Source of the DNA: Gemmataceae bacterium
GTDB taxonomy: Bacteria; Planctomycetota; Planctomycetia; Gemmatales; Gemmataceae
NCBI GenBank assembly: GCA_046350215.1
Contig: JAXMAU010000035.1
Location: 935 to 64,934, forward strand
Reading direction: 5' to 3'
DNA: 64,000 nt
In this document: piece by piece, positions 1 through 64,000 of the stretch
How positions within the stretch are numbered: position 1 is the first letter of the stretch
Layout: every line of letters starts with the position of its first letter
The notes under the pieces: generated by a model
Told to the model about the DNA's origin: nothing
Database searches by the model: none
Seen by the model: only the letters and a program-made list of their open reading frames with translations
Program-made: the position numbers and the translations under genes

Positions 1-88
1 CGGCGATGTTGGCTCCGATTTGCGCCCGGGCGGTGAGGGGCACGAACAATGCCAGGGCGAGAACACTGGCAGTCAAGGTGCGGAACAT
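1..88 (-). CDS. 5' end of an exported protein (signal peptide only; the gene continues left of the window)
   Basis: Minus-strand ATG at 88 with GAGGA about 7 nt upstream. Translates to MFRTLTASVLALALFVPLTARAQIGANIA, a typical Sec signal peptide. Confidence 0.3.
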   Translation of the reverse strand, partial: MFRTLTASVLALALFVPLTARAQIGANIA

Positions 89-168
89 GGCTGATTCCTC
101 GCAACAAGCACCGGGCGACCTCTGTCTAACCCTGTGCAAGCGGGATGCCAGAACCGACCAGGGCGAGG

Positions 169-1764
169 CTAAACGGCGACGACTCGTGTCCGCGGCTTGG
201 TGAGCTGCTGGGACGACTGCGCCTCCATCTCTTCCAGAATCTGCCCGCGGATGTCGAGGAAGCCGCGGGCGATCACCGGGTCGAACTGTTTGCCGATCTC
301 CTTCTGGATGATGTCGAACGCCACCGTCGCCGGCATACCCTTGCGGTAGGGCCGATCGGAGGTCATCGCGTCGAAGGCGTCGGCGAGCGACACGATCCGG
401 GCAAGCGGGTCGATCATCGCCCCTTCCTGCCCGTCCGGATAGCCCCGGCCGTCCCAGCGCTCGTGATGCGAGCGCACGATCGGGATGATCGGCCGCAGGT
501 CCGGCACCCGGTTGACGATCTCCGCCCCCATGACGGTGTGTTTCTTCATCACATCGAACTCGTCGTCGTCGAGTTTGCCGGGCTTGAGCAGGATGGCGTC
601 GGGAATGCCGATCTTGCCGACGTCGTGCAATGGGGTGCCGATCCGCAGCAGGTGCATCTGGTCGGCGGTCAGCCCCATCGGTTCCTGCATGTGCTCGGCC
701 AGCAGCAGGGCGTAGGTGGTGACCCGTTGCGTGTGATTCCCGGTGTAGGCGTCGCGCAGCTCCACGGCGTCGGCCAGGATGTTGATGGTGTCGAGGAACA
801 GGTCGCGTTGCTTGCGGAGCAGCTGGGCGCACTCGATGCCCGCCGAGACACTGGCGGCCAGGGCATCGGCGAGATGCAGGTCGTCCTCGAGGAACGGGGC
901 TTCGAGCGGCCCGCGGTCGAGGTGCAGCACCCCGAGCGATCGCCGCGGCGTTCGCAGCAGGACACACAGCACCGACGACATCTGCCCCTCGGCGATGCTG
1001 CGGGCCATCGCTACCTCGGGGTCGTCGTCCACCTGTTTGCAGAGGATCGACTCGCCGCGCTCGAAGCACCGGGTGGCCAGGCTCTGGCTGAACTGAAACC
1101 GGCTGGACGGCTCGGAGCGGCCGTTCATCGCCGCGCGCGGGTCCACTCGCCCGGTGGTCAGCGCCTTGATCCGCAGTCCGCCGTTGGGGCCTTCGGCCAG
1201 GACGATCGCGCCGCGTTGCGCGTTCAGAGTGCGAACGGCATCGTCGAGAATCGAGGAGAGCAGGTCTTCCTCGCGCTCGCTGCGCGCCAGGTGCTGGCTG
1301 GCGCGGAGCAGGGCGACCAGTTTTTCACCGGCCCGCGGCCCCACGCGCACATCCAGCTCGGCGACGTTCTCCATCGCCTCGGTCCAGCTCGCCTTGCTGG
1401 TGGCGGCGATCTCCATGTCGTTGGGAACGCCGGCGGCCGACCCGGAATCGTCGGCCATCTCGGTGATCCCCTGAACGTTCATGGTGACTTCGCCGAACTG
1501 CAGCATGTCGCGGACGTGCAGCGGCCACTCGGTGCCCTTCTTGAGCAGCACCCCGTTCACCTTGGTGCCGTTGGTGCTGCCGAGGTCGCGGACGCGCCAG
1601 CCGCGCTCGGTCGGGCGGATCTCGGCGTGGGTGCGGCTGACCGAGGCGTCCTCGATCACCAGCTCGAGGTTCTTTTCGCGGCCGACGCGGAGGACGCCCG
1701 CCCCCTCCCAGGCCCGCCCTTTCACGGAGCCGTTCATCCCACACAGGCGGATGGACCGTTTCAT
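169..1764 (-). CDS. FHA-GAF-HD-GYP signalling protein (putative cyclic-di-GMP phosphodiesterase)
   Basis: Intact 531-aa ORF. N-terminal FHA signature (VSRTHAEI..GWRVRDLGSTNGTKVNG), central GAF-like region, C-terminal HD-GYP motifs (HDVGKIGIPD ... HHERWDGRGYPDG). Confidence 0.85.
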   Translation of the reverse strand: MKRSIRLCGMNGSVKGRAWEGAGVLRVGREKNLELVIEDASVSRTHAEIRPTERGWRVRDLGSTNGTKVNGVLLKKGTEWPLHVRDMLQFGEVTMNVQGITEMADDSGSAAGVPNDMEIAATSKASWTEAMENVAELDVRVGPRAGEKLVALLRASQHLARSEREEDLLSSILDDAVRTLNAQRGAIVLAEGPNGGLRIKALTTGRVDPRAAMNGRSEPSSRFQFSQSLATRCFERGESILCKQVDDDPEVAMARSIAEGQMSSVLCVLLRTPRRSLGVLHLDRGPLEAPFLEDDLHLADALAASVSAGIECAQLLRKQRDLFLDTINILADAVELRDAYTGNHTQRVTTYALLLAEHMQEPMGLTADQMHLLRIGTPLHDVGKIGIPDAILLKPGKLDDDEFDVMKKHTVMGAEIVNRVPDLRPIIPIVRSHHERWDGRGYPDGQEGAMIDPLARIVSLADAFDAMTSDRPYRKGMPATVAFDIIQKEIGKQFDPVIARGFLDIRGQILEEMEAQSSQQLTKPRTRVVAV

Positions 1765-1889
1765 GCTGCTAACCCTTGCCAGGCCACGGAGGAGGGGCGT
1801 GCCGATTCATTCGACGGAAGCGAGTCGAACCGTCCGAGAGCAAGTATAGCTTTCACTTTTCCGCGCCGTGGCGAGGGAAGCGGAAAAGT

Positions 1890-1910
1890 CGGGGTGATCG
1901 GCTCACCCCG
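1890..1910 (-). terminator. hairpin downstream of the qor-like fragment
   Basis: CGGGGTGA-TCGGC-TCACCCCG. On the minus strand it is followed by ACTTTTCC. A mismatched second copy lies near 3030-3050. Confidence 0.4.
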
Positions 1911-1949
1911 CAGGTTGGAAGGCGTTCTTTCTGCTGACACAGTCGGCAT

Positions 1950-2432
1950 TTACGGCACGATCAGCACCTTGCCGCGAAGCGTGCCGGCGCCGTGCAAGGT
2001 GTTTTCTTCCAGAAAGCGGTGGGCGGCAGCCGCCTCCGCCAGCGGGAACACGCGACCAATCTCCGGCCGCAGCTTGCCCTCGGCCAGCCAGCGGTTGATG
2101 TCGTCAGCGCAGCGCCGCTGGTCGTCGGCCGGGGCGTTGAACATGGCGAAGCCGTGCAGCGACAGCCCCTTGACGTAGAACGGCCCGACCGGGAACACCG
2201 GCCGCGCCTGCCGGCCAGCGATCAGGACGATGCGCCCACGGGGCGCCATCAACTCGACGGTGCGGACCAGGTCCGGTTCGCGCTGCGTCTCGTACCACAC
2301 GTCCACACCGCGGTCGGCGGTCAACCGGCGGACGCCGGCGGCCACGTCCTCGGTGCGGTAGTTGAGCACGCCGTCGGCCCCCCAGCCGCGGCACAGGTCG
2401 GCCTTGTCCGCGCTGCCGACGGTGGCGATCAC
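1950..2432 (-). pseudogene. 3' fragment of a zinc-type NADPH:quinone oxidoreductase gene (C-terminal half only)
   Basis: The 160-aa ORF (..IATVGSADKA..GADGVLNYRTED..LRGKVLIVP) covers only the Rossmann half. No GroES-like N-terminal half lies upstream, and similarity to the second copy ends at 2438. Confidence 0.7.
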
Positions 2433-2566
2433 CCGCGCCCCGACGCCGCAGGCGGCTCAGAGGGTGCGGGGTGTTCGTCGCCGACGAACACCCTGCTCCC
2501 TCTGGAGGTTGCCGCGGTCGGGGGCGGTGACGCCTGTGGACGGCGATCTCGTCGAGGCGATCTGCC

Positions 2567-2989
2567 TTGAGAGGCGGGGCGTCTTCGAACGATCATCACT
2601 GCAACGCGTTGGATTCCGGCGGTGCCCAGCCACGGAGGTTGCACATGGAGGTATCAGCCGGCGCAGCTGCGCTGAGAAGGAGCTGGGCCGCGGCGTGGGG
2701 AAGCACTGCGCTGACCACCCCGCGACGTCAGCCGCCACCCGAGGATGCGGCGATGTCGCAGCCGGACGGCCGGCGGCGAAGGTGCGACGCTGGTCCGCCG
2801 GCGCGTGGCATCAAGGTGCGCAGGGGACGCGGTGTGGCGTTGTATGGGAAGGGACGTGGCGTCTACGATGCCGGATCTCACGGGGCCGTTGGAGGGGACG
2901 AACAACAAGCTGACATGCAGCGACACCTACGGCTTGGGTTTCAAAGAAGACCTCGCCTCCACGAGGCCAAGTACGCTTTACTCGGATGA
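2567..2989 (+). mobile_element. DDE transposase C-terminal relic (ISL3-like), frameshifted
   Basis: Plus-strand pieces ..TGPLEGTNNKL.. and ..MQRHLRLGFQRRPRLHEAKYALLG* (stop at 2989) resemble the conserved ISL3-type transposase C-terminus. This is from memory, not a search. No intact ORF or catalytic N-terminal part is present. Confidence 0.4.
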
Positions 2990-2991
2990 GC

Positions 2992-3556
2992 CACTTTCCG
3001 CGTGGCGGGGAAGCGGAAAAGTCAGGGTGATCGGCTCACCCCGCAGGTTGGAAGGCGTTCTTTCTGCTGGCTTGCACAGTCGGCATTTACGGCACGATCA
3101 GCACCTTGCCGCGAAGCGTGCCGGCGTGCAAGGTGTTCTTCCAGAAAGCGGTGGGCGGCAACCGCCTCCGCCAGCGAACACGCGACCAATCTCGGCCGCA
3201 GCTTGCCTCGGCCAGCCAGCGGTTGATGTCGTCGGCGCGCGCTGGTCGTCGGCCGGGGCGTTGAACATGGCGAAGCCGTGCAGCGACAGCCTTGACGTAG
3301 AACGGCCCAACCGGGAACACCGGCCGCGCTACCGGCCGGCGATCAGGACGATGCGCTCAAGGCGCCCCATCAGCTCGACGGTGCGGACCAGGTCCGGCTC
3401 GCGGCGTCTCGTACCACAGTCCACGCCGCGGTCGGCGGTCAACCGGCGGACGCCGGCGGACACGTCCTCGGTGCGGTAGTTGAGCACGCCGTCGGCCCCA
3501 GCCGCGGCACAGGTCGGCCTTGTCCGCGCTTGCCGACGGTGGCGATCACCCGCGCT
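2992..3556. repeat. segmental duplication, decayed copy (partner 1852-2438)
   Basis: Same sequence as 1852-2438 but about 22 bp shorter. Many 1-3 nt deletions, several in homopolymer runs (TTTT to TT, GGG to G, CCCC to CC), plus a few substitutions. Confidence 0.85.
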
Positions 3557-4051
3557 GACCGCCTTTGCCATCTGCACCACCATGCTGCCGACCCCGCCGG
3601 TGCCGCGTTGACGAACACCCAGTCTCGCCGGCTTGCAGACGCCGCCCGAACACCCCAGGGTGCCGTGATCCCGGTCAGCGCGTCGGCGCGCCGTCTGCTC
3701 GTTCACCCCGTCGGGGATCGGGACAGCCACGTTTCACTGGCGCGAGATACTCCGCCGCCGTCCCCTGCCGGCCGAGCAGACCCTGGTTCGACCCCGCACG
3801 CGGTCGCCAACCTTGAACCGCGTGACGCTATCCCCCGACCGCTGCCACGGTCCCGGCCAGGTCGCAGCCGGGGACGAACGGCCGCGGCAACGGCATCGCC
3901 ACCGTGCCGGCGCGAATGTACAGGTCGATCAGGTTGACCGCCGAAGCGACGACACGGAGAGTACCTCGCCCTCCCCTGGTTGCGGGGTTGGCAGATCGCC
4001 GTATCGGATCACCTCGGGGCCGCCGGGGGCGTCGAAAAAGGCGGCACGCAT
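3087..4051 (-). pseudogene. full-length but heavily frameshifted NADPH:quinone oxidoreductase gene
   Basis: Pieces lie in three minus frames: MRAAFFDAPGGPEVIRYGDLPTPQPGEGEVL (ATG 4051), ..GADGVLNYRTEDVSAGVRRLTADRGVD.., ..DDINRWLAE.., ..TLRGKVLIVP* (ends 3087). Confidence 0.75.
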
Positions 4052-4348
4052 GCGCTGGTCCTCTGTGCCAACACGAAACGGCGGCGCAGCAGCCACTCCG
4101 GTATTCCGGAGCGCTGGGCCGTCCGCCGGTTCATAGATACTCATCGCGGTCGGGCCGGACAGAGGACGCCGATTCCGCCTGAGGCACCTCAACCGCGCTC
4201 TGTTGTGGCCGGGTCTCCCGCCGGCCGCAGGTGTCGAAGGTCTCCTCCGGCGTCGCGGACCTTCGGTCGACCGATGGCAAGGATCGGGGCCGCCACTAGG
4301 GCGAGGACGCGGGTTTGGCGCCGGCCAGCCTTTTCAACGAGTAACCGA

Positions 4349-6451
4349 TTACTTGCCAGGGGCCGGCTGATCCGGCGGCGCCGGCGGCAGCTGCCGCTTC
4401 TCGATCATCGCCCGCACGCCGGCGGCGTAGCGCTCCCGCTCCTCCTGGGCGTCGGCGGCGTTGAAGCGCGGCAGCGGCACCCCCGGCGACAGCCACAGCA
4501 GATGTTGATAGCCCATCTCGGCGATCGCCACCTTGCGATGCTGCAGGCAGTTGGCCAAAAACTCGTAGGTTTCCACCTTGCCGAGATACTCGGCCAGCAG
4601 CGGGTGCAGCAGCTGATACGCCGTGGCCGCCTCCCCCTTGCGAAAGCGGCGGTCGAGCAGCAGCCCGGTGCCGGCCTTCTCGTCGTAGAGCCGGCGCGCG
4701 TTATCCGGCGACCGGGCGATCCACCGCTGCAGCACGAAGAACGCCATTTCGCGGTCCGGGACGTGGGTGCGGTCCTCGTCGCCGAGCCGGTCGATCAGCT
4801 CGCCGGCGGCGTCCACCGCTCCCAGGCCGCTGATCGCCACCAGCCGGGCGGCCGGATCGGGCCGGTCGAGCGTCTCGCGCAGCGCCAGCGCCGGCGTCTT
4901 GCTGTTGTTGAGCACCACTTCCAGATCCTTGAGCGCCGCCAGGATGCGGCGCAAACCTTCGCGGCGGACGTCGGGCAGCAGATCGAACGGCGGCGGTTGC
5001 TTGCTCCACGCCTCCGGCAGTCGCGCTTCCTTGAACGGCCCCTGCGTCTTGCGCGCGGTGGTCCACTCCACCCGCGCCCAGCGCGGCCGCTCGACCTCCA
5101 GGTTGTACGTGTTGAACGCATCCACCTTCAGCCCGACTGCTCCCTGAATGACCGCCAGCTGCAGGTCGGCGGCGGGCGGTTCCCCGCCGCGGTAGTTTGT
5201 CAGCGGCGTGTAGAACTGGGAGAAGTCGACGCCGACCTCGTCGCCCGGACCGTCAAGCGACAGGTCCCACACCTCCTTCTCGAAGCGCAGCCGAATGGTG
5301 CAGGGACCTTTTTCCTTGCGATTCGTCAGGTAGATGCGCCCGCGCAGCAGAGTCAGATCGAGGTCGACCTTCGGGTTGGCGTGGAGGATCACCGCGCTGT
5401 CGAGCAGGTTCAGCTGGCCGATCGACACCGCGAACTCGCGGACCGAGCCGCGGAGCAGGAGGTTGACGCCGCCGTTGGTGCTGACGACGCTGGTGAAACC
5501 CGGCAGCGCAACCAGCGGCTCGGCGGTGAACACCTGGCTGCGGATCGGTACCTTGTCCCAGACGTCGCGGCTGGGCTGGCGGAGCAGGGCGGTCGGCAGA
5601 TCGCTCAGTCCGCCAAGGTAGGTGCCGGCACGCATCCGCTCCTTGCTCGGCGGCGTCTGGTGCTCGACGACGGCCGGGTGCTGGTCCTCGGGTGGGCGGG
5701 TGTCCGGGTTGACGGGCGGCTGCGGCGAAGGCGCCGGCGGCGTCTTCTCCTTCTCCTTTTCCGGCGCCGGCGGCGTCTTGTCGACCGGCTTCTCCTTCTC
5801 GGGCGATCCCTTCTCCGGCGGCGGCTCGACCGGCGGAGTCGGGGTTAGCCCCTGGTCCGGACCGCGCGCCACCTGGACCGTACTGCGCGTCGGCAGCACC
5901 TGGTACACCGCGGTCGCCAGCGCCGCCAGGAGCAGCACGGCGGCGGCCGGCAGAATCCAGCGCGGCCAGGGCGTCGTCAGGCCGAGGTCGTCCGCGTGCT
6001 CGGGGCCGTTGGCCGACGCTTTTGCCGGCTGCGCCTTGCGGTACGGGATCGCCTCGCGCCCCTGCACCAGACCGTACATCCGCTCGCGCGCCTTCGGCGG
6101 GACGAGCGCCGGTTCACCCAGCAGCAGCGTGAGAATCTGGTGACACGAGGCAATCTCGGCCAGATGCACGTCCGATTCGTGCGCCAGCTTCTCCAGTTCG
6201 ACCACCTGGTCGCCGGGCAGCTCGTCGTCGAGGTACTCGGCGACGTCGTTCGGGTCGATGCCGGACGGTCCGCTGGCCGGCGGAACGGTGAGCCGCCGCC
6301 GCCGCGTCACCTGCTTGATGCGGGCGACGAGTTCCTGCGCCGCATCGCTCTCCGCCACCTTTTGCCCAAACTCCTTGATCTCCGCCGCCGGCAGGGTGTC
6401 GTCGAGGTACGCCAGCAGGGTGCGAAGGGTGAGTCGTCTCTGCGCGGCCAT
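4349..6451 (-). CDS. membrane-anchored anti-sigma-like regulator (helical N-domain, TM, FecR-like and HEAT-like periplasmic part)
   Basis: 700 aa from ATG 6451 (MAAQRRLTLRTLLAYLDD..). One TM (WILPAAAVLLLAALATAVYQVL), a Pro-rich linker, then a beta-rich and HEAT-like C-terminus. The 71 upstream codons of the ORF run through a palindromic repeat and are probably not coding. Confidence 0.55.
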   Translation of the reverse strand: MAAQRRLTLRTLLAYLDDTLPAAEIKEFGQKVAESDAAQELVARIKQVTRRRRLTVPPASGPSGIDPNDVAEYLDDELPGDQVVELEKLAHESDVHLAEIASCHQILTLLLGEPALVPPKARERMYGLVQGREAIPYRKAQPAKASANGPEHADDLGLTTPWPRWILPAAAVLLLAALATAVYQVLPTRSTVQVARGPDQGLTPTPPVEPPPEKGSPEKEKPVDKTPPAPEKEKEKTPPAPSPQPPVNPDTRPPEDQHPAVVEHQTPPSKERMRAGTYLGGLSDLPTALLRQPSRDVWDKVPIRSQVFTAEPLVALPGFTSVVSTNGGVNLLLRGSVREFAVSIGQLNLLDSAVILHANPKVDLDLTLLRGRIYLTNRKEKGPCTIRLRFEKEVWDLSLDGPGDEVGVDFSQFYTPLTNYRGGEPPAADLQLAVIQGAVGLKVDAFNTYNLEVERPRWARVEWTTARKTQGPFKEARLPEAWSKQPPPFDLLPDVRREGLRRILAALKDLEVVLNNSKTPALALRETLDRPDPAARLVAISGLGAVDAAGELIDRLGDEDRTHVPDREMAFFVLQRWIARSPDNARRLYDEKAGTGLLLDRRFRKGEAATAYQLLHPLLAEYLGKVETYEFLANCLQHRKVAIAEMGYQHLLWLSPGVPLPRFNAADAQEERERYAAGVRAMIEKRQLPPAPPDQPAPGK

Positions 6452-6510
6452 CGGGTTCTCTTTCCGGATGAGAGCGTCGGGTGTCTCCACAGAAGGTGTT
6501 ACGCCGCCCT

Positions 6511-6628
6511 CTTCCCAGGGCTGACGACCTGGGCTATTGACTACCGCCCCTACGGGGCTAAGACGCTTCGGCGCCACTCCCAAGCCCCGAAGGGGCGACA
6601 GCCAATAGCCCAGGGTGTCCACCCTGGG
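6511..6628. repeat. cluster of nested palindromes in the leader of the anti-sigma-like gene
   Basis: CCCAGG/CCTGGG (6514-6533), GGGCTATTG/CAATAGCCC (6531-6611), GCCCC-GAA-GGGGC (6584-6596), CCCAGGGTG-TC-CACCCTGGG (6609-6628). Confidence 0.35.
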
Positions 6629-6805
6629 AGGCTCCCACCGGCCTACGGCGTAACTCCTGTCCACAGGTAATAGTGGGCGTCCGCCGCGGTTTCTGCATTC
6701 TTTTCGGGCCGCCCGCCATTCGACCTTGCACCACTGCCGCGGCAGGGGCTAATCCATGATGGCGCGGCTTGCCCGGTACGTGACCCTGACGCGACGAGGC
6801 CGGAC

Positions 6806-7786
6806 ATGACGATCAACCGACTCCTTCCCGTCCTGGCACTGGCGGCACTGCTGGCGGAGCCGCGCACGGCGACCTGCACTGCCCGCAGCCGACGCACGAC
6901 GCCGGCGAGCTGCGCTCGGGGCGCCGCTGCAGGCACACGTTCGTACTGACCAACCCCACCGGCGAGGCGATCGAGATCACCGGGGTGAAGCCGGGCTGCG
7001 GCTGCCTTCGTCCGAGCGTGGGGCAAACGCGCATACCGGCCGGCGCGTCGACGACGGTGGCGATCGAGGTGAACACGGTGACGCAGGCGGCCGGGCCGAA
7101 CGGCTGGCGGGTCACGGTCGCCTACCGCGAGGGAGGAACGCGGCGGCTGCCGCGCTCGCCGTCACCGCCCGCCTGGTGCGCGACGTCGCCATCGAGCCGG
7201 CCGCCCTGCTCCTGCACACCGCCGCACCGCTTCGCGCCGCCTTCACGCTGACCGAGTCCGGCGAACAGCCGCTCGCCGTCCGCGCCGCCGCGTGTACCTC
7301 GCCGCACCTGCGCCTGCATCCCGAGGCGCCGCGCCGACGGGCCGACGGGTGGCAACGACGGATCGAGGTGGAGGTGCTGCCGACGCTCCCGCCCGGCCGG
7401 CACGAGGACGTCATGGTGCTCTACACCGGCGACCCGCGCTGCCCGGAGCTGAAGGCGCCGTTGACCGTCGTCAAGCAGTCCGCCGCGCGGGTGCAGCCGT
7501 CGCCGGAAGCGGTGCGGCTGACGGCGTCGTCGGGCGGCGCCTACCCGCCGCGTCGTCCTCCTGCGCGACGCCGACGGCGACACCCCGGTCGAGGTCGAGC
7601 GGACGGAGCCGAGCCACCCGTGCCTGCAAGTGACCGCCGCCCGCGGTCCCGGCCCGCACAGCACGCTGCGCGTCCGCATCGACGAGGCGCGTACCGCCGG
7701 GGCCGTTCGCCGGCGGCGATGCGATTGCTGCGCACGCTCGCCGGCCGGCGCCAGCGGTCACCATCCCCGTTCACATCCACCGCTGA
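6806..7786 (+). pseudogene. DUF1573-family exported protein, multiply frameshifted
   Basis: Signal peptide MTINRLLPVLALAALLA from ATG 6806. The DUF1573 hallmark ..HTFVLTNPTGEAIEITGVKPGCGCL.. is in another frame, and later parts lie in the frames of ORFs 7176-7850 and 7630-. Probable stop near 7786. Confidence 0.6.
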
Positions 7787-7820
7787 CCATCCCTTCATCC
7801 GATTCGCCGCCAGCGGAGTT

Positions 7821-7845
7821 GTCTACCGGCGAGGCGACGGTAGAC
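7821..7845 (+). terminator. hairpin after the DUF1573 gene
   Basis: GTCTACCG-GCGAGGCGA-CGGTAGAC. No clear T-tract follows. Confidence 0.3.
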
Positions 7846-7924
7846 TGTAGATGCCGGAATTGGCGGTCCTGTTCGTGCCTTTGCGTCCCTGGTGTTCGGT
7901 CGCCATCGGCCCCGAGACGATCCC

Positions 7925-9319
7925 GTGTCGCGCCTCCTCGTCCTGCTGGTCGCCGTGTCGGTCAGTCCGGCGAGCCGGGGAGCCGAAGGCGTGGAAGCGC
8001 GACGTCGTTCATCGCAAGCGCGGGCTGCCGCTGGCCGGCCTGGTCGTCGAGCAGAACCGCTCGTTCGGTCGTCATCCGCTGCATCACGCAACGACCCGGC
8101 TCGCCGACGGTGGTGTTCCTCGAAATCGTCCCTCGCGACGAGGTGACGCGGCTGGAGGCTTCTCCCGGCCGAGGAACGTCAACGGCTTCAGGAGCGCCCT
8201 CGACACCCTCCGCGCGACCGCGAACGGCTGACCGCCTACCTCCGCGACCTGGACAACGGCAAGACGCGAGCGACCCGGCGGCGAGGCGGTCGACCTGCGC
8301 ACCGCCTGGCGGACGACGAGAAGCGGCCGGCCCTCAGCTATCGATCGACGTACTTTCAGCTGATCGCCGACACCCGACCGGCAGCAGCCCGACTGATCGC
8401 CATCCACCTGGAAGAGATCTACGCGGCATTCGCCCGCAACCTCCCGCCCCGCACCGCCGACGCCGTGCCGACGACGGTCCTGCTGACCCGTTCGCTTGCC
8501 GAATACCAGACGCTCGCCCGCAGCCGCGGGCTGAGCCTGGTCAATCCGGCGTTCTACGACCCCGCCCGCAACCAGGTGGTGTGCGGCAGCGATCTCGAAC
8601 GGCTGACCGACGAGATGGAACAGGTTCGCACTCATCACGCCGCTCTGCGCGCCGCGGCGAAGGGGCGGATGGCGGAGCTGAGCCGGGTGTACCGCGGCAA
8701 GGTGCCGGCCGAGCTGATCGTCCCGTTCGCCGACGCCGAGAAACGGATCGTCGCCACCGAGAAGCGGAACGAGGAGACGCTGGGGCGGGCGCGGCAGCGG
8801 TTGTTCCAGCGGCTCTACCACGAGGCGTTTCACGCCTACCTGGGGACGTTCGTCTACCACGAGAAGGACCACGGACTGCCGTTGTGGCTCAACGAGGGGC
8901 TGGCGCAGATCTTCGAGACCGCCATCGTCGAGGTCGGCGAGCTGCGCATCGGCCACGCCGACCCGGACCGGCTGGCCAACGTCCGCCACGCCCTCGCACG
9001 CGGCACCTTGCTGCCGCTGGTCGACCTGCTGCGCTCCGAGCACCGCCATTTCCAGTCGGCCCACCGCGGCGACCAGCACGCCTCCGACCGCTATTACCTC
9101 GCCGCCTGGGCGCTGGCGTTCTACCTGCGCTTCGAGCGCAAACTGGTCGGCACCCCGGCCCTGGACGACTACCTGACGGCTCTCCGTCGCGGCACCGACC
9201 CGCTCCTGGCGTTCCGCGACCTCGTCGGGAAACCACTCCCTACGTTCGAGCAGGAATTCGTCCGCTACCTCGGTCGGCTGCGCCCTGACGGCACCGTCGG
9301 CGAACCGCCCGCACCTTGA
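7925..9319 (+). pseudogene. DUF1570 / peptidase-MA-like exported protein; N-terminal third frameshifted
   Basis: The clean 284-aa C-terminal ORF (8465-9319) carries HEAFHAY and WLNEGLAQIFE. The N-terminal part (GTG 7925, VSRLLVLLVAVSVSPA signal peptide, ..VVFLEIVPRDEVTRLE..) is split over three frames. Confidence 0.7.
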
Positions 9320-9376
9320 CGGGCGACGAGAAATTTGCGTCTATTCGATCTGGTTAACCATCGCTGGAGGCTGGGA

Positions 9377-9739
9377 ATGAACGTCAGCGAATCGCGTGAG
9401 GTGGCGAAGGACTGGACCTTCCTGAGCAACCACGCCCATGTGCTGCTGGTGCTGGCGAAGGACCCGGAGATGCGCTTGCGCGACGTGTCCGACCGTGTCG
9501 GCATCACCGAGCGGGCGGTGCAGCGCATCGTCAAGGAGCTGGAGGAGAGCGGTTACCTGCAGCGCGAGCGGACGGGCCGCCGCAACCGCTACCGGGTCAC
9601 CGGCGACCTGCCGCTGCGGCACCCGATCGAGAGTCACCGCAGCATCCGCGACCTGATCTCCCTGATCCTCGCGCCGGACGAGCGGGCCGGACTGAACGGC
9701 GCCCCGACCGGGGAGACGGTGGGAGTGGAAACCGAGTAA
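9377..9739 (+). CDS. winged-helix HTH transcriptional regulator (ArsR/MarR-like)
   Basis: ATG 9377 with GGAGG 6 nt upstream. HTH segment LRDVSDRVGITERAVQRIVKELEESGYLQRER. Confidence 0.7.
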   Translation: MNVSESREVAKDWTFLSNHAHVLLVLAKDPEMRLRDVSDRVGITERAVQRIVKELEESGYLQRERTGRRNRYRVTGDLPLRHPIESHRSIRDLISLILAPDERAGLNGAPTGETVGVETE

Positions 9740-9799
9740 TTTTCATCCGGACCGGAATGGCGGACCGTTTGCAAGCTATAATAGGAGCGAATGGGCGAC

Positions 9800-10978
9800 T
9801 CAGCCCCGACAGGAAGTCGTACCCTGCTCGGCCGCGAGACGCCGTGACGGATCGGCACGATCGTGCTTGCTCATGGAGGTAGAAGCATGCTGGTCTTGAG
9901 TCGCAAGGTGGGGGAAGAGGTCATCATTGGCGGCACCATCCGGTGCGCGTGCTCGCCATCCACGGCAACCAGATCCGGCTGGGGCTGGTGGCCCCGCGCG
10001 ATGCCGATTCAGCGCGAGGAGCTTGCTTCCCGAGCCGCTGCCGCCGATTCGGCGAACGGCGGAACGGCCGCCGGTGCCGGACGTCGTCCTGCACCTACCC
10101 GCCGCCCCCCCGGCACTCCCCACCTGATCACGGTTTCCTGATCGACGACCGGGCCTCACCGCCCGGTCGCGGTGTTGCCGGCTGTCCCTCCGCCCAACTG
10201 TCCGCCGGCCGATGTACCAGCGGCAGCACCTGCGCGCCGATCCCTCGATATCCTCCTCGTCGTCGGTCGATTGCGGCATGTGGGCGGCGATCTGGTGGCC
10301 GATGAGCGGCACCTCCTCCGGGTCGCCGGTCGGGATCGGGTGGCGGAGGAAGACGTACAGCAAGTAGCCGGTCACCGCGCCCAGCAGCAGCAGCAGCCCG
10401 ACCGGCTTGTAGGGCGCGATCTGCTCTTCCAGATGGAGCAGCAAGTCGCGAAATTGCGATCCCAGGCCGTAGCCGAGCAAAAAGAACAGGGTGGTGCCGA
10501 ACACGGCGCCCAGCCCGTCGGCGACCAGGAAGCGCACCAGCGCCAGCCGCATCGTGCCGGCGGTCAGGAACAGCGTGGTGCGAATGCCCGGCACCAGCCG
10601 GCCGATCACGAAGATCATCACGCCGTAGCGGTGGAAGTTGTGGCGGATCTGTGCCTGCTTCGCCTCCGGCGCCAGCCGGGCGAACAGGGCGGTGCGCATG
10701 AGCCGCCCGCCGAAGAACCGTCCCAGGGCGTACAGCAGCACGTCGGCCATGACGGCGCCGGCCATGCAGACCGGCAGGATCAGCCAGCGCACCGGCCCGA
10801 TCTCCGCCAGGTGGGCGGTGCGGATACCGGCCATGGCGATCATCACCTCCTCGGGGATCGGGTTGCCCAGCCCGGCGCTGGCGAGGAACGCGAACCACGA
10901 CACCAGCTCGTAGATCAGGTCGCTGACCGGCACCGGGAGGACTCCTTCGCACAGGGCACGTCCGAGGGCGCTCGCCAT
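9800..10978 (-). CDS. DedA/SNARE-associated family membrane protein (3' end uncertain)
   Basis: ATG 10978. DedA core motifs (GNPIPEEV, RFFGGR, HRYGVMIFVIGRLVPGIRT) and multiple TM segments. The ORF has no stop until 9800. The last ~150 codons are low-complexity and antisense to csrA, so the true end is probably near 10230-10290. Confidence 0.65.
   Translation of the reverse strand: MASALGRALCEGVLPVPVSDLIYELVSWFAFLASAGLGNPIPEEVMIAMAGIRTAHLAEIGPVRWLILPVCMAGAVMADVLLYALGRFFGGRLMRTALFARLAPEAKQAQIRHNFHRYGVMIFVIGRLVPGIRTTLFLTAGTMRLALVRFLVADGLGAVFGTTLFFLLGYGLGSQFRDLLLHLEEQIAPYKPVGLLLLLGAVTGYLLYVFLRHPIPTGDPEEVPLIGHQIAAHMPQSTDDEEDIEGSARRCCRWYIGRRTVGRRDSRQHRDRAVRPGRRSGNRDQVGSAGGAAGRCRTTSGTGGRSAVRRIGGSGSGSKLLALNRHRAGPPAPAGSGCRGWRARAPDGAANDDLFPHLATQDQHASTSMSKHDRADPSRRLAAEQGTTSCRG
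9887..10141 (+). pseudogene. csrA: carbon storage regulator CsrA with two compensating frameshifts
   Basis: MLVLSRKVGEEVIIGGTIR then out of frame. The +1 frame reads VRVLAIHGNQIRLGLVAPRD, and the original frame resumes with PIQREEL. This fits a 1-nt loss after 9943 and a 2-nt loss after 10003. GGAGG lies upstream of the ATG. Confidence 0.75.
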
Positions 10979-11083
10979 TATCGGTGAACCGGCGGCGCCG
11001 GGAAAGAGCGAGTTGCCGCCCCTGGACGGTTTCCGCCCTCGGCCGCACAATGAGCGGCAATTCCCTCGTCGTCGGAGGCCGCC

Positions 11084-11905
11084 ATGAAGCTTGGTCTGAT
11101 CAACTCCGCCTGGGCACAAACCGGACGCGACACCGCGTTCGGCATCCGCATGACCAAGGAGATCGGCTTCGACTGCATCGACATCTTCACCGACCCGCTC
11201 GACATCGACGCCCGCGAACGGCGCTTGATCCGCACCGAGTGTGAGCGGGCCGGGCTGCCGGTGATCAGCCTGGCGTGCGTGGCGGTCGGGCTGATCGACT
11301 TCAACCCATCGGTGCAGCGCTTCCACCTCGACCGCTGCCGCCAGTTCCTCGACCTGACCTACGAGCTGGACGGCCGTAACCTGTTGCTGGTGCTCGGCGA
11401 GTACATCTGGGAGAAGCAGGTGATCACGCCAGCCGAGCAGTGGACCACCGGCGTGCGCAACGTCCGCCAGCTGGCCGACCATGCGGCTAAACTGGGGCTG
11501 GAGATCGCCCTGGAGCTGGAGCCGTTCAAGCTATCGCTGGTGAACGACGTCGACTCGATGGTGCGGTTTCTCGACGACGTGAACCACCCGGCGGTGAAGG
11601 CGAACATCGACGTGTCGCACCTGCAGCTGTCGCGGGTGCCGCCGGCCGAGGTGGCGCGGCTGCGCGGCCGGGCGGCGCACGTCCACCTGAGCGACTGCGA
11701 CGGCAAGGTCCACGGCGACCTGCCGCCGGGCCGCGGAGTGGTCGACTTCGTGCCGTACCTGGAGCAGATCAAGGCGCTCGACATCGACGGCGCCATCAGC
11801 ATCGAGCTGGAATACTCGCCGGAGCCGGACCGCATCGTCGAGTGGGTCCGCGAGGCGTATGTTGCCACCGACCGGCTGCTGCGCCAGGTCGGTCTGCGCG
11901 GCTAG
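11084..11905 (+). CDS. sugar phosphate isomerase/epimerase (xylose-isomerase-like TIM barrel)
   Basis: Intact 273-aa ORF with the family pattern (..LLLVLGEY.., ..IALELEP.., ..AHVHLSD.., ..ISIELEY..). Confidence 0.8.
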   Translation: MKLGLINSAWAQTGRDTAFGIRMTKEIGFDCIDIFTDPLDIDARERRLIRTECERAGLPVISLACVAVGLIDFNPSVQRFHLDRCRQFLDLTYELDGRNLLLVLGEYIWEKQVITPAEQWTTGVRNVRQLADHAAKLGLEIALELEPFKLSLVNDVDSMVRFLDDVNHPAVKANIDVSHLQLSRVPPAEVARLRGRAAHVHLSDCDGKVHGDLPPGRGVVDFVPYLEQIKALDIDGAISIELEYSPEPDRIVEWVREAYVATDRLLRQVGLRG

Positions 11906-11986
11906 CGACCGCCGCTTCCGATCGGCGATAGGAGCCGATATCATGTAGGGGAACAGAGAGCCGCGGCCGCCAGTGAGGGGGGTTCC

Positions 11987-14900
11987 GTGCTGATCTCCGC
12001 CGTCTGTCCCCGGTGTCGCACTACCTATCACGTTCAGGACAACCTGCGTGGCAAGGCCATGCGCTGCCAGGTCACGACCTGTCGGCACCTGTTCCTCATC
12101 GACGACCCTCCGCCGGCCCCCCCCGTCGCGCCGCCCGCCCCCGAACGCCCGCAGCAGACCGGGCAGGTCGGCGACCTGGTGCCGCTCATCCCGGTGGAAG
12201 ACGTCGCACCCGAGCCGCCGACGCCGGTGACGGGTGTCGGGGACCTGATCGAGCTGGTCCCGGCCGAGCCGGCCGAGCCGTTGCCGATCCCGCTCGATCC
12301 GGTCGAGCCGCTGCCGGTGGTGCAGGCGTGGGAGGACGGTCCCCCTCCGGCGCGGCGCCGTAATGGGCAGTCGGCGAAGGCGAAGGAACCGGCGCCGCCT
12401 GCCGAGGACAAGCCGCCGAAGTCGTCGCCGCGGATCAAGAAACCGGCCGCGGAACCAGAGCCGGGACCGCGCGTGATCGAGGCCGGCGACTGGTCCGCGC
12501 CGCCGGTCCGCCGCGGCGCGACCGATGCCGGCGCAGACGACGTGCCGAAGCCGGCGCGGGAAGCCGTGACCGTCGCGCCGCCGGTGGTCGAGGAACCGCC
12601 GGCCTACGACGACACGCACCGCCCGCCCACGCACTGGGCGAAGTGGGTGGTGATCCCGTTCGTCCTGCTCGCCTTCGGCGGGCTGGGCTATGGCGTGTTC
12701 CTGGTCGTGCAGGCGACGCGGAACACCGAGGAGCGGATGGCGAAGGAGGCCGACACCTTCTTCGCCGACCGCCAGTTCCGCAGCGCCGCCGAACGGTACG
12801 GGCAACTGCTCGATCGCTACCCGGAGAGTGAGCAGACCGAGCGCTACCGTTTTCGCCGCGACCTGAGCGAGCTGCGCAACCGCATGACCGAGCCTCCCGA
12901 GGAGATTGGCGAGCTGCTCGACCACTACGAGCAGTTCGTCAAGGAGCGGCAGAAAGATCCGCTCTTGCCCGAAGATGCCGCCGACCTCGGCGCCGCCCTC
13001 GTCAAGCTGCTGACCGACTTCGCCGACCGCGCGGCCGCTACCCCGACCGACGACAAGCCGCTGGAAACGCTGAAACGGGCCGCCTCCGTCGTCGCCGCGG
13101 CGAAGGCGATCCGGCTGCCCAAGGGCGCCGCTGCGCCGCCGTGGGAGCAGATCGACGCGGCGTTCGGCCGGGTCCGCGCCGCGATCGCGCGGATGAACGA
13201 ACGCCGTGAGCTGATGGCGGAGCTGGAGCGGGTCGCGCAAAAGCCGTCCTATGCCTCCATCGTCGCCTTCGAGCGGCTGGTCCGCGACCGCGAGAAAGCG
13301 TTTCCCAATCTGTCCGGCACCCCCGAGGTGACGAAGCTGCTCAACGGCATGTACGAGCGACACCTGCAGTCGGTCCGTTATGTCGAGGCGGCGGCGCCAA
13401 AGAAGCCGGTCCGCCGCGGTGAGGACGAGCCGGCGCTCTTGCTCGACCCGCTGATTCAAGGCGCTGCGTTGCCGGGCGATCGGGACAACGGGGTGGTGCT
13501 GGCACTGGTCCGCGGGCTGCTGTACGGGCTGGAGCGAACCAGCGGCAAGGTGCGCTGGGCAGTCCGCGTCGGCATCGACACGACGACGCTGCCGGTCCGC
13601 GTCCCCGCTCGCGCTGGCAGCGAGGAGCGCATCCTCGCCCTTTCGAGCGACGACCCGCCGACACTGACGGCGCTGGATACGAGCGGACACGAGCTGTGGC
13701 GGCATCGGCTCGGCCGCCCGGTGCTCGGCCGGCCGGTGGTCGTCGACCGGCGTGCCTGGCCACCTACTCGGCGAGGTCCACGAGATCGAGCTGATCGAGG
13801 GCCGCTGCTCGGCCGCTATCTGCTCGGCCAGCCGCTGACCGCGGGCGGGACGCCCGAGCCGGGATCGCGCGCGCGTCTACTTCCCGGCCGACGACGGCTG
13901 CGTCTACGTCCTCGACGTCGCCGCCCGCCGGTGCGGCCGCCGTCCTCTACACCCGTCACCCGGCCGGATCGCTGCGGAGCGAGCTGGCGATCATCCCGCC
14001 GGGCGGTGCCGACGCCCCCGGCTACCTGGTGCTCACCCAGGCGAACGGCCTCGACGAGTGCGGCTGCGCGTCTGGGATCTCCCGGTGCAGGACGGCCGGC
14101 GGGCGGTGGAGCAGGCGGCAAGCCGCCGGTCGAACCGATGGCGGCTGGACGGCCTTCACCCCATATCACGATCCGGAAAAGATGGTATTACTGTCCGACG
14201 CCGGGGTACTCGGGCTGTTCGGCATCCGCCAGCCGAACAACCGCGACCAGCCGCTATTCCCGCTGCTCCGCGGCGCCGGGCTGTCGCTCGACTCGTTGCT
14301 CCGCGACGGCCCGTCGCGTGGTCCGTTGCCGCGCGGCCGGGCGGAGGTGGTGGAAGTGCAGGGGAACGACCTGTGGGTGCTGGCGGGCGGACGGCTGCAG
14401 CGGCTGCGCCTGGGGTGGGGCCAGGCGATCGGTCCGGAGCTGGTGCCGGTGTGGGGGGAGGCGGCGCGCGTCGGCGCGCCGGTGCATGCGGCGCAGCGGG
14501 TGCCGCTGCCGGACGGCCGGACGCAACTGGTCGTCGTCACCCGGCCGGAGGATCGCTCGTGTCACTGGGTCAGCTGTTTCGACGACGAGCATGGCCGGTT
14601 GCTGTGGCGGCGGCAGCTGGGGCTGGTGGTCCGCGGCGAGCCGGTGCCGCTGCTGGTCGGCGACGGCCCGCCGCGCTGGCTGCTGCAGGATCAGGCCGGG
14701 TCGCTGTACCAGGTCGATCCGGCGGCGGTGAAGTCCGACGCGCAGGCGCGGTGGGTAGCGCCGGGGGATGCGGTGTTCCTCGCCGGTCCAGTCGGCGACA
14801 GCACGGCCGGTCCGCTGCTGCTGTCCACCGCCGATCAGCGATCCGTTTACGCGCTGGCGACGCCGGGCGAGAAGGAACTGGTCGTCCGGCAGGTGAAGCC

Positions 14901-15807
14901 GGGCGGCGAGGGCGGCAAGCTGCAGGTGGTCGAGGGCCGGGTGCCGCTGGCGCAGCCGGTCGCCGGCACCCCCGCCCTGGTCGGCAGCGAGCTGGTGGTG
15001 CCGCTGGCGGACGGGTCGCTGGCGCGGGTGCCGGTGCCGCTGGCGAAGGACGCGCAGCTGGAGGCCGGGCCGACCTGGCGAGCCGATCGCGCGGCGGCCG
15101 ATGCTCGCTGCCACGTCGTCGCCGTGTCGGGCGAGCGGTTCGTCACCAGCGACGGCGGTCGCGGGCTGACGGTGTGGGAGTGGAAGCCGGGCAGCACCAC
15201 CTGGGACGTGCTGCCGGCGAACCGCGAGGAGGGGCCGGGGCTGGAGCTGCGCGACCGGATCGTCGAGGTGGTGCGGCTGCCCGATCAGCCGGCCGAGCCG
15301 GTGCGGCTGCTGGTCGCCGATTCGTCCGGCACCGTGTCGCTGGTGCAGGTACTCAACACCGGCGCGCTCAAGGTGCGGAGTTCCTGGGACCTGGGCGGGC
15401 CGATCACCGCCCCGCCGTTCGTCCGCGCCACCGCCGGCGGGCTGCGCGTCGGCTGCGTGGTCGACCGTTCGCGGCTGGCCTGGTTCGATCCGGCCGCAGC
15501 GAAGGTGCAGTGGTACGAGACGCCGGGCGCCGACCCGATCGTCGGTGCGCCGCAGCTGGCTGGCGACCGGCTGATCGTCGCCGACCAGTCCGGCCTGACC
15601 GTCGCCCTCGACGCCGCCACCGGCAAACCGGCCGGAGACGGCCACCAGCTGCGCGGCAGCGTCGCCCCGGTGGCGACTCCGGTGCCACTCTCGAATAACG
15701 TGTTACTCGCCCCGCTGAGTGACGGCACCCTGCAGCTGCTGCCGCTGGCGCGCCTGATCAAGGGCACCGCCTCGGCGCGGCGAGCGGCGGTCAGCCCGGC
15801 GCGGTGA
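11987..15807 (+). pseudogene. giant zinc-ribbon / TM / helical-repeat / PQQ-like beta-propeller protein, frameshifted in the middle
   Basis: GTG 11987, CPRC...C....C zinc ribbon, Pro-rich region, TM (WVVIPFVLLAFGGLGYGVFLVV), helical region, then propeller repeats. The frame is lost around 13745-14160 (readable pieces ..EVHEIELIEG.., ..VYFPADDGCVYVLDV.., ..GYLVLTQANGLDE..) and resumes in ORF 14029-15807. Confidence 0.7.
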
Positions 15808-16481
15808 GCGGCTTGCCGTTGTGCGCCGGACCGAGGCCGAGCAGGAACGGCGCCGCCTTCTCGGCCCACTGATACGCATCAGTGTAGCCGTCGGCACCGG
15901 CGCCGAAGCAGCTGCGCAGCATGTCGGTGTCGATGATGCCGGGGTTGAGCGGCACCGCCGCCAGCCCGCGCGGCAGCTCCTGGGCGAGCGCCCGCGTCAG
16001 TCCCTCGATCGCCCACTTGCTGGCGCAGTACGACGCGACTTCCGGCGAGGTCGACCGACCCCAGCCGGAGCTGAAATTGACGATCACCCCGCTGCCGCAG
16101 CGGATCATCGCCGGCACGAACGCCCGGATCACGTTCGCCGTCCTTGACGTTGACATCCATCAGCTGGTCGAACTCGTCCGCCGGCACTTCCCACAGCGGG
16201 GCGTTGGCGTTGATGATCGCCGCGTTGTTGAGCAGCAGGTCGGGCGGGTCGCCGGCGGCCAGCACCTCGGCCGCCCACGCCTCGACGGCCCGCGCGTCGG
16301 TCACGTCCACCACGGCGAAATGATGCGGCGGAGGATACTGGCTCCGCAGGAAGGCGACGAGTTCGGCGTTGCGGCCGCAGCCGCACACAGTGTGCCCCCG
16401 GGCGACGAACTGCTCGACCAGCGCGCGGCCCAGCCCGCGCGTGGCCCCGGTCAGGACGATGGTGCGTTTGGTGGCGGTCAT
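15791..16481 (-). pseudogene. short-chain dehydrogenase/reductase with one frameshift
   Basis: MTATKRTIVLTGATRGLGRAL.. (ATG 16481) reads to ..DQLMDVNVK. It continues in the frame of ORF 15791-16156 (..ANVIRAFVPAMI..SSGWG..YCASKWA..). The break is near 16140-16156. Confidence 0.75.
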
Positions 16482-16494
16482 CCTCGTTCTCGCG

Positions 16495-17496
16495 TCAGTA
16501 CCAGCGGTGCTTGTCCACCACATTGAGCAGCGGTTCGCCGCGGACGAACCGGCCGACGTTCTCCACCACCACCGCCAGGTGCCGTTCGGCGATCCGTGGC
16601 GAATAACCGGCGACATGCGGGGTGATGATCACCTTCTCTCCCATCTTCCACAACGGCGAGTCGGGTGGCAACGGCTCCGTCTCGAACACGTCGAGCGCCG
16701 CCCCGGCGATCTCGCCGGCGTCGATCGCTGCCGCAAGGTCGGCCAATCGCACGATCGCGCCGCGGCCGATGTTGATGAGATACGCGGTCCGTTTCATCCG
16801 CTGAAACTGCGCGCGGCCGAACATGCCGGCTGTTTCGGGGGTGTGCGGCGCGGCGATCACCACGAAATCGCTCTCCGCCAGCAGGTTGTCGAGCCGATCG
16901 GCCGGCCACAGCGTTACCCCGTCCGGCGCCTGACGCGGCAGCGGGTCGACTGCCAGGACACGCATCGAGAACGCCCGCGCTCGCCGCGCCACCTCGCCGC
17001 CGATCGCCCCGAACCCGACCACCCCGAGCGTCGCATCGGCCAGGTGCAGGTGGGCGCGGTCGATGGCGTTGACCACCGCCGGCCCGGCGACGTTACCCGA
17101 CCGCGCCTCCTCGCCGCCGCGGGGCGCCCACCGCCCGCGCGCCTGCTGCAACACGTAGACGTGCAGATTGCGGGCGAAGCACAGGACGTAGCCCATCACC
17201 TGGTCGGCGATCACGTCGCTGAACAGCCCGCGCATGTTGGTCAGCAGGCACGGATGCTCGACCAGTGCGGGAAACAGGTAGTGTTCGAGGCTGGCGGTCG
17301 GCGCCTGCACCCAGCGGAGCCGGCCGGCGGCGGCCAGCCGGTCGGGAGTCATCTTGCCGAAGAAGGCGTCGGCGTCGCGCAGATGCGCCCTCGCCTCGTC
17401 GCCGGTGGCGGCATTGACCACCGCCATGCCGCCGGCCGCCGCGACGATCGCTCGCAATCGATCCAGTTCGACGGCGGGGTGAATGAGCAGTTTCAT
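16495..17496 (-). CDS. D-isomer-specific 2-hydroxyacid dehydrogenase family protein
   Basis: 333 aa from ATG 17496 (MKLLIHP..). NAD-binding GVVGFGAIGGEVA, ..INIGRG.., ..DVFETEPLP..., ..ITPHVAG... Lies 13 bp upstream of the SDR on the same strand. Confidence 0.85.
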   Translation of the reverse strand: MKLLIHPAVELDRLRAIVAAAGGMAVVNAATGDEARAHLRDADAFFGKMTPDRLAAAGRLRWVQAPTASLEHYLFPALVEHPCLLTNMRGLFSDVIADQVMGYVLCFARNLHVYVLQQARGRWAPRGGEEARSGNVAGPAVVNAIDRAHLHLADATLGVVGFGAIGGEVARRARAFSMRVLAVDPLPRQAPDGVTLWPADRLDNLLAESDFVVIAAPHTPETAGMFGRAQFQRMKRTAYLINIGRGAIVRLADLAAAIDAGEIAGAALDVFETEPLPPDSPLWKMGEKVIITPHVAGYSPRIAERHLAVVVENVGRFVRGEPLLNVVDKHRWY

Positions 17497-17630
17497 GCGA
17501 ACTCGTTCTTGGAGTATCCACGGGTCTGTTCGAACAAGATACCGGGGGCCATGTTCGCTGGCCATCCGCGGCGTCCAGTGGTAGCGTACCAGGGTTGTTC
17601 TCACCGAAGTGGCCAGCCGGAGTCGGCCTG

Positions 17631-19064
17631 ATGGTTCCCCCCTTTCTGGATCGGCGAACGCTCCTGTGGCAGTCGGGCGGCGGGCTGGGCGGGATTGCGC
17701 TGGCGTGGCTGCTCGGGCGCGACGGCGCGCTGGCGGCAGACGCCCCGCCACGAGCCGACCTCAACGGCGGACTGCATCACCGGGCGAAGGCCAAGCGAGT
17801 GGTGCAGCTGTTCATGTCCGGCGCCGCCAGCCAGTGCGACCTGTTTGACTACAAACCGCTGCTCATCAAGAAGAACGGCGAGAAGTTCGATCCGGGCGGC
17901 AAGGTGGAACTGTTCCAGAGCGCGCCGGGGCAGGTCATGGCCAGCCCGTGGAAGTGGCGGCCGCATGGCCGGTGCGGCAAGTACATCAGCGACCTGCTGC
18001 CGCACCTGGCCGGGTGCGTCGACGACATGGCGTTCGTTCACTCGATGGTGTCGAAGTCGAACGTCCACGGGCCGGCGACGTTCATGCAGGCGACCGGGTT
18101 CGTCCAGCCGGGGTTCCCGAGCGTGGGCGCGTGGATCAGCTACGGACTGGGAAGCCTGAACCAGAACCTGCCGACGTTCGTGGTGCTGCCCGACAGTCGC
18201 GGCTTCGCGCCGAACGGTCCGGCGAACTGGGCCGCCGGATTCCTGCCGGCGGCGCACCAGGGGACGATGGTGCGGCCCGGCGACAAGAACCCTATTCAGG
18301 ATCTGTTTCCTCCTGAGGAAGCGAAGACCACTCCCGACCGCGAGCGCGACGGCCTGAAACTGCTCGCGCAGCTGAACGCTGGCCATCGCCGCGGCCGCGC
18401 CGGCGACTCCCGCCTCGATGCCCGCATCGCCAGCTACGAGCTGGCCGCGCGCTTGCAGGTGTCAGCGCCGGAGGTGCTCGATCTGGCGAAGGAGTCAGCG
18501 GCCACGCGCAAGCGCTACGGGCTGGACGACCCGGCCACCGAGGACTTCGGCCGCAACTGCCTGATCGCTCGCCGGCTGCTCGAACGCGGGGTGCGCTTTG
18601 TCCAGTTGTGGAACGGAGCCGACAACGGCTTCCCGCGGCGGAACTGGGACAGCCACGAGGACCTGGCGCGCGATCACGGCGAGTTGGGCCGCGGTCTCGA
18701 TCGGCCGGCGGCGGCGCTGCTTGCCGACCTGAAGGCGCGCGGGTTGCTCGACGACACGATCGTGCTGTGGACGACCGAGTTCGGCCGCATGCCGTGCAGC
18801 CAGGGCGGCAAGGGCCGCGATCACAACCCGTTCGCGTTCACCAACTGGCTCGCCGGCGGCGGGATCAAGGGCGGCGTCACCCACGGCGCCAGCGACGAGT
18901 GGTCGTTCCGCGTCGCGGACCGGGCGACCTACTGCTACGACATCCACGCCACCATCCTGCACCTGCTCGGCATCGACCACACCCGGCTGACGTTCCGGCA
19001 CAACGGCGTCGACCGGCGGTTGACCGACGTCCACGGCCATGTGATCGAGGCGATCCTGGCGTAA
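17631..19064 (+). CDS. DUF1501 (sulfatase-fold) protein with Tat-type signal
   Basis: ATG 17631. RRTLLWQSGGGLGGIALAWLL twin-arginine leader. Conserved DUF1501 blocks (..FMSGAASQCDLFDYKP.., ..WTTEFGRMP.., ..GRDHNP..). Confidence 0.85.
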   Translation: MVPPFLDRRTLLWQSGGGLGGIALAWLLGRDGALAADAPPRADLNGGLHHRAKAKRVVQLFMSGAASQCDLFDYKPLLIKKNGEKFDPGGKVELFQSAPGQVMASPWKWRPHGRCGKYISDLLPHLAGCVDDMAFVHSMVSKSNVHGPATFMQATGFVQPGFPSVGAWISYGLGSLNQNLPTFVVLPDSRGFAPNGPANWAAGFLPAAHQGTMVRPGDKNPIQDLFPPEEAKTTPDRERDGLKLLAQLNAGHRRGRAGDSRLDARIASYELAARLQVSAPEVLDLAKESAATRKRYGLDDPATEDFGRNCLIARRLLERGVRFVQLWNGADNGFPRRNWDSHEDLARDHGELGRGLDRPAAALLADLKARGLLDDTIVLWTTEFGRMPCSQGGKGRDHNPFAFTNWLAGGGIKGGVTHGASDEWSFRVADRATYCYDIHATILHLLGIDHTRLTFRHNGVDRRLTDVHGHVIEAILA

Positions 19065-19093
19065 GTGACGAGTAATCCCTTACTCCAACTCGC

Positions 19094-19483
19094 TCAGCAG
19101 GCGGGCGGGGTGGGGTCCCACCGCCCGGCGTCGATCCGCGGATTGCTGCCGGGGTCCATCTGGTAGTAATACGCCCACACCGGCCCCGGCTGGCCGACCA
19201 ACTCCACCGTGTCGAGCTGGAACCAGTCGGGCGACCCTTCCACCAGGTCGAGCCACTCGCGCAGCGAGGCGTCGACCTCGTACAGCTCGCCGTGGACCGC
19301 CTGCCCGCCGTCGGGACACTGCTTCAGACCGGGGTAGGTGCCGAACAGGTACAGCGCATAGTTCGGCGTGGTGTGCGCCTCGCCGAGATACCGCTGCGTT
19401 GCCAGCGGCGAGTGCCGGGTGCCGCCTCGCTTGAGGGTGCCGTAGACGAACAGCCGGAAGGTGGCCGGCGGGTGGTGGCTCAT
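19094..19483 (-). CDS. gamma-glutamylcyclotransferase (AIG2/GGACT-like)
   Basis: 129 aa from ATG 19483. Contains the FVYGTLKRG motif and ..HGELYEV... Confidence 0.8.
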   Translation of the reverse strand: MSHHPPATFRLFVYGTLKRGGTRHSPLATQRYLGEAHTTPNYALYLFGTYPGLKQCPDGGQAVHGELYEVDASLREWLDLVEGSPDWFQLDTVELVGQPGPVWAYYYQMDPGSNPRIDAGRWDPTPPAC

Positions 19484-19602
19484 GGTCGACGAACTCCTCG
19501 GCGGCGGGTGGCCCGCGTTCTCTCTCGCATCATATCTCAAACCGGCCGGGGCAGCTATCATGACAGGGACAACGTCGCCCCACGCCTCGCCACGGGATCG
19601 GC

Positions 19603-22545
19603 ATGACACCGTTTATCGAGCAGCAGCGCGAGGCGCTGGCCCGCCATCTCCGCCGGCACCTGGCCGGCGAGGTGCGCTTCGACCCGACCGCCCGCAAGCT
19701 GTACAGCACCGACGCCAGCATCTATCAGATGGTCCCGCTCGGAGTGGTGATCCCGCGGACGGCCGAGGACGTCGTCACCACCATGCAGGTGGCGTCCGAG
19801 ATGCGCGTGCCGATCACCGCGCGCGGCGGCGGCACCAGCCTGTCCGGCCAGGCGATCGGCGCCGGCATCGTCCTCGACTGCAGTAAGTACCTGAACGCGG
19901 TGCTGGACGTCGACCCGGCCAGCCGCACCGCGCGCGTCCAGCCCGGCGTGGTGCTCGACACGTTCAATCGACAGCTGGCCGGATACGGCTTGCAGTTCGG
20001 GCCGGACGTATCGACGTCCAGCCGCGCCAACCTGGGCGGGATGATCGGCAACAACTCGGCCGGAGCGCGGAGCATCGTCTACGGCAAGACGCTGGAGAAC
20101 GTCCGCGGCGTGCGGGTGGTGCTGAGCGACGGCTCGACCGCCGACCTCGGTCCGGCCAGCCTGGAGGAGTGGTCCGCTCGAGCGCGCCAGCCGGGGCTGC
20201 TCGGCGGCATCTACCGCACCGCCCGCCAGCTGGTCGTCGAGGGCCACGACGAGATTCGCCGCCGGTTCCCGCGTATCCTCCGCCGGGTGAGCGGCTACAA
20301 CCTCGATGCGCTGCTCGGGCTGGTCGAGGACGACCCCGCCGCCCGACCGGGGCTGCACCAGCTGCTCGTCGGCAGCGAGGGCACGCTGGCGCTGCTGACC
20401 GAGGCGGAGGTGAAGCTCGTCCCGACGCCGCGCTGTCGCGGGCTGCTGGTGCCGCAGTTTGACAGCATCACGGCGGCGATGAACGCATTGGCGGCGTGCC
20501 TGGAGATGCAGCCGTCGGCGATCGAGCTGATGGACCATCTGCTGCTGCGGCTGACGGCGGGCAACCTCGCCCTCCGCGAGACGACGCGGATGGTCGACGC
20601 GCGGACGCAGGCGCTGTTCATGGTCGAGTTCTCCAGCGACGAGCCGGCGGAAGTGGCCGACCGGGTGGAGAAGCTGCAGCGGCGGCTGGCGGGAGTGGCG
20701 GGCCTGATCACGGCCGTGCCGGCGATCGATCCGGCGGTTCGCGATCCGCTGTGGAACCTGCGGCGGGCGTCGATGCCACTTTTGTACAGCATGGTCGGCG
20801 ACCCCAAGCCGGTGACGTTCGTCGAGGACACCGCCGTCAGCCCCGACAAGCTGCCGGAGTTCGTCGTCCGCTTCCGCGAGATCCTGCATCGGTACGGCAC
20901 CGACGGCTCGTTCTACGGCCACGCCTCGGTGGGTTGTCTGCACATCCGCCCGGTGCTGAACCTGAAAGATCCCGAGCAGGTGGCGACCATGCGGCGGATC
21001 ACCGAGGAGGTGACCGACCTGGTGCTGGCGTTCGGCGGCGCGCTGTCGGGCGAGCACGGCGACGGGCTGACGCGCAGCGAGTGGAACCGCAAGATGTTCG
21101 GCCCGCTGGTGTACGACGCCTTCTGCCGGCTGAAGCAGGCGTTCGACCCCGACGGCGTGCTCAATCCCGGCAAGATCGTCGACGGCCCGCCGATGACGGC
21201 CAACCTCCGCTATCCGCCCGACTACCAGCCGGCCGAGCCGCGAACGGTGTTCGACTACAGCAAGCAGGAGGGGTTCCTGCGGTCGATCGAGATGTGTAAC
21301 GGCTCGGGGGTGTGCCGGAAAACAGCCGGCGGGGCGATGTGTCCGTCGTTCCGGGCGACGCTGGACGAGAAGGACAGCACGCGCGGTCGGGCGAACGCGC
21401 TGCGGCACGCGCTGAGCGATCCGAACGGGCTGGACTACCCGCGCAACGGCCCGCCGGTGCCGCGAGCGCTGCGGCAGCGCTGGGTTCACGAGGTGTTCGA
21501 CCTGTGCCTGATGTGCAAGGCGTGCAAGTCGGAGTGCCCGAGCAACGTCGACGTGGCCAAGCTGAAGGCGGAGTTTTTGCAGTTCTATTATCGTGGCCGG
21601 CCGCGCCCGCTGGAACACCTGCTGGTTGCCGGCCTGCCGTGGTTGAACCGGCTGGGCGCGCCGGCGGCGCCGCTGGTCAACTGGCTGCAGACGCGCCGGC
21701 CGGTGCGCTGGCTGCTCGACCGATTCGCCGGCCTCGACGCGCGCCGCAGCCTGCCACTGTTGCACCGCGACCACTTCCGCCGCTGGTTCCGCCGGCACCC
21801 GCGCGACCCGCACGCCGGCCGGCTGGGTAAGGTATTACTCCTGGCTGACTGCTTCACCACCTACAACGAGCCGGCGGTCGGGCAGGCGGCAGTGCGCGTG
21901 CTCGAGCGGGCCGGCTATGCCGTCGAGCTGGCGGAGCTGTTCTGCTGCGGCCGCACGCTCTTGAGCAAGGGGTTTCTGTCGCGGGCGCGGTCGTGGGTGC
22001 AGGCGCAGGCGCCGGCGCTGGCGCGGCGAGTGGCGGACGGCACGCCGCTGCTCGGGTTGGAGCCGAGCTGCCTGCTCACCCTGGCCGACGAGTGGCCGGA
22101 GCTGCTGCCGGGCGACGACACGCGGCGGGTGGCGGCGGCGGCGCGGCTGGCGGACGGCTGGCTGGCCGAACAGCTGGCCGCCGGCCGCGGCGAGCTGCCA
22201 CTCATCCCGACCGACGGCCGGTGCGTGCTGCACGGCCACTGCCACCAGAAAGCGCTGCTCGGGGTCGCCGCCAGCGCGCCGGCGTTGCGGCTGATCCCCG
22301 GCATGCAGGTGCAGACACTCGACGCCGGCTGCTGCGGGATGGCCGGGTCATTCGGGTTCGAGAAGGCGCACCACGACGTCAGCGTCAAGATCGCCAACCT
22401 GGCGCTGATCCCGGCGCTGAACGCCGCGCCCGACGCCACCGTGGTAGCGCCGGGGACGTCGTGCCGACATCAGATTCACGACCTGACCGGACGACGAGCG
22501 CTGCATCCGCTGGAGGTGGTCGCCGGCCAGATGCCGCCGAGCTGA
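19603..22545 (+). CDS. FAD-linked oxidase fused to 4Fe-4S and CCG domains (YdiJ/GlcD-GlcF-like 2-hydroxyacid dehydrogenase)
   Basis: Intact 980-aa ORF. FAD-binding PCMH-type N-terminus, two Cys clusters (CNGSGVCRK..CPS, CLMCKACKSECPSNVD), C-terminal CCG-type repeats. Confidence 0.85.
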   Translation: MTPFIEQQREALARHLRRHLAGEVRFDPTARKLYSTDASIYQMVPLGVVIPRTAEDVVTTMQVASEMRVPITARGGGTSLSGQAIGAGIVLDCSKYLNAVLDVDPASRTARVQPGVVLDTFNRQLAGYGLQFGPDVSTSSRANLGGMIGNNSAGARSIVYGKTLENVRGVRVVLSDGSTADLGPASLEEWSARARQPGLLGGIYRTARQLVVEGHDEIRRRFPRILRRVSGYNLDALLGLVEDDPAARPGLHQLLVGSEGTLALLTEAEVKLVPTPRCRGLLVPQFDSITAAMNALAACLEMQPSAIELMDHLLLRLTAGNLALRETTRMVDARTQALFMVEFSSDEPAEVADRVEKLQRRLAGVAGLITAVPAIDPAVRDPLWNLRRASMPLLYSMVGDPKPVTFVEDTAVSPDKLPEFVVRFREILHRYGTDGSFYGHASVGCLHIRPVLNLKDPEQVATMRRITEEVTDLVLAFGGALSGEHGDGLTRSEWNRKMFGPLVYDAFCRLKQAFDPDGVLNPGKIVDGPPMTANLRYPPDYQPAEPRTVFDYSKQEGFLRSIEMCNGSGVCRKTAGGAMCPSFRATLDEKDSTRGRANALRHALSDPNGLDYPRNGPPVPRALRQRWVHEVFDLCLMCKACKSECPSNVDVAKLKAEFLQFYYRGRPRPLEHLLVAGLPWLNRLGAPAAPLVNWLQTRRPVRWLLDRFAGLDARRSLPLLHRDHFRRWFRRHPRDPHAGRLGKVLLLADCFTTYNEPAVGQAAVRVLERAGYAVELAELFCCGRTLLSKGFLSRARSWVQAQAPALARRVADGTPLLGLEPSCLLTLADEWPELLPGDDTRRVAAAARLADGWLAEQLAAGRGELPLIPTDGRCVLHGHCHQKALLGVAASAPALRLIPGMQVQTLDAGCCGMAGSFGFEKAHHDVSVKIANLALIPALNAAPDATVVAPGTSCRHQIHDLTGRRALHPLEVVAGQMPPS

Positions 22546-22549
22546 CCGC

Positions 22550-23395
22550 TCACTTCTTCTCGAAGACGATGATGTGCTGCCAGGGCAGGACGTCGAGCGT
22601 CTTGACGTGGCGGAGCGGGTGAACCTCCATCTCGCGGATCACCTGCCGCTCGGTCATCTTGTGGACGAGCTTGATCGGCACCTTCGGGTCTTCCATGCGG
22701 TATTCCACGAAGACGATCTGTCCCCCGTGCTTCAGCGCCCGGACCATCGCCGCGGTCATTTCGTAGGGGTGGGAAAATTCGTGATACACATCCACGAGCA
22801 GGATCAAATCAACCGCCTCAGCCGGCAGCTTCGGATCGCGGATGGTTCCGCGCACCGGCACCACGTTGTCGACACGCAACACCCTCATGCGCCGGCGAAT
22901 GATGTCGAGCATTTCCTTCTGAATGTCGACCGCGTACACCTTACCCTTCGGTCCGACCTTCGCCGCCAGCGGAAAGGTGAAATAACCGCTGCCGGCGCCG
23001 ATGTCGGCGACGACCCCACCCGGCCGGATCGCCAGCGTCCGCAGCAGCTTGTCGGTGCGTTCCTCCTGCACCCGCTCCGGCCGCTCCAGCCAGCTTGCCC
23101 CCAGGTGTCCCATCACCTGAGCGATCTCGCGCCCCATGTAGAACTTGCCGATGCCGTCCGGGTCGTGGACCGCCCGAACCTCATACCGCGCCACCGGCGG
23201 CCCCGCGGCAGGGGAAGAAGAGGGAACCACAAAGATCACAAAGAACACAAAGAAAGAACAGAAAGAAGACAAGGAAGAATGAATAAGAAAAGAGGAATGT
23301 CGCTTTGGAAAGAACGCATGTGGTGCGGGCGTAGCCGGTGTGAACGCAGCCAGCGCGACGTCACGACGGTGAGGCGGCAAATGCCTATTCTTCAT
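22550..23395 (-). CDS. class I SAM-dependent methyltransferase (start uncertain)
   Basis: ..VVADIGAGSGYFTFPLA.. SAM motif, ..VYAVDIQ.., ..LILLVDVYHE... The hydrophobic N-terminal segment FCSFFVFFVIFVV is encoded by the CTTTGTG repeat element, so the true start may be internal. Confidence 0.75.
   Translation of the reverse strand: MKNRHLPPHRRDVALAAFTPATPAPHAFFPKRHSSFLIHSSLSSFCSFFVFFVIFVVPSSSPAAGPPVARYEVRAVHDPDGIGKFYMGREIAQVMGHLGASWLERPERVQEERTDKLLRTLAIRPGGVVADIGAGSGYFTFPLAAKVGPKGKVYAVDIQKEMLDIIRRRMRVLRVDNVVPVRGTIRDPKLPAEAVDLILLVDVYHEFSHPYEMTAAMVRALKHGGQIVFVEYRMEDPKVPIKLVHKMTERQVIREMEVHPLRHVKTLDVLPWQHIIVFEKK
23227..23295. repeat. polypurine/CACAAAG-triplet element (inverted partner of 23384-23454)
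   Basis: CCACAAAGATCACAAAGAACACAAAG followed by an A/G-rich tail. The reverse complement closely matches 23384-23454. Confidence 0.7.
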
Positions 23396-23454
23396 TTTTC
23401 CCTTTCTTATCCTTCTGATCTTTCTTCTCTTTGTGCTCTTTGTGATCTTTGTGG
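23384..23454. repeat. polypyrimidine/CTTTGTG-triplet element
   Basis: C/T-rich run ending in CTCTTTGTGCTCTTTGTGATCTTTGTGG. A related copy lies at 50751-50822. Confidence 0.7.
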
Positions 23455-23463
23455 TTAATCTCT

Positions 23464-26082
23464 TCAGTCTTCTTGGTGGTTCAATTCTTTTCTTAGCACT
23501 TTATAGTCGGTTTTGCCGGTGCCGAGGACGGGGAGAGTGGCGACCTGGCGGACCTCGTCGAGACGCATCACGCCGTGGAAGCCGTGCTTGAGTAACAGGT
23601 CGTTGGCGTCGCGCAGGGTGAGCGGCTCGGTGGTGAACAGGGCGATCCGTCGACCGCCGCCGTCCAGCTCTACCCCCTCCACCGCTACCCGCGGGCCGTC
23701 CTTCGTCGGCGGATACAGGGCGGCGAACGGCTCCTCCAGCGCCGGCAGCGAAATCATCTCGCCACCCGCCTTCACGAACCGCTTCAGCCGGCCGGCGAAA
23801 CGCAGGTAACCGTCGGCGTCCTGCTCCACCAGGTCGCCGGTGACGTACCAGCCGCTTGCCGTCCAGTTCGCGGAACGGCGACGGGTTGGTCGCCGCCCAG
23901 GTAGCCGGGGAATATCGTCGGCCCGCCCCACCAGCAGCAGGCCCCGCTCGCCCGACCGCACCGGGAGTCGCCGTCCAGCTCGACGATGCGCACCTCCACC
24001 GACGGCAGCGGTTTGCCCACCGTCCCGGGCTTCGTCGCTTGCGGCGGATTCACCGCCACCACCGGCGAACACTCCGTAATGCCATATCCCTCCAGAACGA
24101 CGGCGTTCAGCGCCGCCTCGGCGAAGCGGGTGAATACCGCGCGCGGCATTTCGTCGGCGACGACCATGCGCAGCGCCAGCTCGCCGATCGGGCGTTCGAG
24201 GATGTAGCTCAGGAACGTCGGGGTGCCGACCAGGATCGTCGGTTTGTACAGCCCCACCTTGCGCGCGCGCGCGCGCGTCGGTCGGGTCCGGATGCCGCAC
24301 CACACGCATGCCGGCGAGCAGGGGGAACAGGCCGGTGATCGACATGCCGAAGCTGTGAAACGCGGGCAAAAAGCCGAGGATGGAGTCCTTACGCGATACG
24401 TTTAACACCTTCAGCCCGTCACGCTGATTGCCCAGCAGGTTGCGGTGCGTCAGCGGCACTGCCTTGGGCGCCTTCTCCGAGCCGGAGGTGAACAGCACGA
24501 CCGCTGGGCTGTCCGGGTCCGGCCGCGGCACCTGCCGGCGGACCGCCGACGGGGCGTAGCGCACCTTGAGCAGCGTCAGCATCTGCGTGAGCTTGCGGAT
24601 CTCCTTGCGAACGGTTTCGAGGTAGACATAACTCGTCCCCGCCACCTCGACGCCGAGCCGGTCGACGAACGCCTTCGACGTGACGACGTGCTGCAGCTCC
24701 ATCAGCCGCGCGGCGTGGGCCAGGTTCGCCGGGCCGGTTGTCCAGTTCAGGACGACGGGTAACTTGTCCGCCAGATACAGCGCCATGAGCGCCACGTCGC
24801 ACGCCACCGAGGACGGCAGCAGCACGCCGACGTTCTTGCCGGGCAGCTGGCGGAAGCGGGCGGCCATCGTCAGCGCGCCAACCAGCAGCCGTTCGTAGGG
24901 CACGGCGCCGGCGCGGTCGTCGGCCGCTGCCACGTCGCGGCGACTGGCCAGCGCCCGCTCGACGAACGCCTCGGCGACCGTCTCGCCCAGGATGGCCGCC
25001 TCGTCGCTCGACGGCGGGGTGAACCACGCCGGATCGGCTGGCCGCGGCGCGCGCGCTGCCCGGACGCCAGGGCATACAGTTGCCCCACTGTCGCCGGCAC
25101 CTCGTCGCCATGAAACCCGAACCGCCGCTCGACGTTCAGGCTCAGTTCCATCCGCTCCAGGCTGTCCATGCCGAGCTGTTCGAGCGCCGTGTCCGGCTTC
25201 AGCTCATCCGGGAGCGAACGTCCGCTTCAGCTGGGCGGCCAGCATCTCGTCGACCGCTGTCCGCGTTTCCTCGCACCAGCCCGAGGTCGATCTCCTCGGT
25301 CGACTCGTAGGTCGGGAACTCCCGCGTCCGCGGGCCGAACAGGAAGTGGATCGGCACGAACGTCGGCGTTTCGGCGCCGTCGCCCTCGTTGTACCACCGC
25401 TCCAGCCACGGGTTGAGCACCTGCCGGTCCAGCCCCGGCAGCTGCGACCGCTCGATCGGTTCGAGCGTCAGGGTGACGTTCCGCCGCGGCGCGAAGAAGA
25501 CCAGGTTGGCGAGGATCCAGCCGAGACCCTGCACGGCGGCGCATGAACGGCGGGCGGCTTGCCGTTCCACCCGTAGCTGAACCGGCTGCCCCACACGCCG
25601 CGCGTGCGAACGAGCAGCAACTTCGCCTCCGGCACGTCGCGCAGCACTTCGGAAAGCGTGCGTGCGGACGCCGAGCCGCATCGACGCCGGTGCGGCTGCA
25701 CCCGGCCGGCCGGCCACAGGATCACGTTGCGGCCGGAGCGCGCCGCCAGCCTTGACCCCGTCGATCGCCTCGGCGGTACGGGCGGCCTCGGCGCTACTCT
25801 GCTCCAAGGTCCGGCACGCCGTGCCGCGTCGAGCAGCAGCATCACCGGGTAGAGCACCGGGTTCTTGAAGTTGCCCTCGTACAAAAGCGGTCGCGGATGG
25901 AGGTAAGGGAACAGCGTGGTCAGCACGATCGGCGGATCGATGTAGCCGGGGTGGTTGGGTAGCACCAGAAACGGCCCCTGCGCATCGCGCAGGCGGTCCT
26001 CGCCGCGCAGGCGGATGCGGTAGCGGAGCGACAGGACGCATCGGGCGAACGCCCACAGCAGGAACCGCAGCAGGGTGACCAT
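23464..26082 (-). pseudogene. tri-domain acyltransferase - acyl-carrier - AMP-dependent ligase (Aas-like), multiply frameshifted
   Basis: ATG 26082. PlsC-type NHPGYIDP motif, ACP-like LGMDSLERMELSLNVERRFGF, and an AMP-binding C-terminal part (..TSGSEKAPKAVPLTH.., ..GYGITECSP.., ..TGDLVEQDADGYLRFAGRLKRF..). Frames break in 23840-24300 and 24870-25850. Confidence 0.7.
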
Positions 26083-26268
26083 GACGAGGGTCCGAGGGGA
26101 GGGCGGTCACCGCGCCGGGCGTCGTACCGAGACGGGCGGGCTGCCGCTGGGAGGCACTGTACCGGATCGGCACGCCAGCTGCCAGGGTGTCACGCGGCCG
26201 GTTGACCTCGGCGGGCGATCAGATAGGAATAGGTGCATCGATGGCGGACGTCGGTCGTCGCCGCATTT

Positions 26269-27592
26269 ATGAAGCCAGGTTCCCCGATGCAACCGGACCC
26301 CGCAGCCCCCGCTCCGACACCCGCCGACCCCGGTCTGCCGCCCGTCCAGCCACCGTCGGGAGGGATGATCCTGCGGCTGTTCCTGGTGCCGTTCCTGATC
26401 GTCGCCGTGCTGGTCGGCGTCTACCTCGGCGGCCGGATGGTTCACAGCTCGCTCACCGGCGCCCATGCTCCCGAGCGCTATCTGAAACGGCTCGACAGCG
26501 ACAACCCGGAGATCCGCTGGCGGGCCGCCTCTGATCTGTCGCAGGAGCTGCCGCGCTCGCCGCGGCTGGAAATCGACGCCGCCTTCGCCGTCGAGCTGGC
26601 CGGCCGTCTCCGCGTCGCCCTCGTCGACAGCGCCGACGCCGAACAGGCGTTCGCCGAGCGGTACGACCGCCTGTCGCCGGCCGAGCGCGACAGCCAGGTC
26701 AATCGCGACCTGCTGCCGCGGCGCAAGCTCGTCACCTTCCTCGCCGCCTGTCTGAGCAACTTCGCCGTGCCGGTCGGCGCTCCGCTGCTGGCGGAAATGG
26801 CGACAACGGTGGGTGGGATGGAGCCGGGGGCACAGTCCGAGCGGGCGCGGGCTGGCGGCTGTTCAACCTGGCGGTGCTCGGGCAAAACTCACCCGCTTCG
26901 ACGCCCTGTCCGACGATGACAAGGAGCGCATCGTCACGACCTTGACCGCCGGTGCCGGGGCCGGAGGGGACAGCGGCCGGCCCGGTCGACCGCCGACTAC
27001 CTGCAACGCCGGCGAGAAAAGGCCGACGGCTTCGGGGTGCCGAAGAGCCTTCTCCGCTGTGCCGCCGACCCCGACCCGTACATTCGTGAGTTGAGCGCCT
27101 ACGCCAGTAACTTCTGGACTGGCACGGCGGTGGAGGAGAAGGCGATCGAGGACGCCCTGGTCAAGCTGGCGAACGATGACGGCGCTTGGCGAGGACCGGC
27201 TCCACGAGCGCGAGCGAACGAACCCGGCGGCGGGCGAGGCGCGGTCGGTGTGCAAGCGCAAGGGCTACCGCGTGCAGGTGAACGCCAACCTGGCGCTGTG
27301 CCGCCGCGGCAGTCCGCATGTCCGCCTCGACCTGCTCGACGAGATGCTCTCGCCCGAGCGGCTCGGCAAGGTGTTCGTCCTGCAGCAGCCCGACGGCGAG
27401 GAGCGGCCCGAGGCGGCGCTGATCAGCGGCCTCGTCGCCGGTACGCTCAAGGCGATGGGCGAGCTGCACCGGCGGCGGCCGGAGCTACCGCTCGACCGCT
27501 ACCGCCCGGCGATCAGCAAGCTGATCGAGAGCGACGATCCGGAGATACGCAAAGGCGCGGAGCGGCTGCTGGGCGAGCTGAGTGCGAAATAA
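26269..27592 (+). pseudogene. membrane-anchored HEAT-repeat protein, frameshifted centre
   Basis: ATG 26269, one TM (ILRLFLVPFLIVAVLVGVYLGG), HEAT-like units (DSDNPEIRWRAASDL, AADPDPYIRELSAY, ESDDPEIRKGAERLL). Four frames are needed across 26815-27180. Confidence 0.55.
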
Positions 27593-27616
27593 CCGCATCG
27601 TCGCGAGGAGGAACGC

Positions 27617-28639
27617 ATGGACGCGATCCACGTCGTCGGGGCCGGAGGCATCGGGCTGGCCGTCGGCCACACGCTGGCGCGCAACGGCGTGCCAGTGACG
27701 TTCGTCGAGACGGACGCCGACAAGCTCGCCGACGGCGCACGCCACGGTGTGCGTGTCGACCGTCGACCGGCCGCGCCCGCCGCGTTCGTCGCCTTCGCCA
27801 ACTGGCGGCCGACCGCCGACGGGGTGGTGCTGCTGTGTACCAAGTGCCCGGCCAACCGCGCCGTGCTCGACCGCCTTCCGCCATCGACCCGCCTCGTACC
27901 GATTCAGAACGGGTTCGACCCGGCGCTGGAAATTGCGCCGGCGCACGTCGAGGGGATCGCGTCGTTCGTCTCCGAGTGCGTGCCTGGCAAGGCGGAAACG
28001 CGCATCACTCGCCGCGGCGAGCTGCACCTGGGGGTTCACCCCGGTTCGTCGCCCACCGTCCCGCCGGAGCGGCACGCCCTGGTCGACCGGCTGGCGGCGC
28101 TGCTGTCTGGCGGACCATTCGCGGTCCGCAAAGTGGCTGACGTGCGGCCGTGGAAAGCGACCAAGCTGATGTACAACGCGGCGATCAGCCCGCTGGCGGC
28201 GGCGGCCGGGCTGGACAATGGCGAACTACTCCGCTGGCCGCGGTTGCGGGCGCTCTTCTTCGCCCTTTTGCGTGAGAATCACGCCATCCTCCGTCACGCC
28301 GGCGTGGCGCTGGAGCGCGTCGGCCCGCTGCCGCCGGCGACCGTCGCCCGCATCCTCGCCCGACCGTGGCTGGCGAACGCCCTGGCGTGGGCGTTCTACC
28401 CGTCGCTGCGCGGCACCTATTGCTCGATGGCCCCCGACCTGCGTCATCCGACTCCCGCCGGCACCGAGATCGACCACTACAACGGCCATCTGATCCGGCT
28501 GGCCGGCGACTACCCCTGTCCGCTCAACCAGGCGGTGTACACACTGATCCGCCGCATGGAGCGCGACGCCCTGCCGCCAGCGCCCGAACGACTCGACGCC
28601 CTGTGGCACCTGCTGGCGGACCGGGCCGCGGCGGCGTGA
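27617..28639 (+). CDS. 2-dehydropantoate 2-reductase family (ApbA/PanE-like) oxidoreductase
   Basis: Intact 340-aa ORF, GAGGAGGA upstream. VVGAGGIGLAVG dinucleotide fold and ..KLMYNAAISPLAA... Confidence 0.75.
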   Translation: MDAIHVVGAGGIGLAVGHTLARNGVPVTFVETDADKLADGARHGVRVDRRPAAPAAFVAFANWRPTADGVVLLCTKCPANRAVLDRLPPSTRLVPIQNGFDPALEIAPAHVEGIASFVSECVPGKAETRITRRGELHLGVHPGSSPTVPPERHALVDRLAALLSGGPFAVRKVADVRPWKATKLMYNAAISPLAAAAGLDNGELLRWPRLRALFFALLRENHAILRHAGVALERVGPLPPATVARILARPWLANALAWAFYPSLRGTYCSMAPDLRHPTPAGTEIDHYNGHLIRLAGDYPCPLNQAVYTLIRRMERDALPPAPERLDALWHLLADRAAAA

Positions 28640-28665
28640 GCGCCAGGGTCGACTTGATACGCCGT

Positions 28666-28695
28666 CACGCCCGTCGCTGCGCTCCGAGCGTGCCA
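28666..28695. repeat. 30-bp direct repeat, copy 1
   Basis: CACGCCCGTCGCTGCGCTCCGAGCGTGCCA, identical to 28871-28900. Confidence 0.8.
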
Positions 28696-28720
28696 CCCAT
28701 TGTCGCCCTTCGGAGATCTG

Positions 28721-28838
28721 CTGGGTGCCATGCCCACGCTGGCGTGGGCATGCGGCGTTACGCTGACCGGCCCCGTCCGCGGTACGCTACTCGCATCACA
28801 TGGCCACGCAAAGCCGTGGCCAGGGCGCCCAGCGAAGG
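28721..28838 (+). repeat. composite double-palindrome element (~115 bp), copy 1
   Basis: ATGCCCACGC-TG-GCGTGGGCAT (28730-28751), a conserved spacer (..GACCGGCCCCGTC..), then ATGGCCACGCAAAGCCGTGGCCA (28800-28822). Aligns with the reverse complement of 42571-42685 and 42699-42812. Confidence 0.8.
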
Positions 28839-28870
28839 GTGGGGGCGTGGGGATAGGCGTGCCGCGCAAC

Positions 28871-28900
28871 CACGCCCGTCGCTGCGCTCCGAGCGTGCCA
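28871..28900. repeat. 30-bp direct repeat, copy 2
   Basis: Identical to 28666-28695. Confidence 0.8.
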
Positions 28901-29012
28901 TCCAACAGAGGATGGCAACCGTCTCGCCAGGATCCCTTCGGCGGCCCGGTTGCCGGCGGGTGGCGGGGTTGCCAGAATGAGCGGCAGGCAAGGCGGCTGG
29001 AGTAACGGGAAA

Positions 29013-29215
29013 ATGGATCACCACGCCGAACGTCGGGATCGAGTCGTTCGCCTGCTTCGCGAAGAGGGGCTGGCGGCGGTCCTCGTCACCAGCCCGGTCA
29101 ACGTCACCTACCTGACCGGGTTCACCGGCGACACGACCGCGCTGGTGCTCACCGCCGACCGGACCGTTCTGGTAAGTGACCCGCGCTACGTCGGCCAGAT
29201 CGCCGACGAGTGTCT
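29013..29215 (+). pseudogene. clean 5' fragment of an Xaa-Pro aminopeptidase (M24) gene
   Basis: MDHHAERRDRVVRLLREEGLAAVLVTSPVNVTYLTGFTGDTTALVLTADRTVLVSDPRYVGQIADE, then unrelated sequence. The same stretch recurs in decayed form from 29912. Confidence 0.7.
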
Positions 29216-29890
29216 TCTCCGACCCGGCGCTTACCCCGCCGAGGAAACCCCAGATGGTCCGACCGCGATCGCTGGATCGTCCGCCGGCACGAACCACTGG
29301 GTCGACGTGGCCGATCGCGGTGGGGACATCTATGGGATGGTGGCCCCCGGCAAGTGGGGCATCAGTTCCTCTTCCGGTGATGCACAACCGGCAGATCTTT
29401 CTGGACTCGCCGCCGGACCGCGCTGACCCGGCCTGGGCGCGTCGACCGTCGGCTGCGAGTCGGCGGCGGGAATGGCTGCTGCTGTGCTCGTTACGCCGAA
29501 GGGATCAACTCCGCCAACGCCGCGACTGATTGCCAGCGGTGGCTGGTGGAAGTACGAGTGAAGAATGGCTGCCGGAGGGCGTTCACGGCCGAGCGGATGG
29601 CGGCTGCCTGGCCTTGGGTGCGGGTGATGCAGTTGCGGTGTGCCCTGCAAGAGCCGGGCGACCTGGACAGCGATGCGGCGGCTGCCACTGATCACCGTGC
29701 GGGATTTCGTCCGCGGGGTGGGGCGGCTGGGTGGGTTCATGGCGAGCCAGGGGGTATCCGGACATGGTCCGTGCCGCTCGGGAGAAGGCTGAGAACGCGA
29801 GTTGGTAATAGACTGGCCATGGCACCCAAGGGGGCGGGGATAGTGACGCTGTCGAGCGGTCTCGCCAGGATCCTCGGCGCCCTTGCCGGC
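29216..29890 (+). mobile_element. transposase relic (IS4/Tn5-like C-terminus), decayed
   Basis: Frameshifted readings ..ITVRDFVRGVGRLGGFMA.. and ..PGGIRTWSVPLGRRLRT.. resemble the ..RLGGFLGRKGDGEPG..TLWRGL.RL.. C-terminal block of IS4/Tn5-type transposases. This is from memory, and no intact ORF is present. Confidence 0.35.
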
Positions 29891-29911
29891 CCAGCGCAAG
29901 GCGGCTGAAAA

Positions 29912-30831
29912 TGGATCACCGCCGAACGTCTCGAGTCTTCGCCTGCTTCGCGAAGAGGGGCGCGGTCCGCAACGTCACCTCCTGCCGGGTTCACCGACAC
30001 TCACCGCCGACCGGACCGTTCTGGTAAGTGACCGGCCAGATCGCCGACGATCCATCCGCCCGCCGGTGCAGCTGCACGAGGCGATCGCCGCGCTGACATC
30101 CCGTCGGCTGCGAGTCGCGGCGATGAGCCGAGCGGGCCGATCAAGCCGGCCACCGTCGCCGCATTCACGCGTCGAGTTGCGCCCCCGCGGCGCCGAGCTG
30201 CGGCTGTTACGGCCGGAGGATACCGAGGTCGACCTGGCCAACGCGATGGACGCCTTCCTGCGCGCTGCGCGCGGATCGGCTCGGCGTTCCCCCGATCATC
30301 GCCGTCGGCGAGCGGGCCGCCCTGCCACCGTCCGCCGACCGGCAAGCGCGTCCGTGAGGCCGAGTTGCTCCTGGTCGACTGGGGCGTCGGCCCGACCGGC
30401 TACCGCAGCGACTTGACACGGGTGCCGACCCGTACAACTGGCACCGCGGTAAGCCGGGCAGACGACTCGGCGCGGTGCATGCCGCGGTGCTGCGCGCAGC
30501 AGGCCGCCATCGCCACCGTCCGCCCCGGTGCGGTCGGCAAGATGATCGACGCGGCAGCGCGGGCCGCCTGGCGGAGGTCAGGTACGAGTCGTACTTCAAC
30601 CACGGCCTCGGTCACGGGATCGGGCTGCAAACCCACGAGGCGCCGAACGTCCGGCAGGGTTCGGAGGTGGTTCTCGAAGCCGGCATGGTGCTCACCATCG
30701 AGCCGGGAGTCTACCTGCCCGGCTGGGGCGGGGTCCGGATCGAGGACGATGTGCTGGTCACCCCCGACGGGTGCGAGGTGTTGACGCGGGTGCCGCGCGA
30801 GCTGGGGTCGCTGCGAGCCTTCGGCGAGTGA
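29912..30831 (+). pseudogene. Xaa-Pro aminopeptidase (M24B); 5' two-thirds heavily decayed, 3' third clean
   Basis: The decayed copy of the 29013-29215 sequence starts at ATG 29912. The clean end, ORF 30475-30831, has ..[15 protein letters not shown].., ..[24 protein letters not shown]... Confidence 0.75.
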
Positions 30832-30842
30832 GGAGCGTTCGG

Positions 30843-30865
30843 GGGGCTGGCTAACCGCCAGCCCC
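30843..30865 (+). terminator. hairpin after the pepP-like gene
   Basis: GGGGCTGG-CTAACCG-CCAGCCCC, 12 nt after the stop. No T-tract follows. Confidence 0.35.
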
Positions 30866-30898
30866 GATCTGCAGGGAGTAGGAAAGGGGGCGAGCGAG

Positions 30899-31390
30899 GT
30901 GGCTGAAGCGAACGAGAAACCCCGGCCGTTCGACGTGCGGACGGTTCGCTATCTCATCCGGCTGATGAGTCAGAACGACCTGACCGAGATCGACCTGGCC
31001 GAAGGCGAGCAGCGGATTCGGCTCCGCCGCGGCGGCAAACTGGTCGCCGCCCCGACCGTTGCGCCGGCCCCACTCCCGGCCCCTGTCCCGACGGCCGCCC
31101 CGACCGCCGCTCAACCGGCGCCGCCCGCCGAGAAGGCTGGCCGCAAGCTGATCGAGATCAAAAGCCCGACCGTCGGCACGTTCTACTCCCAGAAGGAGCC
31201 AGGGGCGCCGCCATACATCAGCGCCGGCACGCGCGTCAGCAACAACACCGTCGTCTGCCTGATCGAGGCGATGAAGGTGTACAACGAGATCATGGCCGAG
31301 TGCTCCGGCGTGGTCGTCGAGGTCTGCGTCAACAACAAGGACTTCGTCGAGTACAACACCGTCCTGTTCCGGGTCGACCCGGCGGGTTGA
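30899..31390 (+). CDS. accB: acetyl-CoA carboxylase biotin carboxyl carrier protein
   Basis: 163 aa from a GTG start. Pro/Ala linker and a biotinyl domain with the EAMKV motif. Lies directly upstream of accC. Confidence 0.9.
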   Translation: MAEANEKPRPFDVRTVRYLIRLMSQNDLTEIDLAEGEQRIRLRRGGKLVAAPTVAPAPLPAPVPTAAPTAAQPAPPAEKAGRKLIEIKSPTVGTFYSQKEPGAPPYISAGTRVSNNTVVCLIEAMKVYNEIMAECSGVVVEVCVNNKDFVEYNTVLFRVDPAG

Positions 31391-31410
31391 TGGATCTTTC
31401 CGCGCTCGTC

Positions 31411-31455
31411 GGGGGGTTCCCTCGCTGGGGGGTTCCCTCGCTCGCGCTTCGGGTT
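31411..31455. repeat. 16-bp tandem duplication plus a REP half-site
   Basis: GGGGGGTTCCCTCGCT x2 followed by CGCGCTTCGGGTT. CCCTCGCT(N)GCGCTTCGGG resembles one arm of the 63254-63305 hairpin. Confidence 0.6.
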
Positions 31456-31468
31456 GGTGGGTGGACGC

Positions 31469-32818
31469 ATGTTTCAACGGATCCTCATCGCCAACCGCGG
31501 GGAAATCGCCCTGCGGGTCATTCGCGCCTGTCACGATCTGGGCATCGAGGCGGTGGTGGTGTACAGCGAGGCCGATCGCGGCGCGCCGTACCTGGCCGCC
31601 GCCGACGAGGCGATCTGCATCGGCCCGCCGCCGGCAGTCGACAGTTACCTGCGAATCAACCGGCTGATCAGCGCCGCCGAGGTGGCCGATGTCCAGGCCA
31701 TCCACCCTGGCTACGGTTTCCTATCCGAAAACTCTCATTTCGCCCAGGTGTGCCGCGACTGCAACATCGAGTTCATCGGCCCCACTCCCGAGGCGATGCA
31801 CCGACTCGGCGACAAGAACCAGGCGCGGCAGGTGGCCCAGGAAGCCAAGGTGCCGATCGTGCCCGGCAGCGGGCTGATCGAGCCGGACCAGGACGTCGCT
31901 CCGATCGCCGCCTCGATCGGCTACCCGGTGCTCATCAAGGCGGCCGCCGGCGGCGGCGGCCGGGGCATGCGCGTGGTCCGCGAGCCGGCGGCGCTGTCCT
32001 CCGCCATCGCCCAGGCGCGGCAGGAGGCCGAGGCGGCGTTCAAGGACGGCCGCGTGTACATGGAGCGCTACATCGACCGGCCGCGGCACATCGAAGTGCA
32101 GATGCTGGGCGACAAGCACGGCAACTTCATCCACCTGTGGGAGCGCGATTGTTCGCTGCAGCGGCGGCACCAGAAGCTGGTCGAGGAGTCGCCGGCGCCG
32201 AACCTGCCGGATGAGGTCCGCCGCGCCATCTGCGAGTCGGCGGTGCGGCTCGGCCGGGCGGTCGGCTATTCCAGCGCCGGCACCTGCGAGTTCCTCGTCG
32301 ACCCGCAGAATAACTTCTACTTTATCGAGGTGAATACTCGCATTCAGGTCGAACATCCGGTAACCGAACTGGTCACCGGCGTCGACCTGGTCCGCGAGCA
32401 GATCCGCATCGCCGCCGGCGAGCCGCTCCGCTACCGGCAGGAGGACATCGTTCACCGCGGCTGCGCCATCGAGTGCCGCATCAACGCCGAGGACACCGCC
32501 AACAACTTCCGGCCCAGCCCCGGCCTGGTCACTCGCTGGCAGCCGCCCGGCGGTCCCGGCGTCCGCCTCGACAGCCACGTCACCGCCAACTACCGGGTGC
32601 CGCCCAACTACGACTCGCTGGTCGCCAAGCTGCTCGTCCACCAGCCGACCCGCGCCGAAGCGCTGGCGGTGATGCGCCGCGCTCTTCGCGAGTTCATCGT
32701 CGAGGGCATTCGCACCACCATTCCGATCCACCAGCAGCTGATGAACGACCCGACGTTCGTCGCCGGCAAGGCTTACACGACGTACATCGAACGCGAGCTG
32801 ATGGGCGGGGCGAAGTAA
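31469..32818 (+). CDS. accC: acetyl-CoA carboxylase biotin carboxylase subunit
   Basis: [21 protein letters not shown].. from ATG 31469. ATP-grasp blocks (..[17 protein letters not shown].., ..[14 protein letters not shown]..). Confidence 0.95.
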
Positions 32819-32847
32819 ACCGCCCCCGCCGCCGGAAAGGAACGGCC

Positions 32848-34983
32848 ATGACCGCCGCACTCCGCCTCGACGTCGTCGACGGCCTCGCCGTCGTCACCTT
32901 CGATCAGCCCGGCAGCCGGGCCAACACCCTCGGGCAAGCGGTGTGGGGCGAACTGGAGGCAGTGCTCGCTGACCTGGCCGGCCGTACCGACGTGGTCGGG
33001 CTGGTGTTCCGCAGCGGCAAGCCGGGCATGTTCGTCGCCGGCGCCGATCTGCGCGAGATGGGCGGCCCACGGCCCGACGACGACGCTCTCCGCCGCGTCA
33101 TCGGCCGCGGCCTGGACGTGATCGCCGGGTTCGAGCGGCTGCCGTACCCGACCGTCGCCGCCATCGACGGCTCGTGCCTGGGCGGCGGGCTGGAGCTGGC
33201 GCTGGGGTTCGACTACCGGCTCGCCAGCAGCAATCCCCGCACCGAGCTGGGGCTGCCGGAGACGAAGATCGGGCTGATCCCCGGCTGGGGCGGTACCCAG
33301 CGGCTCACTCGCCTGGTTGGCCCGTCGATCGCCGCCGAGATGATCTGCGCCGGCGACCCGGCCCGCGCCGAGCGGGCGCGGCAGATCGGCCTGGCCTGGG
33401 ACGTGGTGCCGGCCGACAAGCTCGACGCCGAGGCGGTGGCGCTGGTCCGCTGGGCGGCAGCCGACGGCGGCTGGAAGCAGGCGCGGCTGCGCAAGCAGCA
33501 GCCGGTCGGGCTGAGCGAGGAGCAGGCGGCGTTCACCTTCGCCGTCGCCCGCGCCCAGGTGCAGGCCAAGACCGCCGGCCAGTACCCGGCCCCGCTCGCC
33601 GCTCTCGCCGCCATCGAGAAGGGCTGCAACCTGCCGCTGGAGGACGGCCTGCGCATCGAGACCGAGAAATTCCTGCCGCTGATCGGCGGATCGGTGTCGA
33701 AGAACCTGATTGCCGTCTTTTTCATGACGCAGCGGCTCGGCAAGGACACCGGCGTGGCCGATCCGGCGGTCAAGCCGCGGCCGGTCCACCAGGTCGGCGT
33801 GATCGGCGCCGGCATCATGGGCAGCGGCATCGCCGGGGCACACGTCCGCCGCGGCGTGCCGGCGGTGATGATCGACACCACCGCCGCCGCGGTCGAAAAG
33901 GGCGTCGCCGCGGTCACGAAAAGCTGTTTCGGCCGCGTCGAGATTGGCCGCATGACCGCCGCCGACGCCGGCGCCGCCCTCGCTCGGCTGAGCACCAGCC
34001 TGACGCCGCAGGCGCTCGCCGATCGCGACGTGGTGATCGAGGCGATCGTCGAGAACGAGAAGGCCAAGACCGCCCTGTTCGCCGAGCTGAAAGCGGTGCT
34101 GCGCCCGGGGACGATCGTGGCGTCGAACACGTCGACGATTTCCATTACTCGAATGGCGGAGGCGACGGCGGATCCGGCCCTTTTCGCCGGCCTGCATTTC
34201 TTCAACCCGGTCGACCGGATGGCGCTGGTGGAGGTGATCCGCGGCGAAAAGACGAGCGACGAGACGGTGGCCGCCCTGGTGGCGCTGGCGCGGCGGATCG
34301 GCAAGACGCCGATCGTCGTCCGCGACTGCCCCGGCTTCCTGGTCAATCGCATCCTGTCCCCGTACATGAGCGAGTCGCTGGTGCTGCTGGAGGAGGGCGT
34401 ATCGCCGCGGCAGGTCGACAAGGCGGCGACGGCGTTCGGCATGCCGATGGGGCCGATCACCCTGCACGACGTGGTCGGGCTGGACACCGCGCTCTACGCC
34501 GGGAACGTCCTCAGCGCTGCCTTCCCCGACAAGGGGATGCGGACGACGATCCTCGATCGGCTGGTCGCCGCCGGGCGGCTGGGGCAGAAGAGCGGGGCCG
34601 GGTTCTACGCCTACCCGAAGGGCAGCCGCGGCGTCGATGACCCGGCGCTGGCAGAGTTCCTGACCGCCGCGCACCGGCCGACGGGCAAGGCCGACTGGAC
34701 GCCGGAGGAGATCACCGAGCGGCTATTCCTGCCGATGCTGAACGAGGCGGCGCACGCGCTGGCGGATGGCATTGTCCGCGACCCTGGCGACGTCGACATG
34801 GGGCTGATCCTGGGGATCGGCTTCCCCCCGTTCCACGGCGGCATTCTGCGGTGGGCCGACGAGATGGGGCTGCCGAGGGTGGTGGAGAAGCTGAAAAAGT
34901 ACGAGCACCTCGGCCCGCGCTTCCACCCGCACGACCTGCTCACGTCCCTGGCCGCATCGGGGCGGACGTTCTACCCGAGATGA
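32848..34983 (+). CDS. bifunctional enoyl-CoA hydratase / 3-hydroxyacyl-CoA dehydrogenase (FadB/FadJ-like)
   Basis: 711 aa from ATG 32848. Crotonase N-domain (..FVAGADLREM.., ..GGGLELAL..), NAD-binding VGVIGAGIMGSGIA, C-terminal 3HCDH repeats. Confidence 0.9.
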   Translation: MTAALRLDVVDGLAVVTFDQPGSRANTLGQAVWGELEAVLADLAGRTDVVGLVFRSGKPGMFVAGADLREMGGPRPDDDALRRVIGRGLDVIAGFERLPYPTVAAIDGSCLGGGLELALGFDYRLASSNPRTELGLPETKIGLIPGWGGTQRLTRLVGPSIAAEMICAGDPARAERARQIGLAWDVVPADKLDAEAVALVRWAAADGGWKQARLRKQQPVGLSEEQAAFTFAVARAQVQAKTAGQYPAPLAALAAIEKGCNLPLEDGLRIETEKFLPLIGGSVSKNLIAVFFMTQRLGKDTGVADPAVKPRPVHQVGVIGAGIMGSGIAGAHVRRGVPAVMIDTTAAAVEKGVAAVTKSCFGRVEIGRMTAADAGAALARLSTSLTPQALADRDVVIEAIVENEKAKTALFAELKAVLRPGTIVASNTSTISITRMAEATADPALFAGLHFFNPVDRMALVEVIRGEKTSDETVAALVALARRIGKTPIVVRDCPGFLVNRILSPYMSESLVLLEEGVSPRQVDKAATAFGMPMGPITLHDVVGLDTALYAGNVLSAAFPDKGMRTTILDRLVAAGRLGQKSGAGFYAYPKGSRGVDDPALAEFLTAAHRPTGKADWTPEEITERLFLPMLNEAAHALADGIVRDPGDVDMGLILGIGFPPFHGGILRWADEMGLPRVVEKLKKYEHLGPRFHPHDLLTSLAASGRTFYPR

Positions 34984-35083
34984 TCGCCGGTCAGCCGGGC
35001 TTGTTTCGTTTCGCGCCAGCGGGAAGAATAGGCGGCCTCGGTCAGGCCCAGGGACGGGTCTGCGCGCACCGCACGGACGAGGT

Positions 35084-35794
35084 GTGAACATGGCCAGTTA
35101 TCGCGGTCACTTGATGCTGTCGGCGCCGCTGGGGGCGTGCTATGGGGGGCTGGGGCTGCTGCGACCGGAGTTCGACGTCGGCGCGTCGTTTCTGGCCGCC
35201 GGGTTGACGACGATCGGCGGGCTGCTGCCCGACCTGGACAGCGACAGCGGGGTGCCGGTCCGCGAGCTGTTCGGCATCACCGCCGCCGCCGTCGCCGTCG
35301 CCGTCTACCAGCAGCTGCGGACGCACAGCGTGCCGGTCGACTCGGCGCTGGTGCTGGTGGCGTTGGCGTACTTCGGGGTGCGCTACGTCGTCGCCAACTG
35401 CTTCCGCCAGATCACCGTCCACCGCGGCATGTACCACTCGATCCCGGCCATGCTGATCGCCGGTCTGATCGTCTATCTCGGCTACCCGTCGTCCGACCTG
35501 CTCCTGCGGCTGTACCTGGCCGCCGGGGTGACGCTCGGGTTTCTGTCGCACCTGGTGCTCGACGAGATCTACGCCGTCGACTTCATGGGCGTCTCGGTGA
35601 AGTTCAACCAGTTCGCCGGCAGTGCGCTGAAATTCGGCTCGCCATCGTGGCCGGCGACGCTTGCCACCTATCTGATCCTGGCCGGGCTGGGGTACGTCGC
35701 GTGGGATGGGGTGCCGCCGTGGGCGAAGGTGCCGAATAACTGGGCCGAGCCGGCCAAGGAGTGGCTTTCACACCTGGCGGCGCACAAACCCTGA
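35084..35794 (+). CDS. membrane-bound metal-dependent hydrolase (YdjM/DUF457-like)
   Basis: Intact 236-aa polytopic ORF with ..LLPDLDSDSG.., ..HRGMYHSIPA.., ..SHLVLDE... Confidence 0.65.
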   Translation: MNMASYRGHLMLSAPLGACYGGLGLLRPEFDVGASFLAAGLTTIGGLLPDLDSDSGVPVRELFGITAAAVAVAVYQQLRTHSVPVDSALVLVALAYFGVRYVVANCFRQITVHRGMYHSIPAMLIAGLIVYLGYPSSDLLLRLYLAAGVTLGFLSHLVLDEIYAVDFMGVSVKFNQFAGSALKFGSPSWPATLATYLILAGLGYVAWDGVPPWAKVPNNWAEPAKEWLSHLAAHKP

Positions 35795-35920
35795 GCGGCG
35801 GGAATATCCGTCGCCCCGGCGTCACAACGGCCGTCCGGTCCCGTAATGAGTGGTGAAGAGAGCGAACGAAACCAAGACGCAACGCTCCCGTCACCAACCC
35901 GATTACGGAGACTGATAGCC

Positions 35921-36280
35921 ATGAAGTATACGATGCTCGCCGCTGTGATCGCCCTGGCCTCGATGACCTCGGCGGAGGCCGCCAGCCCGACGGCGACCGC
36001 GAAGGCCGGCCGCAAGGCATCGCTGATCTCGGCCCGCGGCCGGTGTGGCGGCGGCTTCAACCGCTGTTGCTCGCCCTGTTACGGCCGGAACTACTGCTGC
36101 TCGCCGTGTTCCACCAGCTGCTGCTACCCGTCCTGCGACAGCTGCTGCTACCCGTCGAGCTGCTACCCGTGCTACAACCGCTGCAGCTCGCCGTGCTACA
36201 GCTCCTGCTCGCCGTGCTACAGCAGCTGCGGACGGTCGTTCAGCGGACGGTCGTTCAACGGGGCGCGGTTCCGCCGGTAA
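35921..36280 (+). CDS. secreted Cys/Ser/Tyr/Pro-rich mini-protein A (resembles keratin-associated proteins)
   Basis: ATG 35921 with GGAGA 9 nt upstream. Signal peptide MKYTMLAAVIALASMTSAEA, basic segment ..AGRKASLISARGR, a core with about 19 Cys in ~62 aa (CCSPC, CCYPSC, CYSSC units), and tail GRSFSGRSFNGARFRR. Followed by a strong terminator. Confidence 0.7.
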   Translation: MKYTMLAAVIALASMTSAEAASPTATAKAGRKASLISARGRCGGGFNRCCSPCYGRNYCCSPCSTSCCYPSCDSCCYPSSCYPCYNRCSSPCYSSCSPCYSSCGRSFSGRSFNGARFRR

Positions 36281-36307
36281 TCGCCTTGAGCGATCCGTTG
36301 CAATAAC

Positions 36308-36350
36308 GCACCCGGACCAGAGGGCAATCCTCTGGTCCGGGTGCGTTTTC
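36308..36350 (+). terminator. rho-independent terminator of mini-protein A gene
   Basis: Perfect 16-bp stem GCACCCGGACCAGAGG / CCTCTGGTCCGGGTGC, loop GCAAT, then GTTTTC. Confidence 0.8.
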
Positions 36351-36520
36351 GCGCGCCCTGCGGACCGGCGCCTGCGGGCCGTCGCCGGCCGTTGCCCACG
36401 AAATGGCGATCGCCGCCGTCACAAAAGTCACCTTCGACAGTAATAAGGGCGTGAGGAGTGAGAGACGCCGAGTGACGTACCGCTCCAAGGTGTTCAACCC
36501 CCATGTGGAGATCGATCGCG

Positions 36521-37033
36521 ATGAAGTATTTCAGTTTTGCTCTGGTGGTCGCCCTGGCCTCGATGACCTCGGTGGAGGCGGCTAGCCCGGCGTCGGCAGC
36601 GCGAGCCGGCCGGAAGGCCTCGCTCATCTCGGCGCGTGGCCGGGTGGTCAACAAGCTCCACGGCCGGATGGTGGCCAAGCGGGGCGGACTGGTCCACCGC
36701 CGCTGCCTCGGCGGGTTCGGCGGCTACGGCGGGTTCGGCGGCTCCTGTGGCTACGGGTTTGGCAGCTCCTGTGGCTATGGCGGCTATAGCAGCTGTTACT
36801 CGCCGTGCTACAGCAGCTGCTACTCGCCCTGCTACAGTAGCTGCTACTCGCCGTGCTACAGCAGCTACAGCTACCTGTGCTACAGCAGCTGCAGCTACCC
36901 GTGCTACAGCTATAGCTCGCCGTGGTACGGGAGCTACTGCGGCTCATCCTGCTACTCGCCGTGCTACGGTTACGGGTCGTTCGCCTGCTGCCGCGGCGGC
37001 CGTTCGCTGACCGGCCGGGCGTTCCGCCGGTAA
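36521..37033 (+). CDS. secreted Gly/Tyr- and Cys/Ser/Tyr-rich mini-protein B (paralogue of A)
   Basis: ATG 36521 with GGAGA upstream. Signal peptide MKYFSFALVVALASMTSVEA, the same ..AGRKASLISARGR segment, a GGFGGYGGFGG stretch, three near-identical 24-bp tandem units (36791-36862) encoding SCYSPCYS, and tail GRSLTGRAFRR. Confidence 0.7.
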   Translation: MKYFSFALVVALASMTSVEAASPASAARAGRKASLISARGRVVNKLHGRMVAKRGGLVHRRCLGGFGGYGGFGGSCGYGFGSSCGYGGYSSCYSPCYSSCYSPCYSSCYSPCYSSYSYLCYSSCSYPCYSYSSPWYGSYCGSSCYSPCYGYGSFACCRGGRSLTGRAFRR

Positions 37034-37066
37034 GCTGGCAAAACGAGTAGTGTAATCCTCCATCAA

Positions 37067-37105
37067 GACGGGCCGGTCGGGAAGCGAGTTCCCGGCCGGC
37101 CCGTC
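37067..37105. terminator. long hairpin between convergent genes
   Basis: GACGGGCCGG..CGGGAA-GCGAG-TTCCCG..CCGGCCCGTC. Sits between the stop of mini-protein B and the stop of the Wza-like gene. Confidence 0.5.
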
Positions 37106-37114
37106 AGCGTTCGT

Positions 37115-38140
37115 TTAGCGTGTCCCGAGCGGCCCCGCGTTCACCAGCTGGCGCCACGGCAGCGGGTCGGGGACGTGGACGGCGGCCTGCTTGCGGGTGT
37201 CCGCCGGCGGCGGGGTCTCGGCCGGCTTGTCGGCTCCGTCGGCGGGTTGGGGCTTGGGCAACTCGCGGTCGGCGGCGGGCGGCGCCGGCTCGGGGGACGG
37301 CAGCGGCGGGAACACCTGCACCGGACCGACCGGCGGCGGCGGGCCGTGGTCATGCTCGACCGGAGGCGGACAGGCCGTCTGCTGCCGGCCGCACGAGCCG
37401 ACGCAGCTGTGCTTGTGCGGGCACAGCCACTCGTGGAAGGTTCGCGTCGGCACAAAGATGCGGTCGCCCGGCCGCAGCTGATAGTTGGTGGTGGTGTCGC
37501 CCAGCTGGACGATTTCGGGGTAACACACCGGCAGGACGATGCGGCACGAGTCCGGCTTGGTCGGGCGGCTGAGAATGATGTCGTGCCGCGACGCCGAGCC
37601 GTTCAGCCCGCCGGCGGCGACGATGCCGTCGAGCACCGTCTCGCGGCCGCGCAGCGGGAAGACGCCCGGCGAGTTCACCTCGCCCAGCACGTAGTACACC
37701 TTGCTGTCGCGCGTGATGAGGCGGACCACGATTGGCCCGGCGTCGCGGGTTTTCAACCGCACCAGGCCGTTGACCTCCGCCTCGACCTCGTCAATCGTCT
37801 TGCCGGCCACCAGCGGCATGCCGTAGACGCCCAGCTGGATGCGGCCGTCGGGCAGTACCGGCTGGTCGCCGGTGATGCGAGCGGGCGAGTCGAGGTTGGC
37901 CGGATGGACGAGCAGCACGTCGCCCGGCTCGACGATGTAGGGGCCGGTCGGCTTCTTGGCCAGCTCGCGCGAGATCGCCAGCGGTTCGGGGTGCGAGCTG
38001 GCGATGCCGCGGGCCTCGTCCGTGAGCGCGTAGGCGCCGCCGAACAGCGAATAGCGGTTGTTGCCGCCCAGCTGGCATCCCGTCGTCAAGCTGGCCGCCA
38101 GCGCGACCGCTCCGGCGAGTGCGCATACGGAGTATCGCAT
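37115..38140 (-). CDS. polysaccharide export lipoprotein (Wza-like; Poly_export + SLBB)
   Basis: ATG 38140 with GGAGG upstream. Lipobox LTTGC. ..PGDVLLV..PVLPDGRIQLGVYGMPLVAGKT.. and SLBB-like ..YYVLGEVNSPGVFPL... Pro-rich C-terminal tail. Confidence 0.8.
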   Translation of the reverse strand: MRYSVCALAGAVALAASLTTGCQLGGNNRYSLFGGAYALTDEARGIASSHPEPLAISRELAKKPTGPYIVEPGDVLLVHPANLDSPARITGDQPVLPDGRIQLGVYGMPLVAGKTIDEVEAEVNGLVRLKTRDAGPIVVRLITRDSKVYYVLGEVNSPGVFPLRGRETVLDGIVAAGGLNGSASRHDIILSRPTKPDSCRIVLPVCYPEIVQLGDTTTNYQLRPGDRIFVPTRTFHEWLCPHKHSCVGSCGRQQTACPPPVEHDHGPPPPVGPVQVFPPLPSPEPAPPAADRELPKPQPADGADKPAETPPPADTRKQAAVHVPDPLPWRQLVNAGPLGTR

Positions 38141-38375
38141 CGGTTGCCTCCTTGCCACCGATAGCCCCACTTCCCAAACGGCCGGACCACCCCGGAACCT
38201 GCCCGCTTCACACGGCTGTCCCAGCCTGGCCCGGTTCTCCACACTCTGTTATCGACGTGGCGGTCTGCGCGGCTGCAGTGAATTGCACGATCAGGCATGA
38301 CTTGACGAAACGAGGCAAGTCACGGGATTTACCGGGCATGCCGGAAAGACGAAACGGGAGAGATAATGGGGCAAG

Positions 38376-41300
38376 TTAGCCCGCCGACGGGACGAGCGGC
38401 GCGCCGATCACGCCGAGCAGGAAGAAACGCACGGCGTCCTCGGCGAGCAGCTGCACCGGCTGCACAGTAACCACCGGGTTGCGGATCGTGCCGCCGACGT
38501 GGAGCCGCACCACCTGGTTCGCCAGCACGGCGGTGATGCGGGCGAGCAGCGCCACCGGGATCGGCCCGACCGCCGGGACGAAGCGAGCGATCGCCAGCAG
38601 CGCGGCCGGGCAGCTGGCGTTGTTGCCGGAGTACGCCGTCACGTCGAGGTCGAGCCGCCCCTGCAGCGTCACCGTGCCGGTGGCATACAGGGCGAGGCTG
38701 GCGCTGCGCAGGGCCAGCCGCTCGACGCGGACCACGCCGTTCGCCAGGCGGGCGCGAAGGTCGCCGTTCTGGAACGCCGACCCGCCGCCGAGGTTGAGCA
38801 GCGGCCCGAGCGCGGCGAACACCGGCATCTGCATCGTCTGCGTGTCTTCCAGCGTGGCGCGGATGGTGCCGGACAGGTCGTTCATCGAGCGGACGTTGCT
38901 GCCGGCAAAGTCGACGGTGGCGTTCACCCGGCCGCGGGCATAGCTGCCGACGTCGCCGGCCGCCACCAGCCGGGACAGCTGTGCCCTGCTCACCTGCAGT
39001 TGCCCGTCGACGCGGGCGCCGCTTCCGCCGCTCCACAGCGCTGCCAGCCGCAGTATCGCTCGTCCCCCGGCCAGCTGGGCGGTGCTGCCGGCGATCGTCA
39101 CCTCGCCGCCGCTCAGCCCGCTGGGGAAGCGAAACGCCACCGGGATGCGCCAGTCGACCGTCTCGACGCCGGCCACGCGACCGCGGGTCAGGGTGACGGT
39201 GCCGCCGCCGGTCCAGCCGCCGTTGAGGGTGCCGCGCAGGTCGATGTTCAGCGGCCCGTCGACCACGTCTTCCAGCCCCGGCACGCCGGCGAGCAGCTGA
39301 CTCGCCTCGATGCCGTAGGCCGTCACCGCGAAGTAACTGTTGCCACGGTAGCGGTAGCCGGCCGCGATTCGCACCGTTCCGCCGGCGAGCTGGCCTTCCA
39401 GGTTGCGCAACTGCACGCCGGCGGTCGTCAGTGACAGCCCGCCACGGATGCTGCCGGTCAGCTGGGTCCGCTCCCAGCGCAAACCGCGGACCACGAACCT
39501 GGCATCGCCGACCGGCCGGCCGTCGACCACGCGGAACGGCAGGTCGAGCGACAGCACGCCACGCAGCGGCACCTGCCCCGCGCGCCACCCCAGCGCCGTC
39601 AGCAGCCGGGACACCCGCGCGTCACGGAGCCGCAACGTACCTGACGCCCCCTCGCGACGACCGGCGGCGGGCAGCCGGCCTTCGAGCCGCACCTTGCCGC
39701 CCAGCGCCTCGGCCTGCAGGTCGTACACCGTCTCGCCGCGTCGGTAGCGGATCGTTCCGCTCAGCCGGTCGGCCGGAATGCGCTGGACGACCAGCCGCGG
39801 CGCGGTGACGTCGACATCGGCCGACACGTCGCGCGGCTTGCCCGGCGCCGCCGGGGTGATGGTGCCCTTCACCGTCCCCGACAGCCGCCCCTCGACGCGC
39901 ACCGGCACGTCGCCCGCCACCGCACGCAGCACCTCGGAGGCGTCGACGCCCTTAAGCGTCAGGTTGAACCGCCCCGGCTCGGTCTCGCGGGTCGGCGCCC
40001 GCACCGCGCCGGTGATGGTCCCGGCATACGCGGTCGCCTGGATGTCGTCGAGCCGCAGAGCCGCCCTGTCCATCGTCAAGCGGACAAAGGCCGACGTGAG
40101 CCGCACCCGCGCCACCGTCATCTGCGCCGAGCGGAGCGTACCGCTCAGGTCGAGGGCGGTGCCGTCGAGCGGCCCCTTCGCCGTCGCCTCGATGCGGGCA
40201 ACGCCGGCCAGCTCGATCGGCGGGCGAAACGCCTCGGGCAGCCGGCGCAGCCCGGCGAGGTCGAACGAGTCGGCGACGACGCGGGCGTCGACCCGTCGCG
40301 GCGCCGCCAGCCGAACCGTCGCCGTGCCCCTCACCGGCGAGCCTTCCACGGTGCCGTTCACCTTGTCGACGGTCAGCTCGCCCTTCTCCAGCCGGGCGGC
40401 GAAGGCGGCGTTGCGAGCGCGGAGGCCGAGCACGGTCGCCTCGGGAGAGCGCAGGTCGAGGTCGGCCCGCCAGCGCGCCGGGTCGCGCAGGGCGGCGAAC
40501 GGCGCCTTGCCCGAGACGGTCCCCGAGGCGATACCAGCCAGTCCGCGCGCCTCCGCTGGCAGGAGCAGCGCGTCGAGCATCGCCAGCGACAGATCGTTGA
40601 CCTGCAGCGCGAAGTCGAGATCGCCCGGCGGCATCACCCCGAGCCGCGCCTTGCCAGCGAAACTGCCCGGTTTCGCCGGGTCGGCTTGCGGGAACCGGCC
40701 GGACAGGTCGGTCAAGGTCGCGACCCCGTCGCGGTAGTCGAGCCGCGCCTTCACCGCCTCCATCCGCAGATCGGCGATCCGCGCTTCGGGCACATCGACG
40801 CTGCCGTTCAGCCGATACGCCCGCAGGTTGCGCGGCGTGTTTACCGGGATCGCCACCTGCAGCCGGAACGACAGCCGACCGCTGATCGGCACCGGCGGAG
40901 TGATGTCGAACCGTCGCAGCAGCTGCTCCAGCTGCACGTCCGTGAACGACAGGTTCATTTCGAGGTATTCGCCGGGCGTGCCGGGCGGCGGCGGCCGGTC
41001 GATGGCCGCCAGCGTCTGCAGCACCCGGTGCGTGCCGGCGCCGAACCGCCCCACGCCATCGGCCAGCACCGACGCAGTCCGTGCCGCCAGCCCCGCCGGC
41101 ACATCGAGCCATCCCTGCCGGGGCGCATCGTCCGCCCGATACACGACCGGGATCAGTTCCTCGGTCGAGGCGGGCGCAGCGGACTGGAAGCGGAACCGTC
41201 GCCCATCGCCGGTGAGTCGCAGATCGATCGTCCCGGTGCCGCCGGCGAACTCGACGCCGGTGATCCGTCCCTTCCCCTCCCCGTGCGTCTCCAGCGTGCC

Positions 41301-42359
41301 GTTCCGGACGGTCAGTTTGAGATCGGCCTGGCCGGTCAGCCGGCCGCTTTGCACCGGCAGCTTCCACGCCGCCGGCAGGTCGCTCACCGCCAGGTCGTCG
41401 GCGCGGACCTTGAACCCGAACCGCGACACCGGGCCGGTGAAGTCGAGTTCGCCGTCCACCGCCAGCGCTCCGCCGGCGGCGCGCCCCTTCACTCCCTTGA
41501 GCAGCACGCGCGCGTCGTCGATGGTGAGCTTGCCCGACGCTTTCTCGGCGCGCAGGTCGATGGCGGCGACGTGAACGCGGGTGTCGCGCGGCTGCATCTC
41601 GATGCGATAGTGGACATCCGACTCGCCACCGCCGACGTGGGCCGTGAGATGCACGGGGGTACGCCCCTCGGCCTGCACTTCCTTCCACACCGCCGGGTCG
41701 ACGAACGGCAGGCGGTTCAGCTTTTCCTGCGTCACGTCGGCGTCAGTGGCGTCCATCGTCAGGTCGATGCCGCCCCTGTCCCTCTTCATCCGCCCGCCGA
41801 CCGACCAGTCGCCCCAGTACGGGTCGACGATCGATCCGGTGAGGGTGACGCCGTCGTCGGACGATTCGATCGTGCCGTCCTTGCCGTGCAAAACGACCGG
41901 CGCGCGGCCTTCCTGGCGCAGCGTGACCTCGACGCCGCGGAGGTCGATGCGTGGAAGGGTGGTCTTGCCGGTGCCGCCGCCGGGGACCGTGGTCAGCAGT
42001 TTGCCGGACCGATCGAACCGGAGCGTCACCTTCACGCCTGACAGGGTCAGCTGTTTCGGCAACCCGCCGGAGAGGGCGCCGAGGGCCGACAGGTCGGTTT
42101 CCACGCGGTCAATGCTCACCAGCGGCGTCGACGGATCGCCGGCATCGGGGACGCGCAGGCCGCCGAAGGTGCTGCCGCCGGTGAGGCCGACGGACGCCTC
42201 TTCCACCTCCACCGGCAAGTCGAGCCGGTCGCGCAGCGCCCGAGCAACCCGCTGCGCAGTGCCCGCGGACGAGAGGACCCAGCGCGCGGCGATCAGCGCC
42301 ACGCCGACGAACACCAGCAGCACCCCGACAGCCCAGCCCGTTCGTCGCAGCCGCGTCAT
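38376..42359 (-). CDS. AsmA/TamB-like giant envelope protein
   Basis: 1327 aa from ATG 42359 (MTRLRRTGWAVGVLLVFVGVALIAARWVL, N-terminal anchor). A long repetitive beta-rich body follows, then a C-terminal ..LHVGGTIRNPVVTV.. block typical of AsmA/TamB ends. The upstream 166 codons of the ORF cross repeat elements. Confidence 0.6.
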   Translation of the reverse strand: MTRLRRTGWAVGVLLVFVGVALIAARWVLSSAGTAQRVARALRDRLDLPVEVEEASVGLTGGSTFGGLRVPDAGDPSTPLVSIDRVETDLSALGALSGGLPKQLTLSGVKVTLRFDRSGKLLTTVPGGGTGKTTLPRIDLRGVEVTLRQEGRAPVVLHGKDGTIESSDDGVTLTGSIVDPYWGDWSVGGRMKRDRGGIDLTMDATDADVTQEKLNRLPFVDPAVWKEVQAEGRTPVHLTAHVGGGESDVHYRIEMQPRDTRVHVAAIDLRAEKASGKLTIDDARVLLKGVKGRAAGGALAVDGELDFTGPVSRFGFKVRADDLAVSDLPAAWKLPVQSGRLTGQADLKLTVRNGTLETHGEGKGRITGVEFAGGTGTIDLRLTGDGRRFRFQSAAPASTEELIPVVYRADDAPRQGWLDVPAGLAARTASVLADGVGRFGAGTHRVLQTLAAIDRPPPPGTPGEYLEMNLSFTDVQLEQLLRRFDITPPVPISGRLSFRLQVAIPVNTPRNLRAYRLNGSVDVPEARIADLRMEAVKARLDYRDGVATLTDLSGRFPQADPAKPGSFAGKARLGVMPPGDLDFALQVNDLSLAMLDALLLPAEARGLAGIASGTVSGKAPFAALRDPARWRADLDLRSPEATVLGLRARNAAFAARLEKGELTVDKVNGTVEGSPVRGTATVRLAAPRRVDARVVADSFDLAGLRRLPEAFRPPIELAGVARIEATAKGPLDGTALDLSGTLRSAQMTVARVRLTSAFVRLTMDRAALRLDDIQATAYAGTITGAVRAPTRETEPGRFNLTLKGVDASEVLRAVAGDVPVRVEGRLSGTVKGTITPAAPGKPRDVSADVDVTAPRLVVQRIPADRLSGTIRYRRGETVYDLQAEALGGKVRLEGRLPAAGRREGASGTLRLRDARVSRLLTALGWRAGQVPLRGVLSLDLPFRVVDGRPVGDARFVVRGLRWERTQLTGSIRGGLSLTTAGVQLRNLEGQLAGGTVRIAAGYRYRGNSYFAVTAYGIEASQLLAGVPGLEDVVDGPLNIDLRGTLNGGWTGGGTVTLTRGRVAGVETVDWRIPVAFRFPSGLSGGEVTIAGSTAQLAGGRAILRLAALWSGGSGARVDGQLQVSRAQLSRLVAAGDVGSYARGRVNATVDFAGSNVRSMNDLSGTIRATLEDTQTMQMPVFAALGPLLNLGGGSAFQNGDLRARLANGVVRVERLALRSASLALYATGTVTLQGRLDLDVTAYSGNNASCPAALLAIARFVPAVGPIPVALLARITAVLANQVVRLHVGGTIRNPVVTVQPVQLLAEDAVRFFLLGVIGAPLVPSAG

Positions 42360-42570
42360 GGCCAGCCTCCAGGTCGGCGGTCCCGCCGGGGGACCACGTT
42401 CACTCTTTCCCGTGGAGCGGACCGGGGCAAGCGCCCCACGTCGGGAAACCTCTCGCCCCGCCCGCCGGCGGGTGTGCCCGTCGTCACAAACACAACCACC
42501 CGGTTCGTTCAGCACACGGTATGCCTGACAGGACGGGACCGGAAAAAGACGCCGGGCGGCAAGATCGGTG

Positions 42571-42685
42571 CTGGTGCCATGCCCAGCCGCTCTGGGCTGG
42601 GCATGTGGAGCGAGGACGCGGCCAGTATGGGGGCCGGTCGGCGAAACGCCGCATGCCCACGCGAGCGTGGGCATGGCACCGAAGC
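42571..42685 (-). repeat. composite double-palindrome element, copy 2
   Basis: CATGCCCAGCC..GGCTGGGCATG (42578-42605) and GCATGCCCACGCGAGCGTGGGCATGGC (42651-42677). The reverse complement aligns with 28721-28838. Confidence 0.8.
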
Positions 42686-42698
42686 CGTTTCCGGCTGA

Positions 42699-42812
42699 CT
42701 TCTGGGTGCCATGGCCATGCTTCGTGGCCATGTGGTGCGAGTCATCTCTATTCGACGGGGCCGGTCGGAGAAACGCCGCATGCCCACGCGAGCGTGGGCA
42801 TGGCACCGAAGC
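42699..42812 (-). repeat. composite double-palindrome element, copy 3 (tandem with copy 2)
   Basis: ATGGCCATGCTTCGTGGCCAT (42711-42731) and ATGCCCACGCGAGCGTGGGCAT (42780-42801). A 54-bp block GGCCGGTCGG(C/A)GAAACGCCGCATGCCCACGCGAGCGTGGGCATGGCACCGAAGC is shared with copy 2. Confidence 0.8.
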
Positions 42813-42846
42813 ACCGAAGGTATCCACCCTGGCTGGATTAAAGACG

Positions 42847-42881
42847 CCGGGCGGCAAGGTCGTGAAGACCTTGCCGCCCGG
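42847..42881 (-). terminator. terminator hairpin of the metalloprotease gene
   Basis: Perfect 15-bp stem CCGGGCGGCAAGGTC / GACCTTGCCGCCCGG, loop GTGAA. On the minus strand it is followed by CGTCTTTAA. A lone left arm recurs at 42546-42567. Confidence 0.6.
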
Positions 42882-42908
42882 AAGCGTTCCGTCACCGAAG
42901 CGATTGGC

Positions 42909-45632
42909 TCACGGCTCGCTGGTCTGCAGCGAGGCGTTGAGCGTCTTGGCGATCCGCTCGCGACTCTCCTCCAGGTGAGCGCGGCTGGTGTCGTCGATCG
43001 TCACGTTGCCGTCGCCGACCAGCCGGTCGATCCGCTTGCCGACCTCGCGCAGATGCAGCCGGGCCAGGCTGCGGGCATCGGCCGGAGCGTCGCCGCCCCG
43101 GAGCACCAGCTGCGCCAGCGTCCGCAGGTGCTCGCGCTGGAGATTGCGCGTCACCACCGACAATTCCGCCTGCCGCTTGCCGTTGGCCCCCGGCCGCAGC
43201 GGATCGGCCCACACCGCGTCGGTGATCCCGCGAAACACCTCGGCGACCTGTAACGGCTGGTTTTTGGCGTCCTTGTCGGCCTTGAGCGCGTTGTTCTGCA
43301 CTCGCGCCAGCGTCGACCCGTCAAGCGCGTGCTGCAGCACCACCTGCTGGATCTCCAGGATTCGCTCGTGGATCGGGTAATCGACCTCGGAGAACAGGTT
43401 GCGCTCGGCCCCCCAGTGGACCCAGCGGTCCGACGCCAGCCGGCGGAGCAGCTTCGGCGAGTAGCGGAACGGCCGGTCGGTGAGGATGTGCTCCTGCAAA
43501 AACTTGAGCGCCGCCCGCTGCTTGTCGGGGTCGACGACGATGAACGGGTCGCGGGCGTTCGGGTCGCCGTCGTGGTCGCGGTGCATCGCCACCCCGCCGA
43601 CGAACTTGGCGATCAGGAACGCGCCGTTGCCGTACTCGCGGAGCAACAGGCCGAACGCCTGCCGCACCCGCTGATACCCCTCACCCTTGCTCGCCCCCTT
43701 GTCGGCCAGCTTGGCGAGCAGTTCCTCGGCAAGCAGGATGCGATCCTGGGCGAACTTCATCGGGTCGGCGCCCAGGTCCCAGGTGTTCACGAACGGGTCG
43801 CTGGTGGCGTACAGGTCCTCGTCGGTGGCGTAGTCGTGCCCCGGCAGCGCCGCCTTGCTGGCGATCTTCTTCAGCTCCTCGTACTCGCTCTCGGTAGTGC
43901 CGCTGAGCGGCCGATAGGCGTAATCGATTACCCAGTAGTCATATGGCCCGAGGGTGGTGGTGAAATAGTCGCCCTGTTTCACGCCCTTGGGTGCCAGGTT
44001 GATCGGCGCATAGTCCATCACGCTGCCGACCAGGCCCTTCGTGCGCGTGATGGCGGTGTCGTGCAGCTGCTCGTTCTTGAGCATGGTGCTCGATTTGAAG
44101 TTGTGGCGCAGGCCGAGGGTGTGGCCGACCTCGTGCATGGTCACTTCCTTGATTGCCTGGCCGATCAGTTCCTCATTGAGCACGCTGCCGGCGGCCGGCG
44201 GCGGAGCGGCCCCGTCGTCGCGCAGGGCGACCGCCAGGGCAAGCAGGTTCAGCTCGCGCTTCAGGCATGGACCGCACTCACACAACCCGCTGGCGACGGC
44301 GCGGAAGCGCGCCTTGGCAAACAGGTCGAGCTTGCCCGCCGGCCGGGTGTCCCAGCCGCCGACGTCGTCGCCGCCCATCTCCAGCGCCGACAGGCCTAGC
44401 CCCTTCTGCTGGGCGCGGATCGGGCTGATGTCCTCGGCGATGGCGGCGCCGGCCCCGCCGTACAGGCTGGCCGACTGGCGGTAATAGCGCACCATCGAGG
44501 CGTCGAAGACGATGTCGGCGTCAAACAGCTCGCCGGTGAGCGGGTTGGCCCGCGACGGCCCCATCGCGTAGCCGCGGTCGGTGGTGATCCAGCGGAACGT
44601 GTTGTAGTTGGAGTCTTCCGGGTCGAACTCCTCGTTCTCCTGCTGGCGTACCTCGATGGCGTCGCGGAAGCCGACCTTGGCGAATGCCTTGTTCCACTCG
44701 AGAATGCCGTCGCGGACGTAGCCGCGGTACTCATCGGGGACCGACTTCTCGATCCAGAAGACGATCTTCTTCTTCGGCGGCGCCAGCTTGCCGCCCTCCT
44801 TCCACACCGACCCGTCGGCCCGCTCCAGCCGCCAGCGGTTGACGTAGCGCAGGAACGGGGTGTCGCGGGTGTCGGTGGTGTAGTCCTTGACCACGCTGAT
44901 GAAGTGGCCGACGCGGTCGTCGGCGAGGCGCGGCTGGTAGCCGGCGTCGGGCAGCTGGCACAGGCCGTAGTGAATGACCACGGTGGCGCCGCGGCTGTCG
45001 ATCACCGCGTCGCCCTGTCCACCGCCGGCGTAGGTGGCGGCCACCTGCAGCTCGATGTTGCGCGGGAACGCCTTCACCTTGTGCCAGGTGCTGCGGTTGG
45101 GGTCGAACATGCCGCGCCGCAGCTGGGCGAAGTCAGTCATGAAGATGTCGTTCAGGCTGATCAGCACGCCCTGGCGGATCGGGTGGATCGAGTGGATCCG
45201 CAGCGCCATCAGCACGCTGTCGACGTAGCTGGTCTCGACGGCGCGGGCGACCGGGGTACTCGGACGGGCGCGGAAGCGGACGTTGCGGCGGACCAGGAAC
45301 ACCCGGTCGCCGACGCGCTGGAACACCAGCACCCACTGCTCACCGAAGTTGCGTGTGTGTCCGCCCTCGCCCATGCCGCGGGCGACGGCGATCGGGCACA
45401 GGAACGGCTGATCAAACTGGTGCGGCCGCAGCTCGGCGAACAGTGTCTCGTCCTTCTGATACAGCTTGAACAGCCCGTCGTACTCCTTCGCCCCTTTCAC
45501 CAGGGTGTCGAAGTCGGGGAATTTGGGCGGCGGGGCGTTGGGGACGACGTTGCCGGTCGAGCGGCCGGAGTGCCCGACCGACAGCAGGGCCAGGCCGCCG
45601 ACCAGGAGCAGGTGGAGCCAGTACCGTCGCAT
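42909..45632 (-). CDS. secreted zinc-dependent metalloprotease (met-zincin, DUF4953/DUF5117-type)
   Basis: 907 aa from ATG 45632. Signal peptide MRRYWLHLLLVGGLALLSVG and catalytic HEVGHTLGLRHNF. Confidence 0.85.
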   Translation of the reverse strand: MRRYWLHLLLVGGLALLSVGHSGRSTGNVVPNAPPPKFPDFDTLVKGAKEYDGLFKLYQKDETLFAELRPHQFDQPFLCPIAVARGMGEGGHTRNFGEQWVLVFQRVGDRVFLVRRNVRFRARPSTPVARAVETSYVDSVLMALRIHSIHPIRQGVLISLNDIFMTDFAQLRRGMFDPNRSTWHKVKAFPRNIELQVAATYAGGGQGDAVIDSRGATVVIHYGLCQLPDAGYQPRLADDRVGHFISVVKDYTTDTRDTPFLRYVNRWRLERADGSVWKEGGKLAPPKKKIVFWIEKSVPDEYRGYVRDGILEWNKAFAKVGFRDAIEVRQQENEEFDPEDSNYNTFRWITTDRGYAMGPSRANPLTGELFDADIVFDASMVRYYRQSASLYGGAGAAIAEDISPIRAQQKGLGLSALEMGGDDVGGWDTRPAGKLDLFAKARFRAVASGLCECGPCLKRELNLLALAVALRDDGAAPPPAAGSVLNEELIGQAIKEVTMHEVGHTLGLRHNFKSSTMLKNEQLHDTAITRTKGLVGSVMDYAPINLAPKGVKQGDYFTTTLGPYDYWVIDYAYRPLSGTTESEYEELKKIASKAALPGHDYATDEDLYATSDPFVNTWDLGADPMKFAQDRILLAEELLAKLADKGASKGEGYQRVRQAFGLLLREYGNGAFLIAKFVGGVAMHRDHDGDPNARDPFIVVDPDKQRAALKFLQEHILTDRPFRYSPKLLRRLASDRWVHWGAERNLFSEVDYPIHERILEIQQVVLQHALDGSTLARVQNNALKADKDAKNQPLQVAEVFRGITDAVWADPLRPGANGKRQAELSVVTRNLQREHLRTLAQLVLRGGDAPADARSLARLHLREVGKRIDRLVGDGNVTIDDTSRAHLEESRERIAKTLNASLQTSEP

Positions 45633-45872
45633 GAAGCAGTCCTCGGGTTGATGGAACGCACGCCGGCGGGCCGGTGGGCAGAGGCACCGCGGACGAGGTC
45701 GTACCGGACGATGGATGTTCCTCCACATTAACGGCCGTCCACCGCCGCAACAAGGGTTCTGGGGAAGCCGGGGAAGCTCTGCCGGTCAGGCAAGGTGTCA
45801 CGATCGGTGCGATTGTACCGGCCGGCGGTATAGTGAGGGGGAGCGCCAGCACGGCACCGGGGACGCCAGGTC

Positions 45873-46922
45873 ATGACGAAGCCGCCATTCGAGGAACAGT
45901 TGCTCGGCCAGACGATCGCCGGGAAGTACCGCCTGACGGCGATCCAGGGGGCGGGGTTCTACAGCGTGGTGTTCGTCGCCGAACAGCATTTCTGCGGCCG
46001 GTTGGTGCGGCCGGTGGCGGTGAAGGTGTCGCGGCAGACCGGGCTGACCGAGGAGACGGCGCCGCACCTGTTCGGCGACGCCATCATCCTGGCGCGACTG
46101 CTGGCCGGCAGCCACCACGACGGCCGGCAGCACCTGGTCCAGATCCACGACATGGGGTTGCTGCCCGAGCACGAGGGCCGCGCCTTCCTGGTGATGGAGT
46201 ACGTCGACGGCCGGCCGCTGCTGTCGCACATGCAGGCGGCGGGGCGGTTCACCGTCGCCACCGGGTTGCGGCTGCTCAAGCAGGTGTGCCTGGCGATGGC
46301 GCTGGTGCATGCGCAGGGTGCGATTCACCGCGACCTGATCCCGGAGAACATTCTGGTCGATCGCCGCGGACGGGTGCGGGTGGTCGACTTCGGGCTGGCC
46401 GCCTACGCCGATCCGCGCGCCGGCTTCGTCCCCGGCGCGATGGGCACCTTCTGTTACATGGCGCCGGAGACGGTGCTGGGCACATCGGTGCCAGCGTCAG
46501 ACGTGTACAGCATCGGGCTGGTGATGTACCAGCTGTTCACCGGCGGCGGACCGCACCTGACGGCGCCGTGGGCGACCGACGAGAAGGAGGACCGCAGCCG
46601 CGAGAACTACCGGATCAAGACCGGGCTGCGCTTCGCCCCGCCGTCGGAGTTCCAGAACGAGATCCGCAATGACTACCGCTGGCTCGACGGCCTGCTGCTG
46701 CGCTGTCTCGACCCCGATCCCGCTCGTCGATTCCCCGACGCCGGCGCGGCTGCTGCGCGAGCAATCTCCGCCTGTGAGGCCGGCGAACCGCTGCCACCAA
46801 TCGAGTATGGCGATACTCGCAACCAAACTCCGCTGCCGCATCCGCCAGCCGTCGACGAGGCTGGCGAGGCGGTGTTTCGCGAGGTCCGCAAGCTGCTCAC
46901 CGGCGGGCGTATGCCGCGGTGA
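45873..46922 (+). CDS. serine/threonine protein kinase
   Basis: Intact 349-aa ORF with VAVK, HRDLIPENILV, DFGLA and APE motifs. Confidence 0.9.
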   Translation: MTKPPFEEQLLGQTIAGKYRLTAIQGAGFYSVVFVAEQHFCGRLVRPVAVKVSRQTGLTEETAPHLFGDAIILARLLAGSHHDGRQHLVQIHDMGLLPEHEGRAFLVMEYVDGRPLLSHMQAAGRFTVATGLRLLKQVCLAMALVHAQGAIHRDLIPENILVDRRGRVRVVDFGLAAYADPRAGFVPGAMGTFCYMAPETVLGTSVPASDVYSIGLVMYQLFTGGGPHLTAPWATDEKEDRSRENYRIKTGLRFAPPSEFQNEIRNDYRWLDGLLLRCLDPDPARRFPDAGAAAARAISACEAGEPLPPIEYGDTRNQTPLPHPPAVDEAGEAVFREVRKLLTGGRMPR

Positions 46923-49900
46923 TCGACCGGCTCGACGTGCATCGTCCGGCCGAGTGGGCGGTCCTCGACTTGCGGGGCGCGCGGACGCTGCGGGCGCTGG
47001 GGCAGGCGTACCTCGGCCGCGCCGAGCTGCCGCAGGCGCGATGCCTGGAGCAGCTGCCGAGCAGCAGCACGGCTGGAAGTGCTGCCGCGCTCCGAACACG
47101 TCGCCGCGCTTAATCGGACCTGGTGCCTTGTTGCCGCCCGGCTGGGCCTCCCGAACTGGCCGACGCCTGCCAGCGCGAGGTGAAGACGCTACAGTGATGC
47201 GGGAGAGACGGCCGCGCGTCGAGGGACGGATGCACGGGCAACCGGACGGATACCGCAGCATGGGCCGCGAGACGGACGCCGGCATCGCTCGACCGGCGGG
47301 CTGGTGCTCGTCCTGCAGCGAGTCCGCAAGCTGCTGCTGACCGGCTACCTGCCGGGCGGCCGCGCGCCGAGCCGGCCCGCTTCCGCCCGTTGCTCGCCGC
47401 GCGCTTGCCGGCGCGGGTGTAGAAGCCGAACGCGCTTCGCGCTCGGCTGAAAGCTGAGCTGGCTGGAGGGCGACATGCGCCAGGCCGTGGCAAGTTCGAC
47501 GCGGTCCCCCAGTTCCTCGAAGGCGGCGCCCGGCGGCGGGCTGCCGGGATTGCCGCCGCTCGACCCCGGCGAGCTGGCCGGCCGCACGGCTTCTGGCGGA
47601 AGCGCGCGCACTCGGCTGCTGGCCGGCCAGAATGACGCCCTCACGGCCTACAGGCGGCCATGCGCGCGCGGGGCGGGCCGCAGGCGACGGCGTGGTACGT
47701 CGGCCTGCTGTTCCACGCCGGCCGCATCGATCGCGTCGAGGCGGTGTGGAAGACGGTGCGGACGAACCCGCGCGTCCTGGCGTGCGACGAGGCGCTGCTG
47801 GAGGCGGCTGCACCTGCGCGCGGCGAGCGGGCGCGCGAACGCCTGCGCGACGCCGCGCGGGAGCGGGTGGCGTGGACGGAGCGGTGGCTGTGGCTGGCGT
47901 GGGCACGATCGAGCTGCGGCGACCCGAGCCGGCGCGCCGAGGCGGCAGCGCCGGGCACACCGGGACCGTACCCTGGCCGCTGGCAGCGTGGAACGCGCTG
48001 TCGAGCGCGGCCTGGAGCGGACCGCCCACGCGCTGACCGCCGACGCCGCCGGCTGGCGCGAATTCGTGCAGGGACAGCAGGCGCGGCGCGCAGGGCACGC
48101 CGACGAGGCGCGGCAGCTGCGCCGCGCGCGGCCGCCAGGCGTGCCGGCGATCGCCCCGTTCGCCGGCTACGAGCTGGTGTGCACACCCAGGCGACGGCGA
48201 CCCGTCCGCCGTCCGCGGCTGCGTCACCGGGCACGTTCCTCGCCGCGAGCGCGATGGCGGCAACAGGTCGAGGCGGTTCATCGGCATCCAGGTCGATGCC
48301 GCCGCCTTCCTCGACGCCGCCCGGGCCAGGCCAGACGCCACCGGCCACTTCAGCCGCCTCGCCACGCTGCTGAATCCACGGTGGGCGAGACGGCCCGGTT
48401 CGTCGAGCGCGAACCGGCGGGGCCAGCGCGGCGGAACGCGCTGATCGCCGTACTCGAATCGTCGGCTGAGCTGTCGCCTACGTGACGGCGATGCTCGTCG
48501 AGGCCGCCAGCGAAGCCGGCGACGAGCTGGCGGCACGGTCGCCCTTCAACGCACTAGGGCTCGCCTGCGACCAGTCGAATATGCAATTACTGGATAGCGC
48601 TTCATCGCGGTCTATCCTGGCGAACCGCTCGCCGCTGTCGCCACCGCCGCGGCTGCTGGGACCCGCCGCCGCCGCCCCGGTCGATCATCCGCTGGCTCGC
48701 CTGCGGGATGCGGCGATGCACCTCCATCGTGGAGAGATTGACGACGAAACGCGCCGGTGGTTGCGAGGTGGCGGATGGGAGCCGACCGCTGGCACAAACG
48801 CTGCTGCTGGCCGACGCCGCCCGGCGAGAAGACCCTCCCCGCGGTGCGAACGCTGCTGGAGGAGCGCGCCCGGCAGCGGCGAGCGTTCGACACCGCCGCG
48901 TTTCCTCGTCCGCCAGCTGGAGGCGCTGGTGCTGCGGCATCCGGGGTTCGCCGGCTGGCGGTCGACGCTGCCCGGCTGGCTCGACGCATGGCCGCGGGTG
49001 CCGGTCGACAGCCTGCTCGCCATGTACGCGCGGGCGGTGCCGTTCGCCGTCGCGGAGACTCCGGCCTCCGCCGCCTGGCTGCTGCAGGCGACGCCGGGCG
49101 GTGTTGCGGCGTGACCTGGTCACGGCGGCACCAGCCTGCCTGCACCACGCCGGGACGAAGTCGCCCAGGGCGACGGTATCGCTGACCCGCTCTTGCCGCG
49201 GGTGAAACGACTCGTCGATGCCGACCGGCTGGCGCGCCCTCGGACTGTCCGTCAGGCCCGCGGCGCAGCGGGCCGACCTGGTCGACCTGCTGGTGAAGTA
49301 CCGGACGGCCGACCCCTGCTCGATGCGGCGCGGCGAGGCGACGCGATCGCCGCCCGCGCGCGGCTGGCCGAGCTGGTGGACGCCGCCGACCTGCCGGCAC
49401 AGCTGGCCCACCACCTCGCGCTGGTCGAGACGGGGCTGGCGGAGGCAGCGGAGGACACCGACGCGACGACGGCGTGCGACGGTTGGCGGCGGGCGTGGCG
49501 GCACTGGTTCCGCTGGCTCGCCGGCGACGACCCGCAGGCCGGCTCGGTTCGCCCGTTGCTGCTGGCCCACCTGCTCGATCGTCACCGGCACCGGCTCAAC
49601 GACCACCTGGCGCGGGGCGAGACCACCGCCGCCGGGGGGCTGTGGTCGCTGGTCGGATCGCTGCCCACGGGCGCCGCCGGGACTCCGTTCGCCGCCGAGG
49701 TCGTCGACCGCGTCGCCGGGTTCCACGACGAGCTGGCTACCGAGTATTTGCTTACCACGCGCGAGGCGATGCGGCTCGGCGCGATTCCCGAGGGGTGGCG
49801 GGCCGACTACCCGCGCGGGCTGGCGATGCTCGATCGGTTGCTCGCCCTCGACGCCGACAACGGGCGGTTGTTGACCGCCTTTGTTGAGACGTGTAACGAC

Positions 49901-50188
49901 TGGGCGCTCGACCTGTACCACTGTCAGCGCTGGACGGAATTGCAGGCGCTGGTCGACCGGGCCGCGCCGGCGGCCGACCGGCTGCGGCGGCTGATCGACG
50001 GCCGCACCGGCGAGCTGCTGGCTCGCAACGCCCTGTCGGAGCTTTGCAAGGTGCGTGGGTTCGTCGAGCCGAATGCGGGCCGCAAGGCCGAACACTACCG
50101 CGAGGCGCTGCGGCTCAACCCGGCCAACCGCAACGCCCGCGAGCTGCTCGACGAACTCGAATCGCCCGGAGACGACGATGCCGGATAA
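46919..50188 (+). pseudogene. large helical/TPR-like protein coupled to the kinase; central ~2.2 kb frameshifted
   Basis: The GTG start at 46919 overlaps the kinase stop (GTGA). There is a clean start (..DRLDVHRPAEWAVLDLRGARTLRALGQAYLG..) and a clean C-terminal ~290 aa (ORF 49193-50188, TPR-like ..HYREALRLNPANRNARELLDEL..). Between ~47010 and ~49300, readable pieces are scattered over all three frames. Confidence 0.5.
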
Positions 50189-50624
50189 TCCATTCGAGGT
50201 GCTGCGCCTGTCCCCCGACGCGACCGAGCACGACGCGGTCGAGCAGGCAGCCCGCCTGGCAGCGCGGACCGCCGACGAGGCCGCCCGCGCCGCCGTCCGC
50301 CAGGCGGTTGCCCGGCTGACCGCGTCGGCAGACGACCGCCTGCTGCTGGCGGTCCTCACCCACGCGCGGCCGGATTACGCCGTGCCCGAGCTGGAACGCG
50401 CCCTGGCCGCTCACCGTCGCCCCCCGGCTGACCAGACCGACCTTCCGATACCGCCAATCGACCTCGACGAGTTTCGCGACCTGTTATTGCACCAGTTGCA
50501 GCGCGAACTGTCCGACCCGCCGGCGCCGTTCGAGCCAGTGCCCGCGGACGAACCGGCCGAAGAGATCGACCGGCAAACCGCCGAGGCACTGTGGCAGCGG
50601 CTGGTGAGCGACCCCGGCGCGTAA
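50178..50624 (+). CDS. small acidic hypothetical protein, translationally coupled
   Basis: ATG 50178 overlaps the upstream stop by 11 nt. The N-terminus MPDNPFEVLRLSPDATEHD resembles J-domain helix I, but no HPD motif is present. Confidence 0.45.
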   Translation: MPDNPFEVLRLSPDATEHDAVEQAARLAARTADEAARAAVRQAVARLTASADDRLLLAVLTHARPDYAVPELERALAAHRRPPADQTDLPIPPIDLDEFRDLLLHQLQRELSDPPAPFEPVPADEPAEEIDRQTAEALWQRLVSDPGA

Positions 50625-50679
50625 CGACACACTTCGCCGCCACGCCGACGCTGTATAGACACTTTTCGTCAGATAAGTG

Positions 50680-50716
50680 AAACGCCGCATGCCCACGCAA
50701 GCGTGGGCATGGCACC
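50680..50716. repeat. partial copy of the double-palindrome element (first palindrome only)
   Basis: AAACGCCGCATGCCCACGCAAGCGTGGGCATGGCACC. Confidence 0.7.
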
Positions 50717-50750
50717 AAGAACCAAGTACCAGGCGTGGGCACAACACATA

Positions 50751-50822
50751 TCCTTCCCTCTTCCCCTCTCCTTTTTCTCTTCCTCCTGTCTTCCCTCTGT
50801 GCCCCTCTGTGTCCTCTGTGGT
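50751..50822 (+). repeat. polypyrimidine/CTnTGTG-triplet element, third copy
   Basis: C/T-rich run ending in CTCTGTGCCCCTCTGTGTCCTCTGTGG. Same architecture as 23384-23454, lying 45 bp upstream of the next start codon. Confidence 0.65.
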
Positions 50823-50866
50823 GAGTCCGTCTTCTGTCGCTGGCTGTCGATTGGCGGCGGGCTACA

Positions 50867-51345
50867 ATGGCGAGGGTCATCAGGCAGGGGAGGACGGCGA
50901 TGCAGGGACAGTACGACGCGATCATCATCGGGGCCGGGCACAACGGGCTGGTGACGGCCTGCTACCTGGCTCGCGCCGGCCGCAAGGTGCTGGTGCTGGA
51001 GCGTCGGCCGGTCGTCGGCGGGGCGTGTGTCACCGAGGAGACGTTCCCCGGATTCAAGGTGTCGACGGCGGCGTATGTCAACAGCCTGTTCCGCAAGGAG
51101 ATCATTCGCGATCTCGATTTGCATCGGCACGGGTTCGAGCTGCTCGAGCGGATGCCGTCGTCTTTCTCCCCCTATCTCGATGGTCGATATCTGCTGATGG
51201 GCGGCGATCGGGAGCTGACGCACCGCGAGATCGCCAAGTTCAGCCCGCGCGACGCCGAGGCGTACCCGAAGTACGAGGCGATGCTGGAGCGGGTGGCCGA
51301 CGTGCTGGAGCCGACGCTGGTGCAGACGCCGCCGAACCTTGACCG
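50867..51345 (+). pseudogene. N-terminal fragment of a CrtI/phytoene-desaturase-like FAD oxidoreductase
   Basis: ..QYDAIIIGAGHNGLVTACYLARAGRKVLVLERRPVVGGA.. (alternative ATG at 50900). The family normally exceeds 500 aa, but similarity ends near 51345 (..LVQTPPNL). Confidence 0.65.
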
Positions 51346-51349
51346 TCCT

Positions 51350-52945
51350 GGCGCGGCCATGTCGCCCGCGGTGACCACTGGCGCAGCAGGTAGAGCAGTC
51401 CTCGCGCACGCCAGCAGCAGGATCGCCGACAGCTTGCCGCCGGCATGGGTCAACGCGCCGCCGATCGCCGGGTCGTAGGCGGTCATCTCCGTCGGGCCGA
51501 CGACAGTACCGCCGGCTTGCCCCGCAGGCGCGGTGGGTGGCCAGTTGATCTCCGCGCCGCGGCCGCTTCGCTGCCGCCCACCAGGTTCTTACCGGTCACC
51601 GGATCGATCCCGGCCACGAACAGGTCTCGCCGGCGTTGTCCATCGGCACCACCACCGGCACCCCGCCGGCCAGCCTGCGCTTGTTGACGCCATGCCCACC
51701 TGGTTGGTGATATCCAGGTAATCGCTTACCAGCGACCGATACCACAGCGAGTGCCGTCGCGCGCGATCGCGCGAGGTCGCCGGTGGCGAACAGGACGTAC
51801 GCCTTGCCGTCGTTAAAGCTGGCGACGGCGCGCCATGCAGGTGGTCGGGTTACAGGCGGTGTTGCCGGTGGCGGTGGGCTGCGCTCCCACAATTGCTGCC
51901 GGTCGCCTCATCGAGCACAAAACGTGCAAGCGCGCTCGCGGCGATGGCCCAGGAGCAGGCGATGACGTGCGCAACCCCGCCGGCGATCACCGGGTTGGAC
52001 AGGCCGCCGGCCGGCAGCATCACCTTGTGGCGGCCATCGGTTTTGTCCACTTCGTCGGCAGCCCGCTCTCCTCCGACACGGCGGCGCCGTTGGGGCCGCG
52101 AAACTGCGGCCACTCGCCGGCCCCGGCCGTCGCCGTCAGCGCCCGACGAACCGATCCCAGGATGTGTCGGCGCATCGCGTCGTATCCCCTCGCCTTGGCG
52201 CCTTCGCGGCCGTGAACGGCACACCAGCGCCGACCGCGTCGCACACTCGCAGCTGGAACTTCCAGTCCTGCGCCCAGTTCTCCGATTGCTCGTTCTGACA
52301 CACCTTGAGTAAGAGCGTATTCAGACCCTTGCGGAGCGCGACGCGGATCGTGTACTGGTCGATGCGCATGCCGTGGTGATATTCTTCGCGAGCGAACGCC
52401 GGCTGGCCGTTGACGAACAGCTTGGGCGTTGATGCAGCCGACGCGCAGCAGGCAGTTGCGCGCGGCCGGCGTCGAGATACGTCACGGCGTAGGCCACCGC
52501 TCCTTGTGCTTGCCGAGGACAGCCTGTTGAGGTCGGCCGAGTGCGCGGGTCGCTGGTGGTGTGCTCCACCCACTTCAGGGCGGCGCTTTCGTCGGTGCCC
52601 TGGTAGGCGGCGGTCACGTCGACGCCTTCTCCGGCGGATAGGCGACGTTCCAGCCGATCCTTGCGGTGGTCGAACGGGCCGACCAGATACCAGTGGGCGA
52701 TTACTCCGTAGTCTTCTGCAGGTCAGCTTTCCCTCTTCCAGCTTTTCCAGCACGCCCGCGGCCGTGGCTCGACATGGTCGGGGTCGCAGGCCCCGGCCAG
52801 CGCCTGCCGATAGCGGCTCGCGGGCGGTGCGGTCGTCCTTCGCCTCCTGCTTTTTCGCCAGCCGATCACGCTCGACGGCGTCTGGCTGGCTCGCTGCCGG
52901 GGTCGTCGAGCATACCAGGAAGGAGACGATCGGAGCGGTCTGCAT
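51350..52945 (-). pseudogene. exported jelly-roll + PQQ-like beta-propeller protein, heavily frameshifted and 3'-truncated
   Basis: ATG 52945 (MQTAPIVSFLVCSTTPAA). Readable pieces: ..HWYLVGPFD.., ..VDVTAAYQGTDESAALKWVEHTTSDP.., ..KLFVNGQPAFAREEYHHGMRIDQYTIRVALRKGLNTLLLKVCQNEQSENWAQDWKFQLRVCD.., ..GEWPQFRGPNGAAVSEESGLPTKW.., ..MTAYDPAIGG... Confidence 0.55.
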
Positions 52946-53359
52946 CGCTCAATCAGCCATTCGTAGGCCAGCCGGCAGGCGATGCCGGCGTGCCGCCAGT
53001 CGGTGACGAAACGCTCAACTCCGCCGGCGGACAGCTTGCCCTGCGTCAGCGGCAGCTCAGCGATCGCCTCGAACGCCGGCCGCAGCCAGTTGGCGGCCGT
53101 CGAATTCATCGTCGTCCATCGCCGCGGATCAGCACCAGCGGCGGCCGCGAGCAGCCAGTGCCTTGACCGCCTGCTGCCCTCGACGTTGCCGGCGCTCGCG
53201 GCCGACCTTGCGCTTGCCGGGCGAGCAGGGCGTCGACTCCGCTCGCGCGCCTCGGTTCCGCCGCCGGCGAACCGGCCGCGATCGCGACCACCGCGCCGTC
53301 ACCGCCCACCATCCTGCTCTGCATCGACTTCCCCCTCCTCGGTGCTTGTTGAGCATCTT

Positions 53360-54102
53360 CCCGCCGTCCACGGGAGCGCGTTGCCGTCCGCGTCGAACTC
53401 ACCTCGGCGGCTCGGCACCGCCTTCACCTTCGCGTGTTCCCACTGGAACTGCATCGCTGCGGAGGTCAGGGTCCTTGCTGGTGAGCCGCTGAGGCGGCGC
53501 GGCTTGCTCGCAGGTGCCGTCCGCGACCAGGCCAGGCGTGCGCAGGTCGATCAGGTTGAGCAGCAGGCGGTTCGTGCGCGGTGATCGATCAGGTAGAGCG
53601 AACTTGGCCACTTCCTGCAGCACTGGGCCTTCACCTGGTAGCGGATGCCGGGTCGAGGTCGGCTGGCCTTCGCGCTCGCCGATCTGCAGCTTGGCGATCG
53701 ATGGTCACCGCCAGCGGATTGCCCTGCGGGTAGATCAGGTACAGGTTCGGCTTCTCGGCGCCGATCTGTCCACCGACCAGCAGGTTGACGTTGATGATCC
53801 ATGCTCCAGCGCCTCGCGGTCCAGGTCGGCGACCCGGCGCACCTGCTCGCCGACGATCCGCGCCGCGTCGTAGAACGTCGACGCCGCCGCCAGCCCGCGG
53901 CCCTGGTCGAACTCCCGCCGCAGCAGCGTCAGCACCGACTGCGTGACCGACAGGCTGCCGCTGCTCAGGATCACGAAGACTCGCTCGCCCTCGCGGACGA
54001 ACAGGTGCATCTTGCGGCAGGTGTTCACCTGGTCCATCCCCGCGTTGCTCCGCGAGTCGGACGCCATCACCAGCCCCTGATAGGTGCGAATCCCCTGGCC
54101 AT
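53360..54102 (-). pseudogene. Anbu-type bacterial proteasome beta-subunit homologue, frameshifted (3' limit approximate)
   Basis: ATG 54102 with GGAGGA upstream. ..GLVMASDSRSNAGMDQVNTCRKMHLFVREGERVFVILSSGSLSVTQSVLTLLRREF.., then in other frames ..NVNLLVGGQIGAEKPNLYLIYPQGNPL.., ..LQIGE... Confidence 0.6.
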
Positions 54103-54134
54103 CACGGCCGTCCTCCCTGCCTTCTGCGATCCGG

Positions 54135-55139
54135 TCAGTCGAGCTTGAGGTCTGCCGGCTTCACGCCTTCTTCAGCGCCCGCGCCGAAGCTGAACGGCAG
54201 CGGCTTGTACTTGCTCGCCAACGAGGTCGACTTGGCCCTGGATGAGGATCTGCTCTTCATCCCCAGGCGCAGTACGAAGCGTTCACCAGCAGCCGCGCAG
54301 CCCTCGCTCGAAGGTCCCGTAAGGCAGCACGTAATCGACGTGAACACCCGTGCCGGCTTGCCGCCCGCGGGAGTGTAACTCTTCACCCAGGCGATCAGCA
54401 TGTCGGCGTCGTTCTTCTTCCGCTACGGCGGATCGGTGATTCGGCTTCCGCCGCGACCACATAGCCGGAAACGCAGCGGCTTGCTGTCGCCCGGCAACGG
54501 CGAGGTGGACGGTGTAGACGTCGCTCGGCCCCCAGATGTCGCCGTCGCCCAGGTGCCGCGGACGATCAGGTGATCGCTCCGCCCAGGGCGATGATTCCTG
54601 CGTGCTCTCCGACCCGTGGGCGCCGCTGATGGCCTACCCGCGTCTCTCCGGCGCCTCGCTGCCGAACCCGCCCGCTTCGGCCAGTGCCAGTGTGCATACT
54701 TGCTCTTGCCGGGCAGGTTGAACGCATGCGTGGCGGTCCGCAGGCCGATCACCGGCTTGCCGGCCTCGACGTAGTCGACGATGTGCCTCATCTGGTCGTC
54801 GGGCAGGTTGCGAAAACGGAGAAAGAAGACCGCCAGATCGGCCGTCTTCAGCGCTTCCAGGCCGGGAATGTTGTCGGTCTGCGTCGGGTTGATCGTGCCG
54901 TCCTTGCGGTCGATCGGCAGCAGCACCGTACACTTGAAGCCGTGGTGCCGGGCGAGGATGCGCGCCAGCTGCGGGATCGCCTCCTCGGAGCGGTACTCCT
55001 CGTCGCCGGCGACGAGGACGATGTGCTTGCCGCGGCCGGGGCCGTCGCCGCCCTGGTAGACGACGCCGGGAGAATCGGCGCGGGCGGCGGAGACGGCGAG
55101 CAGGGCGCAGAGGAGGGCGGCGGTGCGGGGGAGGGACAT
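54135..55139 (-). pseudogene. ThuA-domain protein, C-terminal half frameshifted
   Basis: ATG 55139, signal peptide MSLPRTAALLCALLAVSAARA. ..GKHIVLVAGDEEYRSEEAIPQLARIL..LAVFFLRFRNLPDDQMRHIVDYVEAGKPVIGLRTATHAF... The tail ..MLIAWVKSYTPAGGKPARVFTS.. is in another frame. Confidence 0.7.
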
Positions 55140-55229
55140 GGACAGCCTCCGGTGGGTGGATTCGGCCCGTGCGCCGGTGCGGCGCGGGCACGACCATCCT
55201 ATCGAACCGGCAAGGCGGCTGACAGCCGG

Positions 55230-56294
55230 TTACTGGCCGCGCGAGTGGCTGCCGTGGCGGGAGCTGACGATCGGCGCGCCGTCGGGCAGCGGCCGGCCGG
55301 CGACGACGACGTTGTGATCGTGCAGGTAGTCGCGAAGGCGGCGGTAGAGCGGGAAGCTGTCGGCGTAGACCCACAGGGTGACGGCGGTCTGCTGCGGGTC
55401 GAGGCGGTCGATCACCTTGCGGAACGCCGACCCGTCGGCCAGGGCGCGGTCGGCCGGCTCGCCACGGTCGGCCTGGATTGGCTCGACCTCCCAGGTGGCC
55501 AGGCCGTAGCGAAACGCGCCGTCGATCGGTGCTGAACCGGGCGGGCCGTCGGTCAGTTCCTTCTGCCGTTCGATGGTGTAGCGCAGGCGGAACGCGCCGA
55601 CCGGCTGGGTGGTGGCGGTCACCTGCCACTGCGTCTTCAGTCCCTCGGCCCGACTGCGCGACTCGCGGCGGATCTCGTCCAGCATGGTGCCGGTGTCAAT
55701 CAGCGCCACGCGGCCGTGACGGCACTCGAACATCACCTCCTCGGTCTGCACCGGGGCGCTGACCGGGGTGCGATAGCGCAGCTCCTTGCGCGCCGGCGGA
55801 AGCTTTTTCAGCTCCGCGATGTCGTCCATCAGCTTCTTACTACGGGTCCGCAGATTGGCGAGGGTGGCGGCGGAAGCGGTCAGCTGCGCGCGGCCGGCGG
55901 CGGTGCGGGTCGTCAGGCCGGCGCGGTCGTCGTGCATCTTCCGTCCGATGCCGCTCAGGGCGTCCAGGTCGCGGCGGAGCCGCTCGGCCAGGCCGCGCAC
56001 CTCGGCTGCTTGCCGCGCACGCTCGGCCGCACTGCCGGCCGTCTCCGCCAACTCGTCGCGTTGCCGCACCAACTGTTCCTGACGCGGGTCGGTCGGCTCG
56101 GGGAGAAGGCGGTTCGTCGGCGACGGCGGCGGGCGGCGGAGGCGGCGGCGGGACGATCGCCTTGTACGACCGGGCGCCCGACCCAGGTGACGAGGATCAG
56201 CCGCAGGATGATCCCGACCACGGTGGCGACGAGGTCGAGAAACGAGTCGAAGCTGAAGGCGATCTCGCGGTGCCGGACGGCGGCGGCGGGCCAT
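55230..56294 (-). pseudogene. single-TM, coiled-coil ExbD/TolR-like protein (N-terminal TM out of frame)
   Basis: ATG 56294. The TM segment REIAFSFDSFLDLVATVVGIILRLILVTWVG (with Asp) reads in the frame of ORF 55955-56809. The rest is in ORF 55230-56345: a coiled coil, then ..VMFECRHGRVALID.. and ..AVTLWVYADSFPLYRRLRDYLHDHNVVVAGRPL.., resembling the ExbD periplasmic fold pattern. Confidence 0.55.
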
Positions 56295-56351
56295 CGCGGT
56301 CGAGCCTCCCAGTCCAGGGAGGCCGAGTCTCCCCGTCTCCGCCACGCGGCG

Positions 56352-58504
56352 TCAGAACCCGCTGACGATGTGGCCGACGTCGTCGCCGGGCAGCAGCGAG
56401 GAGCCGTCTTGGGCACCGAAACCGTCTCGCGCCGGATACGCCAGGTGATACGTCCGTTCCGCGTCCGGGTGAACGAGGAGGATCGGCACGCCGACGTCGA
56501 GCCGTCGGGGCGGCTCGGTCGCCAGGTGTCGGCCATCAGGTCGCGCGGTCTGGTGAGCGGGTTGTACACCGGCGTCTGGTTTAGCAGCGACAGGGCGTAC
56601 ATCTTCCGCGTCGGGAACACGACGACACAGTCGGCCCGACACTCGGCGAAGATGGTCATGTCGCCCGGATTGGTGATCCGCGCCCGGGCGAAGCGGAATC
56701 TCGCGGCGTTCGAGGCCGCCCGGCGCGGAATCGGCCCCGGAATCCCGGCCGTCCGCCCGACCCCTCGCCAGTGTTCCCGGCCGCTTCGCCGGCTGTCCGC
56801 CAGACGCAAGCCGTGACGGCGGCGAGCTGCCCGTCCCTGAACCTGCCGTCCCGGTGTTCGGGAGCAGGGAGAGCACCCCGATGCCGCCGTCAGCCGTCTT
56901 CGGTCCCGCCGCCGTCGCCGAGGTCGCGGCGGACAGGTCGCAGCGGTGGCATTCGTCGCCCCGAGCAGGGGAACCGGCGCGTCGGGGTGCGGCGGGTGGA
57001 GCGGCGCCCGTTCGCACCACCGATGCCGGGTAGCGCCACGCCGTCCGCAGGTGCCCCGTAGGGCCGCGGCCGGCTCAGGCCGACCACCGGGCGCTGATCG
57101 GCTGCCGGTGCCCGCGTCGGCCGGCGGTTCCGGTGACGGCTGCGCGGTCGGTAGGCCGATGCCGGCGCCCAGGTGCCGGTGCCGGAGCCACCCGGCGAAC
57201 CCGATGGCGGCGGTAAGGTCATGCCGATCTGCGGGCCGTCAGACCCGCCAGTGCCCGCCGGACCCGCCAGGCCAGGGCCGCCAAGGTCCGGGCCAGCGTT
57301 GCCGCCGACGCCGGACCGCCGCCCGGTGCCCCGCCCTGGATCGGTCGAGTGCAAGCGGCCCGGCGGACGGTTTGCCGCTGCCGAGGCCTGGCCCGCGTTG
57401 CCGCCGAGCGCCCGGACCACTGCTCGGAGTCCACCCTGGATCGGTCCGAGGGCGAACGGGCCAGGCGACGGTTGGCCGCTGGGTTGGCCTCCGGTGGCGG
57501 GCGGCATCAGGCTGACTGGGCCGGACAGGGCGGTCTTTTTCGCCACCGGGGCCGGCGGTTCGGGCGACGGTTTGGCGACGGATGCGGTCCGCGTCTCCTC
57601 CGCCGGCGGGAAGTGCAGCTTCCAGTCGGCGTCGACCAACTCATAGCCGAAGTCGACACCCATCCCGCGGATGGCGGACTCGAGAGTTGATAACGGCGGA
57701 CGATGCCGTCGGGGCGGACGAGCAGCATCAGGTACGCCCGCGCTACGACACGCCCTGTTTCGCCAGCTCCTCCCGCTGCGCCGCCGCCCGCCGTTCGACC
57801 TCCTGCCGCACGATGGCCGGCATCTCGGCGTCAACCATCTGCCGGTCGGGGTGGAAGATCAGCCCGCTGGCAGCGCACTCGACGTAGAGCGGCCGCCGAC
57901 TGTCGCCCTGCTTGCCGCGGTACGGGACGATGGAATAGGTCTCGGCGTCGCGCTTGCGGGCCTCGCGCAGCTGGGCGAGCGCCTTCTCCAGCTGTTCCAG
58001 CTCGGCGGTCAGGCGCGCCTTGCCGGACTCGGCCTCGGCGGCCTTGCCGGCCAGCCCGTCGGCTTCGCGTTTCGCGTCGGCGACGGCCTGTTCGTGTTGC
58101 TGCAGCCGCGCCTTCTCGGCCGTCACCTGCGTCCGCAGCTTCTGAACGACATCCTCCTCGCGGCGGAGGCGCGCGGCGGCGTCGGCCAGCCGTGCCTCGA
58201 CGCGCTGCATCTCGTCGTCGAGCTGCTGTTTCTCGGCGGTCACCCTGGCGCGGAGGTCGTCGCGCCGTTTCTCCCAGGCGGCGACGGCGGTCTTGCGTTT
58301 GGCGTCGGCTTCCCGCCTGCGCGCGGCAGTCCGGCCGGCGTACTCGCGCTGCTGCTGGCGGGCCTTCTCCTGGGCCTTGGCGACCGCGGCGAGCTTCGCC
58401 TTGCGGTCCATCACCAGCAGCACCAGGATCAGCGCGCCCATCGCACACAGCAGGACGGCCAGGAACGGGAAGGTATTGACCTGCAGCTGGTTTCGACGTC
58501 TCAT
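56352..58504 (-). pseudogene. TM - coiled-coil - ExbD-like module - Pro/Gly-rich linker - second ExbD-like module (one or two genes, several frameshifts)
   Basis: ATG 58504 overlaps the MotA/ExbB stop (ATGA). MRRRNQLQVNTFPFLAVLLCAMGALILVLLVM, ~170 aa of coiled coil, ..PLYVECAASGLIFHP.., frame break near 57745, ..YLMLLVRPDGIVRRYQL.. / ..GVDFGYELVDADWKLHFP.., a Pro/Gly-rich stretch, ..MTIFAECRADCVVVFP.., ..VPILLVHPDAERTYHLAY.., and a stop at 56352. Confidence 0.5.
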
Positions 58505-59823
58505 GCCGCCTGCCCCCGCGCCAGCCGCGGGCCGGAGGTGCCGCCGCTCCGGGCGGTAAGCAGGTGGACGGCGGCGGTCAGGCTGTGGACCGCCTCCTCG
58601 AACGCATTGGCGTCCGCCAGCGCCGCCAGGTTGGACTGCAACGTCGCCTGCAGGTTCGCGACCGTGCCGGTATCTTTCTGCAATTGCGCCAGCAGCTCCG
58701 CCTGCTGGCCGATCCGGTCGACCACCTTCTGCAGCGCCGCCTGCTGATCGATGCCGGTCTGCTGGATGGCGGCGCCCATGTCGGCGATCTGCGTCATCAG
58801 CCGCGTACTCTGTTCCACTGCCCGTTCTTCCAGCGCCGCCAGCCGCTGCGAGTAGGCGTCGATCGTCTGGTCGAGCGCCTGGCCGAGCGCCGTCGTCAGC
58901 TTCTCCTGAATCCGGTCGAGCAGGTCGACGGCGCGGGCCTCCGGCGCCTTGAGCGTGGCCGACCACACCTCCGCCTGCTTCACCAGGATCCCCTCGACGG
59001 CGGCGGCCAGCTCCTGCGCCCCGTGCTGGATCACGGCGGTCGCCCCGCCGCCGTTGCCGGCGTCACGAGCGAACCGATGGCCGAGCCATTGCTCGGTCAG
59101 CCGGTCGACCAGCTCCAGCAGCGCCTGTTCCTGCCGCTCCACCAGGAAGGTGACGAACATCAGCAGCATCGTCAGGCCGAGCGCCAGGGCGGTCGAGTCG
59201 AACGCCTCGGACAGCCCGTCAGTGACGCTCGACAGCGACTCCTCCAGCACCTCCGGCGTGACGCCCGAGATGGCGCCGGTGATGCCGATGACGGTGCCGA
59301 GGAAGCCGAGAATCGGGATCGCCCAGGTGATGAACCGCACCAGCGCGAAACTGTTCTCCTGGGCGATGGCGTCATTATCCGCCAGCGTCCGCAACTGATC
59401 GTCCAGGTCGGCGGCACTCTTCCGCTGGCAGACGAAGTCGAGCACTGCCCGTAGTCGCCGGCCGAGGTAGGTGTCCTGCACACGCGCCGGCTGCCGGTCG
59501 AGCGATGCCGCCAACTCGCTGGCCCGTTCCGCCGGCACCGGCTTGCCGTCCCAGCGCGGCAGGACCTCGTTGCCGCAGGCGCCGTGTTCGCCGCGTAGCT
59601 GGACGAACTTCAGGAACAGCGCGCCCAGCCCGCAGCAGAAGAACAGCACCTCCACCCACTGCACCGGGAACTCGACGTAGCGAAAGGCGACCGAGTTGCG
59701 CAGCGGCCCGTAGTGAAACAGGGCGAGGACTCCGCCGGCGAGGGCGGCGCCGAGCAGGAGCACGGTCAGGGTGGACCCGTGGCGCCGGGACGCGCCTGCG
59801 GGGGACGGGGAGAAGCTGCTCAT
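58501..59823 (-). CDS. MotA/TolQ/ExbB-family proton channel with ~180-aa C-terminal coiled-coil extension
   Basis: Intact 440-aa ORF. TM segments, the family signature ..FITWAIPILGFLGTVIGITGAI..SEAFDSTALALGLTMLLMF.., then a heptad-like helical tail. Confidence 0.8.
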   Translation of the reverse strand: MSSFSPSPAGASRRHGSTLTVLLLGAALAGGVLALFHYGPLRNSVAFRYVEFPVQWVEVLFFCCGLGALFLKFVQLRGEHGACGNEVLPRWDGKPVPAERASELAASLDRQPARVQDTYLGRRLRAVLDFVCQRKSAADLDDQLRTLADNDAIAQENSFALVRFITWAIPILGFLGTVIGITGAISGVTPEVLEESLSSVTDGLSEAFDSTALALGLTMLLMFVTFLVERQEQALLELVDRLTEQWLGHRFARDAGNGGGATAVIQHGAQELAAAVEGILVKQAEVWSATLKAPEARAVDLLDRIQEKLTTALGQALDQTIDAYSQRLAALEERAVEQSTRLMTQIADMGAAIQQTGIDQQAALQKVVDRIGQQAELLAQLQKDTGTVANLQATLQSNLAALADANAFEEAVHSLTAAVHLLTARSGGTSGPRLARGQAA

Positions 59824-60117
59824 CCGCGCGCTCCTGATGAAGTCGTTCCCGGCAGGCGGTCCGGGGACGGCGATGATACCTCTCCTCCTTCATCGGCACG
59901 TTGGGGGCCGAACTTGACGGTCGTGTCACCCCGAACGGATCTACCGCCCGTGCCGGAGTTGCCACCTTTACACCACCCCCGCCGTTCGCCGCGCCGAGCG
60001 GGGAAGCGCCGCGAGCCGGGCAATCTGCCGTAGGCGGGACGGTCGGGGTGTGTTACCTTCCGGGCGTCAGGGGGATCGAGGACGGAAGGCGACGACGCCC
60101 GATCACGGAGGAAGGGT

Positions 60118-63100
60118 ATGGTGCGGTGGTGGACGCTGGCGCTCGCGCTGCTGATGGCGGTGGGCGGAACGGCGCGTGGGCAGGCGTTCAAGCTGGCCCC
60201 GGCGGTGGCGATCGAGGCGGAGGAGTTCGCCATCGAGTCGGGCTGGACGGTGGTGAGGAACGGCGCCGGCAACTACATGGTCGATGCTATCGGCTTCAAC
60301 CACCTCTCCGGCGAACGGCTGCTCAGTTTGCCCGCTAGCGCCAACGCCGGCCGCGCCCGCCGCGAGGTCCGTGTCCCGGTCGCCGGCAAGTACCGCCTGT
60401 GGGTCCGCTACGAGTATCCGCCGTTCTGCGAGACGCGCTTCCGCGTCGTCATCGAGCAGAACGGCCGCAAGGTACTCGATCACGTCATGGGCACCCGTGA
60501 CAGTCTTCGTCACGCCTTTGGCGATCCGGTCGCGAAGGCGCAGCACGACCCGGCGTGGGGACCGGAAGGGCTGGTCGAGGAGGGCGTCACCGTGCCACAC
60601 CTGCAGGCCGGGCCGGCGACACTGGCGCTCGTTGGCGTGACGCAGCCACAGACGCCCGGCGTGGCGGCCAACCGCAACATCGACCTCGTCTATCTCACCG
60701 CCGACACCACCGACGCCTGGCGCAGCACTACGGCCGCACGACCAGCCTCTACCCGATCCTCGACGCCTTTCGCGACAGTCGCGCGGCCCGCTGGGAGGTG
60801 CGTTTTACCAACCGCTCGGATCGACCAGCGGACTACCGCGTCCATCACGTCTATAACCGCATCCCCTGGGGCACCAGCGATCCGGCCGAGGCGCGCGGCG
60901 TCAAGCCGAGCGAGCAAAGCGGCTGGCTCGGGCTGACCGGGCAGGACACGGCCCACTTCGGGATGACCGAGTTCCGCAGCATCGGCGCGTTCGACGTCGA
61001 GTTGCGTCCCGTCGGCGACGAGCGGCCCCTGCGCTCGCTGTCCGGGAGTGGCATCGTCCGCGTCTACCTGCCGCCGTATCGATCCAGCGAGCTGCCGACC
61101 ACGCCGGAGGCGGCGATCGACCACATCCTCAGCGAGCTGAAGCGCTTCCCGGCGCCGGGCAAGAAACCGACATTGCCCCTCTGCTACGGCGGATGGCTGC
61201 CGCTCGGTCAGGACAACGCCTATGGCCGCAAGTACGCCGAACTGTACGCCGCCCTCGGCTTTCGCTCGCTGCACCCGGCGCACAGCGGGCCGGCGGTGCG
61301 CAAGAACCTCGATGCCGTCGGCATCGCCCCGTCGAAGTCGTGGATGGTGATGGGCTATCGCAATCCGCCGACGCGGGCGAACATCGACCGCGCCGCCCGC
61401 GATGTCGACCGTACCGGCATGCGGCCGCACCTGCGCTTCTTCGACTACGGCGACGAGATCGCCTTCGCCGAGTGGCTGACCATGCAGGCGGAGGACGACC
61501 TGGCCCGCGCCAGAGCGGCCGGCAAGAAGGTTTCGAGTAGGGAGTTACTCGCTGCGAAGTGGGTGGAGTGGCTCAAAAGCAACCGGCCGAGGCAGCGGCT
61601 GGTCGATTACTGGCTGCCGTCGTGGGGGCCGTTCAATCTGGGGGCGGTGCGGCCCGACAGCAGCGCCGAGGCGGCGCGGCTCAACCCGCGGCTGTACGTC
61701 GACTCGCTGCAGTTCTACGAGGAGTCGGCCATCCGCTTCGCTGCCGACGGCGCGAAGGAGGTGCGCGCCACCCTCGGCGATGACGTGCTGTGCGGCGCCA
61801 ATTACTCGTGCCACCCGTTCTACTACCCGCACAGCACCATGTACATCAAGTGGTTTCGCGATGGCGCCGCCGATCTTGGCCGGCACAGCGAGTACTTCTG
61901 GCAGGTGGGCCAGCTCGGCCCGATGGTGAACGGCTACATCGCCGAACACATCCGCGCCGGCATGCGCGACAACCCCCGCGCCGTGCTGCGGCAGTACACC
62001 ATGCCGCACGCGCCAGGCAACACCGACGAGAGCTTCCTGCGCAGCGCGTTCAGCCACCTGGCACACGGAGCGACGATGCTCGACTTCTTCGGCATCGGGC
62101 TGAATGAGACGTTCACCGAAAACCACATCGACCACCGCGCCCGCGGCCGCTTCCGCGCCCTCCGCGACGTGACGCACGCCGTCGGGTTCGTCGAGGATCT
62201 GCTGCCGAAGGCCCGCGCGGTGCCGTCGCCGGTCGCCCTGCTGGTGAGCGCGAGCACCGAGCGCTGGGACCTGGCCGCCATCGCCACCGACCGCGCCGGC
62301 CATGCGTCGTTCGGCCCCGACTTCCGCAAGACGCGGTTGCACTTCCACCTCGATCGGCTCGGCATCTGGACGGCCCTGACCTACCTCGGCTGCAGCCCCG
62401 ACCTGGTGACGGAAGAGGACGTGATCGCCGGCAAGCTGCAAGGCTGCAAGCTGCTCGTCCTCGTTGGCGATCACTGGCCGCGGGAGCTGCCGGCGGCGGT
62501 CGAGAAGTGGGTCCGCGCCGGCGGCGTTGCGCTGGCCACCGCCGGCGCCGGGGCACGCGACCCCTACGGCGAGGAAACCGACGGATGGCGACGACTCGCC
62601 GGGCTGAAGGCGGTGCAGACGCAGGCGCGCGACACGTTCATCCGGCCGCGCCAGGAGTTGCCGTTCCTGACCCCGCTCGACACCGTGACCGGCAAGACGC
62701 CGAAAGGCGAGGCGTTCACGTTTCCGGCGCTGGCGACGCGCGAGCGATTGACCGTCGCCGAGGCCGAGACGCTGGCGACGGCGAAGAAGGATGGTGCGGC
62801 GGTGCTGTCGGCGCGGAAGGTGGGCCGCGGGACGGTGCTCCACCTGGCGGCGCATCCGGGCATCGCCTACCTGTACACCGCCGTCCAGCCGCCGGCGGTG
62901 CCGGACCGCGGGCCGGGGGTGCATCGCGTGCCGGCGAAGTACGACGCCGGAGTGACGACGCTGTTCCACGCGCTGCTCGACCAGGCAGGTATCGTCCGCC
63001 CGATTACCGCCTCGCACCCGCTGCTCGACGCTCGCCTGCTGGAAGCGCCGGGCGGCTACCTGCTGCCGGTGGCGAACTATGCGCCCGAGGTCGATCAGTC

Positions 63101-63254
63101 GGTGAAACTAAGTGTCCGCGTGGCGAAGCCGGTGGCGCGAGTGGTCAGCGCCTACCACGGCGAGCTGAAGCACACCACGGCGGAGGGCCAGGTGACGTTC
63201 ACGCTGCCATCGCTGGGGTACGGCGACGTCGTGCGGATGGAGTTGAGGCGGTAA
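60118..63254 (+). pseudogene. large secreted glycoside-hydrolase-like protein (possible GH42-type middle domain), single frameshift
   Basis: Signal peptide MVRWWTLALALLMAVGGTARG. Reads to ..DLVYLTADTTDAWR, then shifts near 60723 into ORF 60555-63254 (..QHYGRTTSLYPILDAF..). ..CKLLVLVGDHWPRELPAAVEKWVRAGGVALATAG.. resembles the GH42 trimerisation domain. The functional call is weak. Confidence 0.55.
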
Positions 63255-63305
63255 GCCCGAAGCGTCAGCGAGGGCTTCTTCGCGCCCTCGCTGACGCTTC
63301 GGGCT
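63254..63305. terminator. bidirectional hairpin terminator / REP element
   Basis: Perfect 22-bp stem AGCCCGAAGCGTCAGCGAGGGC / GCCCTCGCTGACGCTTCGGGCT with an 8-nt loop. It starts at the last base of the plus-gene stop and ends 6 nt before the minus-gene stop. Confidence 0.7.
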
Positions 63306-63310
63306 GGTGT

Positions 63311-64000
63311 TTACCCGCGCATCGCCAGCGCCTTGAAACGCCGCGCACAGTCGGTGATCGCCACCTCGGTCGGCAGCCGCTCGATGCTGGAGGCGCCGAA
63401 AAAGCCGACCACGCCGGTGGTGTGCGCCAGGATGTACGCAGCGTCCTCCGGCTCGGCGATTGGGCCGCCGTGACACAACACCAGCACCTGCGGGTTGACT
63501 TCCTTCGCCGCGTCCGCCATCGCCTGCACCCGCCGCGCCGATTCCTCCAGCGTCCGCGCCGTCTGGGCGCCGATTGTGCCCTTGGTCGTCAGCCCCATGT
63601 GCGGGATCAGCACGTCGGCGCCGGCCTTCGCCATCGCCACCGCCTCGGCCTCGTTGTGGACATACGGGCAGGTGAGCAGGTCCAGCTCGCGGGCGAGGGC
63701 GATCATCGCGACTTCCTTGTCGTAGCCCATGCCGGTTTCCTCTAGCCCCTGCCGGAAGGTGCCGTCGATCAGGCCGACCGTCGGAAAGTTCTGAACGCCC
63801 GAAAAGCCCGCCTGCTTCACCTCCTCCAGAAACCGGCGCATGACGCGGAACGGGTCGGTGCCGCACACCCCGGCGAGGACCGGCGTGTCCTGCACGATCG
63901 GCAGCACCTCGCGGGCCATCTCCATCACGATGGCGTTGGCGTCGCCGTAGGGCATCAGGCCGGCGAGCGAGCCGCGGCCGGCCATGCGGTAGCGGCCGGA
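63311..64000 (-). CDS. phosphoenolpyruvate-hydrolase-like TIM-barrel protein (N-terminus beyond the window)
   Basis: ..[68 protein letters not shown]... The ORF is open to the window edge. Confidence 0.7.

Follow-up and report, generated by a model that had tools for sequence, protein, structure and literature searches.

A syntenic, unannotated operon of a TolQ/ExbB-like channel and two membrane-anchored partner proteins in Planctomycetota

Background

In Escherichia coli the channel subunits TolQ and ExbB of the TolQ-TolR(-TolA) and ExbB-ExbD(-TonB) systems have total chain lengths of 230 and 244 amino acids, respectively. ExbD and TolR share the element order b-b-b-a-b-a-b. Members of the Planctomycetes-Verrucomicrobia-Chlamydiae (PVC) group also contain TolQ-like motors in which the pore-helix partners form heterologous pairs and the output domains are not of the TonB type (PMC12204202). 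The channel protein ZorA of the Zorya anti-phage system is distinguished by an oddity, a long cytoplasmic C-terminal tail (PMC12505986).

The A-B-C locus

The window, i.e., the whole stretch of 64,000 nucleotides that was analyzed, contains three genes, here named A, B and C, all on the minus strand. Their features are:

58501..59823, minus strand: gene A, TolQ/ExbB-like channel; intact 440-aa open reading frame with PF01618 match
59125..59454, minus strand: MotA_ExbB domain of A, residues 124-233 (PF01618 match)
58504..59124, minus strand: C-terminal tail of A, residues 234-440 (conservation, composition, periodicity)
56352..58504, minus strand: gene B, ~700 aa once its frames are corrected (alignment to the intact orthologue of locus L003, allowing frameshifts; intact orthologues have 500-1060 aa)
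58409..58471, minus strand: membrane helix of B, TFPFLAVLLCAMGALILVLLV (family alignment)
57938..58402, minus strand: coiled coil of B, ~residues 35-190 (heptad periodicity; weak matches to coiled-coil families)
57500..57937, minus strand: domain d1 of B, YSIVPYRGKQGDSRRPLYVEC...LMLLVRPDGI...VDFGYELVDADW, broken by frameshifts at 57745 and 57686
56700..57499, minus strand: linker of B, Gly/Pro/Ser/Ala-rich, low-complexity, 3' of d1 (GC 73-78%)
56355..56699, minus strand: domain d2 of B, MTIFAECRADCVVVFP...LLVHPDAERTYHLAYP... (hhalign to d1)
55230..56294, minus strand: gene C, ~352 aa after frame correction (frameshift-aware alignment; family alignment)
56180..56265, minus strand: membrane helix of C, EIAFSFDSFLDLVATVVGIILRLILVTWV (family alignment)
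55803..56090, minus strand: coiled coil of C, ~residues 70-165 (AF2 helices 71-139 and 146-165; periodicity)
55233..55760, minus strand: domain d3 of C, EEVMFECRHGRVALID ... TLWVYADSFPLYRRLRDYLH...VVAGRPLP, intact in the window

Gene A had been predicted to encode an intact MotA/TolQ/ExbB-family channel, which it does. The product matches PF01618 (MotA_ExbB) at residues 124-233 with an E-value of 5e-10 and 39.6 bits (cut-off 22.9), is 100% identical to an NCBI protein from a metagenome-assembled genome (MAG) annotated as MotA/TolQ/ExbB family, and has TolQ and ExbB as its best sequence matches in the PDB. Hydropathy predicts four hydrophobic segments (residues 18-36, 56-74, 161-186 and 210-228). 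The MotA_ExbB domain harbors the hairpin WAIPILGFLGTVIGITGAI ... AFDSTALAL, and Thr177 and Thr211, both invariant, align with the pore threonines in GTV and ATA of TolQ.

Beyond the last membrane helix A continues for ~205 residues. This tail, whose length is conserved among the best 120 of 1,784 homologues, is almost free of Pro, is rich in Ala, Leu and Gln, ends in the conserved motif NLAAL...FEEAVHSLTAAVHLLTAR and matches no Pfam family above threshold. From the topology of TolQ and ExbB it would be cytoplasmic. The original prediction described the tail as an extra, heptad-like one; the extension is there, but its heptad character was confirmed only in part, since in a crude test for 3.5-residue periodicity the tail as a whole scored z 0.2 (not significant) and the signal was strong only locally, at about residues 343-384. 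The findings support A as a true member of the MotA/TolQ/ExbB channel family that has an atypically long C-terminal extension.

The reading frames 3' of A resolve into two genes, B and C, the start of B overlapping the stop of A in an ATGA at 58504-58501, as had been noted from the sequence. Neither B nor C matches a Pfam, NCBIfam or PADLOC family; they are unannotated membrane-anchored partners of A. Gene B carries FPFLAVLLCAMGALILVL and encodes, in this order, a membrane helix, a coiled coil, d1, the Gly/Pro-rich linker and d2. Its orthologues have total lengths of 433-1062 aa, the linker varying widely among them; a Pro/Gly-rich spacer behind the first module was thus correctly foreseen. 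Invariant in the membrane helix are T11, F12, P13, F14, A16, V17, L18, L19, M22 and G23. An invariant Ala stands at the position of Asp25 of ExbD, in a register relative to ExbD that is not statistically significant, and the His of the SHLS motif of TonB and TolA is missing. The coiled coil, predicted to be periplasmic, belongs to a region past the membrane helix with significant heptad periodicity (z 3.4).

Gene C, of which the NCBI call covers only a 279-aa fragment (U0736_18550), carries FDSFLDLVATVVGIIL and encodes an Arg-rich N-terminus, a membrane helix (FSFDSFLDVV), a coiled coil and d3. Five Arg precede the helix, in which Asp16, Asp20 and Asn24 are invariant in the family alignment; distant members, among 2,350 clusters formed at 50% identity, still have the motif FG(S)DSFLD. 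This supports a single membrane helix of the ExbD/TolR type in C, predicted N-in, with an invariant Asp near the cytoplasmic end. The helix of B has the same motif with Ala replacing Asp. Taken alone, the membrane-helix alignments with ExbD do not reach statistical significance. One helix with and one without the Asp pattern had been noted, and C, with two invariant Asp, and B, with Ala at that site, agree with this. Past the membrane helix of C the heptad periodicity is significant (z 4.2); the AF2 block-mean pLDDT of the coiled coil is >90 at residues 71-130 and 67-89 beyond, and the C profile searched against the PDB matched only coiled-coil proteins.

Domains d1, d2 and d3

Three copies of one module had been described, and all three are present, d1 and d2 in B and d3 in C. 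Comparison of their sequence profiles by hhalign shows d1 and d2 to be homologues (98.5% probability, E 3e-15). Domain d3 is probably related; it aligns with d1 (58.6%, E 9.5e-5) only when its insertion of ~78 residues, delimited from the structure model, is removed. In the AF2 model of d3 the per-10-residue mean pLDDT is mostly >90, with one lower stretch within the insertion, and the element order is b-b-a-[insertion]-b-a-b-b.

The module had also been said to follow the strand pattern of the ExbD periplasmic domain. For this speaks that d1, modeled by AF2 from an orthologous domain (pLDDT 85.9), has the element order b-b-b-a-b-a-b, the same as ExbD and TolR. A small ExbD/TolR profile aligned with d1 in register, but weakly (hhalign ~21%), and Pfam ExbD matched neither B nor C even at E-values up to 10. 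None of the Foldseek matches of d1 and d3 was significant. TolR (5by4) was found at rank 15 for d1 (E 0.19; TM 0.44/0.48, among the highest listed) with the highest probability in the match list, 0.63; among the top 50 matches of d3 ExbD and TolR were absent. The top Foldseek matches of d1 were ribosomal protein S11 and RNase-H-like folds, so that an ExbD-like fold is not proven for d1; we regard it as only weakly supported. Of the profile searches that had been suggested, MotA_ExbB thus matched A, whereas ExbD/TolR, TonB_C and OmpA of Pfam and NCBIfam matched neither B nor C, lenient thresholds included.

Synteny and distribution

Wherever a related locus has all of A, B and C, they are colinear; this holds for 63 loci, and the operon is also present in loci L001-L003 and in the distant locus L089. 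Loci with only some of the genes are for the most part short or cut off at an end; in one case (L029) A and B are clearly absent although 7 kb of upstream sequence are present. The three genes occur in most of the related genomes retrieved, and the taxonomically labeled genome records containing them are from Planctomycetota, mostly Gemmataceae. Their flanks are housekeeping-type genes that differ by lineage, with no conserved flanking family (the commonest is found in at most 19 of 80 genome loci). Translational coupling or tight spacing links A, B and C, and they are co-inherited across Gemmataceae and further. Among the large open reading frames at 38-64 kb of the window there is no TonB_C, OmpA or TonB-dependent receptor, in agreement with the original prediction. 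These results support a strongly syntenic, unannotated operon other than an ordinary ExbBD-TonB system.

Proposed function

We consider it fairly probable that the three genes form a self-contained operon and encode an inner-membrane motor of the TolQR/ExbBD type that is driven by the proton motive force; the broken frames of B and C are most likely assembly errors. A would form a putative pentameric channel, into whose pore C would insert its Asp-bearing helix as the axle of proton relay. This axle would be a C homodimer or a heterodimer of C and B, and proton flow could rotate or ratchet A about it. The PVC motors with heterologous pairs of pore-helix partners offer a precedent (PMC12204202). 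If B enters the pore, Asp would be present on only one axle subunit, for which we know of no characterised precedent. B may act as a long-range transducer, composed of a ~155-residue coiled coil predicted to be periplasmic, d1 with its putative ExbD-like fold, a Gly/Pro linker that would be disordered and that spans a few hundred residues in the longest orthologues, and the terminal d2. With this reach B would be well fitted to the enlarged periplasm of planctomycetes and could contact a putative peptidoglycan or outer-membrane partner. The tail of A might provide a cytoplasmic module for interaction or output, which TolQ and ExbB lack.

B and C could instead be scaffold proteins that are related to ExbD and TolR neither in evolution nor in structure and that resemble PilN/PilO, GspM or FtsB/FtsL. 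A would then do no more than anchor them or serve as their proton-gated channel, e.g., in envelope spacing or budding division, and would generate no rotary force. A membrane helix followed by a coiled coil and a small a/b domain is a generic architecture of envelope scaffolds; B and C have no family match, d1 and d3 no significant fold match, and the periplasmic parts of both proteins far exceed those of any ExbD or TolR. We nevertheless hold this to be unlikely. The two Asp near the cytoplasmic side of the C helix, invariant and kept even in distant family members, the pore threonines of A and the translational coupling of the genes are hallmarks of a working channel-axle pair, and all characterised PF01618 proteins known to us work with such a partner.

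Frameshifts in B and C

About 20 frameshifts lie within 57745-56109 (~1.6 kb), ~17 of them in B (57745-56403), mostly in the linker, and three in C (at 56273, 56179 and 56109). That so many frame-breaking indels, not obviously tied to homopolymers, fall into so short a stretch, and that NCBI annotates only the fragment of C and apparently no B, would fit a pseudogene cluster decaying in this strain, with genuine indels and non-functional B and C. We judge such decay quite improbable. Frame-corrected identity to the closest relative (L003) is 75-90% inside the patch vs. 76-83% outside, the conserved domains are without stops, and each frame segment keeps a high GC3. No frameshift falls in A, in 755 bp of B or in 870 bp of C. 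An unrelated ThuA-like gene nearby has equally dense patches and a GH42M-like gene one more frameshift. The same gene split is seen in several long-read MAG loci. The frameshifts in the window are thus most likely sequencing or assembly errors; of the two possibilities raised before, an inactive or a poorly sequenced locus, it is the second that the data favor.

Two further explanations are very unlikely. A Zorya-like anti-phage system, in which a MotA-like channel signals envelope perturbation via a long cytoplasmic tail to cytoplasmic effectors, would account for the tail of A, predicted to be cytoplasmic, and for a match of A to PADLOC ZorA2 (E 5.6e-7), but the match is limited to the shared MotA/ExbB hairpin (A 161-232 vs. 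profile 45-114 of 505), none of the ZorB, ZorC, ZorD and ZorE models matches B or C, the lineage-variable, housekeeping-type flanks contain no conserved effector genes, and occurrence in most related genomes found differs from that of patchy defense islands. An ordinary ExbB-ExbD-TonB energizer of nutrient uptake, divergent only in sequence, would likewise consist of a channel and two single-pass proteins, one with a Pro/Gly-rich spacer, and JGI auto-annotates A as ExbB/TolQ; against it stand the missing ExbD and TonB_C domains, the B helix without the SHLS His, a TonB-dependent receptor neither nearby nor conserved, the coiled coils and A tail foreign to canonical systems, and a separate canonical ExbD pair in one locus (L043).

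Comparison with known systems

With TolQ-TolR(-TolA) and ExbB-ExbD(-TonB) (PF01618 + PF02472; PDB 8odt, 9ddm, 6tyi) A shares the PF01618 hairpin and both pore threonines, C a helix predicted N-in with Asp near the cytoplasmic end, and the locus an operon of three genes, one of them for a long single-pass protein with a spacer. A differs by its ~205-residue extra tail and by four rather than three predicted hydrophobic segments. The partners are larger (350 aa and ~430-1060 aa vs. ~140 aa in ExbD/TolR), have periplasmic coiled coils and match none of PF02472, TonB_C and TolA_III; C has two invariant Asp, and in B the Asp site is occupied by Ala and the SHLS motif is missing.

Zorya (ZorA-ZorB) likewise includes a channel of the MotA/ExbB family whose C-terminal tail is long and helical; the tail lies in the cytoplasm in ZorA and presumably also in A, where it is much shorter. 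A-B-C lacks the peptidoglycan-binding ZorB as well as ZorC, ZorD and ZorE, and its distribution is conserved and core-genome-like rather than that of defense islands.

In the gliding/type IX secretion motors GldL-GldM and PorL-PorM, too, a single-pass partner extends a long periplasm-spanning structure, and the channel subunit has a cytoplasmic extension, as A is predicted to have. There is no sequence match to A-B-C; GldL is not known to be a PF01618 member, the GldM helix uses Arg, not Asp, and Planctomycetes, as far as we know, have no type IX secretion.

From the PVC vWA-transducer TolQ-like motors (PMC12204202) and Myxococcus AglRQS the operon differs in having no vWA domain and no TPR gene, in its outputs (coiled coils with d1, d2 and d3), in one partner without Asp and in the channel tail, which is probably cytoplasmic. 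Common to them are one channel gene with two different single-pass partners, outputs that are not of the TonB type, the occurrence in Planctomycetes and, as a proposal, direct transduction of force by the pore-helix proteins.

The channel protein A

The operon consists of three genes on the minus strand, which encode a TolQ/ExbB-like channel (A) and two single-pass membrane partners (B and C). They are listed below together with two unrelated neighboring genes.

Genes of the operon and its neighbors
59823..58501, minus strand: gene A, 440 aa, intact (open reading frame and PF01618 match)
58504..56352, minus strand: gene B (frameshift-aware alignment to L003, a locus of a close relative with intact B and C; about 17 frame changes between 57745 and 56403)
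56294..55230, minus strand: gene C (frameshift-aware alignment to L003; frame changes at 56273, 56179 and 56109)
54423-55139, minus strand: ThuA-like gene, downstream, unrelated (six frameshifts in 175 bp, 54674-54501)
60118-63254, plus strand: GH42M-like gene, upstream, unrelated (one frameshift at 60721)

In a Pfam scan residues 124-233 of A matched PF01618 (MotA_ExbB) with an E-value of 5e-10 and 39.6 bits, the curated cut-off being 22.9; the distant A orthologue of locus L089 matched with E 3.7e-12. A is 100% identical to a protein from a Gemmataceae MAG that is labelled "MotA/TolQ/ExbB proton channel family protein" at NCBI, it has more than 1,700 close homologues, and its stop codon overlaps the start codon of B (ATGA at 58504-58501). 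From hydropathy four hydrophobic segments were predicted (18-36, 56-74, 161-186 and 210-228), of which the last two, WAIPILGFLGTVIGITGAI and TDGLSEAFDSTALALGLTMLLMF, are the best-conserved part of the family. When PDB sequences were searched with a profile of 38 A sequences, the only relevant ones found were TolQ (E 0.026-0.13) and ExbB (E 0.2); MotA, ZorA and GldL were not matched. The last two membrane helices carry the GTV/TA motifs with the pore threonines: all 38 sequences have Thr177 and Thr211, which correspond in the alignment to the threonines of GTV and ATA in TolQ. Two residues before Thr211 (AFDxTA) at least 90% of the 38 sequences have an aspartate, Asp209 (window 59197-59199), where TolQ has Ile.

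Residues 234-440 of A form a tail with hardly any Pro and much Ala, Leu and Gln. The best 120 of 1,784 A homologues agree in its length, and a motif at its end is conserved. Since heptad periodicity is strong only locally and not globally, we speak of a helical tail rather than of a proven coiled coil. Judged by the known topology of the MotA/TolQ/ExbB family, the tail should be cytoplasmic.

The broken frames of B and C

Downstream of approximately position 57745, in a region of about 70% GC, a GC3 frame plot showed that the coding frame switches repeatedly, and the NCBI annotation of the contig contains of C only a 279-aa fragment (P0123). A dynamic programme that allows for frameshifts, run with the intact L003 proteins against the window, gave the two-gene solution. 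Within the operon the indels form a patch of some 1.6 kb; they spare A as well as the initial 755 bp of B and the final 870 bp of C.

The original prediction had considered the locus to be either inactive or poorly sequenced. After frame correction the identity to L003 is 75% (end of d1, the first small domain of B), 76% (d2, the second) and 90% (N-terminus of C) inside the patch, as compared with 83% (A), 82% (N-terminus of B) and 76% (rest of C) outside of it; no stops are left in the conserved domains, and GC3 stays high inside every frame segment. The DNA alignment to L003 revealed mixed gains and losses of 1-2 nt, with no obvious homopolymer context at the indels. There are several dense indel patches in the window, which are not specific to this locus, the ThuA-like and GH42M-like genes being also affected. 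B is likewise split over at least two frames in other MAG loci (L014, L020, L026, L032, L045, L054, L071, L074, L079, L080 and L086), two of which have a split A too. Most of these records bear MFD-series isolate names and are taken to be long-read assemblies; the gene with the very GC-rich low-complexity linker seems to pose problems time and again when genomes are assembled or polished. From the even identity, the lack of stops, the high GC3, the hits in unrelated genes and the split frames elsewhere, an error of sequencing or assembly is far more probable than gene decay. We therefore favor the second half of the earlier alternative, reject the pseudogene reading and handle the broken genes of this MAG as assembly errors.

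The partner proteins B and C

B has at least 563 homologues; among the matches listed all are called "hypothetical", have no Pfam match and are 433-1062 aa long. An invariant helix (TFPFLAVLLCAMG) precedes a region of heptad periodicity (z 3.4). Then follow d1, a linker rich in Gly, Pro and Ser that differs widely in length between orthologues, and d2. Upstream of a distant C member a Pro/Ser/Thr-rich protein is encoded (L091:77-985 and L090:3-638, both plus strand), which ends in a d2-like α/β domain (ITVHLD...AVQFVVSPGAHTLELQLADELTRHGVPV). The protein was detected neither by the d1 and d2 profiles nor by Pfam; it is probably a highly diverged B.

C has at least 1,158 close homologues. When 1.84 billion cluster representatives were scanned in full with HMMER, 2,350 clusters (50% identity) came out at E ≤1e-3 and 794 at ≤1e-30. 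An Arg-rich N-terminus is followed by the helix FSFDSFLDVVANVVG, in which D16, D20 and N24 are invariant. After a Pro-rich stretch come a coiled coil, with AF2 helices at 71-139 and 146-165 and a periodicity z of 4.2, and a third small domain, d3. The charge distribution suggests an N-in single membrane helix with the Asp near its cytoplasmic end (RRRR...FSFDSFLDVV). Among PDB sequences the C profile found coiled-coil proteins only. Distant members of the family retain FG(S)DSFLD and the end WVYPDSF...AGRPLP and have lost the "EC" motif and the membrane Arg; the contigs of three of them (P0480, P0488 and P0473) are too short for an informative gene context. The membrane Arg, Arg31 within the hydrophobic helix (helix at window 56180-56265), is invariant in Gemmataceae and replaced by Ile or Leu in distant members. 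Arg31 of C and Asp209 of A are a possible charge pair.

The modules d1, d2 and d3 and their possible likeness to ExbD/TolR

That B and C contain three copies of one module had been noticed by eye, and this observation stands: d1 and d2 aligned in hhalign with a probability of 98.5% (E 3e-15). Between full-length d3 and either of the other two modules only the hhhEC motif could be aligned. After an insertion of about 78 residues, located from the AF2 model, had been removed, d3 aligned with d1 at a probability of 58.6% (E 9.5e-5) and with d2 at 15%. With moderate confidence d3 can be regarded as a divergent, insertion-bearing copy. A Glu-Cys pair closes the first strand of each module (at about 57870 in d1, 56650 in d2 and 55730 in d3). 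It is invariant in d1 and d2 across 38 aligned members of the B family, that of L089 included; in d3 of Gemmataceae-type C the Glu is never replaced and the Cys rarely, and the pair is absent from most of the distant C sampled. The pair may form a disulfide or a metal site particular to one clade.

The partners had also been predicted to be ExbD-like, which holds for the membrane helix of C with its invariant Asp and does not extend to database families or to a significant fold match. Searches with the intact orthologues revealed no ExbD, TonB_C or OmpA domain in B or C. PF02472 was not matched at E up to 10 by B, C, their intact orthologues or distant members, NCBIfam gave no ExbD match for B or C, and Pfam, NCBIfam and PADLOC contained no family for either protein (raw window open reading frames, intact orthologues and distant members). 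A local ExbD HMM detected canonical ExbD in locus L043, not B or C.

The model of d1 (pLDDT 85.9, pTM 0.80) has the element order β-β-β-α-β-α-β, which we take to be also that of ExbD/TolR (PDB 2pfu, 5by4). RNase-H-like and S11 folds share this order. With trimmed d1 Foldseek found nothing in the PDB at E ≤1e-3; ribosomal protein S11 (E 0.023) and RNase-H-like folds headed the list, and TolR (5by4) was at rank 15 with E 0.19, a TM of 0.44/0.48 (among the highest listed) and a probability of 0.63, the highest in the list. The full C model gave no significant match and no ExbD/TolR within the top 50. In hhalign d1 aligned in the expected register over 75 columns (probability 21%, E 1.1e-3) with an ExbD/TolR profile of only six sequences, four from PDB alignments and two from L043, so that a deeper profile might do better; the alignments of d2 and d3 with this profile were not significant. 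FLDVV of C and FLAVL of B were placed opposite FIDVM of ExbD in alignments too short to be significant by themselves. The Asp position of the ExbD helix is kept in C and occupied by an invariant Ala in B. These results hint at a possible ExbD-like periplasmic fold of d1; the stronger argument for an ExbD/TolR-like role of the partners is the membrane helix.

Conservation of the operon

Contigs encoding A homologues have one layout: A (about 440 aa), a protein of 668-983 aa and a protein of about 340-355 aa, the last two without Pfam match. The contigs compared were L001 (Gemmataceae MAG), L002 (a 9.3-Mb JGI contig), L003-L007 (Logan; A 83% identical to that of the window) and one further JGI contig. 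Relatives of C, searched with two peptide patterns in 185,579 species-representative genomes, are encoded on 91 stretches. The 80 stretches kept are all from MAGs, nearly all of them labelled Gemmataceae, Gemmatales or Planctomycetota. A, B and C are colinear in 63 of 87 loci, the partial cases being mostly short or end-truncated, and the same architecture, with a short linker, is kept in the distant locus L089 (62% GC). The only clear exception is L029, where full-length C (6986-8062, plus strand) has no A or B in the 7 kb upstream; this could be due to a rearrangement, a misassembly or a split operon.

The genes flanking A-B-C vary by lineage. The most frequent flanking family, a convergent gene resembling phosphofructokinase (judged by the PFK gene that occupies this place in a related contig), is present at no more than 19 of the 80 genome loci. 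Among the large open reading frames between 38 and 64 kb of the window there is no TonB-dependent receptor, TonB_C or OmpA domain. The window also encodes, at 38376-46922 and 63311-63985, a 1,493-aa open reading frame (weakly YhdP-like), a Met-zincin (DUF4953/DUF5117), a Ser/Thr protein kinase and a PEP_hydrolase-like protein, none with an evident link to the operon. In L043 two canonical ExbD-like open reading frames (994-2070, plus strand; helices LTPLLDLV and ITPMLDMT) lie about 2 kb upstream of A, which shows that the A-B-C operon and ordinary ExbD paralogues occur side by side.

A literature search found no paper on the A-B-C family. By the PF01618 match of A, the lack of any Pfam, NCBIfam or PADLOC family for B and C and the 63 colinear loci with differing flanks, the prediction of a divergent, unannotated MotA/TolQ/ExbB-type motor operon is supported.

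Proposed mechanism

We propose that a pentamer of A would enclose C, or B plus C, inside its pore, and that proton flow via the Asp/Thr site would lead to relative rotation. The coiled coils, presumably periplasmic, and the tether of B would pass the movement to a distant envelope target, and the tail of A would engage a partner on the cytoplasmic side. It is conceivable, if rather doubtful, that A-B-C is a planctomycete-specific trans-envelope machine combining an asymmetric B/C axle and a long reach with cytoplasmic coupling via the A tail. In such a machine the TolQ-like pentamer would turn round C with its double-Asp proton relay and round a proton-blind B with Ala at the Asp site. A periplasmic coiled coil and a disordered tether of a few hundred residues could, as estimated from the residue count, carry the work over tens of nanometres; the Tol/Ton principle would in this way be adapted to Gemmataceae, with their much widened periplasm. 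In bacteria that lack the usual division machinery A-B-C could functionally replace Tol-Pal, be it in maintaining the envelope or in budding division.

Few families of ion-driven 5:2 motors, with a pentameric ring around a dimeric axle, are known (flagellar stators, Ton, Tol, gliding and Zorya), and every new family has shown another way to export proton-motive energy across the envelope. Unusual in A-B-C are that only one of two partners keeps the proton-relay Asp, the coiled coils, the long disordered tether and the presumed cytoplasmic tail of the channel. The operon bears on how the enlarged planctomycete envelope is energized and maintained and on whether a motor of this kind can run with Asp on only one subunit of its axle; B and C could be defined and named as families.

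Comparison with known systems

B shares with TonB and TolA the spacer; it differs from them by a helix without His or SHLS motif and by the lack of a TonB_C or TolA match. A canonical Ton system was therefore rejected, there being also no TonB-dependent receptor among the large open reading frames at 38-64 kb. Zorya systems combine a long-tailed ZorA with a peptidoglycan-binding ZorB and with effectors encoded alongside (ZorC/D or ZorE). A does match ZorA2 (E 5.6e-7), but only in the shared hairpin; ZorB-E were not matched and conserved flank genes are absent, by which Zorya was also rejected. MotAB stators, with the OmpA-like peptidoglycan-binding domain of MotB and the specific cytoplasmic torque interface of MotA, can be dismissed, since B and C have no OmpA domain and the PDB profile matches of A were TolQ and ExbB rather than MotA.

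A-B-C resembles the channel-plus-partner systems of the PF01618 family, in which C, syntenic with the channel in 63 loci and single-pass with invariant D16 and D20, would be the partner; TolQ (230 aa) and ExbB (244 aa) have no counterpart of residues 234-440 of A. For PVC bacteria a recent survey has described TolQ-like motors in which the pore-helix partners form heterologous pairs and the output domains are not those of TonB, and it stresses that further systems of this kind are still to be found (PMC12204202). A-B-C fits this group, from whose described members it differs by its partners and by the tail added to the channel.
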